DNA from: Bacteroidales bacterium
GTDB taxonomy: Bacteria > Bacteroidota > Bacteroidia > Bacteroidales > PUMT01
Length of the DNA: 34,480 bases
Assembly: GCA_007132365.1 (NCBI GenBank)
Contig: SLOS01000374.1
Span: 1 to 34,480, forward strand
Direction: 5' to 3'
In this document: positions 1-34,480 of the stretch, piece after piece
How the letters are laid out: each line of letters begins with the position of its first letter
How positions within the stretch are numbered: the first letter of the stretch is position 1
Made by a program: the position numbers and the translations under genes
Notes under the pieces: model-generated
What the model was told of the DNA's origin: nothing
What the model saw: the letters and a program-made list of their open reading frames with translations, nothing else
Databases searched by the model: none

Positions 1-3000
1 CTTCTTCTTATGATACCCAATATGTACAAGATATCGGGTGAATTGTTGCCCGGGGTTTTTCATGTCAGTGCAAGGAGCCTTGCCGCCCAGGCTTTATCAA
101 TATTTGGTGATCACAGTGATGTGATGAGTACACGGCATACCGGTTTTGCATTACTCGCGACCGGTAGTGTCCAGGAAATTATGGACATAGGTGCTGTCGC
201 TCACCTGGCATCCATTAAAACAAGGGTCCCATTTCTGCATTTCTTTGACGGATTCCGTACTTCGCATGAAATTCAGAAGGTCGAAGCCTGCGATCAGGAT
301 GAAATGGAAAAACTGATTGATAAAGATGCTGTTCAGGCGTTTCGTGAACGTGCCCTTAACCCGGAACATCCCGTAACAAGGGGAACTGCCCAGAACCCTG
401 ACATATATTTCCAGTCCCGCGAGGCAGCAAATAAATTTTTTGATGCTGTTCCTGATGCAGTTGAGGAATATATGCAGAAGGTAAGCAAAATTACAGGCCG
501 GGAATATCATCCATTCACATATTACGGTGATCCTGATGCGGAAAACATAATCGTTGCAATGGGGTCAGTTACTGATACAATAAAGGAGACAATTGATTAC
601 CTTAAATTACAGGGAGAAAAGGCAGGTCTTTTAAGTGTGCATTTATACCGCCCGTTTTCTTCAAAGTATTTTATGAAAGCGTTTCCAAAATCGGTTAAAA
701 GGATAGCTGTCCTTGACCGTACAAAAGAACCGGGTGCCAATGGTGAGCCCCTCTACCTGGATGTAAAGGATCTGTTTTACGGAATGCCTGATGCACCGGT
801 CATCGTTGGAGGGCGTTACGGACTGAGTTCGAAGGACACAACACCTGCGATGATCAGTTCGGTTTATAAGAATCTCAAAATGGCTGAGCCCAAAAATGGC
901 TTTACATTAGGTATTGTTGACGATGTGACTTATCGTTCACTTCCCTTGTTACCTGAAATTGATGTCTCTCCCAAAGGGAATTATGCTGCAAAGTTTTTCG
1001 GTATCGGAGCTGATGGTACTGTAGGCGCCAACAAGAATTCCATTATAATAATAGGAGATACTACCGACAAATATGCCCAGGCATATTTTGCCTATGACTC
1101 AAAGAAATCCGGTGGTATTACTGTTTCCCACCTGCGTTTTGGTGATAAACCAATACGTTCACCTTACCTTGTCAATACGGCTGATTTCATTGCCTGTCAT
1201 GTTCCTGCATATCTTGAAAAGTATGATTTGCTCAAGGGACTTAAGAAAGGTGGCACTTTCCTGCTTAACAGCATCTGGGATGAGGAAGAGACCAAAAAGA
1301 AGCTGCCTGTAAAGATGAAGAAATACATGGCAGAAAATGATATTCATTTCTACATGATAAATGCAACAAGTATTGCCGAAGAGATAGGACTTGGAGGGAG
1401 GACCAATACCATCATGCAATCTGCGTTTTTCAAGATCTCAAATGTAATTCCCTATGATAATGCAGTGGATGAGATGAAAAAAGCCATTATCAAATCATTC
1501 GGCATGAAAGGTGAAGAGATAGTTGCCATGAACCACGCAGCGGTTGATCGTGGCGGAGATGTTGTCAGGATAGACATCCCGGCCGACTGGAAGAAACTTG
1601 ATGACAAGAAGCCTGAGGATAAAAGGGATATACCTGACTTCATCAAGAATATTATGGAGCCTATCAACGCGCAGAATGGAGACAGTCTGCCGGTTAGCGC
1701 CTTCCTTGGCCGTGAGGACGGGACATTTCCGGCAGGAACAACAGCCTACGAGAAACGGGGCATTGCAGTGCATGTTCCCGAATGGCTGCCCGATAACTGT
1801 ATACAATGCAATCAGTGTTCCTATGTTTGCCCGCATTCAGTAATCAGGCCATTTCTGCTTACTGATGAAGAGGTGAAAAACGCTCCAGAGGGTACAGTTA
1901 CCATAAAAGGTTTAGGTGGCACGAAAGAGTACCAGTACCGCATGCAGATAAGTCCCCTGGACTGCACCGGCTGCGGAAATTGTGTTGACATTTGTCCCTC
2001 GAAAACCAAGGCTCTTGAAATGCAGACACTCGAATCACAAATGGTTGAAAATGAGCGATGGGACTATATGCATCATAAAGTCGGATATAAGGATACTGTC
2101 CTTGATAAGGCTAAATCAGTCAAAAACAGTCAGTTTGCACAGCCATTGTTCGAGTTTTCGGGAGCATGTGCAGGTTGTGGTGAAACACCATATATTAAAT
2201 TGATCACTCAGCTTTATGGTGACCGGATGATGGTGGCAAACGCAACAGGTTGTTCATCAATTTACGGCGGATCTGCACCTTCCACACCCTATACGGTAAA
2301 TAAGAACGGTTATGGTCCTGCCTGGGCCAATTCACTGTTTGAGGACAATGCAGAATATGGTTATGGTATGATGCTGGGCGTAAGGCAGATGCGGATAAAG
2401 ATCGAGGGTCTTATGAAAAAAGGCCTTGAGAGTGATTTATCTCCGGAAATAAAAGAGGCCTTCAAGGAGTGGCTGGAGACGAAAGATGACGGAGAAAAAT
2501 CCAAAGCTGCTTCGGATAAAGTTAAAGAGGTCCTGAAAAATAAGAAAGATGATATTTCAGTTGAGATAATGAAACTGAAACAATACCTGGTTAAAAAATC
2601 CATCTGGGTGTTCGGAGGTGACGGATGGGCTTATGATATAGGGTACGGGGGACTGGACCATGTGATAGCCTCGGGCGACGATATCAATATGCTTGTTATG
2701 GATACTGAGGTATACAGCAATACCGGGGGGCAAGCCTCGAAGTCCACACCCATTGGTGCAGTTGCAAAATTTGCCGCAGCAGGGAAGAGGATCCGGAAAA
2801 AGGATCTTGGTGTAATGGCTATGAGTTATGGATACGTTTATGTTGCGCAGGTGGCACTTGGAGCAAGCCAGGCACAATTTTTCAAAGCAGCCAGGGAGGC
2901 TGAAGCGTATCCCGGGCCCTCTGTTCTGATTGCATATTCACCCTGTATCAATCATGGATTCAGGGGCGGAATGGGTAAGACCATGGAGCAGAGCAAGCGG

Positions 3001-3261
3001 GCAGTTGAAGCAGGGTACTGGACTAACTGGCGCTACAATCCCCTTCTTGAAAATGAGGGAAAGAATCCTTTTATTCTTGATTCCAAAGAACCCGACTGGA
3101 GTAAATTCCAGGAATTTTTGAAATCCGAAGTTCGTTATACATCACTTCAGAAAGCTTTCCCCGATGTAGCCGCGGACTTATTCAAGGCGGCAGAAGAAAA
3201 TGCCAGATGGAGATACAACAGTTATGTCAGGATGGCTTCAATGGATTTCTCCAAAGTATAA
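1..3261 (+). CDS. nifJ: pyruvate:ferredoxin (flavodoxin) oxidoreductase, 5' end cut by the window edge
   Basis: The frame is open from base 1. The >1080-aa product has a tandem ferredoxin domain (CIQCNQCSYVCPH, CTGCGNCVDICP) and a TPP-binding region (GGDGWAYDIGYGGLDH...DTEVYSNTGGQ). The C-terminal PFOR domain ends in ...RYNSYVRMA. Full-length PFOR is about 1170-1190 aa, so roughly 90-100 aa are missing. Confidence 0.93.
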   Translation, partial: LLLMIPNMYKISGELLPGVFHVSARSLAAQALSIFGDHSDVMSTRHTGFALLATGSVQEIMDIGAVAHLASIKTRVPFLHFFDGFRTSHEIQKVEACDQDEMEKLIDKDAVQAFRERALNPEHPVTRGTAQNPDIYFQSREAANKFFDAVPDAVEEYMQKVSKITGREYHPFTYYGDPDAENIIVAMGSVTDTIKETIDYLKLQGEKAGLLSVHLYRPFSSKYFMKAFPKSVKRIAVLDRTKEPGANGEPLYLDVKDLFYGMPDAPVIVGGRYGLSSKDTTPAMISSVYKNLKMAEPKNGFTLGIVDDVTYRSLPLLPEIDVSPKGNYAAKFFGIGADGTVGANKNSIIIIGDTTDKYAQAYFAYDSKKSGGITVSHLRFGDKPIRSPYLVNTADFIACHVPAYLEKYDLLKGLKKGGTFLLNSIWDEEETKKKLPVKMKKYMAENDIHFYMINATSIAEEIGLGGRTNTIMQSAFFKISNVIPYDNAVDEMKKAIIKSFGMKGEEIVAMNHAAVDRGGDVVRIDIPADWKKLDDKKPEDKRDIPDFIKNIMEPINAQNGDSLPVSAFLGREDGTFPAGTTAYEKRGIAVHVPEWLPDNCIQCNQCSYVCPHSVIRPFLLTDEEVKNAPEGTVTIKGLGGTKEYQYRMQISPLDCTGCGNCVDICPSKTKALEMQTLESQMVENERWDYMHHKVGYKDTVLDKAKSVKNSQFAQPLFEFSGACAGCGETPYIKLITQLYGDRMMVANATGCSSIYGGSAPSTPYTVNKNGYGPAWANSLFEDNAEYGYGMMLGVRQMRIKIEGLMKKGLESDLSPEIKEAFKEWLETKDDGEKSKAASDKVKEVLKNKKDDISVEIMKLKQYLVKKSIWVFGGDGWAYDIGYGGLDHVIASGDDINMLVMDTEVYSNTGGQASKSTPIGAVAKFAAAGKRIRKKDLGVMAMSYGYVYVAQVALGASQAQFFKAAREAEAYPGPSVLIAYSPCINHGFRGGMGKTMEQSKRAVEAGYWTNWRYNPLLENEGKNPFILDSKEPDWSKFQEFLKSEVRYTSLQKAFPDVAADLFKAAEENARWRYNSYVRMASMDFSKV

Positions 3262-3278
3262 TTGCAAGCCAGTCAAAT

Positions 3279-3309
3279 AAAAAAGCGGTCAACATGGGCC
3301 GCTTTTTTA
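3279..3309 (+). terminator. rho-independent terminator after nifJ
   Basis: AAAAAGCGGTC-aacatg-GGCCGCTTTTTT forms a GC-rich 6-bp stem with one G.U pair. It is flanked by an A-run and a T-run, 18 nt past the stop codon. Confidence 0.6.
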
Positions 3310-3434
3310 AAACCAGGCAGAATTCAGATGGAGCTTTATTTAAAGTAATAGTGATTGTTTTGTTGTGAGTACCGTGAACCAATTAGTTTTTAAATTGTTA
3401 ACCATAATAATTGTCAAACCAAAAAATTGAAAAT

Positions 3435-4448
3435 ATGGCTGATCTTAAAACCAAATTTATGGGAATTGATGTTAAGAATCCCATTGTCGTTGGTGCCTGT
3501 AATTTATCCCAGAATCCTGAAACACTTATTCAGCTTGAAAAAGCCGGGGCTTCTGCAATTGTATATAAATCACTCTTTGAGGAGCAGATACAGTATGAAC
3601 GGGTTCAGATGAACGATTCATTGCACGAGTTTGATGACCGTCATGCTGAAATGATAAGTATTCACCCTAAACTGGAACATGGCGGACCGAAAGAGTATCT
3701 TCTGGAATTGAAGAAGGCTAAGGAGGCATTGACAATTCCCCTGATAGCCAGCTTGAATGCAGTTTACAAAGAAACCTGGGTTGAATACGCCCAACTGATC
3801 CAGGAAACCGGTGTTGATGGCCTAGAGCTTAATTTTTACGCTGTACCAAAAGACACAGGTTCTGATGGAGCCAAACTGGAAGGTCAGCAAATCGAAATAT
3901 TGAAAGCAGTCAAAAAAGCTGTCTCCATACCTGTTGCAGTAAAACTTGGGCCTTTCTACTCTAATCCCCTGTATGTTACTACAAAGATGGATGAAGTCGG
4001 AGTGAATGGTTATGTATTGTTCAACAGGTTGTTTCAGCCTGATATAGATGTCGATAACGAAAAGCATATTTTCCCGTTTTATTTAAGCAGGGAAGGTGAT
4101 TACAGATTACCCCTGAGATTTACCGGAATGTTGTATAACAATACAAAGGGTACTATATGCAGTAATACCGGAATATATTCAGGTAAGGATGTTGCAAAAA
4201 TGATCCTTGCAGGAGCAGATTGCGTTCAGGTAGTGAGTGCTCTGTACAAGAATAAGCCGGGCCATATATCCGTTATGCTTTCTGAGCTGGAATCATGGAT
4301 GAAATCCAAATCCTATAATTCTCTCAGGGATTTTCAGGGCAAACTGTCCAAAGCATCCACCAGTGATCCTTTTGCTTATTCCAGGGCACAATATGTTGAT
4401 ATTTTGATGAAACCCGAGGAAATATTAAAAAAGTATCCGATGGTATAG
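3435..4448 (+). CDS. dihydroorotate dehydrogenase-like TIM-barrel flavoprotein (not a canonical PyrD)
   Basis: It has the DHOD-family fold pattern (MGIDVKNPIVVGACNLS..., GVDGLELNF, GADCVQVVSALY). The class-1 catalytic N-x-S-C-P-N loop reads ELNFYAVPK and has no Cys or Ser base. I prefer the ATG at 3435 (MADLKTKF...) over the TTG at 3411 used by the ORF track. Confidence 0.78.
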   Translation: MADLKTKFMGIDVKNPIVVGACNLSQNPETLIQLEKAGASAIVYKSLFEEQIQYERVQMNDSLHEFDDRHAEMISIHPKLEHGGPKEYLLELKKAKEALTIPLIASLNAVYKETWVEYAQLIQETGVDGLELNFYAVPKDTGSDGAKLEGQQIEILKAVKKAVSIPVAVKLGPFYSNPLYVTTKMDEVGVNGYVLFNRLFQPDIDVDNEKHIFPFYLSREGDYRLPLRFTGMLYNNTKGTICSNTGIYSGKDVAKMILAGADCVQVVSALYKNKPGHISVMLSELESWMKSKSYNSLRDFQGKLSKASTSDPFAYSRAQYVDILMKPEEILKKYPMV

Positions 4449-4473
4449 AATATTATGCTTTCAACGACTTATA

Positions 4474-4503
4474 AAAGGGGAGTTTACAGCTCCCTTTTTT
4501 ATT
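4474..4503 (+). terminator. putative rho-independent terminator
   Basis: AAAAGGGGAG-tttaca-GCTCCCTTTTTTATTTTTT is a short GC stem followed by a long T-run. Confidence 0.5.
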
Positions 4504-4702
4504 TTTTCCCGAATATTTTATTTCAATATGACTTCAGGCTTTTTTTGTTAAAAAAATCATATATTTTTAACATTTAAACATTTTTTAACCGGAGTAAATT
4601 ATGACGCAGGAGGCCAATTGTTTTATTAGCTGATTTCCTGCGCAAGAGATATGTTTAAAGATTCGGGCAATTACCTTATTGTGCTCAAAGATCAATATAA
4701 TA

Positions 4703-6685
4703 ATGAGTGAATCAGCAGAACAATACCATAAGGTGTTTGAATCGATGTCTATGATATCAGTTCAGGGATATAATGAGAGGCGTGAGATTATATTCTGGAA
4801 CGATGCCAGTGAAGCTCTTTACGGATATTCACGGGAGGAGGCAATGGGCAGGAAACTTGAAGATCTTATTGTTCCGGATGAGATCAAAGACAAAGTGATA
4901 GAAGATTTTGCAAACTATACCGGATTAAATATCGAGATACCAGCTTCAGAGCTGGTTCTCAAGAGAAAAGACGGAACCAGCCTCCATGTTTTCTCTTCCC
5001 ACGTAATGATTACCAATAACAAGGGAGAAAAAGAGATCTATTCGGTAGATCTTGATCTTACACAGGTAAATAGACATCAGCTTATCCAGGAGGTCCTCAG
5101 TGATATTGCTACAGCTACAAATACAAGTGATGATTTTCAGGATTTTCTGAAAAAATTGAAGGATTCTCTTTCGAGGATTATTAATACCAGGAATTTCTTC
5201 ATTGCGCTGTATAATGAAGAGGATAATTCTCTTTCCCTGCCGATTTTTATTGATGATGTTGATCAGTTCGGTACCTTTCCCGCGGGAAGAACCCTTACTG
5301 CATATATGATAAGCAAAAACCAGCCGCTTTTACTTAACGAGGAAGAAATGGCTGCACTGGAGGATCAGGATATAATCGACAGGGTAGGGTCTCCATGCAA
5401 GCTCTGGCTGGGTGTTCCGCTTAGAAGGGATGATAAAGTTATGGGAGCCCTTGTACTTCAATCATATACCGATGACACAATTTTTGATGAAACAGATATG
5501 CTTACCCTTCAGATTGTTTCTGAACAGATATCTATTGCAATTGACAGGAAGGCCAGGCAGGAGGAACTCCGTGAGAGTGAAAGGGCAATGAAAACACTTA
5601 TTTCAAATCTGCCGGGCATGGCATACCGTTGCAAGCTTGATGAATCCTTTACCATGGAGTTTTTATCAGATGGTTTTTCGACACTCACCGGTTATGATGC
5701 CAATGATTTTATTGGAAATAAAAGATATATTTATTCTGATCTGATCCATCCTGATGACAGGTCAGAGGTTTGGGAAACCGTCAAACGAGAAACCGACCGG
5801 AACGAACCATATTACCTGGTATACCGTATTACTGCAAAGGGAGGTGTCGTCAAATGGGTTTGGGAAAAGGGTACAGGCGTATATGATGACAATGGCAATT
5901 TGCTTGCGCTGGAGGGGTTTATTATTGATATTACCGACCGGATTGAAATGGAAGAACAGATCATTCAGGCAAAGGAACGGGCTGAGGAATCAGACAGACT
6001 TAAGTCCGCGTTTCTCGCCAACCTGTCCCATGAGATCAGGTCGCCGATGAACAGTATAGTCGGCTTCAGCCAGCTGTTGATGGGAGAGAAAGTGCCTGAA
6101 CCGGTATCCCAATATGTTGGGATTATCTTTCAAAGTTCAAGGCAGTTGCTCAATGTGATTAATGATATTGTTGATATGGCCAAGGTCGATTCAGGCCAGA
6201 TGCTGGTCAGAAAAAAAGACTTCAACCCCGAAGCTGTAATTGAAAGTATGAAAGGATATGCAAAAGAGCAATTGGATAATTATGCTGATAAACAGGTGAT
6301 TATTTTAGTATCTGCACATCCGTCTCCTGATGATGTTACGTTGTTCTCTGATGAGATTCTTATACGAAAAGTTATGGTACATCTGATTAACAATGCAGTT
6401 AAGTTTACAGACAGGGGAAGTATCGAAATCGGGTATGATATTGACAGGAATAATGTATTCCGTTTCTTTGTCAGGGATACCGGAATAGGAATATCATCAA
6501 CGAATCATAAGCTGGTATTTGAACGTTTCAGGCAGGTGGATGAAAGGACTACCAGGAAGTATGAAGGAACCGGACTCGGACTATCAATATCAAAGGGGAT
6601 AATCGGTCTTCTGGGAGGTAATTTGTGGGTTGAAAGCTCCGAAGGAAGCGGGTCTGAATTTTATTTCACTATTACGGGTAAATAA
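4703..6685 (+). CDS. cytoplasmic PAS-GAF-PAS/PAC sensor histidine kinase
   Basis: No TM segments are visible. The order is an N-terminal PAS (FWNDASEALYGYSREEAMG), a GAF-like middle and a second PAS/PAC (YRITAKGGVVKWVWEKG). Kinase motifs are the H-box SHEIRSPMNSIVGF, N-box HLINNAVKFT, G1 DTGIGI and G2 GTGLGLSI. The ATG at 4703 is preferred over the TTG at 4679. Confidence 0.85.
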   Translation: MSESAEQYHKVFESMSMISVQGYNERREIIFWNDASEALYGYSREEAMGRKLEDLIVPDEIKDKVIEDFANYTGLNIEIPASELVLKRKDGTSLHVFSSHVMITNNKGEKEIYSVDLDLTQVNRHQLIQEVLSDIATATNTSDDFQDFLKKLKDSLSRIINTRNFFIALYNEEDNSLSLPIFIDDVDQFGTFPAGRTLTAYMISKNQPLLLNEEEMAALEDQDIIDRVGSPCKLWLGVPLRRDDKVMGALVLQSYTDDTIFDETDMLTLQIVSEQISIAIDRKARQEELRESERAMKTLISNLPGMAYRCKLDESFTMEFLSDGFSTLTGYDANDFIGNKRYIYSDLIHPDDRSEVWETVKRETDRNEPYYLVYRITAKGGVVKWVWEKGTGVYDDNGNLLALEGFIIDITDRIEMEEQIIQAKERAEESDRLKSAFLANLSHEIRSPMNSIVGFSQLLMGEKVPEPVSQYVGIIFQSSRQLLNVINDIVDMAKVDSGQMLVRKKDFNPEAVIESMKGYAKEQLDNYADKQVIILVSAHPSPDDVTLFSDEILIRKVMVHLINNAVKFTDRGSIEIGYDIDRNNVFRFFVRDTGIGISSTNHKLVFERFRQVDERTTRKYEGTGLGLSISKGIIGLLGGNLWVESSEGSGSEFYFTITGK

Positions 6686-6734
6686 TTTGCAAACTTCATT
6701 TTTACATTCTAAATTGGCCAGGGATGACCATTTT

Positions 6735-7160
6735 ATGGGTAGAATTATAGGAATTGATGTAGGACAAAAGAGAATCGGACTGGCTGTTACAGACCCCCTC
6801 AGGATCTTTGCCACCGGGCTGGACACTGTACCTGCCGGAAAAATATTCAGTTATCTGGATGAATATGTCAAAAAGGAAAAAGTTGACCTTTTTGTGGTTG
6901 GCTCACCCCTTACAATGAACAATAAACCATCCGAATCTGTTAAATATGTTGATCCATTTGTCAGAAAACTGGCAAAAATATTTGATCCGATACCTGTAAA
7001 GCGTATCGATGAACGTTATACCTCAAAAATGGCAAAGCAGGCAATTATTACAGGTGTACCCGGGAAGCATGCGAGACGAAACAAGGCAATGGTTGATCAA
7101 ATAAGTGCTGTGATAATTCTGCAGTCATTTCTTGACCGGGAAATTTTTTTAAATAAATGA
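6735..7160 (+). CDS. ruvX: Holliday junction resolvase-like / pre-16S rRNA nuclease YqgF
   Basis: The start MGRIIGIDVGQKRIGLAVTD is the classic YqgF N-terminus, and the length is about 141 aa. The longer ORF from 6630 would overlap the kinase 3' end and adds non-homologous sequence. Confidence 0.85.
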   Translation: MGRIIGIDVGQKRIGLAVTDPLRIFATGLDTVPAGKIFSYLDEYVKKEKVDLFVVGSPLTMNNKPSESVKYVDPFVRKLAKIFDPIPVKRIDERYTSKMAKQAIITGVPGKHARRNKAMVDQISAVIILQSFLDREIFLNK

Positions 7161-7708
7161 TATTACCTGTTTTTGTATACGGTTCACCTGTCCTTAGAAA
7201 GGTTGCGGCAGATATTCCTGAGGATTATCCCGGACTTGATGAGTTTATTGAGACTCTTTTTGAAACTATGTATAAGAGTGATGGCATTGGCCTTGCTGCT
7301 CCCCAGGTTGGAAAATCGATCCGGATTTTTGTTGTGGATGCATCACCTCTTGAAGATGATGATGAATCTCTGAAGGATTTCAAAAAGGTCTTCATAAATC
7401 CCCGGATAATTTCCTATGAAGGCGAGCTTAGTACATATAATGAAGGTTGTCTGAGCATCCCCGACATAAGGGAGGATGTTGAACGGGAGTCTGCAATAAC
7501 TATTCGTTATTGTGACAGGGATTTTAATTACAGGGAAGAGTATTATGACGGTATTGCTGCAAGGATCATTCAACATGAATATGATCATCTGGAGGGCAGA
7601 CTGTTTACCGACCTTATTTCGCCTCTGAAAAAGCGCCTTCTTAAAAGGAAACTTACCTTAATAAGCAAGGGCATGATTGATGTTAAGTACCGGATAAAAC
7701 ATATTTGA
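7157..7708 (+). CDS. def: peptide deformylase
   Basis: All three PDF motifs are present: GIGLAAPQVG, EGCLSIP and QHEYDHLEG. An ATGA start/stop overlap links it to ruvX. Confidence 0.94.
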   Translation: MILPVFVYGSPVLRKVAADIPEDYPGLDEFIETLFETMYKSDGIGLAAPQVGKSIRIFVVDASPLEDDDESLKDFKKVFINPRIISYEGELSTYNEGCLSIPDIREDVERESAITIRYCDRDFNYREEYYDGIAARIIQHEYDHLEGRLFTDLISPLKKRLLKRKLTLISKGMIDVKYRIKHI

Positions 7709-7779
7709 TAGGCTTCGCTCTTGACTTAGTCCATGGTTTTCATTAACTTTAATAAAGCATGACGACCAAATGAAAAAAA

Positions 7780-9921
7780 ATGGGCTATTACGAGGGATTA
7801 CGAAGGATGCCTGCGCTACGCCTGCTTTTGCCTTTTATTGCAGGGATCATACTCAGGGATAATATTCAGATTCCTTTTCCATTGCTTATAGCTGGTTGCA
7901 GTTTTCTCTTCCTGCTTCTTTTTTTTATCCGGATTTATGAACCGGCTAACGTCCGTTACAATATCCGGTGGCTATATGGCCTTGTTCTTAACTGCTTTAT
8001 CATGATTTTTTCCATGTGCCTGATGAGTAAAACAATACAGGCACCAACATTTATGGACTATACAGGCAAAGATGGTTTCATTGTTGCCAGGGTTGTGGAA
8101 CCTCCACATGAGAGAGAAAGGCGATACAGGGTGCTTATTGAGCCTTTGGTAGTTATAGGGGATACCAGTATTACAAGAACCTCCGGCAGGGCTTTAGGCT
8201 GGTTCGGGAAGGACAGCCTTGCCGGAATGCTCAGGGCAGGTGACCGGCTGGTAATTCCCAACAGATTCAGTGAAATAAGAAACCAGGGTAATCCTTTTGA
8301 GTTTGATTACAGCAACTATATGAGGATACAGGGAGTATCCGGGGAGATTTACCTGGATTCCGGAGAGTGGTTCCGGCCGGAACAAGTTGCTGCCAGAAAT
8401 CTTTTATTAACAGCAGGCAGATTAAGGGAACGTCTTTTGGATATTCTCGAGAGCAATGGTGTAACGGGCAGGGAGTACGCGGTTGCAGGAGCACTTATTC
8501 TGGGTTACCGGAGTGAGATTGACCAGGAGACAAGACATTCATATGCCGCATCGGGAGCGATGCATATACTGGCTGTATCAGGCCTGCACGTGGGAATAAT
8601 TTACCTTCTTATATACTGGACACTGGGATTTGTGAAGAAATTCAGATATCACAGTATTGTCAGGGTCATTATTATTTTGATTATTATCTGGTTTTATGCC
8701 TTACTCACCGGACTGTCACCTTCAGTGACCCGTGCTTCCACAATGTTTTCCTTCGTAGCGGTTGCCGGATTCTTTCGCAGGTCAGCCAATATTTTTAACA
8801 CTCTTGCCTCCTCTGCATTTGTTCAGCTTCTGATTAATCCCTTAACTCTTTTTATAGTTGGATTTCAACTATCTTATTTTGCTGTTGCAGGGATCGCATA
8901 CTACCAGCCTTTTATTTCTTCAGTTATAAGGTTCCGGAATATGCTGGCAGAAAAAATATGGGCACTTTCCACCGTTTCTCTATCGGCACAGCTGGTTATT
9001 TTCCCGCTTGGAATATACTATTTTAATCAGTTTCCAAATTACTTTTTGTTGACTAACCTGCTTGCAGTGCCACTAGCAATGATTATTCTCTATCTGGGAC
9101 TTGTACTTTTTCTAATCTCATTTATTCCTTTTGTGGCCTCTGTTGTGGCATTCCTTTTGAATATTGCCCTGTATCTACTCAATTTTATTACCGGCACTAT
9201 AAGCCATCTTCCTTTTTCTCATTCTCCGGATATGATCATAAATATTCCGCTTCTTATTATCCTGTACGGTATAATCTTTTTGATTACCCATTTTTTCATC
9301 CTTAAAAAACCATGGTTGCTGCAACTTTCAATTGTTTTTGCTATTGCAGCACTTGTATTAAGATCCGGGTATCTGATAAGTACGTCAGAACAGAAGATAT
9401 TTATGGTCTATAATTCCGGCAGGTACTCTCTGTACAGCTTTATTTCCGGCAAAAGAAATATTGTTGTATCCGGCAGGGATCAGGATTTTGAAGAAGCAGT
9501 CATGCCCTATGCGGCTTCACGGACTGCCTTATTTATGAATACCGATAATGTAAATGTTATTTCTGTTGAGCAGATGCTTGATTGTAAGATTAAGGGAATG
9601 TCCTGTCCGTATCACGTTGAGGGCAGGTTTGTTTATTTTTACGGATACCGGATCTATTTTGCCGAAAGCAACGAGACTGGCCCGCTTGATGCAATGGATC
9701 CTGTTCATGTGGATATGCTTGTAATCTCCTCCCGGTTTTCATCATCTCTGCATGAGATTTGCAACGTAGTAATTCCTGGTAAGGTGATTATTGATTCCTC
9801 AGTTCCTTTTTACCTGAGGGCTGAATATATTGAGCAGTGTATAGAGCTGGGACTAAATTACCATGATGTGCGCGGGGCAGGAGCGTTTAAAACTTCAGTT
9901 CACCAATTCCCTGGCGGATAA
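7780..9921 (+). CDS. ComEC/Rec2 family competence membrane protein (DUF4131 plus competence domain, no C-terminal metallo-beta-lactamase domain evident)
   Basis: It is polytopic and carries the signature GAMHILAVSGLHVG with a following TM bundle. The start could instead be the internal Met at 7807 (MPALRLLLPF...). Confidence 0.8.
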   Translation: MGYYEGLRRMPALRLLLPFIAGIILRDNIQIPFPLLIAGCSFLFLLLFFIRIYEPANVRYNIRWLYGLVLNCFIMIFSMCLMSKTIQAPTFMDYTGKDGFIVARVVEPPHERERRYRVLIEPLVVIGDTSITRTSGRALGWFGKDSLAGMLRAGDRLVIPNRFSEIRNQGNPFEFDYSNYMRIQGVSGEIYLDSGEWFRPEQVAARNLLLTAGRLRERLLDILESNGVTGREYAVAGALILGYRSEIDQETRHSYAASGAMHILAVSGLHVGIIYLLIYWTLGFVKKFRYHSIVRVIIILIIIWFYALLTGLSPSVTRASTMFSFVAVAGFFRRSANIFNTLASSAFVQLLINPLTLFIVGFQLSYFAVAGIAYYQPFISSVIRFRNMLAEKIWALSTVSLSAQLVIFPLGIYYFNQFPNYFLLTNLLAVPLAMIILYLGLVLFLISFIPFVASVVAFLLNIALYLLNFITGTISHLPFSHSPDMIINIPLLIILYGIIFLITHFFILKKPWLLQLSIVFAIAALVLRSGYLISTSEQKIFMVYNSGRYSLYSFISGKRNIVVSGRDQDFEEAVMPYAASRTALFMNTDNVNVISVEQMLDCKIKGMSCPYHVEGRFVYFYGYRIYFAESNETGPLDAMDPVHVDMLVISSRFSSSLHEICNVVIPGKVIIDSSVPFYLRAEYIEQCIELGLNYHDVRGAGAFKTSVHQFPGG

Positions 9922-10501
9922 TAAGGGGTTCCTGGTCAGTACAGTCAACCACTGTTGAAGGTATATTGTGTCCGTAACCACCATCTATTACCACATCGAC
10001 CAACTGCCCGAATTTCTCATGAATCAGCTCAGGATCAGTAGTGTATTCCAGCACCTGATCATCATCGTGTATTGAGGTTGTCAGAATTGGTTGCCCGAAA
10101 TTCTTTACTATTTCCAGAATTATATTATTCCCGGGTATACGTATCCCTACTGTTTTCTTATTGTTTTTGAACAGTTTGGGGACATTGTTGCTTGCAGGAA
10201 GTATAAAGGTAAAGGGTCCCGGGAGATTTTTTCTCAATAACTTGAATACAGAGCTTCCTATGGGCCTTGTATAATCTGAAAGATGCGAGAAATCATGGCA
10301 TATGAATGAAAAATTAGCATCTTTCATCCTTATTCCCTTAATTCTGGCCACCTTTTCAACTGCTTTTACATTGAAAATATCACATCCGAGTCCGTAAACC
10401 GTATCTGTAGGATAAATTACCAGTCCGCCATCACGAAGTATACCCACTACTTTTTGGATTGCCCGTGCACTTGGATTTGAGGGGTGTATCTTAAGGAGCA
10501 T
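9887..10501 (-). CDS. tsaC: L-threonylcarbamoyladenylate synthase (YrdC/TsaC single-domain type)
   Basis: The 204-aa product has YPTDTVYGLGCD, LPGPFTFIL, VGIRIP and STVVD, which are typical of the YrdC/Sua5 fold. Confidence 0.82.
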   Translation of the reverse strand: MLLKIHPSNPSARAIQKVVGILRDGGLVIYPTDTVYGLGCDIFNVKAVEKVARIKGIRMKDANFSFICHDFSHLSDYTRPIGSSVFKLLRKNLPGPFTFILPASNNVPKLFKNNKKTVGIRIPGNNIILEIVKNFGQPILTTSIHDDDQVLEYTTDPELIHEKFGQLVDVVIDGGYGHNIPSTVVDCTDQEPLIIRQGIGELKF

Positions 10502-10554
10502 ATAAATTATTTTTTTAATAAAACTCTGGAGTGCGCTTAAAATTTATAAAAAGT

Positions 10555-10651
10555 GGGTAAGCTACTTATATCGCACCGCTACAACCGTCTACCCTTGCTT
10601 CCTTCCGGACCTGGGGGAGTTTAACGGGAGCTGGTCGTATAAGACTTACCC
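10555..10651 (-). ncRNA. ffs: signal recognition particle RNA (small bacterial 4.5S type)
   Basis: The minus strand reads GGGTAAGTC...CCCAGGTCCGGAAGGAAGCAAGGGTAG...GCTTACCC. It contains the universal SRP domain-IV core AGGUCCGGAAGGAAGCA. The 5' GGGTAAG pairs with the 3' CTTACCC to close an approximately 97-nt hairpin. It sits in an otherwise empty 270-bp intergenic gap. Confidence 0.82.
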
Positions 10652-10655
10652 GGTG

Positions 10656-10663
10656 CAAAGGTA
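10656..10663 (-). promoter_or_regulatory. Bacteroidota sigma-A type -7 box (TAnnTTTG) for ffs
   Basis: The minus strand reads TACCTTTG-cacc-GGGTAAG. That is an exact TAnnTTTG match 4 nt upstream of the predicted RNA 5' end. Confidence 0.5.
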
Positions 10664-10774
10664 GTAAAACAGAGATATTTTTCCAATTTTAAGGCTTTCA
10701 ATATTCAAAAAACCAATATATTTACCCTGTAAACCAAAATTTATATTTGTTTAAAATCACAAAAATGATCAAAT

Positions 10775-11311
10775 ATGGAAGAGAATAAACAACCCGCGTT
10801 GATCAAAAGTACTATGAATTATGGTGCAATGCTGGGACTGGCTCTTGTAATCTATACGATTCTTCTCTGGATGATGGATGCATTGGCCAGAACAGGCCTT
10901 GCCTCTGTAAGCTATATAATTATGATAGCAGGTATTGTATTTGCCACCAAAACATTTCGTGACCAGGAACAGGGAGGATTCATTACTTATAGCCGTGCTT
11001 TGGGCGTCGGAACCCTGACCTGTGTTTTTGCCGGGGTAATTACAGCATTTTTTACCTATTTGTTGTATACAGTCATTGATCCCGGACTTATTGATAAAAC
11101 CTATGCTACAATGGAGCAGGCATACTATGATGCAGGCATGACCGACAGCCAGATAGAGATGGCCATGAGCATGGCAAAACGCTTTACCAATCCGGTTATG
11201 ATGTCGGTTCTGGGTTTCCTTGGCAGTGCATTTATGGGTTTCATATTTTCACTGATAACATCCATTTTCCTGAAAAAAGAGGAAGATCCCTTTGAACCTG
11301 ACACAGTTTAA
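10775..11311 (+). CDS. DUF4199-type membrane protein
   Basis: The 178-aa product has 4 predicted TM helices. Its layout (N-terminal MNYGAMLGLALVIY..., central soluble loop, C-terminal TM pair) matches the Bacteroidota DUF4199 family, which commonly precedes a GT2 gene. Confidence 0.65.
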   Translation: MEENKQPALIKSTMNYGAMLGLALVIYTILLWMMDALARTGLASVSYIIMIAGIVFATKTFRDQEQGGFITYSRALGVGTLTCVFAGVITAFFTYLLYTVIDPGLIDKTYATMEQAYYDAGMTDSQIEMAMSMAKRFTNPVMMSVLGFLGSAFMGFIFSLITSIFLKKEEDPFEPDTV

Positions 11312-11332
11312 TCCCTGTTAAATGGATTTATA

Positions 11333-12286
11333 ATGGATATTTCTGTTGTCATACCCCTTTTCAATGAAGAGGAGTCACTTTCTGAGCTTGCGGACCTGAT
11401 AGAAGGGATAATGGCGAGGAATTCACTCTCTTATGAGATTATACTGGTTGATGACGGGAGCACCGACAGATCATGGGAGGTTATCGAAAGGCTTGCTGAC
11501 GGCAACGGGTCAGTAAAGGCCATGCGTTTCAGACGTAATTATGGTAAATCAGCTGCATTGTACTCCGGATTCATGTTATCGGAAGGAGATGTAGTAATAA
11601 CTATGGATGCTGACCTGCAGGATGATCCTGACGAGATACCCTCATTATACAGGATGATAAAGACTGAGGGCTTTGATCTTGTTTCGGGCTGGAAGAAAAA
11701 GAGATATGATCCTCTAAGCAAGAGAGTTCCCAGCCGGTTATTCAATTTTACGGCCAGGTTTGTTACAGGGATCAGGTTACATGATTTTAATTGCGGACTT
11801 AAGGCTTACAGGAAGGAGGTTGTTAAAAATATTGAGGTATACGGAGAGATGCACCGGTATATTCCTATGCTGGTCAGAGATGCCGGATATACTAATATCG
11901 GAGAAAAGGTTGTGAAACATCATAAACGCAAATACGGGGTGACAAAGTTCGGGATGGAGCGTTTCATAAAGGGCTTTCTTGACCTTCTGTCACTTTCATT
12001 TGTTGCAAGGTTCGGTAAGAGACCCATGCACCTGTTCGGCACTCTTGGCACCCTGATGTTCATTGTCGGCTTTATTGCAGCGGCTTATCTCGGGGGTTCA
12101 AAACTTTTTTATTTGAGCAAAGGAATCAGGATCGGGCTTGTAACTGAAAGTCCCTATTTCTATCTTTCCCTGACAGCAATGATACTGGGTACCCAGCTTT
12201 TTCTTGCAGGATTTATAGGGGAGCTTATCACGAGGAATTCACCATTCAAGAATTCCTACGAAATAGAGAAAAAAATAAATATTTAA
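11333..12286 (+). CDS. family 2 glycosyltransferase, polyprenyl-phosphate sugar transferase type (GtrB/DPM1/ArnC-like) with two C-terminal TM helices
   Basis: GT-A fold motifs are present: VVIPLFNEEESL, VDDGSTD and DADLQDDP (DxD). A C-terminal hydrophobic pair follows. Confidence 0.85.
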   Translation: MDISVVIPLFNEEESLSELADLIEGIMARNSLSYEIILVDDGSTDRSWEVIERLADGNGSVKAMRFRRNYGKSAALYSGFMLSEGDVVITMDADLQDDPDEIPSLYRMIKTEGFDLVSGWKKKRYDPLSKRVPSRLFNFTARFVTGIRLHDFNCGLKAYRKEVVKNIEVYGEMHRYIPMLVRDAGYTNIGEKVVKHHKRKYGVTKFGMERFIKGFLDLLSLSFVARFGKRPMHLFGTLGTLMFIVGFIAAAYLGGSKLFYLSKGIRIGLVTESPYFYLSLTAMILGTQLFLAGFIGELITRNSPFKNSYEIEKKINI

Positions 12287-12289
12287 ATC

Positions 12290-13423
12290 TTGAAGATACT
12301 TCTTGTCGGACCTGCATCACCTTTAAGAGGAGGTATTGCCAATTTCAATGATTCACTTTTTGCCGCATTGGATAAAAAACATGATGCCCATATCATTGGT
12401 TTCTCATTACAATATCCTTCGCTTTTTTTCCCGGGAAGAACTCAATATGAGAACATTACGTCCGGGAGCGAAATCCAATCAATAAACCTCATAAACTCCA
12501 TTAATCCTTTCAGCTGGCGTTCTGCGGCAGAAAGGATAGCGAAAATGAAACCCGACTGCCTTGTTGTTCATTATTGGATGCCTTTTTTTGCTCCTGCCCT
12601 TGGTTCAATAATAAGGCAGGTTAAAAGGAAAATCAGGGTAAAAGTTATCGGTCTTTTACATAATGTTGAACCTCACGAAGGTATGCTGGCAGGCAAAAGG
12701 CTTGGCAGGTATTTCTTTGATTCATGTGACGGATTTATTGCCATGTCGTCAACGGTGCTCGCGGATCTTAAAAAGTACGGCATCAACAGGCCGGCATTAC
12801 AGATTCCACATCCTGTCTATGATATTTTCGGTGAACCGGTTTCCCGTCAGTTTGCCTGTGAAAATCTCGGACTCAATTGTGATCAGAAACATCTTTTGTT
12901 TTTCGGGATCATCAGGAGATACAAAGGACTGGATCTTTTGCTTGAGGCATTTGCCAGTCCCAGGTTAAGCAACCTTAACCTGAAATTAATTGTTGCCGGA
13001 GAATTCTACGAACAGGAGGACAGGTACATTGATCTGGTTCAGAGGCTTGGTCTGAAACACAGGATCGTTTTTACCAGAGGTTTTGTGCCGAAAAATAAAG
13101 TGGCTCAATATTTTGCAGCATCTGATCTTATAGTTCTTCCTTATCTTACGGCGACTCAGAGTGGTGTAACCCAGATCGCATATCATTTCAATAAACCGAT
13201 GCTGGTGACAAATGTCGGCGGACTGAAGGAAGTGGTTGCCAACGGAAAAGTTGGATATGTTTGTGAAAAAGATCCTGATGAGATCGCGGCTGCCATTGCC
13301 GACTTTTTTGAAAACAGCCGTTCATCCCTGTTTATTGAAAACATAAAAACAGAAAAGAAAAGGTTTTCATGGGATGCAATGGTAACGGGGATCGAGGTGC
13401 TATATAAGGAGATAAACATTTGA
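12290..13423 (+). CDS. family 4 (GT-B) glycosyltransferase
   Basis: It begins MKILLVGP and has a GT-B C-terminal domain (GIIRRYKGLD..., ASDLIVLPY, PMLVTNVGGLKEVV). The apparent start is a TTG 3 nt after the GT2 stop. Confidence 0.8.
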   Translation: MKILLVGPASPLRGGIANFNDSLFAALDKKHDAHIIGFSLQYPSLFFPGRTQYENITSGSEIQSINLINSINPFSWRSAAERIAKMKPDCLVVHYWMPFFAPALGSIIRQVKRKIRVKVIGLLHNVEPHEGMLAGKRLGRYFFDSCDGFIAMSSTVLADLKKYGINRPALQIPHPVYDIFGEPVSRQFACENLGLNCDQKHLLFFGIIRRYKGLDLLLEAFASPRLSNLNLKLIVAGEFYEQEDRYIDLVQRLGLKHRIVFTRGFVPKNKVAQYFAASDLIVLPYLTATQSGVTQIAYHFNKPMLVTNVGGLKEVVANGKVGYVCEKDPDEIAAAIADFFENSRSSLFIENIKTEKKRFSWDAMVTGIEVLYKEINI

Positions 13424-13429
13424 CCGGCT

Positions 13430-13912
13430 TCAGCCTTTGCCTGTCTTGAATTTATTTCGCAATATCTCTGCTACAACCTTATCAACAGGGAAAGTCAGGT
13501 CATCACTTGTAAGCTCATTTATATCTTTCCAGCGGAAGGACTGGCTGCCATCTATCAGTTCAGGAAAATCAAAAGGCTTTCCGGCTATATTGAATGAGAC
13601 GGGATCAGGCAGACTGATCCTGTAGTAAATGCTGATTAATTGATGATTGTCAAAAAACATCGCCTCCTGGTAAAAACCGGTTGTGTAAAAATGGCTTATT
13701 ATATCCACCGGCTGACCAAATTCCTCAATTGCTTCCCGGCGTATACAATCTTCCGGTCCTTCCCCAAACTTCAGTCCGCCACCGGGGAACTTCGTCATTT
13801 CCATACCAAACCTGTATTCATCACTGAGCAGAACTTCTTTCCGGTCGTTGATCAGAATACCATAAACCCTTATCACAAATTTTCCGGTATTATGTCTGGC
13901 ATCCATCTGCAT
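13430..13912 (-). CDS. NUDIX hydrolase
   Basis: The Nudix box GGGLKFGEGPEDCIRREAIEEFG matches Gx5Ex7REUxEExGU. Confidence 0.82.
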   Translation of the reverse strand: MQMDARHNTGKFVIRVYGILINDRKEVLLSDEYRFGMEMTKFPGGGLKFGEGPEDCIRREAIEEFGQPVDIISHFYTTGFYQEAMFFDNHQLISIYYRISLPDPVSFNIAGKPFDFPELIDGSQSFRWKDINELTSDDLTFPVDKVVAEILRNKFKTGKG

Positions 13913-13950
13913 TAATTAACCTGTTAATGTTAATATTATTTGTCCGTCAT

Positions 13951-14883
13951 TTAGAAGTTATTTCGTGATATCCCGGTTCGATTTCTGATTACATCAAGTA
14001 TTTTTATCATGTCATCAGGATGAAACCATTGTATATCCTTGTCTTTTGACAACCAGGTAAGTTGTCTTTTCGCATATCTTCTGCTGTTTCGTTTAATCAG
14101 TTCCACTGCTTTATCAAAGGTGGTATGACCATCGAGATAATCAAAGAGTTCTTTGTAACCAACAGTGTTCAATGCGTTCAGGTGCCTGAAAGGGTAAAGG
14201 CCCTCTGCCTCATTAAGCAATCCTTTCTCTATCATCGCATCCACCCGTGAATTGATGATTTCATATAATTCTTTCCTGGCCAGGTTAAGACCTGTTTTAA
14301 CAATATTAAAATTTCTTTCTGTTTTTTTCCCTGTAAGAAATGATGAATAGGGCTTACCAGTCATAAGGCTTATTTCCAAAGCTTTTAAAATGCGATTTGG
14401 GTTTTTAAGATCCACAACCCTGTAATGTTCCGGATCGAGTTTTTTCAATTTGGATCTGAGCCAGATAATTCCATGTGAACGGTATTTTGCCGTCAGTTCC
14501 TCCCGGAGTTCATTATCAACTGAAGGCAGGTCATCAATACCCCGGCAGACTGCATCTATGTAAAGTCCTGACCCGCCAGCCATGAAAACAATCTTTTCGG
14601 TTTCAAATAATTTTTCCAGCAGCTCCAGGCAATCCCTTTCAAACATGCTGGCGTTATAGTAATCATGTATTGAAAGATTACCTATGAAATAGTGGTTTAC
14701 TTTTTTTAGTTGATGCAGGGAAGGTACAGCAGTACCAATATTCATTTCCCTGTACATCTGGCGGGAATCGGCCGAAATTACAGGAGAGTTAAAGGTTGAT
14801 GCAAGTTCTGTGCAAATCCTTGTTTTGCCGACTCCTGTCGGACCGGTAATTACGATAAGGTATGGCCGGAGTCTTTTTTGCAA
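13951..14883 (-). CDS. miaA: tRNA dimethylallyltransferase
   Basis: It has the P-loop ITGPTGVGKT, then ISADSRQMYREMNIGTA and a C-terminal RRYAKRQLTW. The start is an apparent TTG. Confidence 0.92.
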   Translation of the reverse strand: MQKRLRPYLIVITGPTGVGKTRICTELASTFNSPVISADSRQMYREMNIGTAVPSLHQLKKVNHYFIGNLSIHDYYNASMFERDCLELLEKLFETEKIVFMAGGSGLYIDAVCRGIDDLPSVDNELREELTAKYRSHGIIWLRSKLKKLDPEHYRVVDLKNPNRILKALEISLMTGKPYSSFLTGKKTERNFNIVKTGLNLARKELYEIINSRVDAMIEKGLLNEAEGLYPFRHLNALNTVGYKELFDYLDGHTTFDKAVELIKRNSRRYAKRQLTWLSKDKDIQWFHPDDMIKILDVIRNRTGISRNNF

Positions 14884-14904
14884 CTGACTGCTGAATATTA
14901 GATT

Positions 14905-15342
14905 TCAGATATCGGTAATGTCTTTGTCTTCAATAACTAGTTGGTCAGGAGGGTTACCCCTGCCTGCTGTGCACTCTGGATATTTTTTATTCTTTTCTTC
15001 AGGGTTTTTTGATAAAAGTTCAATATAAAAGGCGCGATCGGAAAAGAAATCAAAAACATACAGAAGGCGTTGTTTCTCCTCAGAGAGCAGTTCGCACAAC
15101 TGTGTGCTATCCATTATTATTACAGGAGTGAAGGTATCATCTGTCATATCGAACAGATTTATTTCCAATCCTTTTTCCCACTTATTATTGGCAAGATAGA
15201 AAGAAGCCATCTGGTTATTGTCATATCCCAGCTCTTCCTGGATTGCATTGTGGAAATCAAAAAAGGTCTGATTGTCTTTTATTTCAAATTCCCTGAAAAA
15301 TGGCTCTTTCCCCGTACCAACAAGTCTGAACTTAAAAACCAT
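14905..15342 (-). CDS. small pRiA4b ORF-3-like (MM3350-like) domain protein
   Basis: The N-terminus MVFKFRLVGTGKEPFFREFEIKDNQTFFDFHNAIQEELGY... resembles the conserved Bacteroidota protein family that is annotated with this domain. This call is from memory only. Confidence 0.5.
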   Translation of the reverse strand: MVFKFRLVGTGKEPFFREFEIKDNQTFFDFHNAIQEELGYDNNQMASFYLANNKWEKGLEINLFDMTDDTFTPVIIMDSTQLCELLSEEKQRLLYVFDFFSDRAFYIELLSKNPEEKNKKYPECTAGRGNPPDQLVIEDKDITDI

Positions 15343-15348
15343 AAGCCT

Positions 15349-16428
15349 TTAAAGATTAAATAGAAATTCGAGAGTATCCACATTATCAGCATAATCATTC
15401 AGCGCCGGCTCCTGTGCTTTGCCAAATGGCACAATATTATCCGCCAGAGATTGCTTTCCGACCAGGCATTGCAGTTTTTCATTATCTTTTCGGGCAATTA
15501 TAAGGGCAGATTCCGGACTGTCTGCTTTCTCATAATTGAGAACCGAAATAGGAGAGGATAGAGAGGAATCTTCCCTGATCACTATAAAGCCTGTATCCAG
15601 ATGAGGAATTTGGTCAATAAGATGAATGGCCCTCTGATATTCATAATTGTTAGCCCATTGATTGTGGTTGATAATATGGCTGTATTTATTGAATGCTACC
15701 AGAAGAGCTTCAAAATCATAATCCGGCGGAACAAAAATTTTTGAGACACTTCTGCAACCCAGCCCGAAATACCTGAAAACATCATCTGCCAGCCCTTCCA
15801 GATCCCCGGTTGTTTCTGAACCGTCAAGTATGGCTGCTGAGTTCCGGTTTTTCCGGATGATGTTGGGATATTTTCCGAAATAGTATTCAAAATACCTGGC
15901 TGTGTTATCACTGCCGGTTGCAATGACAGCATCAAAATCTTTCAGTCTACCATCTGCAAAACTTATTTTTCCATTGAACTCACCATTGATAAATGAAATC
16001 ACTTCCGCAATCATCTTCAGCATCTGGTCATCTTTAACTGAAAGCTTGGCCAGAAGATTATGACCTGAGATCAGAACGCTCATCATATCATGAAAGCCAA
16101 CCATAGGGATATTGCCTGCCATGATCACTGCAATGGTTTTGGGATCTGCCGGGGATGAAGGTTCAGCGTAGCAGCTGAGCCATGATACAAGAGACTCAGC
16201 GTTTAGTGATCTGCTTGTAGTCCCCAGTGCAAGACGCATATTATCTTCAGTAAACCAGGGATTATGAATATGGCTGCTTTGAATGATTGATTCCATTGGC
16301 CGGAAGAACTGATCATTAAGCTCTTCCAGCCATGGCATCAAAGATTCTGTCTGTCCTCCTGTACTGCTGAATTGATCAAGAAATATACCAAGTTTTTCAA
16401 ACGTCTTTATTTTATCTGTAAGCATCAT
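15349..16428 (-). CDS. LuxC-like acyl-CoA reductase family protein
   Basis: The approximately 359-aa product carries AVIMAGNIPMVGFHD and a downstream GLGCRSVSKIFVP. Both are typical of the Bacteroidota 'acyl-CoA reductase' (LuxC, PF05893-like) family. Confidence 0.68.
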   Translation of the reverse strand: MMLTDKIKTFEKLGIFLDQFSSTGGQTESLMPWLEELNDQFFRPMESIIQSSHIHNPWFTEDNMRLALGTTSRSLNAESLVSWLSCYAEPSSPADPKTIAVIMAGNIPMVGFHDMMSVLISGHNLLAKLSVKDDQMLKMIAEVISFINGEFNGKISFADGRLKDFDAVIATGSDNTARYFEYYFGKYPNIIRKNRNSAAILDGSETTGDLEGLADDVFRYFGLGCRSVSKIFVPPDYDFEALLVAFNKYSHIINHNQWANNYEYQRAIHLIDQIPHLDTGFIVIREDSSLSSPISVLNYEKADSPESALIIARKDNEKLQCLVGKQSLADNIVPFGKAQEPALNDYADNVDTLEFLFNL

Positions 16429-16468
16429 AATAATTAGCAGTGCGAAGTCACTTCATTAACAATATGGA

Positions 16469-16840
16469 CTAAAAATTACTGAAAATTTCTTCCCATGGAA
16501 AGAAATGCATAAAGCCTGTTCCGATCGCAAGCCCGATTATGCCGATCAGGAGGCCGGCGCCTGCCAGAATTGTCCCTATCAGTGCGCATATCCACCCGGC
16601 ATTCAGGTTTTTATAGGAAGATACCGAATAGCGATCCGGGTCTTCTTTGTAAAGTTTTTTGGATTTTGACCCGAGTATCAGTGCTATTATACCCAGAACC
16701 AGGCCGATACCCCAGCAACACCAGAAAAGTATTGAAAGAATACCCAGTACCAGGACTGCGGTTGCATTGGGAACAGTTTCCCTGGCAGTTGTTTCTTTAT
16801 TTTCCTTGCTTTCTTCGGAGGGTTGAATTGTTTCACTCAT
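16469..16840 (-). CDS. CCC-motif / DUF4190-like small membrane protein
   Basis: There are two TM hairpins with the LFWCCWGIGLVLGIIALILG motif and a charged N-terminal tail. Confidence 0.62.
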   Translation of the reverse strand: MSETIQPSEESKENKETTARETVPNATAVLVLGILSILFWCCWGIGLVLGIIALILGSKSKKLYKEDPDRYSVSSYKNLNAGWICALIGTILAGAGLLIGIIGLAIGTGFMHFFPWEEIFSNF

Positions 16841-16850
16841 AATAATAAAT

Positions 16851-17153
16851 TTAAGGGGTTAATAACTTATAAATATAATTTAAAACCATGATAAGCGCAT
16901 TGCAGATAAACAAAATTTTTATATAAAGCGCGCCATGCTTTAATTTAAAAATAAGATGGATGACAAGGAGCAGGATAAGCAGTATTCCTGGCAGGAGGGC
17001 AGGGAATATTGCAATTGACTCGAGGATGTTCCCTTTAAGTAACTCAATGAATGCCCTTTGTGTGCCACATCCCGGACATTCGGCACCCAGAAATTTTACA
17101 TAGAGGCATGGCTGGGTAACAGATTCAAGCCAGCCTATGAGTTTTTGAAACAT
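16851..17153 (-). CDS. DUF2752 membrane protein
   Basis: The N-terminal CPGCGTQRA motif is followed by two TM helices, and the product is 100 aa. Confidence 0.62.
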   Translation of the reverse strand: MFQKLIGWLESVTQPCLYVKFLGAECPGCGTQRAFIELLKGNILESIAIFPALLPGILLILLLVIHLIFKLKHGALYIKILFICNALIMVLNYIYKLLTP

Positions 17154-17350
17154 TACATTAAATTTTACAACCGGAAAATTAGATAATTATGCGAGAAAAA
17201 AAAAACCGTTATCATTTTTAATCCGGCATATCTTCAACTATGAAAAAAAGAAAACAGGCCGGTTAAAATATTATTATATATTGAACAAATAAATTAATTT
17301 TGTTGTCATGACCATGGATCCGGCACGGGTTTATTTTAAAATTTGAAGTT

Positions 17351-18607
17351 ATGGGGAGTATCATAAGGCTTGGATTATTGTTCTGGGAGAACATTCGAAT
17401 CTCATTTCAGTCAATACTTTCAAGTAAGCTCCGGACAATTCTGACTGTATTCATTATTGCTTTTGGCATAATGGCGTTAGTTGGTATTCTTACCGCCATT
17501 GATGCTATAAAGGCCTCTATCAGTACCTCTTTTATGAGTATGGGAGCTAATACTTTTTTGATTGAGGGACGCAATGTGACGAGGATTGCATCAGACAGGC
17601 AACCGGTAAGGAATTATGCTTTCATCAGTTACAGGGAGGCCAATACTTTTAAGGAGAATTTTGAATTTCCTGCCAATATTTCGGTTTTTATAACAGCTTC
17701 CGGTAGTGCAGCAATAAGCCATGGTTCGAAGAAAAGCAATCCTAATGTAACTGTTGTAGGCACAGATGAGGAATATTTATTGACTGCCGGCTATGAGATA
17801 GAGAGGGGAAGAAACTTTACCCACAATGATATAGAGATGAACCGTCATCTCGCCATAATTGGCAGGGAGGTTGTCAACAATATTTTTGATGCAGGTGAGG
17901 ACCCTCTTGACAAAATAATTACTGTAGGAAGCGGTAATTACAGAATTATTGGAATTCTGAAGGAAAAAGGAACCACATTCGGTGGGGGAGGTGACAATAT
18001 ATGCATTCTGCCGGTAACAAATGTCAGGCAATATTTTTCCCGCCCCAGGATGAATTACAGGATAAACGTTATGCCTTCGAGTCCCCACCTTCTAGAAATT
18101 GCAGTCAGTGAGGCAGAAGGGGTCTTCAGGCAGGTTCGGGGACTAAGGCCCGGTGATGAATCTGATTTCAGGATCACCAAGAGTGATAACCTTGCCAACA
18201 TGGTCATAGAAAACCTTCGCTATGTTACTATAGCTGCCACACTTATTGGTATTATAACCCTTTTTGGAGCCGCGGTTGGGCTTATGAATATCATGCTTGT
18301 TTCTGTCACAGAGCGAACCAGGGAAATCGGGATCAGAAAAGCCATGGGTGCCAAGAGTTCCTATATAAAGCACCAGTTTTTGTTTGAGGCAGTTATTATC
18401 GGACAGCTTGGTGGTTTTGTAGGCATTCTTCTGGGCATATTGATTGGCAACCTGGTATCTCTTTTAACCGGGTCACCCTTTGTGGTTCCATGGATATGGA
18501 TCATTTCCGGAGTCTTGCTATGCTTCATAGTAGGCCTTTCATCCGGATATTTCCCGGCTGTTAAAGCTTCAAAGCTAGACCCCATTGTTGCACTCAGATA
18601 TGAATAA
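17351..18607 (+). CDS. ABC transporter permease, MacB/FtsX family
   Basis: An N-terminal TM helix is followed by a large periplasmic domain and a C-terminal FtsX 3-TM bundle. The signature ERTREIGIRKAMGA is present. No ATPase gene is adjacent. Confidence 0.88.
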   Translation: MGSIIRLGLLFWENIRISFQSILSSKLRTILTVFIIAFGIMALVGILTAIDAIKASISTSFMSMGANTFLIEGRNVTRIASDRQPVRNYAFISYREANTFKENFEFPANISVFITASGSAAISHGSKKSNPNVTVVGTDEEYLLTAGYEIERGRNFTHNDIEMNRHLAIIGREVVNNIFDAGEDPLDKIITVGSGNYRIIGILKEKGTTFGGGGDNICILPVTNVRQYFSRPRMNYRINVMPSSPHLLEIAVSEAEGVFRQVRGLRPGDESDFRITKSDNLANMVIENLRYVTIAATLIGIITLFGAAVGLMNIMLVSVTERTREIGIRKAMGAKSSYIKHQFLFEAVIIGQLGGFVGILLGILIGNLVSLLTGSPFVVPWIWIISGVLLCFIVGLSSGYFPAVKASKLDPIVALRYE

Positions 18608-18624
18608 AACCAAAATCAGATCCT

Positions 18625-19011
18625 ATGAAACCGGAAGTCCTGAGAATTGAAAAAGAACAGAAAACCCCTTTTATTGAACTTGATCCATTTGAGGGCGTAT
18701 TGACGATTGAGGGCCGTTCAATACCTGAGGATCCTGAAGCATTTTATAATAATGTTTATACAAATATGCTTGAATATTATAAATCTCCCCGGAAACTCAC
18801 CACCTTTAATTTTCAGTTTGAATATATTAACTCCGGTTCATCCAAATTCATACTGAAATTTTTTCTGCTTATAAAGCAACAATATGATGCCGGTAATGAC
18901 TGTGTGGTTAACTGGCACTATGAGGAGGATGATGAGAATATCCTGGATCTGGGCCGGCATTATAAAAATACGTTTAAACTCCCGTTTAAATTTATTGAAA
19001 TATACGGTTAG
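18625..19011 (+). CDS. DUF1987 / SiaC-like small regulatory protein
   Basis: The 128-aa product matches the DUF1987 pattern: TPFIELDPFEGVLTIEGRSIPEDPEAFY, FNFQFEYINSGSSKFI, and NWHYEEDDENILDLG...LPFKFIE. Confidence 0.7.
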   Translation: MKPEVLRIEKEQKTPFIELDPFEGVLTIEGRSIPEDPEAFYNNVYTNMLEYYKSPRKLTTFNFQFEYINSGSSKFILKFFLLIKQQYDAGNDCVVNWHYEEDDENILDLGRHYKNTFKLPFKFIEIYG

Positions 19012-19033
19012 CCTGTCAGGTATCCTGACAGGC
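19011..19033 (+). terminator. perfect 10-bp hairpin at the stop codon of the DUF1987 gene (no U-tract)
   Basis: The sequence is GCCTGTCAGG-tat-CCTGACAGGC. No T-run follows, so it may be an RNA-stability or processing element rather than an intrinsic terminator. Confidence 0.3.
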
Positions 19034-19092
19034 AACTTCGGTTACTTAGGTTTTTCAGGTTAAATGTCTCCTGACCTTTCTGAAGGACTAAC

Positions 19093-19127
19093 AAAAAGAG
19101 GCTGTCTCCCGGAGACAGCCTCTTTTT
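19093..19127. terminator. bidirectional rho-independent terminator between the DUF1987 gene and gapA
   Basis: AAAAAGAGGCTGTCTCC-c-GGAGACAGCCTCTTTTT is a near-perfect long GC-rich palindrome. It has an A-run on one side and a T-run on the other, between convergent genes. Confidence 0.78.
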
Positions 19128-19148
19128 GAATTATTCGGGGTGGTTCTG

Positions 19149-20183
<1,035 letters not shown>

Positions 20184-20384
20184 TTAGGTTTCTAAAACCG
20201 CACACAAAAGTAAAAAAAAACGTCGAATACTCAAAATAACCTGCCGCTGTTTCAGGGACTGATTGTTAATTGCAGAAGAAATGTATGAGATATATTTGAC
20301 AGAATATTGATTACATAAACATGCAATGCAAGTACTGAAAAATTTCCGTACAGATTGATTGGGCAGGATTATAAAAGAATGGCG

Positions 20385-20510
20385 TTAACTTTGCCGGTCA
20401 TGTTGCTCACTTTCATGTTGCCCGTAAGCCGGACATTTTTGAACTGAGCACGAACTCAAGACACTTGCTGCAAAAAAGGCAACCGCCAGTATGAAAAAGA
20501 TTTTCTTCAT
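20385..20510 (-). CDS. candidate 41-aa lipoprotein (below the ORF-track size cutoff)
   Basis: My own translation of the minus strand gives MKKIFFILAVAFFAASVLSSC|SVQKCPAYGQHESEQHDRQS*. It has a textbook signal peptide and an LSSC lipobox. It lies in an otherwise unexplained 500-bp gap. Confidence 0.42.
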   Translation of the reverse strand: MKKIFFILAVAFFAASVLSSCSVQKCPAYGQHESEQHDRQS

Positions 20511-20661
20511 TTTTTTATCAAAATTTTGACTTTTTTTACAGGATAAATATAAATGATTTATTTTTAAAATAAAATACCACGGTAAAACCGCTAAAAAAAT
20601 ATTGCAGGTTTTTCTCAGGTTATCTGCAAAAAAATCATTTTTATTAATTAAAATCTAACTG

Positions 20662-23600
20662 ATGAATCGTTTCTTTTGCCTTTTTTTTACAGTTAATTTT
20701 ATCGCCATTTCATATGGTTCCGGACAGACTGCCCCTGTAGCGGGACTCAGGGACAACACTCCCTCAGTGTATGCCTTTACCAATGCGAGAATAGTTGTGT
20801 CTGCGGGTAATGTCATTGAAAACGGGACACTGGTAATCCGCAACGGAATGATTGAATCTGCAGGATCCCGGGTCGAACCCCCTGCTGATGCCTGGCTGAC
20901 TGATATGGCAGGTAAATATATATATCCCGGGTTTATCGATTTGTGGGCTGAAATTGGGTTATCAGATCCGGATGAGGCCGGCCGCAGGGAATTAAGGTCG
21001 ATGAATATACCACCGGAATATGCAGAGCTTGCTGCGCAGCTGTTTACATTCGGCGCAGATGAACCGGTCCCTGAAGGCGCCTTGCACTGGAACCCCCAGG
21101 TGCGCAGCTGGTTTGATGTTTCATCTTTTTACAGGCATGATGAAGAAAAAGTTAAAAAAATGCGTTCAGCCGGATTCGTACTGGCAAACGCAGTACCTCC
21201 TGCAGGAATCTTCAGGGGCAGGACAGCTGTTGTCTCCCTTGGTGACGGAAACAATAACAAACTCCTGGTTAAGCCAAACGTTACCCAGGCTGTGAGTTTT
21301 ACAAGGTCCGGGGGCCTGGGTGGCAGATATCCCACATCCCTTATGGGAGTAATTTCCCTGATAAGGCAGACCTTTTATGACGCGGACTGGTACGGGGTTG
21401 CGCGGTCTGCCTATTTGAATGATCCTGTTGGGCGTGAGAGGCCTGAACTTAACCTTGCGCTTGAGGCATTGCTTGATGCATCAGGTGGCCGTCAACCCGT
21501 ATTATTTGATGCCGGCGATGAAATAGCGTTGATGAGGGCTACAGATATTGCTTCAGAGTTTGGACTGGACCTGTGGATCAGGGGGAGCGGGCATGAATAT
21601 CGCAGACTGGATTTTGTAAGGGATGCCGGTATACCCCTTGTGTTGCCACTGAACTTTCCCGTTGTGCCCGATCTGGAAACACCCGAAAGTGCAATGGATG
21701 TTTCGCTTGAAGAACTGAGACACTGGGATTTTGCTCCTGAAAATCCGGGCAGGCTGCATGATGCAGGTGTCAGGCTTGCACTTACCGCATCCGGCCCGGG
21801 AGACGGGGCCTCTTTTCTGGACAACCTCCGAATTGCTGTGGAGCGGGGTTTTGAGGAGGATGCTGCCCTTAATGCACTTACAATTAATCCTGCCGAAATG
21901 CTCGGCATGGAAAAACAATACGGATCAATTGAAAAAGGTAAAATTGCCAGTTTTATAGTTACAGACGGGCCCGTTTTTAATCCGTCAACCAGGATAGAAG
22001 AGGTGTGGGTTGACGGAGTGCAGTTTGAAATCAGCAAGCCACCGGATCCTGATGTGAGAGGCAGATGGGGCATCGAATCTGCCGGTATCGGAGAAGGTAA
22101 TCTGGAGATTGGGGGGACTGAAACGCGGTTAACCGGATCAATAGAAAAGGATGAAAAGAGTGTTAACCTGCAATCCGTAAAATTTGACAGACACAGGTTA
22201 AGTATAGTCTTTCGTGGTGATTCTGTTGGTATTGAAGGGATTATTCGTTTATCAGGAACAGTTTCAAAATCTGAATTATCCGGCATCGGGGAATTACCGG
22301 ATGGACGTTTCATACACTGGAAGGCTAAACGAATATCTGATCATCAGGATAAAAAAGAGAATGATGAACGTGAACGCTCCCGGATGTCTGAAGGGATAAT
22401 GCTTTATCCTTCAATGGAGTATGGTTTTGAGGCCATACCTGAAATGCCGGACCATGTGATTGTCAGGAATGCCACAATATGGACCCAGGGACCAGTTGGC
22501 AGGATTGAGCAAGCAGATTTGCTTGTTAGCAGGGGGAAGATTGTTAAGGTTGGCAATGGTATTGATGCTCCTGCGGGAGCCATTATTATTGATGGTACCG
22601 GCAAGCATGTAACCCCGGGACTTGTTGATCCTCATCTTCACAGCAGTATAAGGGGAGGAGTTAATGAGGCTGGAAACAATATTACCCCGGAGACAAGGAT
22701 AAAGGATGTAATTGAACCGGACAATATCTGGGTATACCGCCTTCTGGCAGGTGGAATGACAACTGCAAACCTTTTGCATGGCTCAGCCAATCCGGTTGGG
22801 GGACAGGATGCTGTGATAAAGATGAGGTGGGGGGCATTACCTGAGGAGATGATCCTGCAGGGAGCCAGGCCCGGCCTGAAACTTGCACTCGGAGAAAATG
22901 TGGTTCGCAACAGTAACCAGTATCCCAACACAAGGATGGGTGCAGAACAGATCATAAGGGATGCTTTTCAGGCAGCAAGGGATTATATGGAAGAATGGAG
23001 TAAATGGGAAAGCAGCAATACAGGTGTTCCTCCGAGGAAAGATCTTCAGCTTGAGGCTATGGCTGAAGTACTGAGGGGTGAAAGAATAATCCATGCCCAT
23101 GCCTATCGCCAGGATGAGATGCAGATGCTTATCCGGCTTGCAGAGAACATGGGCTTTAAGATAGCTTCATTTGAGCATACAGTTGAGGGTTATAAAATTG
23201 CAGATATCCTGAGGGACCATGGCGCTGCCGCAATTATCTGGACCGACTGGAGCTCATTCAAGGTTGAAGCGGCCGACGGGATCCTTTACAACGCTAGGAT
23301 TTTGCTTGAACAGGGAGTCCTTACCTCTCTGCATTCAGACAACACACAGCTGTCAACCCGTATGAACTGGGAGGCAGGAAAAATGGTGGCAACAGGGATA
23401 GATGAGATTGCAGCAATGGATCTTATCACGATTAATCCAGCGAGGATACTTGGTGCCGACAAACTTATAGGTTCACTTGAACCAGGGAAGCATGCTGATT
23501 TCGTTATCTGGAGCGGACACCCCTTGTCTGGCTTTACTCATGCCGAACAGACATGGGTTGACGGCAGGAAGTATTTCGACAGGGATGAGGATCTGCGCCG

Positions 23601-23739
23601 CCGGAATGAGGTTATAGAAGAACGTGCGGTGCTGATACAGAAGGCTGTTGCCAAAACTGCCGCATCAGGCCGGGCAGCTTCCTCTCGACCGCATATAGGG
23701 GCAGCCGGCCCCGGTCATTCATTGCAAACCAAATTTTAA
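20662..23739 (+). CDS. secreted two-module amidohydrolase-superfamily protein (1025 aa)
   Basis: It has a signal peptide (MNRFFCLFFTVNFIAISYG). The N-terminal module is amidohydrolase-like but reads IDLWAE where HxH is expected. The C-terminal module has an intact VDPHLH metal motif and the typical ...GSLEPGKHADFVIW tail. Confidence 0.8.
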   Translation: MNRFFCLFFTVNFIAISYGSGQTAPVAGLRDNTPSVYAFTNARIVVSAGNVIENGTLVIRNGMIESAGSRVEPPADAWLTDMAGKYIYPGFIDLWAEIGLSDPDEAGRRELRSMNIPPEYAELAAQLFTFGADEPVPEGALHWNPQVRSWFDVSSFYRHDEEKVKKMRSAGFVLANAVPPAGIFRGRTAVVSLGDGNNNKLLVKPNVTQAVSFTRSGGLGGRYPTSLMGVISLIRQTFYDADWYGVARSAYLNDPVGRERPELNLALEALLDASGGRQPVLFDAGDEIALMRATDIASEFGLDLWIRGSGHEYRRLDFVRDAGIPLVLPLNFPVVPDLETPESAMDVSLEELRHWDFAPENPGRLHDAGVRLALTASGPGDGASFLDNLRIAVERGFEEDAALNALTINPAEMLGMEKQYGSIEKGKIASFIVTDGPVFNPSTRIEEVWVDGVQFEISKPPDPDVRGRWGIESAGIGEGNLEIGGTETRLTGSIEKDEKSVNLQSVKFDRHRLSIVFRGDSVGIEGIIRLSGTVSKSELSGIGELPDGRFIHWKAKRISDHQDKKENDERERSRMSEGIMLYPSMEYGFEAIPEMPDHVIVRNATIWTQGPVGRIEQADLLVSRGKIVKVGNGIDAPAGAIIIDGTGKHVTPGLVDPHLHSSIRGGVNEAGNNITPETRIKDVIEPDNIWVYRLLAGGMTTANLLHGSANPVGGQDAVIKMRWGALPEEMILQGARPGLKLALGENVVRNSNQYPNTRMGAEQIIRDAFQAARDYMEEWSKWESSNTGVPPRKDLQLEAMAEVLRGERIIHAHAYRQDEMQMLIRLAENMGFKIASFEHTVEGYKIADILRDHGAAAIIWTDWSSFKVEAADGILYNARILLEQGVLTSLHSDNTQLSTRMNWEAGKMVATGIDEIAAMDLITINPARILGADKLIGSLEPGKHADFVIWSGHPLSGFTHAEQTWVDGRKYFDRDEDLRRRNEVIEERAVLIQKAVAKTAASGRAASSRPHIGAAGPGHSLQTKF

Positions 23740-23749
23740 ATCCGGAGTG

Positions 23750-25036
23750 ATGAGAAATAAAATAAATATACTGAAGACCCTTTTTTACCTGGCAGCTTTT
23801 GCCGGTTTAATTGATTTGCATGCACAGATGCCGGCAACTGACCAGAGTGGCCCTGTCGCGCTGAAGGGCGGTACTGTGATAACTGTAACGGGCGAGGAGA
23901 TATCTGGTGGCACAGTGGTTTTTGACAAAGGCATTATTACCGCTGTTGGTGTTGATGTTTTTATTCCTGAAGGTGCAGAGATAGTTGATGTAACAGGCAA
24001 ATATGTATACCCGGCTTTGATACATGCCCGCAGTTCACTTGGGTTATCAGAGATTGGACGGATAACTGTTACGGTTGACCTGAATGAACATGGTACAATT
24101 AATCCAAATGCCAGGGCCTGGGTTGCCTGGCATGCCGAAAGCGAGCATATTCCCCTGGCAAGGACACATGGTATCGCCGTAACTGTTGCCACTCCCACCG
24201 GGGGGATCATATCGGGTTTGTCGGCAGCTATGCTCACCGACGGGTGGCACTGGGAGGAAATGACCTACCGGGCTCCAACCGCCCTTGTCATTAACTGGCC
24301 GGATATGGCTAATGTAAGGGCACGGGATAATGCACTGAAGGAGCTGTCGGAAGCTTTTGACGCAGCAAGAAGGTATATGACTGCAAGGCAGGCTGATGGC
24401 CTGCGTGGGATACCTCCCCACAATACCGATGTTCGCTGGGAGGCAATGATACCTGTTCTTGAGGGGGATGTGCCTGTTCATGTCAACGCCAATGACCTCA
24501 CACAAATCCAGTCCGCCATCAAATGGGCAGAAGAAGAAAATGTAAGGATGGTACTCGTGGGTGGAAGAGATGCCGGGTATCTCCTGCCGGAATTAAAGGA
24601 GAAACAAATTCCTGTTATCGTAACACCTGTGATCGGAGGGCCCTCCCGTCAATGGGAGGAATATGACAGAAGCTACAGGCTGCCCTCCATGCTCCATGAG
24701 GCAGGTATTGAATATTGTATTGCCGGTGATTATGCGGCAGCAAATGCCATCAGGCTGGCACATCACCCTGCAGCTGCCGTGGCTTTTGGACTTCCTGAAA
24801 AAGAGGCACTGAAAACCATTACACTTTACCCGGCCAGAATCCTGGGGCTTGACAAGAGAATGGGTTCGTTGGAAACAGGTAAGGATGCCTCGCTGATTGT
24901 TTCAGACGGAAACATCCTGGAACTTTCTACCCGGATTGAACAGGTCTACATCATGGGGCGCAATATCCATATGTATGATAAGCACAGGCGGTTGTACGAC
25001 AGGTATATTGAAAGATACAGCCGGATGGGCCCATGA
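23750..25036 (+). CDS. secreted amidohydrolase-like protein (about 428 aa), metal motif degenerate
   Basis: It has a signal peptide (LFYLAAFAGLIDLHAQ) and a beta-sandwich start (GGTVITVTGEE...FDKGIITAVG). The HxH position reads LIHARSS. The C-terminal GSLETGKDASLIVSDGN follows the family pattern. I prefer the ATG at 23750 over the GTG at 23747. Confidence 0.78.
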   Translation: MRNKINILKTLFYLAAFAGLIDLHAQMPATDQSGPVALKGGTVITVTGEEISGGTVVFDKGIITAVGVDVFIPEGAEIVDVTGKYVYPALIHARSSLGLSEIGRITVTVDLNEHGTINPNARAWVAWHAESEHIPLARTHGIAVTVATPTGGIISGLSAAMLTDGWHWEEMTYRAPTALVINWPDMANVRARDNALKELSEAFDAARRYMTARQADGLRGIPPHNTDVRWEAMIPVLEGDVPVHVNANDLTQIQSAIKWAEEENVRMVLVGGRDAGYLLPELKEKQIPVIVTPVIGGPSRQWEEYDRSYRLPSMLHEAGIEYCIAGDYAAANAIRLAHHPAAAVAFGLPEKEALKTITLYPARILGLDKRMGSLETGKDASLIVSDGNILELSTRIEQVYIMGRNIHMYDKHRRLYDRYIERYSRMGP

Positions 25037-25121
25037 TCCCTAATCAGGTAGCAAAGGATTGAACTTTTATGCCTTTTACCGGTTTGTTTAATGTAAGTCA
25101 TCGAACTTAAATTTAATTTTT

Positions 25122-26003
25122 ATGGTACTGGATGGAAAGAACGTAGTTATTACAGGTGCTACATCAGGCATAGGCACAGAGGCAGCAATTGAAATTGCCA
25201 GAATGAATCCATGCCTGGTTTTGCCGGTAAGGAATATGGGGAAGGGTGAGCAGGTTAAGAAACAGATTATTGCTGAATCGGGTAATCCTTCTGTTTACCT
25301 GATGAAGTGCGATCTGGCATCATTTGATTCGATTCGTGATTTTGCCCGGGAGTATAAAAAGCGATTCAGCGGGTTGCATTTACTAATAAACAATGCAGGG
25401 ATCTGGGAATATAAAAGAGGCGAAACCGAAGATGGAATAGAAAGGACTTTCGGTGTTAATCACCTCGGACCTTTCCTGCTAACAAATCTGCTTCTGGATG
25501 AGATCAGGGGCGGAGCACCGGCACGGATAATAAATGTCTCCTCCGAAGCTCACCGGTACACCGTTATGAAATTCAATGATCCGGAAGGCAGGAAAAAGTT
25601 CAGCAGTTTTAAGGCATATGCACAATCAAAACTGGCAAACATATTGTTTACACGCCATCTTGCCCAAATGCTAATGGATGACGATGTTACCGTTAATTGT
25701 ATGCATCCCGGATTTGTAGCAACACATTTGTTTGATAAAATTGCTCCTTTCCTGGTTACGGTCCTTGGATTGTTCATGAAGACTCCCCGGCAGGGAGCAG
25801 AAACAATCGTTTATCTTGCCTTATCTCCCGAAATTGACGGGAATACGGGCGGATACTATGTCAATAAGAAAATCAAAAAGCCATCCAGAACTGCACTTGA
25901 CAACAAGGCTGCCAGAAAGCTCTGGGAATTGAGCTGTGATTACACAGGTGTATTTACGGCAATGCCAGATCTTTCTTATGACAGTCATAAAGTAAAACCA
26001 TAG
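25122..26003 (+). CDS. short-chain dehydrogenase/reductase (retinol-dehydrogenase-like classical SDR)
   Basis: It has TGATSGIGTEAA (TGxxxGxG), NNAG, a catalytic S...YAQSK (YxxxK), and PGFVAT. Confidence 0.9.
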   Translation: MVLDGKNVVITGATSGIGTEAAIEIARMNPCLVLPVRNMGKGEQVKKQIIAESGNPSVYLMKCDLASFDSIRDFAREYKKRFSGLHLLINNAGIWEYKRGETEDGIERTFGVNHLGPFLLTNLLLDEIRGGAPARIINVSSEAHRYTVMKFNDPEGRKKFSSFKAYAQSKLANILFTRHLAQMLMDDDVTVNCMHPGFVATHLFDKIAPFLVTVLGLFMKTPRQGAETIVYLALSPEIDGNTGGYYVNKKIKKPSRTALDNKAARKLWELSCDYTGVFTAMPDLSYDSHKVKP

Positions 26004-26064
26004 ATTATTATTTGGACTGCTGCAATCAGGTTTGTTACTTTGTCTTTATTATAATTTATTCTAT

Positions 26065-26568
26065 ATGGATAAAAAAAGAGGAGATCCACGGTTATATAAG
26101 GTTATTGATGAGCTTGGTATTTCCTGTGATTATTACGAGCACCCTCCGGTACCAACGGTCGAAGAAGCTTCAAAATACTGGAAGGATATTGAATCGGCCC
26201 ACTGCAAAAATCTTTTTTTTCGCAATCACAAGGGGAACCGCCATTACCTTGTAATATTCGAATATTCAATGTCACTCAATATCCGTGACCTGGAGCAGAG
26301 ACTTGGGCAGGGGAAGTTATCGTTTGCATCACCACAGAGAATGATGAGGTATCTCGGACTGGAGGCGGGATCGGTGTCTCCGTTCGGGCTTATAAATGAT
26401 ACGGCAAAACATGTTCACCTGTTCATTGATGAGAACCTTAAAAGATATGAAAGGATAAGCTTTCATCCAAATATCAACACTGCTTCCCTGGTTATACCTT
26501 ACTCAGGTTTTGAAAGATTTCTTCAGTGGACAGGCAACAGCTATGAGTATATCCGGCTTTATGACTGA
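26065..26568 (+). CDS. prolyl-tRNA synthetase-associated (YbaK/ProX-type) aminoacyl-tRNA editing domain protein
   Basis: The sequence ...EHPPVPTVEEA...HCKNLFFRNHKGNRHYLVI...GSVSPFGL... matches the ProX/PrdX pattern. I prefer the ATG at 26065 over the upstream TTG at 26032. Confidence 0.78.
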   Translation: MDKKRGDPRLYKVIDELGISCDYYEHPPVPTVEEASKYWKDIESAHCKNLFFRNHKGNRHYLVIFEYSMSLNIRDLEQRLGQGKLSFASPQRMMRYLGLEAGSVSPFGLINDTAKHVHLFIDENLKRYERISFHPNINTASLVIPYSGFERFLQWTGNSYEYIRLYD

Positions 26569-26676
26569 TTTTTAGATTACAGGACCGCATATCGGGCAAG
26601 TTTCCCCGAAAGGGCAGATAATGTATTAATGCTCCCTCATGGAAAAAAGGAGGACCAGATTGGTACCGGTTATTGG

Positions 26677-27861
26677 CTAAATGTATTCTGTTATTACCTC
26701 TTTCAAAAATTTTTCCTCCAGTTTCCGACCGATCCGTTTAAGTACGGTTCGCCTTATCTCCAGCTCAACGGGCAGGTTAGGATCCTGGTGGGCTATATTG
26801 ATCTTTGTGCCTATAACTATCCTTATCTCATCGCTTTCAAGGAGAAGTTTAACGATCTGATCAGCTGGTCCTTTGCCTAATGCGTAATTATGGGTGTATT
26901 CATTGAGTATTTTTGATACCTTGCTGAGCGTCAGAATGCCCTCGGTTACAAGGTCAACACCTTCCATATATGACATGGGCGGAAGATCGGGATCATGAAA
27001 TTCGAAAGTGTCTGTTATCTTCAGATCCAGTTCCCTTGCGACTATATCGCCTGTAGTGCCTCCGGACAAAATCTTTTTTCCCGGAAAATCATTTACAATG
27101 GATGCAAGTCTGGCATCATTTTCATCTTCAAACGGGGGCCCGCTGCAGAGAAGGAGTTTTCTGGGTTCCCTGAAGTAAAGGACGGCGCAGGAGGTGTCAT
27201 CCTGGGCGTTGTAATTGTCATTCCTGAAGGCTGCGTTAAGTATTCTTGACGCAAGCTTTTGCGCTGATATGTGAGGCTGCTGATCAATGATCTCCCTTAC
27301 GAAATCCTGCACATTATCCCATCCCCATCCGAAGGGATATTTTCTTGATCCCATCCCGGACTGGGTTATGCCGTCTGAACAGAATATTATCCTGTCTTCC
27401 TTGCGGGGGCGGAAGTGACAGCTTTTTATCTCTTTACCTTTGTTCTGTTCTGAACTTAAAATAAGGCAGTTCCATTCGGCCTCGAGCGGACTGCTGCCGC
27501 GCATGAGGAATGTGCCGGGGTTATCATATTCCAGTATGCTGGTTCTGGCGTTCATGTCAATATCGACGGCAGTAAATGTGGAGTAACTGATCTTGCGGAC
27601 ACTGCAGACAGGGAGGGTGTTCATTATTATTTCTGCAATGCGGGTTACATCCTTGTGCTCACGGGTAAAATTCAATGCCATTGATGCTGTAAGGGTTGCC
27701 AGGATATTGGCTTTCACACCATGCCCCATTCCGTCGGAAAGAACTGCCACAATTCTGTTCTCTTCCTTGATTCTGCGGGACAGGAATACATCGCCGCAGA
27801 TCCTCTCTTTTCCGTGGTTTTTTTGCTGATAACCAACTTCGACATAGAAACTATTCTCCAT
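26677..27861 (-). CDS. SpoIIE/PP2C-family Ser/Thr protein phosphatase with an uncharacterised C-terminal domain of about 150 aa
   Basis: The PP2C core is ERICGDVFLSRR...VAVLSDGMGHGVKANILATL...IIFCSDGITQSG...DDTSCAVLYF. The preferred start MENSFYVEVGY at 27861 overlaps the hydS-like stop by 11 nt. The ORF track's 27897 start would overlap it by 47 nt. Confidence 0.82.
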   Translation of the reverse strand: MENSFYVEVGYQQKNHGKERICGDVFLSRRIKEENRIVAVLSDGMGHGVKANILATLTASMALNFTREHKDVTRIAEIIMNTLPVCSVRKISYSTFTAVDIDMNARTSILEYDNPGTFLMRGSSPLEAEWNCLILSSEQNKGKEIKSCHFRPRKEDRIIFCSDGITQSGMGSRKYPFGWGWDNVQDFVREIIDQQPHISAQKLASRILNAAFRNDNYNAQDDTSCAVLYFREPRKLLLCSGPPFEDENDARLASIVNDFPGKKILSGGTTGDIVARELDLKITDTFEFHDPDLPPMSYMEGVDLVTEGILTLSKVSKILNEYTHNYALGKGPADQIVKLLLESDEIRIVIGTKINIAHQDPNLPVELEIRRTVLKRIGRKLEEKFLKEVITEYI

Positions 27862-29722
27862 CTTCCCCGGGTTTTTCAGGCATTTTGTAAGATTCAATGA
27901 TACTGTTCAGCATAGCCTCTGTTTCCGAAGCGCCTTCCCCGAGAAGGAAACCTATCTGCTGAACCAGGCCCAGATTCTTGTCAATTACATCTGTCACTCT
28001 TTTTATTACCTCCTCTTTTCGCACCTCTGGAACGTAAAGGTCTCTTATAACGGCACCTACAACCTTGTTTTTCCGGATGGTGAATATTGAGACATTATAG
28101 AGGATTTCATTAAAATGTACATCGCGGTTAATAATATTATCGTCATGGCTGAGAACGTATGAAAACAGATTATGGAAGTTGTAGGGCAGCAGTGTTTTAA
28201 GGTCGGCACCCTCCAGCCCGGGAATAACATCCTCTATCATTTTCACCTCTTCGTCCAGAATATTGATAAAGCTTTTATTAGCCTGAATTACCTTAAGGTC
28301 ACTATCCACCAGCACCACGCTGGAGGGGAGCTTCTCAAGCATCGTGCGGGTTGTTTCAAAGGATTCTCTTGCAAGTTGCTGGTCACGCCTTGCATTTTTC
28401 TCCGACTTTTTAAGTGCTGCCTGTGTCTCGGCCAGTTTCTGGTTTGTCTCCCTGAGTGTTTTTATATAGTCATGACGGTTTTTAAGTGTGAAGGTAAGGC
28501 ACATCTCTGTCTTGGCGAGTCCCCGCGCCACTGCAACGGCAAAATCCCGGCAGGAAGGGTATCCGCAGGATGCGCAACCTATTTCGTCAACATTATGTTC
28601 TTTCCCGATCATCTGCAGTATTTCCTGTATCTTCTCCTCATCGGGGTATGGAAGGCGCTGGTCATCTTTTCTGAATTTTCTTGAGAGGTCAAGGGTGCTG
28701 AATTCATCCATCTCTTTCTCCCATGCCCTGAGGTTGAAATCCGCCAGCCTTTTTTTTGCATAAGCTATAACCAGGGCGTGACGAAGATATTTTTCCCCGC
28801 CCCTTGAAGTCCCCGGGCCCATTATACATCCTTCATTATAGAAAAGATTGAAATGCTTTTTTATTGAGTCTATATTTTTTTCAAACTGCCTGACAGCTTC
28901 CAGCATATTATTCCTGCCCTCTGCAGTGATAACCCTACCTGTAAGGAGGTGCTGGTCAATATCCGAAGCTTCCAGTATCCCCGTGCTTACAGGGTAAAGG
29001 GAGCCCTTATATCCTATTGGAGGATCAAAATCGGAAAACTCTACTTTCTTTTCAGTTATGTTGTATTCTGTAAAAAGCTCCCTCAGCTCTGTGAATGTCA
29101 GTACCGAGTCAACTCTGCCATCATCCCTCTGTTTTTTGCCCTCTTTTTTGGTTTCAATGCAGGGGCCGATATAAACGACCTTTACATCTTTACCGTATTT
29201 TTTTCTTACCACTTTTGCTGTTGCTGTCATTGGAGAAACTACAGGGGCAAGATTATCAGTAAGCTCGGGATGAAATTTTTCAATAAAAGAAACGACCGAG
29301 GGACAATTTGCAGTGATATAATATTTCCCTTTGAAATCTGCAAACAGGTCCTTGTATTTACGGGCCACAAGGTCAACTCCGAAGGATGCTTCAAGGACAT
29401 ATTCGAAACCGAGTGCCCTTATCATTTCCACAAACTTCCTGTAGTCGGTAATGTCATGAAACTCTCCTGAAATACTTGGTCCGCAAACTGCAGCAACTTT
29501 ATATTCCGACCTCAGCAGCTCTTTGGTCTCCTCTTTTGAATCCTGATAGCTGATGGCACCGGGAGAGCAGACTTTCAAACAGTGACCGCAACCTATACAT
29601 GCATTATGCATCACTTCCGGATAGTCCATATGTGCCTCTACCTTAATTGCATTTACCGGGCAGATCCTTACACAGGAATAGGAAAGGTTGCATTTGTTGT
29701 TGTCTATGTTTATAAGGGCCAT
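27851..29722 (-). CDS. putative sensory [FeFe]-hydrogenase-like protein (HydS/HfsB-like): ferredoxin domain, H-cluster-type domain, Cx2Cx4Cx16C motif, coiled coil and PAS
   Basis: N-terminal motifs are CNLSYSCVRICP and CIGCGHCLKVCSP. The hydrogenase large-subunit fold shows variant motifs ITANCPSVV (canonical TSCCPxW), IGPCIETKKE (canonical MPCxxKxxE) and NEGCIMGPG (canonical GCxxGG). These are followed by CASCGYPSCRDFAVAVARGLAKTEMC and a C-terminal PAS (LPSSVVLVDSDLKVIQANKSF...GAVIRDL). Confidence 0.8.
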   Translation of the reverse strand: MALINIDNNKCNLSYSCVRICPVNAIKVEAHMDYPEVMHNACIGCGHCLKVCSPGAISYQDSKEETKELLRSEYKVAAVCGPSISGEFHDITDYRKFVEMIRALGFEYVLEASFGVDLVARKYKDLFADFKGKYYITANCPSVVSFIEKFHPELTDNLAPVVSPMTATAKVVRKKYGKDVKVVYIGPCIETKKEGKKQRDDGRVDSVLTFTELRELFTEYNITEKKVEFSDFDPPIGYKGSLYPVSTGILEASDIDQHLLTGRVITAEGRNNMLEAVRQFEKNIDSIKKHFNLFYNEGCIMGPGTSRGGEKYLRHALVIAYAKKRLADFNLRAWEKEMDEFSTLDLSRKFRKDDQRLPYPDEEKIQEILQMIGKEHNVDEIGCASCGYPSCRDFAVAVARGLAKTEMCLTFTLKNRHDYIKTLRETNQKLAETQAALKKSEKNARRDQQLARESFETTRTMLEKLPSSVVLVDSDLKVIQANKSFINILDEEVKMIEDVIPGLEGADLKTLLPYNFHNLFSYVLSHDDNIINRDVHFNEILYNVSIFTIRKNKVVGAVIRDLYVPEVRKEEVIKRVTDVIDKNLGLVQQIGFLLGEGASETEAMLNSIIESYKMPEKPGEDGE

Positions 29723-29726
29723 TTTT

Positions 29727-29978
29727 TTATGTTATGTTCAAGGTTCGGTTAAGTAAATCCACTATATCTTCCGGTTTAACTCCCTCGTATATTTTATCTC
29801 CTATTTTCAGTATGGGGCCTTTATCACATTTGTCAAAACAACGACTCCCGTGAAAGAAAAACCTTTCCTCAAGGTGGTTGTCTTTTAGAAATTTTTCGAT
29901 GATTCCCATGCATAGCCTGTTGCCTCTTGAGAAGCATGAGCTGCCGAGGCAGATTACTATTTCCTGTTTATCATCCAT
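29727..29978 (-). CDS. thioredoxin-like [2Fe-2S] ferredoxin (83 aa)
   Basis: The Cys pattern is C10-x4-C15-x31-C47-x3-C51 (ICLGSSCF...GSRCFDKCDKGP), the NuoE/HydC-type arrangement. Its stop lies 4 nt before the hydS-like start. Confidence 0.75.
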   Translation of the reverse strand: MDDKQEIVICLGSSCFSRGNRLCMGIIEKFLKDNHLEERFFFHGSRCFDKCDKGPILKIGDKIYEGVKPEDIVDLLNRTLNIT

Positions 29979-30030
29979 AATACCGCATCTCTTTTTCTGT
30001 GTTTAAATCAACAAAAGCCTGATATTAAAG

Positions 30031-30038
30031 CAAAAATA
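30031..30038 (-). promoter_or_regulatory. candidate -7 box (TATTTTTG) for the ferredoxin-hydS-PP2C operon
   Basis: The minus strand reads TACTATTTTTGC. That is an exact TAnnTTTG match about 50 nt upstream of the ferredoxin ATG. Confidence 0.3.
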
Positions 30039-30067
30039 GTATTTTTTTTATTCAAAAACATGCCTTT

Positions 30068-30095
30068 AAACATTGTTAATTTTGTAACAATGTTT
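30068..30095. promoter_or_regulatory. perfect 11-bp inverted repeat, candidate operator (Rex- or CRP/FNR-type geometry)
   Basis: The sequence is AAACATTGTTA-attttg-TAACAATGTTT. The core TGTTA-N6-TAACA, equivalently TTGTTAa-N4-gTAACAA, lies in the divergent hydrogenase promoter region. Confidence 0.45.
30077..30084 (+). promoter_or_regulatory. candidate -7 box (TAATTTTG) for hydCBA, embedded in the palindrome
   Basis: It is an exact TAnnTTTG match about 90 nt upstream of the hydC ATG. Confidence 0.3.
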
Positions 30096-30175
30096 GTGGA
30101 GTAACAATAATTTTTTGTAAAATTGTGTTTTATAGTTCACCGGTGATTTAATAACCTGGTTCAACAAAAATAATT

Positions 30176-30640
30176 ATGGATGATCAAACTTCTGTAATAC
30201 TCTCCAGGTATCCCAGGGGGCATCGTGATTGCCTCATTCCCATATTGCAGGACATTCAGGAAGAGTACGGTTATCTATCCGAGTCCTCCGTCATTGAAGT
30301 CGCCCGGTACCTTGGTTTGCCATCAAGTAAGATATTCGGACTGGCAACTTTCTATAATCAGTTTCGTTTTGAGCCCAGGGGGCGTTTTCATATCCGTCTT
30401 TGTCACGGAACATCTTGCCATGTAACTGCTGCATCAGAGATCATTAAGGAACTTGGAAAAAAACTCAGGATAGGTCCCGGGGAGATTTCAAGGGATGGAA
30501 TGTTCAGCCTGGAGCTTGTTGCATGCATGGGAGCATGCCATTTGGCCCCCCTTATGCAGGTTAACGATAATTACCACACCAGACTTGATCCCGCCGGTAT
30601 CAGGGATATAATAGATTCATATATAGAAGGGGAGGAATAA
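30176..30640 (+). CDS. hydC: NuoE-like [2Fe-2S] subunit of an NAD(P)H-linked [FeFe]-hydrogenase (HydC/HndA type)
   Basis: It has LIPILQDIQEEYGYL and the Cys pattern RLCHGTSCHV...ACMGACHLAP (Cx4Cx35Cx3C). Confidence 0.9.
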   Translation: MDDQTSVILSRYPRGHRDCLIPILQDIQEEYGYLSESSVIEVARYLGLPSSKIFGLATFYNQFRFEPRGRFHIRLCHGTSCHVTAASEIIKELGKKLRIGPGEISRDGMFSLELVACMGACHLAPLMQVNDNYHTRLDPAGIRDIIDSYIEGEE

Positions 30641-30642
30641 TT

Positions 30643-32595
30643 ATGTCTTTAAACACTCATATACCTGTTGATAAGGAGTACCTTGTAAACAATGTCCTTT
30701 TGAATGAATCTGCAGATCTTCCGGCCGATGTTGAAAAACTGCTTAAGCTTGTACGCCGGGAAAAAGTGAAATATCCGGTTATTTTTGTCGGAACCGGAAG
30801 TTGCGGACTCATTTCCGGTGCAGGAGAGACTCTTATTGAAATAAACAAGTATTTGTCTGACAGGGATTTAAGAGCCGATGTGGTCGAGACCGGATGTACC
30901 GGTTATTGCTCTATGGAGCCGGTGATTGAAGTCCAGTTACCCGGTAAAACCAGGGTCTCATTTAAAAATGTCACCTCAGAAAAACTTCCTTTTGTTCTTG
31001 ACGGCATGTTTAACAGTATGGTTCCCGTGGAGCATGTGCTGGGACAGTATAAAAGTCCCTCGCTTGAATTGTGGAAGGATGTTCCCTTTATAGGTGAGCT
31101 TTCTTTTTTCTCAATGCAATACAGGAACCTGATGAAAAACTGGGGCCGTATCAATCCCCTCTCCATAGAAGAATACATAGCAACAGGCGGATACAGGTCT
31201 TACATAAAAACTATAAGGAATTATACACATGAGGAGGTTTGCGATATAGTTGAGAAAAGCGGTCTTCAGGGCAGGGGTGGAGGAGGCTTCCTTACGGGGA
31301 AGAAATGGAAGGTTGCCCATACCGTTATGGCTGACCAGCGCTACCTGCTTTGCAATGCTGATGAGAGTGATCCCGGAGGTTTTGCCAACAGGGCGATGAT
31401 TGAGAGTGATCCGCATCGTCTCCTGGAGGGTGTGATCATTGCGGCATATGCAATAGGGACTTCAAAGGCATATATATACATACGCAACGATTACAGGAAC
31501 GCAATAGAAAGACTGGAAAAAGCAGTTGACAGGGCCAGGGATTACGGTCTTCTGGGGCACGACGTATACGGCAGCGGGTTTAACATTGACGTAATTATCA
31601 GAAAAGGCCCCGGTGCGTTTGTCTGCGGAGAAGAGACGGCCATGATAAGCAGTATTGAGGGCAAACGCGGCATGCCAAGGCCCAAACCACCCTATCCGGC
31701 CGTTTCCGGGCTGTTTGGCAAGCCTACGGTTGTAAATAATGTAGAGACCCTGTCAAATATTCCTGCAATCTTTGAAAACGGCCCGGACTGGTTCATGTCC
31801 CTGGGCAATGAGACATCTCCCGGTACCAAGATGCTTGTTTTATCAGGAAAGGTAAATAACCAGGGAATAATTGAGGTACCTATGGGTACCAGTGTAAAAG
31901 ATCTGATTTTTGGAGCGGGAGGAGGAATTCCCGGAAAAAAAAGTTTCAGGGCCGTCCAGATAGGAGGTCCTTCCGGCGGATTCATTACAGCCGATAACAT
32001 TGATATTCCCTATGACTTTGATTCCCTTGCATCAGAAGGTGTCTATATGGGCTCGGGTGTCATGGTAGTACTTGACCAGGATTGCTGCATAATAGATACA
32101 GTAAAATATTTTATGGATTTTATTCAGAAGGAGAGCTGCGGCAAATGCATCCCCTGCCGGGAAGGTACACGCCGCATGCTGGAAGTTTATGAAAATATTA
32201 CAAAACGGCCGGTAGATGAAAACGGCCATACCACGCTTGAACGGTTCAAGGGGGTGATGCAGCTTGAAAGTCTTGCCAGTGTGATAAAAGATACCTCTTT
32301 ATGCGGACTCGGACAGAAAGCTCCCAATCCCGTTATAAGTTCACTGAAATATTTTCGCAGTGAATATGAGGAGCATATATTTGACAGGAAATGCAGTGCT
32401 GGTGTATGCAAGGAGCTGAGGTTATTTTATATTGACGTGGAAAAGTGTACCGGTTGTACGGCCTGTGCACCAAAATGCCCCGAGTCAGCAATAATAGGTA
32501 CAAAGCATCACCCGTTTTTTATTGTTGAAGAGAAATGTACGGGTTGTGGTATATGTTATGATGTTTGTAAATTCAGTGCCATCCTGGTAAAATAG
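30643..32595 (+). CDS. hydB: NuoF-like flavoprotein subunit (HydB/HndC type) with an N-terminal thioredoxin-like domain and a C-terminal 2x[4Fe-4S] ferredoxin domain
   Basis: It has GTGSCGLISGAG...GCTGYCSMEP, the FMN site GLQGRGGGGFLTGKKW, CNADESDPG and the N3-type cluster ESCGKCIPCREG. The C-terminus carries CTGCTACAPKCP and CTGCGICYDVC. The start is 2 nt after the hydC stop. Confidence 0.92.
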   Translation: MSLNTHIPVDKEYLVNNVLLNESADLPADVEKLLKLVRREKVKYPVIFVGTGSCGLISGAGETLIEINKYLSDRDLRADVVETGCTGYCSMEPVIEVQLPGKTRVSFKNVTSEKLPFVLDGMFNSMVPVEHVLGQYKSPSLELWKDVPFIGELSFFSMQYRNLMKNWGRINPLSIEEYIATGGYRSYIKTIRNYTHEEVCDIVEKSGLQGRGGGGFLTGKKWKVAHTVMADQRYLLCNADESDPGGFANRAMIESDPHRLLEGVIIAAYAIGTSKAYIYIRNDYRNAIERLEKAVDRARDYGLLGHDVYGSGFNIDVIIRKGPGAFVCGEETAMISSIEGKRGMPRPKPPYPAVSGLFGKPTVVNNVETLSNIPAIFENGPDWFMSLGNETSPGTKMLVLSGKVNNQGIIEVPMGTSVKDLIFGAGGGIPGKKSFRAVQIGGPSGGFITADNIDIPYDFDSLASEGVYMGSGVMVVLDQDCCIIDTVKYFMDFIQKESCGKCIPCREGTRRMLEVYENITKRPVDENGHTTLERFKGVMQLESLASVIKDTSLCGLGQKAPNPVISSLKYFRSEYEEHIFDRKCSAGVCKELRLFYIDVEKCTGCTACAPKCPESAIIGTKHHPFFIVEEKCTGCGICYDVCKFSAILVK

Positions 32596-32622
32596 TTCTG
32601 GTAGCTTTAAATAACCGAAAAG

Positions 32623-34347
32623 ATGATAGTAAGGATAGAGGTTAACAATAAAATCATTAAAGCGCGAAAGGGAGAGACCATAATGTCCGCCCTCAGGTCA
32701 GCCGGTATAATGATCCCCTCCATATGCTCAATGAAGGATTTCACTCCTACCGGAGCCTGCAGGATGTGTGTGGTCGAAGTGGAAGGCAGGCAGGGGCTGG
32801 TACCTTCATGTTCACAGCCTGTCAGTGAATGGATGAAGATAAAAACCCATTCTCCCAGGGTAGTGAAATCGAGAAAAACAATAGTAGAACTGCTTTTATC
32901 CAATCATCCCGATGATTGCCTTTACTGTGAACGCAATGGCAACTGTGAACTGCAGACACTTGCCGAAGAGCTGAATGTGAGGGAGCGGCGCATCATGGGT
33001 AAAAAAAACAAATACAAACTTGACCACTCCAGTCCCTCGATTGTCCGCGATCCCGCCAAATGCATACTTTGCGGACGGTGCGTGCGTGTATGTGAAGAGA
33101 GGCTGTCGGTATTTGCAATTGATTTTGTCAACCGGGGAAACAGGACAATAATAGGAACAGCATTTAACAAGGATCTTAACTTTTCAAGTTGTATCAATTG
33201 CGGACAATGCATAATGGTTTGTCCCACCGGAGCCTTATTTGAGAAAGACAGTCTCCCCGAGATCGAAGATGCACTCAATAATCCTGAAAAAACTGTAGTT
33301 GTTCAATACGCACCTTCAGTAGGTGTTACCCTGGCTGAGGAGTTTGGAATCAAGCCCGGGAAGGATATCGGCGGACTGGTAATTGCGGCCCTCAGGAAGA
33401 TAGGGTTTGACCGGATATTTGATACCTCCTTTGCTGCCGATATAGCCGTTGTTGAGATGGCACATGAACTGCTGTCCTTGAAGGGCAAAAAAGACAGAAT
33501 GCCGCTTATTTCAGGCAGCTGTCCCGCCTGGGTGAAGTTTGCAGAACAGTGGTATCCCGATCTTTTGCCGGCTGTGTCATCATGCAAATCACCGCAGCAG
33601 ATGCTGGGAGCAATTCTAAAATCCGGGTATCCCGGGATATCCGGTACAGATGCCGGCAGTATCTTTTCCGTGGCAGTGGCACCCTGCACCGCAAAAAAGT
33701 TTGAGGCACAGAGAGAAGAGATGACCAAAAAGGGACTATCTGATATAGATGCCGTACTTACCACCAGGGAGCTGGCCAAGCTTATAAAACTTTACGGTAT
33801 TGATATGAGCCAGATCGAACCTGAAGTTGCTGATGAGCCATACGGAATGCGTAGTTCGGCCGGCAAATTGTTTGGTGCATCGGGCGGAATGGCTGAAGCC
33901 ATTATTCGCTCCCTGCCATATGCTGCCGGAGCAAAAGAGCCTTCCCGGATAAAATATCAGGAGCTAAGGGGAGGCAGGGGAAGAAAAGAGGCGGAGATAA
34001 GGATTGGTAAAACCACATACCGGTTTGCTGTTGCAGGTGGTATGTCAAATGCGGTTAATCTTATTGAGGATATCCGGGCAGGAAACTGTGAATACGATTT
34101 CGTAGAGATAATGGCCTGCGCCGGCGGATGTGTCAATGGTGGCGGCCAGCCTATAGGTGCTGATGATAATGCAATAAGGGCAAGGATGAAGGCTCTCCAT
34201 GGTATTGATGAAAAGGAAACAATAAGGGTTGCCCATAAAAATCCCAGGATCAGTGAGTTATATGATAATTTTCTTGGCAGTCCCCTAAGCGGAAAATGCA
34301 AATCACTGTTACATACCAGTTATTCGGAAAGAAAAGTTTTATTATAA
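32623..34347 (+). CDS. hydA: [FeFe]-hydrogenase large subunit, M3 (CpI-like) architecture, 574 aa, with non-canonical proton-pathway residues
   Basis: Accessory clusters are intact: a [2Fe-2S] (C35, C46, C49, C63), an HxxxCxxCx5C cluster (HPDDCLYCERNGNC) and two [4Fe-4S] clusters (CILCGRCVRVC, CINCGQCIMVCP). H-cluster motifs read ISGSCPAWV, APCTAKKFE and FVEIMACAGGCVNGGGQP. Confidence 0.9.
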   Translation: MIVRIEVNNKIIKARKGETIMSALRSAGIMIPSICSMKDFTPTGACRMCVVEVEGRQGLVPSCSQPVSEWMKIKTHSPRVVKSRKTIVELLLSNHPDDCLYCERNGNCELQTLAEELNVRERRIMGKKNKYKLDHSSPSIVRDPAKCILCGRCVRVCEERLSVFAIDFVNRGNRTIIGTAFNKDLNFSSCINCGQCIMVCPTGALFEKDSLPEIEDALNNPEKTVVVQYAPSVGVTLAEEFGIKPGKDIGGLVIAALRKIGFDRIFDTSFAADIAVVEMAHELLSLKGKKDRMPLISGSCPAWVKFAEQWYPDLLPAVSSCKSPQQMLGAILKSGYPGISGTDAGSIFSVAVAPCTAKKFEAQREEMTKKGLSDIDAVLTTRELAKLIKLYGIDMSQIEPEVADEPYGMRSSAGKLFGASGGMAEAIIRSLPYAAGAKEPSRIKYQELRGGRGRKEAEIRIGKTTYRFAVAGGMSNAVNLIEDIRAGNCEYDFVEIMACAGGCVNGGGQPIGADDNAIRARMKALHGIDEKETIRVAHKNPRISELYDNFLGSPLSGKCKSLLHTSYSERKVLL

Positions 34348-34389
34348 TGTGTGCTTCTTACAATGTTATAGACATTTCAGGAACTGACT

Positions 34390-34480
34390 ATGAATAATGC
34401 AGATGATCACAAAAAGCTTCTGATAACACTCAAGGACAGGTGCCGTGTTTGCTATACATGTGTCAGGGAATGTCCCGCCA
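34390..34480 (+). CDS. 5' end of an Fe-S protein gene, probably a second HydS-like or Fe-S sensory protein, cut by the window edge
   Basis: My translation is MNNADDHKKLLITLKDRCRVCYTCVRECPA.... The CxxCxxCxxxCP motif aligns residue-for-residue with the N-terminus of the hydS-like gene (CNLSYSCVRICP). It starts 42 nt after the hydA stop with no terminator in between. Confidence 0.5.
   Translation, partial: MNNADDHKKLLITLKDRCRVCYTCVRECPA

Follow-up and report, generated by a model that had tools for sequence, protein, structure and literature searches.

What controls the [FeFe]-hydrogenase operon at one end of a Bacteroidales contig, and does the sensor and phosphatase gene set lying back to back with it act as a module of its own? 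The window analysed here is the whole of contig SLOS01000374.1 (Bacteroidales bacterium, GCA_007132365.1), 34,480 nt in full, and both of its ends are contig ends. It contains the greater part of an 11-gene locus that is shared among Bacteroidota and is a genuine, strongly conserved hydrogenase locus of known type. This locus probably makes an NADH/ferredoxin-linked hydrogenase and controls it in multiple ways, through Rex and two HydS sensors. The features in the window are the following.

26677–27861, minus strand: PP2C (SpoIIE-family) Ser/Thr phosphatase, 394 aa (Pfam SpoIIE, 3.2e-13)
27851–29722, minus strand: HydS-type putative sensory [FeFe]-hydrogenase-like protein, 623 aa (Fe_hyd_lg_C, 1.4e-41; FeS PF04060, 3.5e-8)
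29727–29978, minus strand: small thioredoxin-like [2Fe-2S] ferredoxin, 83 aa (Pfam 2Fe-2S_thioredx, 7.8e-8)
29979–30175, no strand: divergent control region common to both operons, 197 bp (intergenic)
30068–30095, no strand: inverted repeat with Rex-operator-like core at 30073–30090 (motif search)
30176–30640, plus strand: HydC, NuoE-like [2Fe-2S] subunit, 154 aa (Pfam 2Fe-2S_thioredx, 7.8e-49)
30643–32595, plus strand: HydB, NuoF-like FMN/NADH subunit, 650 aa (Complex1_51K, 1.6e-43)
32623–34347, plus strand: HydA, catalytic [FeFe]-hydrogenase subunit, HydABC type, 574 aa (Fe_hyd_lg_C, 9.4e-82)
34390–34480, plus strand: HydS-histidine kinase fusion (HydDB C1 type), first 30 codons (identity with the closest related contig)

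The coordinates and spacings of the initial annotation were all confirmed, including the 4-nt gap between ferredoxin and HydS and the 11-nt overlap between HydS and PP2C in the minus-strand operon (ferredoxin, HydS, PP2C), as well as the 197-bp region separating it from the divergent plus-strand hydCBA. Its overall description, with HydS-type sensor, PP2C and small [2Fe-2S] ferredoxin genes opposite a NuoEF-type HydCBA in a Bacteroidota background, was likewise correct. Pfam profile searches upheld every domain call, the PAS domain weakly, and placed the 623-aa ORF in the Fe-hydrogenase large-subunit family. The longest PP2C ORF begins at TTG 27897; a start at ATG 27861 results in a protein of 394 aa, a length fixed in more than 100 PP2C homologues, and also yields the 11-nt overlap.

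The ferredoxin-hydS-PP2C triplet is kept as a unit in related genomes: it and the divergent hydCBA kept their synteny across the 80 further species-level loci, as far as the contigs extended, and the adjacency of triplet and hydCBA is not due to chance. On the divergent side, PP2C was present in 71/76 and the ferredoxin, upstream of hydS, in 65/76 loci; the hydrogenase genes were found in 71/73 (HydC), 63/65 (HydB) and 58/60 (HydA), and the distal genes in 55/59 (HydS-HK), 55/59 (REC), 53/58 (REC-HK) and 51/56 (Rex). In one example of same genome pairs, PP2C (67%) and HydS-PAS (62%) were conserved above HydA (57%), HydB (57%) and HydC (50%), pointing to strong constraint on the regulators.

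The triplet had been read as an orphan signalling module lacking a visible kinase or DNA-binding output, part of a substantially undescribed system. Taken by itself, the 34.5-kb window agrees with this reading, since none of the genes next to the locus there encodes a kinase, STAS protein, anti-sigma factor or transcription factor, and no PP2C substrate is evident. However, the contig stops 91 nt (30 codons) into an ORF starting at ATG 34390, with no terminator-like site between 34347 and 34390, in accord with the annotation. The stub was 96.7% identical in DNA and 30/30 in residues to positions 5296–5206 of the closest related contig (L001), which showed 85–97% DNA identity across aligned segments and 89% over the locus itself. 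The full 663-aa orthologue on L001 combines Fer4, Fe_hyd_lg_C (4.9e-48), FeS, HisKA (2.2e-13) and HATPase_c (1.1e-25) domains, and by this orthology the gene at 34390 is assigned to the kinase-linked group C1 sensors. Beyond hydCBA, L001 and about 50 other Bacteroidota species carry the HydS-histidine kinase fusion, a receiver, a receiver-kinase hybrid, Rex (198 bits in the related contig, against a cutoff of 126) and ribF. Gene order in the related contigs is ribF, rex, REC-HK, REC, hydS-HK, hydA, hydB, hydC, all pointing one way, followed by fdx, hydS-PAS and PP2C pointing the other way.

The "missing" kinase and DNA-binding regulator were thus most likely cut off by the contig end; we infer the kinase, receivers and Rex of the host genome from the orthologous contigs, as they were not read from the host contig. 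The absence of kinase and DNA-binding output claimed for the module does not hold, given the HydS-HK start, the receiver, receiver-kinase and Rex genes next in line in 51–55 of 56–59 other species (more than 50 in all), and a Rex-like box in the control region. Nor is the regulatory system incompletely described as to type, the module being already catalogued as HydDB C3 and hfsABC. Taken together, these findings make an orphan module extremely improbable.

The Rex-like box lies within a perfect 11-nt inverted repeat at 30068–30095, AAACATTGTTA-N6-TAACAATGTTT, the core of which (30073–30090, TTGTTAATTTTGTAACAA) is located 85 nt and 94 nt from the ATG codons of hydC and the ferredoxin gene, respectively. 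It was the sole site within one mismatch of TTGTNAANNNNTTNACAA in the 34.5-kb window, where 0.14 were expected. Matches at 10 or more of 12 motif positions occurred in 59/73 orthologous intergenic regions compared to about 5.5 in shuffles, and clustered 57–95 nt upstream of hydC. The palindrome resembles the Rex consensus TTGTGAANNNNTTCACAA (PMC6391272) and is a predicted Rex-type operator, although another regulator could in principle use the same sequence. Rex control of bifurcating hydrogenases has already been proposed in other phyla, and the Rex regulons of Firmicutes, Thermotogae and the Desulfovibrio-type Hnd similarly combine an 18-bp palindrome near TTGTGAANNNNTTCACAA upstream of a hydrogenase operon with a linked rex. 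They differ in that the half-site here is mostly TTGTTA rather than the classical TTGTGA, and that the operator here is a prediction. The literature searched contained no study of Bacteroidota Rex regulons.

The product of hydCBA is predicted from its domains to be an NADH- and ferredoxin-linked, electron-confurcating [FeFe]-hydrogenase of the HydABC or group A3 type. HydC scored 144.1 bits against NCBIfam nuoE_fam, above the cutoff of 142.4, and HydB combined Complex1_51K, NADH_4Fe-4S (2.4e-27), SLBB and Fer4 with a C-terminal 2x[4Fe-4S] domain. Besides Fe_hyd_lg_C, HydA contained Fer2_4, NADH-G_4Fe-4S_3 and Fe_hyd_SSU; its residues 3–571 matched the electron-bifurcating HydA1 of 8a6t (6.7e-162), and it scored 726 bits with NCBIfam FeFe_hydrog_A6, under the cutoff of 765. 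The suspicion that this catalytic subunit is atypical was borne out by its L1 motif, SGSCPAW instead of TSCCPxW, which replaces the proton-relay Cys with Ser, and its L2 motif, APCTAKK instead of MPCxxKK, which replaces Met353 with Ala. The relay position varied across the family (62 orthologues compared). In engineered enzymes the relay Cys-to-Ser change left H2 evolution at 0.03–1.3% of wild type and biased catalysis towards H2 oxidation, which makes the direction and rate of HydA uncertain.

HydS-PAS showed the M2f architecture (defined in PMC8163306): a ferredoxin-like N-terminus, an H-domain, a Cx2Cx4Cx16C motif formed by C383, C386, C391 and C408, and a C-terminus resembling PAS; Pfam also recognised two Fer4 motifs in the protein. 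PAS_8 matched 31/40 family members and was weak in the host protein (2.8e-3, under the gathering score). The best PDB sequence match was HydA1 of 8a6t (1.3e-22). Like TmHydS and TamHydS, the protein has no Cys at the proton-relay site, which is Asn in host HydS, Asp in the HydS-HK paralogue, and Ala in TmHydS and TamHydS. In addition, Asn296 replaces the first L3-motif cysteine, which is equivalent to CpI-C499 and one of four that bind the H-cluster, and the first ferredoxin motif lacks one cysteine (Ser14), so that a canonical H-cluster in HydS-PAS is not assured. Asn occupied this L3 position in all 15 HydS sequences at least 72% identical to the host protein, and among 82 species 61 had Cys, 14 Asn and 7 Asp there. 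The loss of this Cys was not found reported for the characterised TmHydS and TamHydS.

The Cys-to-Asn change may have altered the sensing chemistry of HydS-PAS in the host's clade. An alternative reading goes further: with a ligand of the [4Fe-4S] part of its H-cluster gone, HydS-PAS would no longer sense H2 there, and would instead report on the ferredoxin or NADH pool as a redox or iron-sulfur sensor, by way of the small ferredoxin and the clusters it has left, still gating PP2C through PAS. The recurrence of Asn and Asp, the second missing cysteine, and the strong constraint on PP2C and the remainder of HydS-PAS, which implies a protein still in use, are consistent with such a change. On the other hand, the three remaining H-cluster cysteines (C140, C188, C299) and the motifs around them were invariant, suggesting that the pocket has been kept. 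[4Fe-4S] clusters are also known that have three Cys ligands or an Asp ligand, and Cys80, enriched in the N/D clade (56% vs 4%), might compensate. We therefore regard a switch to redox sensing as possible but rather unlikely, and H2 sensing by HydS-PAS as the preferred reading.

The PP2C consists of an N-terminal PP2C domain (residues 1–231) and a conserved C-terminal alpha/beta domain (residues 232–394). Its AlphaFold2 model (pLDDT 85) gave Foldseek matches to 3pu9, SpoIIE 5mqh, RsbU 3ke6 and SiaA 6k4e with E-values of 6e-14 to 1e-7, and the metal-binding motifs GD24, D43-G-x-G-H-G, D163-G and D221-D222 were invariant in 44 homologues. These matches confirm the PP2C fold, and the catalytic residues are intact. 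The partner-switching phosphatases SpoIIE, RsbU/RsbX and SiaA share this fold and its metal-binding residues; unlike theirs, the regulatory domain here is the C-terminal alpha/beta domain without recognisable relative, for which there was no Pfam match and no significant PDB sequence or fold match. Among the genes of the conserved locus there is neither a STAS or SiaC-type substrate nor an anti-sigma kinase, and the annotation had likewise seen no STAS or anti-sigma partner; the same state of knowledge holds for the Firmicute modules.

The parallels drawn earlier with hfsABCD, R. albus HydS and Rex were apt, and we agree that the signalling output of HydS/HfsB-type modules is not settled in the literature. 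As a HydDB group C3 module, the triplet corresponds in Bacteroidota to hfsABC and to the HydS-phosphatase module of R. albus. By gene order and description it resembles hfsABCD of Thermoanaerobacterium saccharolyticum and thermosaccharolyticum, with a small first gene HfsA, the PAS-bearing HydS-type HfsB and the serine phosphatase HfsC (PMC5707799, PMC11837493); the ferredoxin holds the HfsA position and PP2C corresponds to HfsC. This ferredoxin matched positions 65–143 of the 2Fe-2S_thioredx profile, equal to the C-terminal half of NuoE, with cysteines C10, C15, C46 and C50. The hfs operon, in a Firmicute, ends in the ferredoxin-linked HydA2-like HfsD, whereas the triplet in this Bacteroidota host stands alone, divergent from HydCBA.

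The hfs cluster was first understood as an enzyme: in T. saccharolyticum hfsABCD was presented as the principal hydrogenase, and hydrogenase activity falls when the whole operon is deleted (PMC5707799, PMC11837493). By this precedent, ferredoxin, HydS-PAS and PP2C could belong to a working hydrogenase complex, as accessory or alternative subunits, rather than being regulators, and HydS does possess a full electron-transfer chain of Fe-S motifs. This is very unlikely, however: the proton-relay Cys is missing from HydS, as is one H-cluster Cys in this host, characterised HydS proteins are slow (PMC8163306, PMC10407848), and a catalytically intact PP2C has no obvious place in a hydrogenase. Moreover, deletion of hfsB singly raises hydrogenase activity and alters adhE expression, which is regulatory behaviour (PMC5707799).

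With the triplet as a regulator, the locus could operate as follows. At low NADH/NAD+, Rex would sit on the 30073–30090 palindrome and switch off hydCBA, possibly along with the divergent operon; as NADH builds up, Rex would leave the operator and the hydrogenase would be made, venting NADH and reduced ferredoxin as H2. Because rex belongs to the same run of genes, at its distal end, it would be autoregulated. H2 back-pressure would be reported by two slow sensor-type H-cluster proteins without the catalytic proton relay. HydS-HK would feed a His-Asp phosphorelay via the stand-alone receiver and the receiver-kinase hybrid, every response regulator encoded in the locus being free of a DNA-binding domain. 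HydS-PAS, with the small [2Fe-2S] ferredoxin as redox partner, would control PP2C, which would remove Ser/Thr phosphate from some target.

Similar arrangements exist elsewhere. The R. albus HydS cluster also combines an H-cluster domain, PAS and a putative Ser/Thr phosphatase, with Rex implicated, and its HydS has been put forward as an H2 sensor that regulates the genes for hydrogenase and fermentation (PMC6776011, PMC10084766, PMC5707799); by contrast, the hydrogenase accompanying the triplet here is HydABC, a Ser/Thr kinase was not seen, and the second sensor is fused to a histidine kinase. HydS of Thermotoga maritima (M2f, group C) and Thermoanaerobacter mathranii (M2e, group D) share the ferredoxin-like N-terminus, an H-domain lacking the C299 relay and Cx2Cx4Cx16C; a PAS domain is common to M2f (TmHydS type) and host HydS, and both genes adjoin a bifurcating group A hydrogenase, as here (PMC8163306, PMC10407848). 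HydDB defined both the histidine kinase-linked C1 and the phosphatase-linked C3 putative sensory [FeFe]-hydrogenases (PMC5037454), and the 34390 gene, with 30 codons in the window, is orthologous to a C1-like protein with H-domain, FeS, HisKA and HATPase_c; C1 and C3 sensors flanking one hydrogenase operon were not found described in the literature searched. The regulatory [NiFe]-hydrogenase system HoxBC-HoxJ-HoxA follows the same logic with unrelated protein families, another metal centre and a known output regulator, HoxA: a low-turnover hydrogenase senses H2, controls a kinase and sets hydrogenase expression (PMC5707799).

The open reading frame (ORF) list for the distal part of the window contained two divergent gene sets and, at the very end, the beginning of one more gene.

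Genes of the hydrogenase locus, with coordinates, strand, identity and basis of the assignment.
26677–27861, minus strand: PP2C phosphatase of the SpoIIE family, 394 aa (ORF list; Pfam/NCBIfam)
27851–29722, minus strand: HydS-PAS, 623 aa (two ferredoxin-like motifs, H-domain at 1.4e-41, PF04060, weak PAS)
29727–29978, minus strand: fdx, 83 aa (C-terminal half of a NuoE-type [2Fe-2S] thioredoxin-like ferredoxin)
30176–30640, plus strand: HydC, NuoE-like, 154 aa (Pfam, NCBIfam)
30643–32595, plus strand: HydB, NuoF-like with extra Fe-S domains, 650 aa (Pfam, NCBIfam)
32623–34347, plus strand: HydA, 574 aa (Pfam, NCBIfam)
34390–34480, plus strand, running off the window end: first 30 codons of a predicted HydS-HK, a HydS-histidine kinase fusion (ORF list; orthologue in L001, a contig of the closest relative)

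On the minus strand, the PP2C and HydS-PAS genes overlapped by 11 nt and a 4-nt gap separated HydS-PAS from fdx, which was parted from hydC by a 197-bp spacer. Gaps on the plus strand measured 2 nt between hydC and hydB and 27 nt between hydB and hydA; the ORF at 34390 began 42 nt after the end of hydA, and no terminator-like hairpin was found between the two. The PP2C start was placed at an ATG, giving the 394-aa length common to more than 100 homologues. This list reproduced the gene map, coordinates and spacings of the initial annotation, and Pfam and NCBIfam bore out its domain identities, including that of HydA, which aligned along its whole length with HydA1 of 8a6t, an electron-bifurcating enzyme (6.7e-162). 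The 623-aa ORF, expected to belong to the hydrogenase large-subunit family, matched the full Fe_hyd_lg_C profile over residues 75–303 (1.4e-41); all 40 family members also had a match to this profile.

The same annotation had described an H2-sensing module with no visible kinase or DNA-binding output, which proved to be an effect of the contig edge. The homology table put the window PP2C on a 34480-base contig, so the window was the whole contig as cut by the assembly. No exact match to the HydS-PAS protein was on record, and gene neighbourhoods were read from the relatives P0001 (95% identical to the window HydS-PAS) and P0022. The 95%-identical HydS lay on L001, a contig of 73 kb from a metagenome-assembled Bacteroidales genome; where it aligned with the window, DNA identity was 85–97%. 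The last 91 nt of the window (34390–34480) were 96.7% identical in DNA to the start of the gene following hydA in L001, and all 30 of the 30 encoded residues were the same. The complete 663-aa product in L001 carried Fer4, Fe_hyd_lg_C (4.9e-48), FeS, HisKA (2.2e-13) and HATPase_c (1.1e-25) domains; the truncated gene, represented by only 30 codons in the window, is thus a predicted HydS-HK of the C1 (histidine kinase-linked) type. Downstream of it in L001, on the same strand and with short gaps, stood genes for a 131-aa receiver (REC), a 347-aa receiver-kinase hybrid (REC-HK) with receiver-HisKA-HATPase_c domains and a 209-aa Rex (NCBIfam Rex, 198 bits versus a cutoff of 126), followed by ribF. 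A second related locus, L002, had the same arrangement; rex itself was not in the window. Of the earlier interpretation, the identities and the literature analogy stood, and the module devoid of kinase and DNA-binding output fell as a contig-end artefact. The locus exemplifies how the end of a contig can create an apparent orphan system.

Conservation of this arrangement was assessed by scanning one genome per species with an alignment of HydS-PAS proteins, which gave at least 565 relatives; 80 loci were retrieved. Nearly all of these were labelled Bacteroidota (Bacteroidales, Lentimicrobium, Tenuifilaceae, Rikenellaceae and Williamwhitmania). ORFs called in all loci were identified by whichever window or L001 protein was their best BLASTP match. 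The order ribF< rex< REC-HK< REC< hydS-HK< hydA< hydB< hydC< / fdx> hydS-PAS> PP2C> recurred almost everywhere.

Recovery of each component in the related loci; denominators are the loci with enough flank.
HydC: 71/73
HydB: 63/65
HydA: 58/60
HydS-HK: 55/59
REC: 55/59
REC-HK: 53/58
Rex: 51/56
PP2C: 71/76
fdx: 65/76

PP2C followed hydS-PAS in 81 of 82 loci, or in 71 of 76 by a stricter criterion. The triplet of fdx, HydS-PAS and PP2C, whose conservation in related genomes the initial annotation had made a condition of its claim, is a conserved unit (PP2C in 71/76 and fdx in 65/76 loci), and forms one side of a more extensive conserved block. When the same genome pairs were compared (window versus L001–L079), PP2C and HydS-PAS were more conserved than HydA, HydB and HydC; for the pair of the window and L013, identities were 67% for PP2C and 62% for HydS-PAS, versus 57%, 57% and 50% for HydA, HydB and HydC, respectively. 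All candidate players, namely two sensors, a phosphatase, a phosphorelay, and Rex with its putative operator, were found in one highly conserved gene string in more than 50 species. About a dozen related loci (L017, L025, L029, L036, L039, L045, L052, L057, L068, L071, L072, L074, L077) also had a second hydrogenase cluster, in the order hydC, hydA, hydB, right after PP2C, sometimes with another HydS-like gene.

Within the 197-bp spacer, at 30068–30095, two 11-nt arms form a perfect inverted repeat, AAACATTGTTA-N6-TAACAATGTTT. Its core, TTGTTAATTTTGTAACAA (30073–30090), differed by one mismatch from TTGTNAANNNNTTNACAA, and no other site this close to it occurred in the 34.5-kb window (expected number of such sites, 0.14). 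This candidate Rex site in the promoter region resembles the published Rex consensus, TTGTGAANNNNTTCACAA (PMC6391272). In orthologous hydC-fdx spacers, the best site reached 10 or more matches to the 12 specified bases in 59 of 73 cases, compared to about 5.5 in shuffled sequences, and most of those 59 sites lay 57–95 nt upstream of the hydC start. Because a conserved Rex-like site and rex occur in the same gene string, the most economical reading is that Rex would control hydCBA and possibly also the divergent operon. The sequence TAATTTTG at 30077–30084, in the spacer of the palindrome, fits TAnnTTTG, the −7 promoter motif of Bacteroidota. With a −7 box in this position, the hydC promoter would be open to blockage by a repressor sitting on the palindrome; overlap of the two boxes was absent from several orthologous regions, in which the sites were read by eye, and we dropped it as a claim. 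A σ70 promoter scan was also run, and is uninformative for Bacteroidota.

The 623-aa HydS-PAS appears to have the architecture reported for M2f/group C HydS proteins (PMC8163306), in which an H-domain and a Cx2Cx4Cx16C motif lie between a ferredoxin-like N-terminus and a PAS-like region. In its C-terminal Cx2Cx4Cx16C motif, C383, C386, C391 and C408 were invariant in 40 sequences and coincided with a PF04060 FeS match (3.5e-8). The PAS_8 match in the window protein was weak (E 2.8e-3; 18 bits, below the cutoff of 21.8), and PAS_8 was found in 31 of 40 relatives, at best with an E of 3.6e-5. HydS-PAS is a putative HydS-type sensor of the group C/M2f kind, and by its linkage to PP2C it is provisionally of the C3 (phosphatase-linked) kind. 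Fer4-family matches covered its N-terminus with seven of the eight expected cysteines; the first ferredoxin motif (residues 11–21) reads C-x2-S-x2-C-x3-CP, with Ser replacing the second Cys, a position occupied over 82 loci by Cys (46), Ser (30), Asn (5) or Thr (1).

The H-cluster motifs of HydS-PAS also departed from those of catalytic enzymes in the manner of sensor-type HydS proteins, in which the proton-relay Cys299 and Met353 are not conserved (PMC8163306). Its L1 motif is TANCPSV, with Asn at the relay position, and its L2 motif is GPCIETKK, with Gly for Met. TmHydS and TamHydS likewise do without the relay Cys, and in the HydS-HK paralogue this position was invariably Asp. Of the four H-cluster cysteines (C300, C355, C499 and C503 in CpI numbering), three were present in HydS-PAS (C140, C188 and C299), and, unexpectedly, the equivalent of C499 was Asn296 (FYNEGC). 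This first cysteine of the L3 motif coordinates the [4Fe-4S] portion of the H-cluster. Asn was found here in every relative at least 72% identical to the window protein; relatives at 60–64% identity almost always had Cys (FYCEGC), and the count over 82 loci was 61 Cys, 14 Asn and 7 Asp. Cys80 was the one cysteine enriched in the Asn/Asp group (56% versus 4%), and we considered it as a compensating ligand for the lost H-cluster cysteine; this explanation was not convincing.

HydA showed the layout of group A3, with an N-terminal [2Fe-2S] domain, a NuoG-like cluster, two [4Fe-4S] clusters, the H-domain and a small-subunit-like tail (Pfam Fer2_4, NADH-G_4Fe-4S_3, Fer4, Fe_hyd_lg_C and Fe_hyd_SSU), and the group A3 companions, a NuoF-like HydB and a NuoE-like HydC, were encoded beside it. 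The remark in the initial annotation that this catalytic subunit looked atypical was apt: L1 is SGSCPAW compared to the canonical TSCCPxW and L2 is APCTAKKFE compared to MPCxxKxxE, L3 being canonical, and the NCBIfam FeFe_hydrog_A6 score was 726 bits, under the cutoff of 765. Among 62 orthologues (L001–L081), 35 carried Cys at the relay position, 10 Asp, 7 Ser, 4 Asn and 2 Ala, and Thr, Val and Tyr occurred once each; genomes closely related to the window already differed in this residue, and Met353 was often replaced too. Such substitutions might reflect decay of the enzyme, a possibility that we rejected because HydA identity among close relatives was 72–91% and tracked that of HydB, so that HydA is under purifying selection. 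In engineered enzymes, Cys-to-Ser replacement kept the cofactor, abolished more than 98% of H2 evolution and caused a shift to H2 oxidation, and Cys-to-Asp replacement left H2 evolution at a substantial ~10–58% of the wild type (PMC9563086). Variation of the HydA relay residue looks like natural tuning, not decay. The other end of the contig cuts into a gene for pyruvate:ferredoxin oxidoreductase (window 10–3261), an enzyme that is a likely supplier of reduced ferredoxin to the hydrogenase.

An AlphaFold2 model of PP2C (pLDDT 85) comprised an N-terminal PP2C fold matching the bacterial Ser/Thr phosphatase 3pu9, SpoIIE, RsbU, RsbX and SiaA. The metal-binding motifs, with their aspartates intact, were invariant in 44 homologues, and PP2C is therefore likely an active enzyme. 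Residues 232–394 (window 26677–27168) formed a well-predicted and highly conserved alpha/beta domain, for which Pfam gave no match even at an E of 10. Profile comparison of this domain with PDB sequences yielded no significant match, the only weak one being the SIS-domain protein 3trj (E 0.06), and Foldseek with whole and domain-only models found no match to it below an E of 1e-3, the best being UbiX, methylglyoxal synthase (MGS) and PGK (E ~0.01, TM <0.5). We therefore gave the domain no name; a resemblance of its ‘GGTTGD’ sequence to the phosphate-binding loops of MGS or SIS proteins is only an impression. The two-domain, ~390-aa PP2C was widespread, with 338 representatives at E ≤1e-30 and identity down to ~31%, including members from Fibrobacterota and the Chloroflexota species Bellilinea caldifistulae.

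The fold and the metal-binding aspartates are common to this PP2C and the partner-switching phosphatases RsbU, SpoIIE and SiaA; in contrast to those systems, a locus-encoded substrate and serine kinase were absent here, as no STAS protein, SiaC-type substrate or serine kinase was found beside the locus in the window, nor within ±10 kb in L001 and L002. SiaC proteins of Pseudomonas are substrates of a PP2C phosphatase, and a gene for a SiaC-family phosphoprotein (18625–19011; PF09345, 1.6e-33) was present just downstream of an FtsX/MacB-type permease gene (17351–18607). It lies 7.7 kb from the locus, and we rejected it as a conserved partner of PP2C because no relatives other than the four closest have it nearby.

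Comparison with characterized systems placed the locus among known kinds. HydDB distinguishes histidine kinase-linked (C1) and phosphatase-linked (C3) putative sensory [FeFe]-hydrogenases, the roles of both being undetermined (PMC5037454). Like the window triplet, hfsABCD opens with genes for a small protein, a HydS with a PAS domain and a serine phosphatase, and genetics indicate regulation (PMC5707799, PMC11837493). The group C enzyme of R. albus is described as combining an H-cluster subunit bearing PAS with a Ser/Thr phosphatase subunit, and Rex is implicated there as well (PMC6776011, PMC10084766). These papers justify the analogy to Firmicute HydS/hfs modules and Rex drawn in the initial annotation, and the window locus is apparently of these C1/C3, hfs and R. 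albus kinds. Particular to it are the host phylum, the flanking by C1 and C3 sensors of one HydABC operon in which Rex and a putative operator are also found, and the residue changes in HydS-PAS and HydA. A paper on this Bacteroidota arrangement was not found in the literature searched, and one may exist.

The locus leaves the general picture of H2 sensing unchanged and represents a Bacteroidota example of the phosphatase- and kinase-linked sensor classes beside HydABC and Rex. To our knowledge, the ways in which fermenting anaerobes detect H2 and regulate their hydrogenases accordingly have yet to be settled, and we know of no putative sensory [FeFe]-hydrogenase, long as these have been known, for which an output pathway is established. 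In the most likely working model, Rex would gate expression of a putatively confurcating hydrogenase and the two sensor branches would feed H2 status back on it. A more elaborate joint reading, which we regard as improbable, holds that HydS-PAS, having lost an H-cluster Cys (replaced by Asn here and by Asp in certain other species), would sense redox state instead of H2, and that HydA would be retuned by natural changes of the relay residue, to Ser in the window protein and to Asp, Asn, Ala, Thr, Val or Tyr in others. Control would then have three inputs, NADH via Rex, H2 via HydS-HK and ferredoxin or redox state via HydS-PAS, and PP2C, through its C-terminal domain, would target either the hydrogenase or a member of the co-encoded His-Asp phosphorelay. 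If true, such Ser/Thr to two-component cross-talk would be new to hydrogen metabolism. Nature has already made variants, with the H-cluster Cys changed to Asn or Asp and the relay Cys to Ser, Asp, Asn or other residues, that could be used to probe the function of these positions.

Elsewhere in the window, a PAS-GAF-PAS histidine kinase gene (4679–6685) was unrelated to the conserved hydrogenase locus. The segment 20284–25117, with a G+C content of 0.47–0.51 compared to ~0.37–0.44 around it, carried two amidohydrolase-family genes (20662–23739 and 23747–25036); since it lacked a counterpart in the otherwise collinear L001, an insertion or deletion probably sets the two contigs apart here.

Follow-up and report, generated by a model that had tools for sequence, protein, structure and literature searches.

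One of the four Cys ligands of the H-cluster is really absent from the [FeFe]-hydrogenase-like protein of the HydS type encoded in a soda-lake Bacteroidales genome, in the 34,480-nt stretch of DNA analysed here as a whole (hereafter called the window). As judged from sequence comparisons, the residue equivalent to C499 of CpI is replaced by Asn296, a replacement that is probably maintained by selection throughout a lineage of Bacteroidota. This family offers a test of whether HydS-type proteins sense H2 through an H-cluster. Only TmHydS and TamHydS have been characterized among HydS-type proteins, both with the complete set of ligands, and searches of the open-access literature retrieved no natural HydS protein described as devoid of a ligand Cys.

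The HydS-like gene and its neighbours

The open reading frame of the HydS-like gene codes for two Fer4 domains, an Fe_hyd_lg_C domain, a Cx2Cx4Cx16C motif and a PAS-like domain, in this order (Table 1). Pfam analyses of the protein yielded a full-profile match to Fe_hyd_lg_C (PF02906, E=1.4e-41), together with Fer4, FeS (PF04060) and PAS_8 signatures. The best structural matches of its AF2 model (mean pLDDT 80 for the whole protein, and a mean of at least 80 in each 10-residue block of the H-domain) are the [FeFe]-hydrogenases HydA, CpI and DdH, with E values of ~1e-21. The PAS_8 match (E=0.0028, 18.0 bits) falls under the Pfam cut-off of 21.8 bits, and the modelled secondary structure of residues 468 to 561, with two strands followed by helices and then by three strands, is PAS-like.

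The first ferredoxin motif, C11-x2-S14-x2-C17-x3-C21-P (CxxSxxCxxxCP), has Ser14 in place of its second Cys residue, and all Cys residues of the second, C42-x2-C45-x2-C48-x3-C52, are present. The C-terminal motif corresponds to the accessory [4Fe-4S] site of the M2e and M2f subclasses, as defined in PMC8163306. The Cys residues of the entire protein are found at positions 11, 17, 21, 42, 45, 48, 52, 80, 140, 188, 299, 383, 386, 391 and 408.

Table 1. Features of the HydS-like gene and of its neighbours in the window
Feature	Position	Strand	Remarks
PP2C/SpoIIE-family Ser/Thr phosphatase gene	26677..27897	-	Directly downstream; overlaps the 3' end of the HydS-like gene
HydS-like gene	27851..29722	-	623 aa; group C / M2f-type [FeFe]-hydrogenase-like putative regulator; intact ORF
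PAS-like domain, aa ~458-562	28037..28351	-	PAS_8 and AF2 secondary structure
C383-x2-C386-x4-C391-x16-C408 motif	28499..28576	-	C-terminal; PF04060; Cys invariant, spacing exact
H-domain, aa 75-303	28814..29500	-	Pfam profile positions 2-245 of 245
Cys299, codon TGT	28826..28828	-	Bridging ligand, = C503
Asn296, codon AAT	28835..28837	-	Occupies the C499-equivalent column (missing fourth ligand)
Tyr295, codon TAT	28838..28840	-	Tyr/Phe throughout the relatives, four-Cys ones too; = CpI A498
P2, Cys188 to Lys192 of GPCIETKKE	29147..29161	-	Cys188 (ligand, = C355), Thr191 (K358 position), Lys192 (K359 position)
P1, Asn139 and Cys140 of TANCPSV	29303..29308	-	Asn139 (position of the CpI proton-relay Cys299), Cys140 (ligand, = C300)
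Cys80	29483..29485	-	Aligned to CpI position 229; not conserved as a substitute ligand
N-terminal ferredoxin-like domain, aa 4-60	29543..29713	-	ORF, Pfam Fer4 families
Small thioredoxin-like [2Fe-2S] protein gene	29727..29978	-	83 aa; NuoE C-terminal type; directly upstream
hydC (NuoE-like), hydB (NuoF-like), hydA	30176..34347	+	Divergent from the HydS-like gene

The PP2C gene is syntenic in ~48 of 53 related loci, and the synteny of the gene for the 83-residue thioredoxin-like protein is kept in most of them. The hydCBA genes encode a trimeric group A [FeFe]-hydrogenase, which is likely the regulatory target of the HydS-like protein. Because the HydA subunit of the latter enzyme retains its four ligand Cys residues, we infer that the organism carries the maturases. 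No kinase gene was found within the window. The domain order, the adjacent phosphatase gene and the hydCBA genes agree with the original prediction of a HydS-like sensor and fit a putative sensor of group C (M2f). From the definition of HydDB group C3 and its phosphatase linkage, the protein may be described as C3-like.

The column of the fourth cubane ligand

The reading of P1 made previously, with Asn139 in place of the proton-relay Cys and Cys140 kept, was confirmed, and Cys140 is invariant in 121 of 121 sequences. A profile-profile alignment with the canonical HydA of the window gave, in CpI numbering, the replacements C299 to N139, E279 to Y123, E282 to L126, S319 to A159 and M353 to G186, so that the E279, E282 and S319 equivalents are absent, as had been claimed. 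The group commonly lacks the proton-relay Cys, which only ~17% of sensory sequences keep (PMC10055695). The P2 motif had also been quoted correctly, but the Met-to-Gly change is not its sole departure from the canon: in an ungapped alignment the K358 position is held by Thr191, next to an invariant Lys192.

The P3 motif reads FNLFYNEGCIMGPG. It harbours no Cys residue besides C299, and none of the Cys residues of the protein can be placed at the C499-equivalent position. The loss of a ligand is thus real, but it had been attributed to the wrong residue, Tyr295. The motif FYCEGC, with a Cys three positions before the bridging one, is found in 78 of 120 close homologues, and four relatives with the canonical spacing (L033, L045, L047 and L052) read LFYCDGGC. 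Because the relatives read FYCEGC or FYCDGGC, the ligand column is that of residue 296, an Asn in the query, and Phe294 and Tyr295 correspond to M497 and A498 of CpI, respectively. Comparison of the homologues supports the loss of a Cys, with Cys, Asn or Asp in column 296; the Tyr/Phe alternative belongs to the neighbouring column 295, where one or the other is found in 121 of 121 sequences, with or without a neighbouring Cys. The codon of Tyr295 had been correctly located, but its being a single transition away from TGT is irrelevant, as Tyr295 is kept regardless and the conversion of AAT to TGT takes two changes.

Alignment with the HydA family using hhalign put Tyr295 on C499 and left the stretch between the two Cys positions ungapped. 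This register was rejected because the family's own Cys is at position 296 and the canonical-spacing relatives read Y-C-D-G-G-C, which places the indel in the interval from C296 to C299. Under either register, no Cys of the query falls on the C499 position. In HMMER searches of PDB sequences, with the single sequence or the family profile, the local alignments ended near residue 255, short of P3.

That the missing Cys reflects a sequencing or assembly error, as had been envisaged, or a pseudogene has a negligible probability. Nothing beyond the oddity of the feature speaks for it, whereas Asn occupies this position in 57 related full-length proteins and in no fewer than 18 independent MAG loci, and is encoded by AAT as well as by AAC (Asp by GAT). 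Moreover, two changes separate AAT from TGT, the frame is intact over 623 residues, and dN is <0.1 with a saturated dS.

It has also been suggested that another residue might have been recruited as the fourth ligand. Cys80 is indeed more frequent among Asn/Asp-type proteins (30 of 43) than among four-Cys proteins (5 of 78), and Tyr295, which might provide a phenolate, adjoins the vacated position. However, Cys80 is absent from 13 of the 43 Asn/Asp-type proteins, it is replaced by Val in P0030-P0037, L018-L020, L031 and L044, all without Cys296, and it is found as well in four-Cys proteins and in the Cys-free H-domains of L035, L037 and L053. In the alignment it adjoins the A230-P231-S232 loop of the [2Fe] side. 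Four-Cys proteins conserve Tyr or Phe at position 295 to the same degree, and Phe is unable to ligate. A scan of the clade alignment for columns of potential replacement ligands covarying with residue 296 found none. We therefore consider ligation by Cys80 or Tyr295 very unlikely.

The Asn/Asp state and the loss of ligands in related lineages

In the set of 121 sequences, column 296 harbours Cys in 78 cases, Asn in 40 and Asp in 3. The ligand patterns of 180 full-length clade members are CCCC (106), CCNC (57), CCDC (5) and degenerate (12). The Cys residue is kept in 62 of 62 more distant representatives (26-36% identity), which indicates that Cys is the ancestral state. The other three ligands, C140, C188 and C299, show no exception in the Asn/Asp group (100% conservation; 43 proteins in the first set) or in any Asn/Asp locus; these sequences extend down to ~53% identity and have synonymous codon changes at these three positions. 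In the H-domain of the query clade, dN is 0.094 versus a saturated dS of >1.5, making dN/dS only a rough value; these data suggest strong purifying selection in the query lineage rather than simple decay.

Three of the ligand Cys residues, or all four of them, are gone from sister lineages, in which the PAS-like domain, the accessory Fe-S motifs, the neighbouring PP2C gene and the linkage with hydABC persist. Residues G73, P54, K27, M273 and P35 are signatures common to the Asn/Asp and degenerate groups, and they are the basis for proposing a single origin of the Asn/Asp state; in the bootstrap NJ tree, backbone support is <50%, too low for counting independent Cys losses. K192, P82 and G302-P303-G304 are conserved even in the lineages with one or zero ligand Cys. 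As Lys192 is kept in Cys-free members too, conservation of the pocket is no proof of cofactor binding. The notion of a degenerate pseudo-hydrogenase thus applies to the sister lineages, but the query lineage keeps three Cys residues, apparently under purifying selection.

The family represents a natural allelic series in one conserved operon context, going from four Cys to three Cys with Asn or Asp, then to one Cys and to none. Continued regulation of hydABC by the Asn/Asp and Cys-free forms would rule out H2 binding at the H-cluster as the signal. The series also provides natural scaffolds with a non-thiolate cubane ligand, which in the laboratory shifts potential and catalytic bias. Besides, the metagenome label '[FeFe] hydrogenase group C' includes proteins unable to bind the cofactor.

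Engineered variants are informative in this respect. C362 of CrHydA1, located four residues before the bridging C366, corresponds to C499 of CpI, and [4Fe-4S] assembly does not require it (Kertess et al. 2017, PMC5855289). In the same work, the C362D and C362S variants took up [2Fe], with activities of <2.5%, a bias toward H2 uptake and a positively shifted potential, while the non-ligating C362A variant did not take it up; Asn was not among the variants (PMC5855289).

The query H-domain might be an empty scaffold, with signalling left to the PAS domain and to the Fe-S clusters of the N- and C-terminal regions, and with structural or other roles for the three Cys residues. This would be in line with the maintenance of the protein in its entirety, together with the PP2C gene and the link to hydABC, in lineages with one or zero ligand Cys, with the conservation of the same pocket residues in these ligand-poor lineages, and with the lack of Lys at the K358 position. 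We nevertheless deem it unlikely, given the invariance of C140, C188 and C299 in 43 of 43 Asn/Asp proteins in spite of their divergence and synonymous changes, the restriction of residue 296 to Asn or Asp, which suggests a specific role beside a cluster, and the persistence of the CrHydA1 cubane without the corresponding Cys.

Our favoured explanation, to which we give about even chances, is that the protein is a phosphatase-linked HydS-type regulator with Asn296 in the place of the fourth cubane ligand, selected throughout the lineage, and with a three-Cys cubane. The H-site cubane would be held by C140, C188 and C299, and its fourth iron would be occupied by the side-chain oxygen of the Asx residue, or by a water or hydroxide positioned by it; to our knowledge, Asn is not an established Fe-S ligand. 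The potential of the cluster would be raised, as in engineered CrHydA1 C362D. The Fe-S chain would relay a redox or H2 signal to the C-terminal cluster and from there to the PAS domain, whose output would modulate the PP2C phosphatase, and the latter would control the adjacent hydABC genes or the enzyme itself. The query would thus represent the first step of the natural series, in a family freeing itself from the H-cluster. The departures in the [2Fe] pocket, where the K358 position has Thr191 and that of A230 has Gly or Asp, count against this explanation, and so do the Cys-free relatives with the same operon, which imply that a regulatory role is possible without any H-cluster. The [2Fe] subsite may still be installed in the query protein, although we lean somewhat against it.

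A complete H-cluster, composed of the cubane and [2Fe], would make the protein a true H2 sensor, in which Asn296 would simply tune the potential of the cubane, with an altered threshold or a unidirectional, H2-oxidizing response. The uptake of [2Fe] by the C362D and C362S variants and their bias are in favour of this possibility, as are the retention of Cys299, of P82/S83 (P231 and S232 in CpI) and S163/P164 (S323 and P324), that of the TmHydS-like residues G186 and Y243, and the maturases inferred from the adjacent HydA. In contrast, Asn is neutral and has no counterpart among the CrHydA1 variants, C362A bound no [2Fe], K358 is displaced, the A230 position is changed, and the lineage later loses the entire site. 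Altogether, such a sensor appears improbable.

A more far-reaching and rather doubtful proposal combines these elements. A site-differentiated cubane, with three Cys residues and an Asn/Asp oxygen, would bear [2Fe] and form a high-potential sensor biased toward H2 oxidation. It would be the first captured step on the path from an H2 sensor to an H-cluster-free redox regulator, with loss of the Cys equivalent to C499, then of those equivalent to C355 and C503, and finally of that equivalent to C300. This order agrees with C115 of CrHydA1 (C300 in CpI) being the sole Cys essential for its cubane.

Comparison with known systems

An experimental parallel to the replaced ligand is found in the CrHydA1 variants, which have a non-thiolate residue at the equivalent position, and the natural Asp-bearing relatives (P0054, P0077, P0093, L023 and L031) are the counterparts of C362D. 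However, these variants were engineered in the laboratory from a catalytic enzyme of group A, whereas the pocket of the natural proteins differs at many additional positions.

In Thermotoga maritima HydS (TmHydS), a putative sensory protein of group C (M2f), two N-terminal Fe-S motifs are followed by the H-domain, the Cx2Cx4Cx16C motif and PAS, an order also seen in the query with its incomplete first motif and PAS-like domain, and both proteins are genetically associated with a group A hydrogenase. Like the query, it lacks the proton-relay Cys, E279, E282 and S319, and it has Gly at M353 (G177, versus G186 in the query) and Tyr at F417 (Y223, versus Y243), the TmHydS residues being taken from published papers. 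TmHydS has all four ligand Cys residues and a spectroscopically verified H-cluster (PMC10055695), whereas the query has Asn at C499, Thr at K358, Phe rather than Ser at M497, a Cys-Cys spacing that is one residue shorter in its family, and seven of the eight N-terminal Cys residues.

The HfsB/HydS proteins of Thermoanaerobacterium saccharolyticum and Ruminococcus albus have been genetically implicated in the regulation of fermentation and hydrogenase genes (PMC5707799). They too are hydrogenase-like, with PAS domains where the query has its PAS-like one, and their genes accompany those of Ser/Thr signalling proteins, but they belong to Firmicutes and their partners include a kinase, unlike in the window.

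The putative, phosphatase-linked group C3 of [FeFe]-hydrogenases in HydDB likewise comprises proteins with a sensory-type H-domain encoded beside a Ser/Thr phosphatase, although this class was defined for presumed H-cluster binders. Finally, eukaryotic Nar1/NARFL is another case of an H-domain scaffold reused for a non-catalytic function, with no [2Fe] subsite. In contrast to the query, Nar1 has kept its cluster Cys residues, acts in cytosolic Fe-S assembly and has neither a PAS domain nor a phosphatase partner.

Ligand motifs and the residue replacing the fourth cysteine

The AlphaFold2 model of the HydS-like protein, a putative sensor of the group C [FeFe]-hydrogenase type, was built from 49 family sequences and has a mean pLDDT of 80, with values of at least 80 across the H-domain; the best-matching PDB structures are [FeFe]-hydrogenases. 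Its H-cluster motifs read TANCPSV (N139, C140) for P1, GPCIETKKE (C188) for P2 and FNLFYNEGCIMGPG for P3, as originally predicted. The protein contains no further cysteine between C188 and C299, so the loss of one of the four H-cluster ligands is real.

The original prediction was right about this loss but assigned it to the wrong residue, Tyr295 (TAT, 28838-28840, minus strand). In an alignment of the query with its 120 best homologues, drawn from 5.8 billion proteins, residue 295 is Tyr (108) or Phe (13), and residue 296 is Cys (78), Asn (40) or Asp (3). The family P3 motif, HFN-x-[FY]-[YF]-C-E-G-C-x-M-G-P-G, has its first Cys three residues ahead of the bridging Cys (Cys299 in the query, 28826-28828), versus four canonically. 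Relatives at four loci (L033, L045, L047 and L052) have the canonical spacing, L-F-Y-C-D-G-G-C, and therefore the one-residue indel sits between the two cysteines and Tyr295 corresponds to CpI A498. The family motif and these relatives thus identify Asn296 (AAT, 28835-28837) as the occupant of the ligand column, and the single transition that separates TAT from TGT has no bearing on it. The hhalign register that pairs Tyr295 with C499, avoiding an internal gap, is regarded as an alignment artefact; neither register places a Cys there.

The P2 string was correctly read, except that Thr191 at the K358 position had been missed. In the no-gap reading, Thr191 is followed by the invariant Lys192 at K359 (29147-29152, minus strand). 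The Lys of MPCxxKxxE is displaced by one residue (C-x-x-x-K-x-E) throughout the close family; Lys192 is never replaced, not even in Cys-free members, and a conserved Lys here therefore does not argue for CN- binding.

Profile-profile alignment, with the family of the window's own HydA as the canonical reference, pairs CpI C299, E279, E282 and S319 with N139, Y123, L126 and A159, which bears out the predicted losses in the proton pathway, and M353, F417 and M497 with G186, Y243 and F294. Such losses are typical of the sensory group: the C299 cysteine survives in only ~17% of its sequences, and the TmHydS residues matching C299, M353 and F417 are A131, G177 and Y223 (PMC10055695).

Recurrence and origin of Asn296

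Across 53 related genomic loci, every one from Bacteroidota MAGs, the Asn296 codon is AAT or AAC and the Asp codon GAT, and both TGT and TGC serve for the three remaining ligand cysteines. Soda-lake sediments are the source of the closest loci (L001, 95% identical to the query). One soda-lake MAG, CSSed165cm_559, carries the gene on two contigs, 87% (L007) and 99% (L051, over the last 184 aa) identical to the query, probably a sign of mixed strains in the bin and not of paralogy. The 180 full-length clade members comprise 106 CCCC, 57 CCNC, 5 CCDC and 12 more degenerate proteins. With Asn296 recurring under two codons and in 57 of 180 proteins, a sequencing or assembly error, one of the explanations first offered, has a negligible chance of being correct.

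The 62 representatives at greater distance (26-36% identity), which come from an exhaustive search of 1.8 billion cluster representatives, all have the ligand Cys; Cys is therefore, on sequence grounds, the ancestral state of this column. The H-domain of the query clade is under purifying selection, with dN = 0.094 against a saturated dS of >1.5; other domains are similar.

Recruitment of another residue as ligand, for which Cys80 had been proposed, appears highly improbable. Cys80 aligns to CpI position 229, beside the A230-P231-S232 loop. Of 43 Asn/Asp-type proteins, 30 have it, but others carry Val instead (P0030-P0037, L018-L020, L031, L044); 5 of the 78 four-Cys proteins contain it as well, as do H-domains without any ligand Cys (L035, L037, L053). 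A scan of the remaining columns for one that could supply a ligand and covaries with residue 296 found none.

The related loci form graded classes by ligand Cys count.

Classes of related loci (L-numbers) and homologous proteins (P-numbers) by H-cluster ligand cysteines
Class	Members	P1 / P2 / P3
Four ligand Cys	e.g. L012-L016, L021, L027	
Three Cys + Asn or Asp	query clade, L017-L020, L023, L031, L042, L044	
C300-equivalent alone left	L024-L026, L028, L034	NCP / GPV / FYTE--F
No ligand Cys, first set	L030, L032, L040	NDP / GP[VL] / FY[NT]E--Y
No ligand Cys, second set	L035, L037, L053, P0122	YDP or NDP / GP[ED] / YGN

P0128, P0163, P0230, P0232 and P0250 also lack every H-cluster cysteine; taken together, the Cys-free proteins read NDP or YDP at P1 and GP[VLED] at P2, with no Cys in P3. 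Every class has preserved the cysteines of the N-terminal clusters, the Cx2Cx4Cx16C motif and the PP2C gene, and most loci of all classes keep the small [2Fe-2S] gene and adjoining hydCBA. Proteins without H-cluster Cys retain the PAS domain and mostly the hydABC linkage. Residues G73, P54, K27, M273 and P35, rare in four-Cys proteins, are shared by the degenerate and Asn/Asp groups, which suggests descent of the former from an Asn/Asp-type ancestor. In a bootstrapped NJ tree, individual clades are supported at 88-100%, and the backbone, on which a count of the Cys losses would depend, is unsupported.

Domains and gene neighbourhood

Features of the HydS-like protein and its locus
Feature	Position	Strand	Remarks
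PP2C/SpoIIE phosphatase gene	26677..27897	-	overlaps 3' end of HydS-like gene
HydS-like ORF, site of finding	27851..29722	-	623 aa
Two 4Fe-4S ferredoxin motifs	aa 4-60		Pfam
[FeFe]-hydrogenase large-subunit domain	aa 75-303		Pfam E = 1.4e-41, profile covered end to end
"Putative Fe-S cluster" motif	aa 383-408		Pfam
PAS domain	aa 458-502		weak Pfam match
Thioredoxin-like [2Fe-2S] protein gene	29727..29978	-	83 aa; just upstream of HydS-like gene
NuoE-like, NuoF-like, HydA genes	30176..34347		divergent from HydS-like gene
HydA	32623-34347	+	574 aa, same length as CpI

The C-terminal cysteines (C383-x2-C386-x4-C391-x16-C408) match exactly the spacing of Cx2Cx4Cx16C, a motif reported in the M2e/M2f sensory subclasses (PMC8163306). 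In the first ferredoxin motif, C-N-L-S-Y-S-C-V-R-I-C-P (aa 11-21; 29660-29692, minus strand), Ser14 stands for the second Cys of CxxCxxCxxxCP; most close relatives share a replacement there (Ser, Asn or Thr), and deeper lineages have Cys. This would leave the distal accessory cluster with three Cys ligands only; it could be [3Fe-4S] or Ser-ligated.

If the listed TTG start of the PP2C gene is used, its overlap with the HydS-like gene is 47 nt, suggesting translational coupling. The PP2C C-terminal extension of ~150 aa (aa ~250-406) has no Pfam or NCBIfam match, and the window holds no partner kinase gene. The 83-aa protein, a counterpart of the C-terminal [2Fe-2S] half of NuoE/HydC, is possibly a dedicated redox partner of the regulator; in most related loci, its gene directly precedes that of the HydS-like protein. 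The gene arrangement fits HydDB group C3, defined as "phosphatase-linked (putative)" (PMC5037454).

HydA carries its motifs at the published CpI numbers (C300, C355, K358, M497, C499, C503). All four ligand Cys are present and the proton pathway is non-canonical, with Ser299 for Cys (P1, SGSCPAW), Met279 for Glu279 and Ala353 for Met353; position 299 is Cys, Ser, Asp or Asn in orthologues from related loci.

State of the H-site and relation to known systems

Because residue 296 is only Asn or Asp and the other three ligands are invariant, we infer that the H-site retains a cubane on three cysteines. The fourth iron would be faced by an Asx oxygen, or by water/hydroxide held by Asx, and the signal would run through the Fe-S chain and the PAS domain to the PP2C phosphatase. 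We give this model an even chance. The closest experimental analogue is replacement of CrHydA1 C362 by site-directed mutagenesis; C362 corresponds to CpI C499 because C366 is the bridging Cys (PMC5855289). Stable [4Fe-4S] incorporation does not require C362, and C115 (= C300) is the sole cysteine essential for the cubane (PMC5855289); in the natural series, the C300 equivalent is the last Cys lost.

The C362D and C362S variants still acquire [2Fe]; their activity is <2.5%, they favour H2 uptake and their cluster potential is shifted to more positive values, and C362A shows no [2Fe] uptake (PMC5855289). A complete H-cluster including [2Fe] nevertheless seems unlikely in the query: Asn is neutral and outside the variants tested, and the pocket departs further, with Thr at the K358 position and Gly or Asp at A230. 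Judging from the Cys-free relatives, the regulatory module can apparently work without an H-cluster; an empty H-site is nonetheless a doubtful reading of the three-Cys proteins, with their Asn/Asp-restricted residue 296.

Our search of the open-access literature, whose coverage is incomplete, turned up no description of a natural sensory hydrogenase that lacks one or all cubane ligands. The finding is valuable mainly because it makes H2 sensing by HydS proteins at the H-cluster a question that can be addressed by comparative experiment. For HfsB/HydS in Firmicutes, there is genetic evidence of a role in regulating fermentation (PMC5707799). The query is built like, and putatively works like, group C (M2f) HydS, but it lacks the complete ligand set, one of the defining features of this group, and is therefore filed as a variant of group C HydS rather than a plain member.

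Follow-up and report, generated by a model that had tools for sequence, protein, structure and literature searches.

The window, meaning the whole stretch of DNA analysed, comprises 34,480 nucleotides of contig SLOS01000374.1 from a Bacteroidales bacterium. Its 3′ part carries a group of hydrogenase and accessory genes, arranged as follows.

26677..27897, minus strand: SpoIIE/PP2C-type phosphatase, with a 47-nt overlap with the 3′ end of the HydS-like gene.
27851..29722, minus strand: divergent homologue of HydS-like sensory [FeFe]-hydrogenases, composed of an H-domain, an FeS domain and a C-terminal region.
29727..29978, minus strand: thioredoxin-like [2Fe-2S] protein of 83 aa; lies upstream of the HydS-like gene.
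30176..30640, plus strand: hydC, NuoE-like [2Fe-2S] subunit (Pfam 2Fe-2S_thioredx; NCBIfam NuoE models above cut-off).
30643..32595, plus strand: hydB, NuoF-like FMN/NAD(H) subunit with C-terminal 2×[4Fe-4S] (Pfam Complex1_51K, NADH_4Fe-4S, SLBB and Fer4; NCBIfam nuoF_fam).
32623..34347, plus strand: hydA, M3-type [FeFe]-hydrogenase subunit of group A (HydABC/Bfu type), 574 aa (open reading frame, PDB, Pfam and NCBIfam matches).
34391..34480, plus strand: second HydS-like gene, fused to a histidine kinase, of which the first 30 codons precede the window end; the protein has 663 aa in relatives.

The NuoE-like HydC and the NuoF-like HydB with its C-terminal 2×[4Fe-4S] lie directly upstream of HydA, a trait of HydABC/BfuABC (group A3) complexes. 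The HydC-HydB-HydA order is found in 70+ related loci, and the HydS-like gene at 27851..29722 stays beside hydCBA in relatives. Canonical Bacteroidales loci share the order of a leftward SpoIIE, HydS and Trx set followed by a rightward HydC-HydB-HydA-HydS/kinase set. Because the locus order matches these canonical loci, HydA is taken as their positional orthologue. The same synteny, over the locus and its ±10 kb flanks, speaks against HydA being a redundant paralogue. In relatives from both clades described below, HydG and a TM1266-like gene follow downstream at a distance of a few kb. NiFe genes are present neither in the window nor in the related loci.

HydA contains the Pfam domains Fe_hyd_lg_C, Fe_hyd_SSU, Fer2_4, NADH-G_4Fe-4S_3 and two copies of Fer4. 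The accessory-cluster domains (the last four) are complete, and they constitute the M3-type set of an N-terminal [2Fe-2S] cluster, a His-ligated [4Fe-4S] cluster and two [4Fe-4S] clusters. Pfam detects no PAS, kinase or FeS-linker domain in HydA; the sensors are separate genes. The protein scores 446.9 bits with NCBIfam TIGR02512 ('[FeFe] hydrogenase, group A'), above the cut-off of 405.95, and 726.3 with NF040763 ('NADH-dependent, group A6'), slightly under the cut-off of 765. In a phmmer search of PDB chains, its closest match is Thermoanaerobacter kivui HydA1 (8a6t, E 7e-162). Acetobacterium woodii HydA1 (7q4v, E 2e-147) and Clostridium pasteurianum CpI also match.

The alignment of HydA with CpI is free of gaps across residues ~216-419, and the numbering of the two proteins coincides. 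The same region aligns without gaps to T. kivui HydA1, and to A. woodii HydA1 with a one-residue offset. The alignments thus rule out an indel or register shift that would restore Cys, Glu and Arg at the relay positions, the outcome that would have undone the initial annotation. The published assignment of Ser301 in A. woodii HydA1 (PMC10021017) agrees with this register. The residues of interest, with codons read directly, are located as follows, all on the plus strand.

33310..33318: A230-P231-S232 loop beside the 2Fe subsite; residue 230 is Asp or Glu in relatives with a non-protic residue 299.
33454..33456: E278 (GAG) of the relay helix.
33457..33480: relay helix with M279 (ATG, 33457-33459), E282 (GAA, 33466-33468) and L286 (TTG, 33478-33480).
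33481..33483: K287, just after L286, a clade-specific residue.
33514..33525: P1/L1 motif G298-S299-C300-P301 (GGC AGC TGT CCC), with S299 at 33517-33519 and C300 at 33520-33522.
33577..33579: S319 (TCA), the retained relay serine.
33679..33696: P2/L2 motif A353-P-C355-T-A-K358, with A353 (GCA) at 33679-33681 and C355 encoded by TGC.
33889..33891: M423 (Val in CpI and most relatives), clade-specific and accompanying the change of M353 to Ala.
34111..34131: P3/L3 motif M497-A-C499-A-G-G-C503, intact.

All four cysteine ligands of the H-cluster (C300, C355, C499 and C503 in CpI) are present. In L1, which reads SGSCPAW instead of TSCCPxW, the cluster-ligand cysteine C300 is retained and the proton-relay cysteine 299 is replaced by serine. 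In L2, which reads APCTAKKFE instead of MPCxxKxxE, the methionine above the bridging CO is replaced by alanine, and the ligand cysteine and the CN-binding lysine are retained. L3 (ExMxCxxGCxxG) follows the consensus. Of the residues known to hold the 2Fe subsite, K358, P324/Q325, P231/S232 and M497 are also present, and M353 is exchanged for Ala; A230 is described in CpI as close to the 2Fe subcluster (PMC5506873). The canonical proton path runs R286-E282-S319-E279-(water)-C299. HydA keeps E282 and S319 of this path and carries L286, M279 and S299 at the other positions. The substitutions reported in the initial annotation, together with the intact P3 motif and accessory clusters, are thereby reproduced. 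The residue set is absent from the characterised enzymes compared, namely CpI, T. kivui HydA1 and A. woodii HydA1.

The S299, M279 and A353 set recurs in independently assembled relatives (P0002-P0005, L005, L007, L008 and L009), accompanied by L286 in L009/P0005. The Ser299 codon varies among relatives between AGC and TCT. The recurrence in independent assemblies and the differing serine codons exclude a sequencing artefact.

HydA belongs to a Bacteroidales clade composed largely of metagenome-assembled genomes from Siberian soda lakes. The clade is monophyletic; clade I, its sister clade II and the two combined each receive 100/100 NJ bootstrap support with the focal sites excluded. Six of the nine species representatives of clade I are Cock Soda Lake genomes. 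Alkaliphily was considered as a driver, but it is not obvious how a less effective proton donor would be adaptive at high pH, and the soda-lake link stays an association.

The pocket substitutions differ in depth. The changes of E279 to Met or Leu and of M353 to Ala, Ser or Thr are clade-wide. Among the 33 clade I proteins, position 279 is Leu in 16 and Met in 15, and position 353 is Ala in 26, Thr in 5, Ser in 1 and Val in 1. Position 423 is Met in 29 of the 33, compared with Val (100), Thr (22) and Leu (16) in the others. Position 299 is variable, and S299 is lineage-specific. Even shallower is L286, which adjoins the clade-specific K287 and, apart from the query, occurs only in P0001 and P0005/L009, relatives with 91% identity. 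M279 and A353 are fixed clade features. Among related Bacteroidales HydAs that retain C299 and M353, half have another residue in place of E279, and the full E-E-R-C-S set is present in just 74 of 147. The claim that HydA lacks three of five relay residues is right as to the residues themselves and overstates the rarity of each change. The truly distinctive traits belong to the clade: the change of M353 to a small residue, the change of V423 to Met and the loss of constraint on position 299.

The remainder of the pocket is strongly conserved. C300, C355, C499, C503, P301, K322, S323, P324, Q325, M497, K359 and N505-Q509 are invariant in both clades, as is the P231-S232 pair across the clade. 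S319 is invariant in clade I and present in 9 of 10 clade II proteins. Position 358 is Lys or Arg in the clades, and E282 is retained in 32 of 33.

The dN/dS ratio of hydA in the clade is about 0.06-0.13, indicating purifying selection; the estimate is informative for ~4 clade pairs only, most others being saturated (dS > 2 or not computable). These pairs include query-L009 (0.11, dS 0.42), query-L001 (0.09) and L005-L007 (0.058). For the H-domain, the ratio is 0.08-0.135 in the clade and 0.04-0.14 in most canonical pairs. The clade values lie at the upper end of the canonical range, which fits some relaxation.

Position 299 turns over rapidly in the clade. It is occupied in clade I by Ser (15), Cys (13), Thr (2), Ile, Phe or Asn, and in clade II by Leu, Phe, Val or Ala. 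Parsimony requires at least 15 changes at this site in the 54-leaf clade, compared with at least 5 among the other 150 leaves, and by entropy the site ranks 63/546 within the clade and 373/546 among the other sequences. The kind of residue at 299 covaries with position 230. Where residue 230 is Ala or Ser, residue 299 is Cys, Ser or Thr in 25 of 25 proteins. A hydrophobic residue or Asn at 299 occurs only together with D/E230 (13 versus 0; Fisher 2e-7, a value that ignores phylogeny). Asp or Glu at 230 is clade-specific and accompanies hydrophobic residues at 299, as in the clade II protein P0040 with D230, F299 and S353. This pattern suggests that a protic group is needed at 299 unless another acidic residue is present.

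The serine change seems to reflect natural re-tuning of the enzyme, and the gene does not look broken. The reading that we favour, and to which we give about an even chance, is that HydA is the catalytic subunit of a functional HydABC complex, coupled to NuoE/NuoF-like subunits and of bifurcating type, from a lineage with a remodelled H-cluster pocket in which S299 is a working relay. The ancestor of the clade would have exchanged E279, the second relay residue, for Met or Leu, and M353 over the bridging CO for a small residue; position 423 would then have become Met in clade I. In the remodelled background, the first relay position may need just a small hydrogen-bonding side chain, such that Cys, Ser and occasionally Thr could swap repeatedly at 299. 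S299 would act through its hydroxyl, probably together with a bound water, and so connect the azadithiolate amine for proton transfer with the S319-E282 end of the path, which is retained. It counts against this reading that Met279 interrupts the water/Glu connection by which residue 299 is normally joined to S319. L286 appears to be a late, minor surface change beside K287. The putative roles of M423, K287 and D230 are drawn from sequence covariation and published CpI descriptions.

Judging from engineered Cys→Ser and Met353 variants and from the natural enzyme CpII, the H-cluster probably works more slowly than in enzymes of the CpI type, with a shift to H2 oxidation. Cys→Ser relay variants still incorporate the H-cluster (PMC9563086). 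CaI and CpII variants retain 14-16% of H2 oxidation and 0.05-1.3% of H2 evolution, and CrHydA1 and CpI variants retain 0.002-0.1% activity (PMC9563086). The M353L variant retains 74% of oxidation versus 15% of production (PMC5506873). Given the figures for CrHydA1 and CpI, a serine relay may work very poorly without compensation by the remodelled pocket.

More tentatively, the lineage may represent a stepwise natural series that re-routes the proton relay in a catalytic, bifurcating-type group A enzyme; we consider this possible and somewhat doubtful. Glu279 and Met353 would be lost and Met gained at 423 in the first step, and the relay cysteine would become freely exchangeable with Ser or Thr in the second, where the query would stand. 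Asp or Glu would then be gained at 230 beside the 2Fe subsite, and position 299 would finally become hydrophobic, as in clade II. Should Asp230, or water in the cavity at Met353, provide a new entry for protons, the series would show the evolution of an alternative pathway in a non-sensory hydrogenase, and the clade enzymes would be natural templates for tuning catalytic bias.

Three other accounts of the pocket were weighed against a working serine relay. The strongest of them, though unlikely, holds that position 299 no longer matters, that S299 is neutral and that protons take another route, for example through water in the cavity left by the change of M353 to Ala or Ser. Such a route has been proposed for sensory hydrogenases, and enzymes of groups C and D that lack the relay cysteine and carry Gly, Ser or Thr at 353 are still active (PMC10055695, PMC10407848). 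The very high turnover at 299 fits this account, as do the Leu, Phe, Val and Ala residues found at 299 in clade II, with the same operon and a conserved pocket. A fully released site would not, however, be limited to Cys, Ser and Thr in the A/S230 background, to which the query belongs, or turn non-protic only where Asp or Glu has been gained at 230. Conservation also extends to the outer half of the canonical path, formed by S319 and E282.

It is rather improbable that the H-domain is crippled, in which case HydA would chiefly conduct electrons or serve as an iron-sulfur scaffold, and H2 turnover would be negligible or carried out by another enzyme. C299S and E279 substitutions nearly abolish turnover in CpI and CrHydA1 (PMC9563086, citing Duan 2018). 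HydA homologues without a 2Fe site exist, for example in NiFe-HydABCSL (PMC9304861), K358 is also lost in many 50%-cluster representatives with a non-Cys residue 299, and the A3 HydA of Bacteroides thetaiotaomicron has low activity on its own (PMC12578642). On the other hand, the residues that hold the 2Fe subcluster (K358/R, Q325, P324, S323, P231-S232, M497 and C503) are invariant in the clade, and the dN/dS ratio argues against a crippled domain. The operon contains no NiFe or other catalytic module, and HydG belongs to the same cluster in relatives.

The least probable of the three is convergence of HydA on an H-cluster of sensory character, slow and H2-binding, with HydABC acting mainly as an H2 or redox sensor or a very low-flux device. 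HydA shares two of three second-sphere hallmarks of sensory hydrogenases, the absence of Cys299 and a small residue at 353, and has lost the relay residue Glu279. Unlike in the sensory enzymes, M497 is invariant, and HydA combines the full M3 electron-transfer architecture with HydB and HydC and lacks any signalling domain such as PAS or kinase. The operon is already flanked by two dedicated HydS-type sensors. The probability that the residues come from an error of sequencing or assembly, or that the gene is a pseudogene in decay, is negligible, as no support for either was found and both are contradicted by the intact reading frame, the repetition of the residues in independent assemblies, the differing serine codons and purifying selection.

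The initial annotation had left three options for this subunit: another proton route, a slow or biased enzyme, or a function other than high-flux H2 evolution. Among these, the evidence favours a remodelled relay that changes rate or bias. A function other than hydrogen chemistry is disfavoured by purifying selection, the invariant [2Fe] pocket, the orthologous operon position and the nearby HydG.

Prototypical [FeFe]-hydrogenases are regarded as dependent on the Cys299-Glu279 relay, and its absence has served as an argument for a sensory role of the enzymes of groups C and D. The present locus encodes a group A HydABC-type enzyme without this relay, yet under strong purifying selection and in an orthologous catabolic operon. 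At position 299 its close relatives contain Cys, Ser, Thr, Asp or a hydrophobic residue, and they form a compact natural mutant series. The series bears on how the second coordination sphere sets proton delivery and catalytic bias, and on whether serine can be a physiological relay. No description of a natural serine at 299 in group A was found in the searchable literature. Because its L1 and L2 motifs deviate from consensus, HydA would be discarded by motif-filtered surveys (PMC6085437), which raises the question of whether surveys that require TSCCP and MPC undercount functional hydrogenases in Bacteroidota and soda-lake sediments.

Several known systems share features with this HydA. Within the Bacteroidales, other HydA clades have the same operon and sensors, and many lack E279 (Leu, Val, Gln, Thr or Ser instead) but keep C299 and M353. 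One clade (L028, L034, L037, L047, L049, L056, L058, L071 and L073) combines Asp299 with L279 and is the natural counterpart of the C→D mutant, the sole replacement known to preserve activity. The electron-bifurcating HydABC complexes of T. kivui and A. woodii have the same M3-type domain set and operon partners, and their HydA subunits match the query end to end. Both keep E279, E282, R286, the relay cysteine and M353, whereas the query has M279, L286, S299 and A353. In A. woodii HydA1 it is the ligand cysteine that is replaced by serine (TSCSP, Ser301Aw), without spectroscopic effect (PMC10021017); the query keeps the ligand cysteine and exchanges the relay cysteine.

The variants CpI C299S, CaI C298S, CpII C169S and CrHydA1 C169S carry the same substitution at the same position. 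They are engineered single mutants in a canonical pocket, whereas the serine of the query is natural, is accompanied by M279, A353 and M423, and is under selection. CpII, a group A enzyme naturally biased toward H2 oxidation, contains Thr353 and Ser230 (PMC5506873) and so resembles the query in its small residue at 353. However, CpII keeps the relay cysteine and is monomeric and outside any HydABC, while the query lies in a HydABC operon and lacks this cysteine. In the NiFe-HydABCSL type, the H-cluster-less HydA has lost its 2Fe-binding residues and shares an operon with genes for NiFe small and large subunits; the pocket of the query is conserved, and such genes are absent from the window and the related loci. 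TmHydS (group C) and TamHydS (group D) lack the relay cysteine (mostly replaced by Ala) and the relay glutamates, contain Gly, Ser or Thr at 353 and are nevertheless active by an alternative or unidentified path. They belong to other groups, have a short F-domain and no 2Fe-2S or His-ligated clusters, include a PAS domain in group C and have a changed M497. The query is assigned to group A by NCBIfam and keeps the S319-E282 half-path. Of the sensory second-sphere triad of changes at C299, M353 and M497, it shares the first two and retains M497.

The hydA gene encodes a protein whose closest solved structure is T. kivui HydA1 of the bifurcating HydABC (8a6t, E 7e-162), with further matches to A. 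woodii HydA1 (7q4v, 2e-147) and Clostridium pasteurianum CpI (about 1e-132). The alignment with CpI is free of gaps over about residues 216-419, as the initial annotation had held for the relay region, and the query and CpI numbering therefore coincide over this range. Direct codon reading gives E278, M279 (ATG, 33457-59), E282 and L286 (TTG, 33478-80) in the relay helix, G298, S299 (AGC, 33517-19), C300 (TGT, 33520-22) and P301 in P1, S319, and A353 (GCA, 33679-81), P354, C355 and K358 in P2. L3 contains M497, C499 and C503. These readings agree with the claim that HydA carries M279, L286, S299 and A353 and keeps C300, E282, S319 and C355. The accessory clusters and the P3 motif, likewise described as intact, are accounted for by a full M3 domain set in Pfam (Fer2_4, NADH-G_4Fe-4S_3, two Fer4, Fe_hyd_lg_C, and Fe_hyd_SSU) and by the L3 residues. 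The codons, alignment and domains together establish every factual statement of that annotation as correct. HydA also scores above the cut-off of the NCBIfam model TIGR02512, '[FeFe] hydrogenase, group A'. Automatic gene calls place the start at M21, giving 554 aa (P0001, the query's own protein cluster). Homology to T. kivui HydA1 already begins at residue 3, with the first 20 residues (32623-32682) forming part of the [2Fe-2S] domain; the 574-aa reading, and with it the CpI numbering, is therefore right.

The gene is the third in a hydC-hydB-hydA order flanked by homologs of the sensory hydrogenase HydS:

26677-27897, minus strand, SpoIIE/PP2C phosphatase, upstream and divergent
27851-29722, minus strand, HydS-like protein of 623 aa, upstream and divergent
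upstream of hydC, divergent, 83-aa thioredoxin-like [2Fe-2S] protein
30176-30640, plus strand, hydC, NuoE-like (Pfam/NCBIfam), first gene
30643-32595, plus strand, hydB, NuoF-like with C-terminal 2x[4Fe-4S] (Pfam/NCBIfam), second gene
32623-34347, plus strand, hydA ORF, 574 aa
34391-34480, plus strand, opening 30 codons of another HydS-like gene, filling the window's final 90 bases

In relatives, the second HydS-like gene codes for a protein of 663 aa in which an [FeFe]-hydrogenase H-domain and an FeS domain are fused to a HisKA/HATPase histidine kinase (e.g., 11788-13779 in the related locus L009). Two response-regulator genes, Rex, RibF, HydG (TIGR03955, 496 bits), and a TM1266-like gene lie 3' of it. 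The hydCBA operon is therefore placed between a phosphatase-linked sensor and a kinase-fused sensor. The same gene order surrounds canonical HydA, which keeps C299 and M353, in many other Bacteroidales loci, so the variant HydA is a positional ortholog rather than an extra copy elsewhere.

The upstream HydS-like protein has Asn at CpI-299 (P1 ITANCP), Gly at 353 (P2 IGPC), and Asn aligned to the ligand Cys499 (FYNE-GC), and it is one Cys short in the first ferredoxin motif (CNLSYSC). It may be a three-Cys [4Fe-4S]H binder or degenerate. The 3' end of its gene shares 47 nt with the phosphatase ORF, and the arrangement is similarly tight in relatives, suggesting that sensor and phosphatase are co-translated.

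Relatives came from two sets, the 120 protein clusters nearest to the query and 80 loci of GTDB species representatives, and all trees were built by NJ. The query clade has 100/100 bootstrap support with the focal columns removed. Clade I, which holds the query, comprises 33 non-redundant sequences of at least 72% identity to it; six of its nine species representatives are MAGs of Bacteroidales recovered from a soda lake in Siberia. The sister clade II comprises 10 sequences of 62-67% identity.

Some substitutions are clade-wide and others shallow. Position 279 in clade I is Leu in 16 sequences and Met in 15. Position 353 is Ala in 26, Thr in five, and Ser and Val in one each, with Met in 145 of the other 149 relatives; position 423 is Met in 29, with V100/T22/L16 among those 149. 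L286 occurs only in the query (with P0001) and in P0005/L009 (91% identical), directly before the clade-specific K287. Residue counts at position 299 are S15/C13/T2/I/F/N for clade I and L5/F2/V2/A1 for clade II. By parsimony on the NJ tree the position changed at least 15 times in the 54-leaf clade versus at least five times in the other 150 leaves, and its entropy rises from rank 373 of 546 outside the clade to 63 inside, the third-largest gain among columns.

Loss of E279 is not peculiar to the query clade. The complete E279/E282/R286/C299/S319 set occurs in only 74 of 147 other relatives, and L, V, Q, T, S or A stands at 279 in enzymes retaining C299 and M353. Among the top 150 cluster representatives at 50% identity, a clustering that over-represents fast-evolving lineages, about 41 have non-Cys 299, about 45 non-Met 353, and 43 non-Glu 279; many of these also lack K358. 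A Bacteroidales HydA group (P0055, P0056, P0061, P0078, P0087, P0089, P0098, P0101, P0102, P0105, P0108, P0111, P0114) has T279, V/I/T/A/S282 and K286. It keeps C299 and M353 but lacks both relay glutamates, which suggests plasticity of the outer proton path among the HydABC enzymes of Bacteroidota. In the same library of 50%-identity representatives, P0121 is a 4122-aa predicted protein with seven HydA-like matched stretches, which may represent a giant fusion, a tandem array, or an assembly error.

Our preferred reading, held with about evenly balanced confidence from sequence comparison, is that this HydABC hydrogenase works and that its pocket underwent remodelling in the ancestor of the clade, with Cys and Ser as interchangeable first relay residues. 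In CpI, A230 lies close to the 2Fe subcluster (PMC5506873), and an acidic residue at 230 is confined to the query clade among the sampled relatives. The 13 sequences whose residue 299 is hydrophobic or Asn all carry D/E230, and in all 25 with A/S230, the query included, residue 299 is Cys, Ser or Thr (Fisher 2e-7, uncorrected for shared ancestry, clade II representing about one event and clade I adding three). D230 also occurs alongside C299 or S299 (P0018, P0030/31), suggesting that it was gained first and permitted loss of the protic 299 side chain. It is unlikely that 299 is irrelevant and protons take another route, since the covariation indicates that this position is not simply unconstrained; judging from these sequences, 299 still needs a hydrogen-bonding group in the query's A230 background.

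Less likely still is that the H-domain is a crippled scaffold. C300, C355, C499, C503, P301, K322, S323, P324, Q325, M497, K359, and N505-Q509 are invariant in clades I and II; S319 occurs throughout clade I and in 9 of 10 clade II sequences. Position 358 holds Lys or Arg, E282 is kept in 32 of 33, and P231-S232 is nearly invariant. Because dS is saturated in most pairs, dN/dS rests on the informative ones: 0.11 (query-L009), 0.09 (query-L001), and 0.058 (L005-L007). The H-domain values in the clade (0.08-0.135) compare with 0.04-0.14 for most canonical pairs and 0.29 for one. Selection on HydA is strongly purifying, though the values sit high within the range of canonical pairs, and this speaks against a domain that is decaying or lacks its cofactor.

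A sensor-like site is improbable to a further degree. In sensory group C/D enzymes, 299 is mostly Ala, 353 is Gly/Ser/Thr, the relay glutamates are missing, and turnover still proceeds via alternative paths (PMC10055695, PMC10407848). HydA resembles them at two second-sphere positions but differs in M497, architecture, and phylogeny. The chance of an artefact is negligible; the Ser299 codons vary by lineage (AGC, TCT).

In the remodelled pocket, Cys or Ser at 299 would act as the first relay residue and pass protons, probably via water, to the S319-E282 half-path that is retained. A slower, uptake-biased H-cluster is the likely outcome; M423 or K287 might bring some compensation. The main interest lies less in one odd protein than in a natural mutant series, which runs from Cys/Ser/Thr at 299 to Asp230 combined with a hydrophobic 299 and is joined by a distinct Asp299 clade.

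That Bacteroidales clade (P1 SSDCP; L028, L034, L037, L047, L049, L056, L058, L071, L073; also L069, L074) has Leu/Val/Ile at 279 and keeps M353, with HydA around 10001-11722. Its Asp299 is the natural counterpart of C299D, the only replacement known to preserve activity.

The searchable literature yielded no account of a natural Ser299 in a group A enzyme; at least one survey discards sequences without the consensus motifs (PMC6085437). Engineered Cys-to-Ser variants still assemble the H-cluster, retaining 14-16% of H2 oxidation and 0.05-1.3% of evolution in CaI and CpII, and 0.002-0.1% of activity in CpI and CrHydA1 (PMC9563086). M353L retains 74% of oxidation versus 15% of production; T353 and S230 are the native residues of CpII, which is biased towards uptake (PMC5506873). 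In A. woodii HydA, the ligand Cys next to the relay position is naturally Ser (Ser301) and spectroscopy is unaffected (PMC10021017), which confirms the alignment register and shows that a P1 motif change is tolerated in active HydABC enzymes. Ser at the CpI-C300 position is published for A. woodii HydA and Hydrogenedentota BfuA alike (PMC10021017, PMC11406978), and a large multi-phylum HydA clade carries it as TSCSP (L051, L053, L055, L059-L061, L063-L065, L067, L068, L070, L075, L076, L078-L080). The query HydA departs from the group A consensus in the strict L1/L2 motifs and the canonical relay, but is of the group A HydABC type in operon, architecture, and family model.
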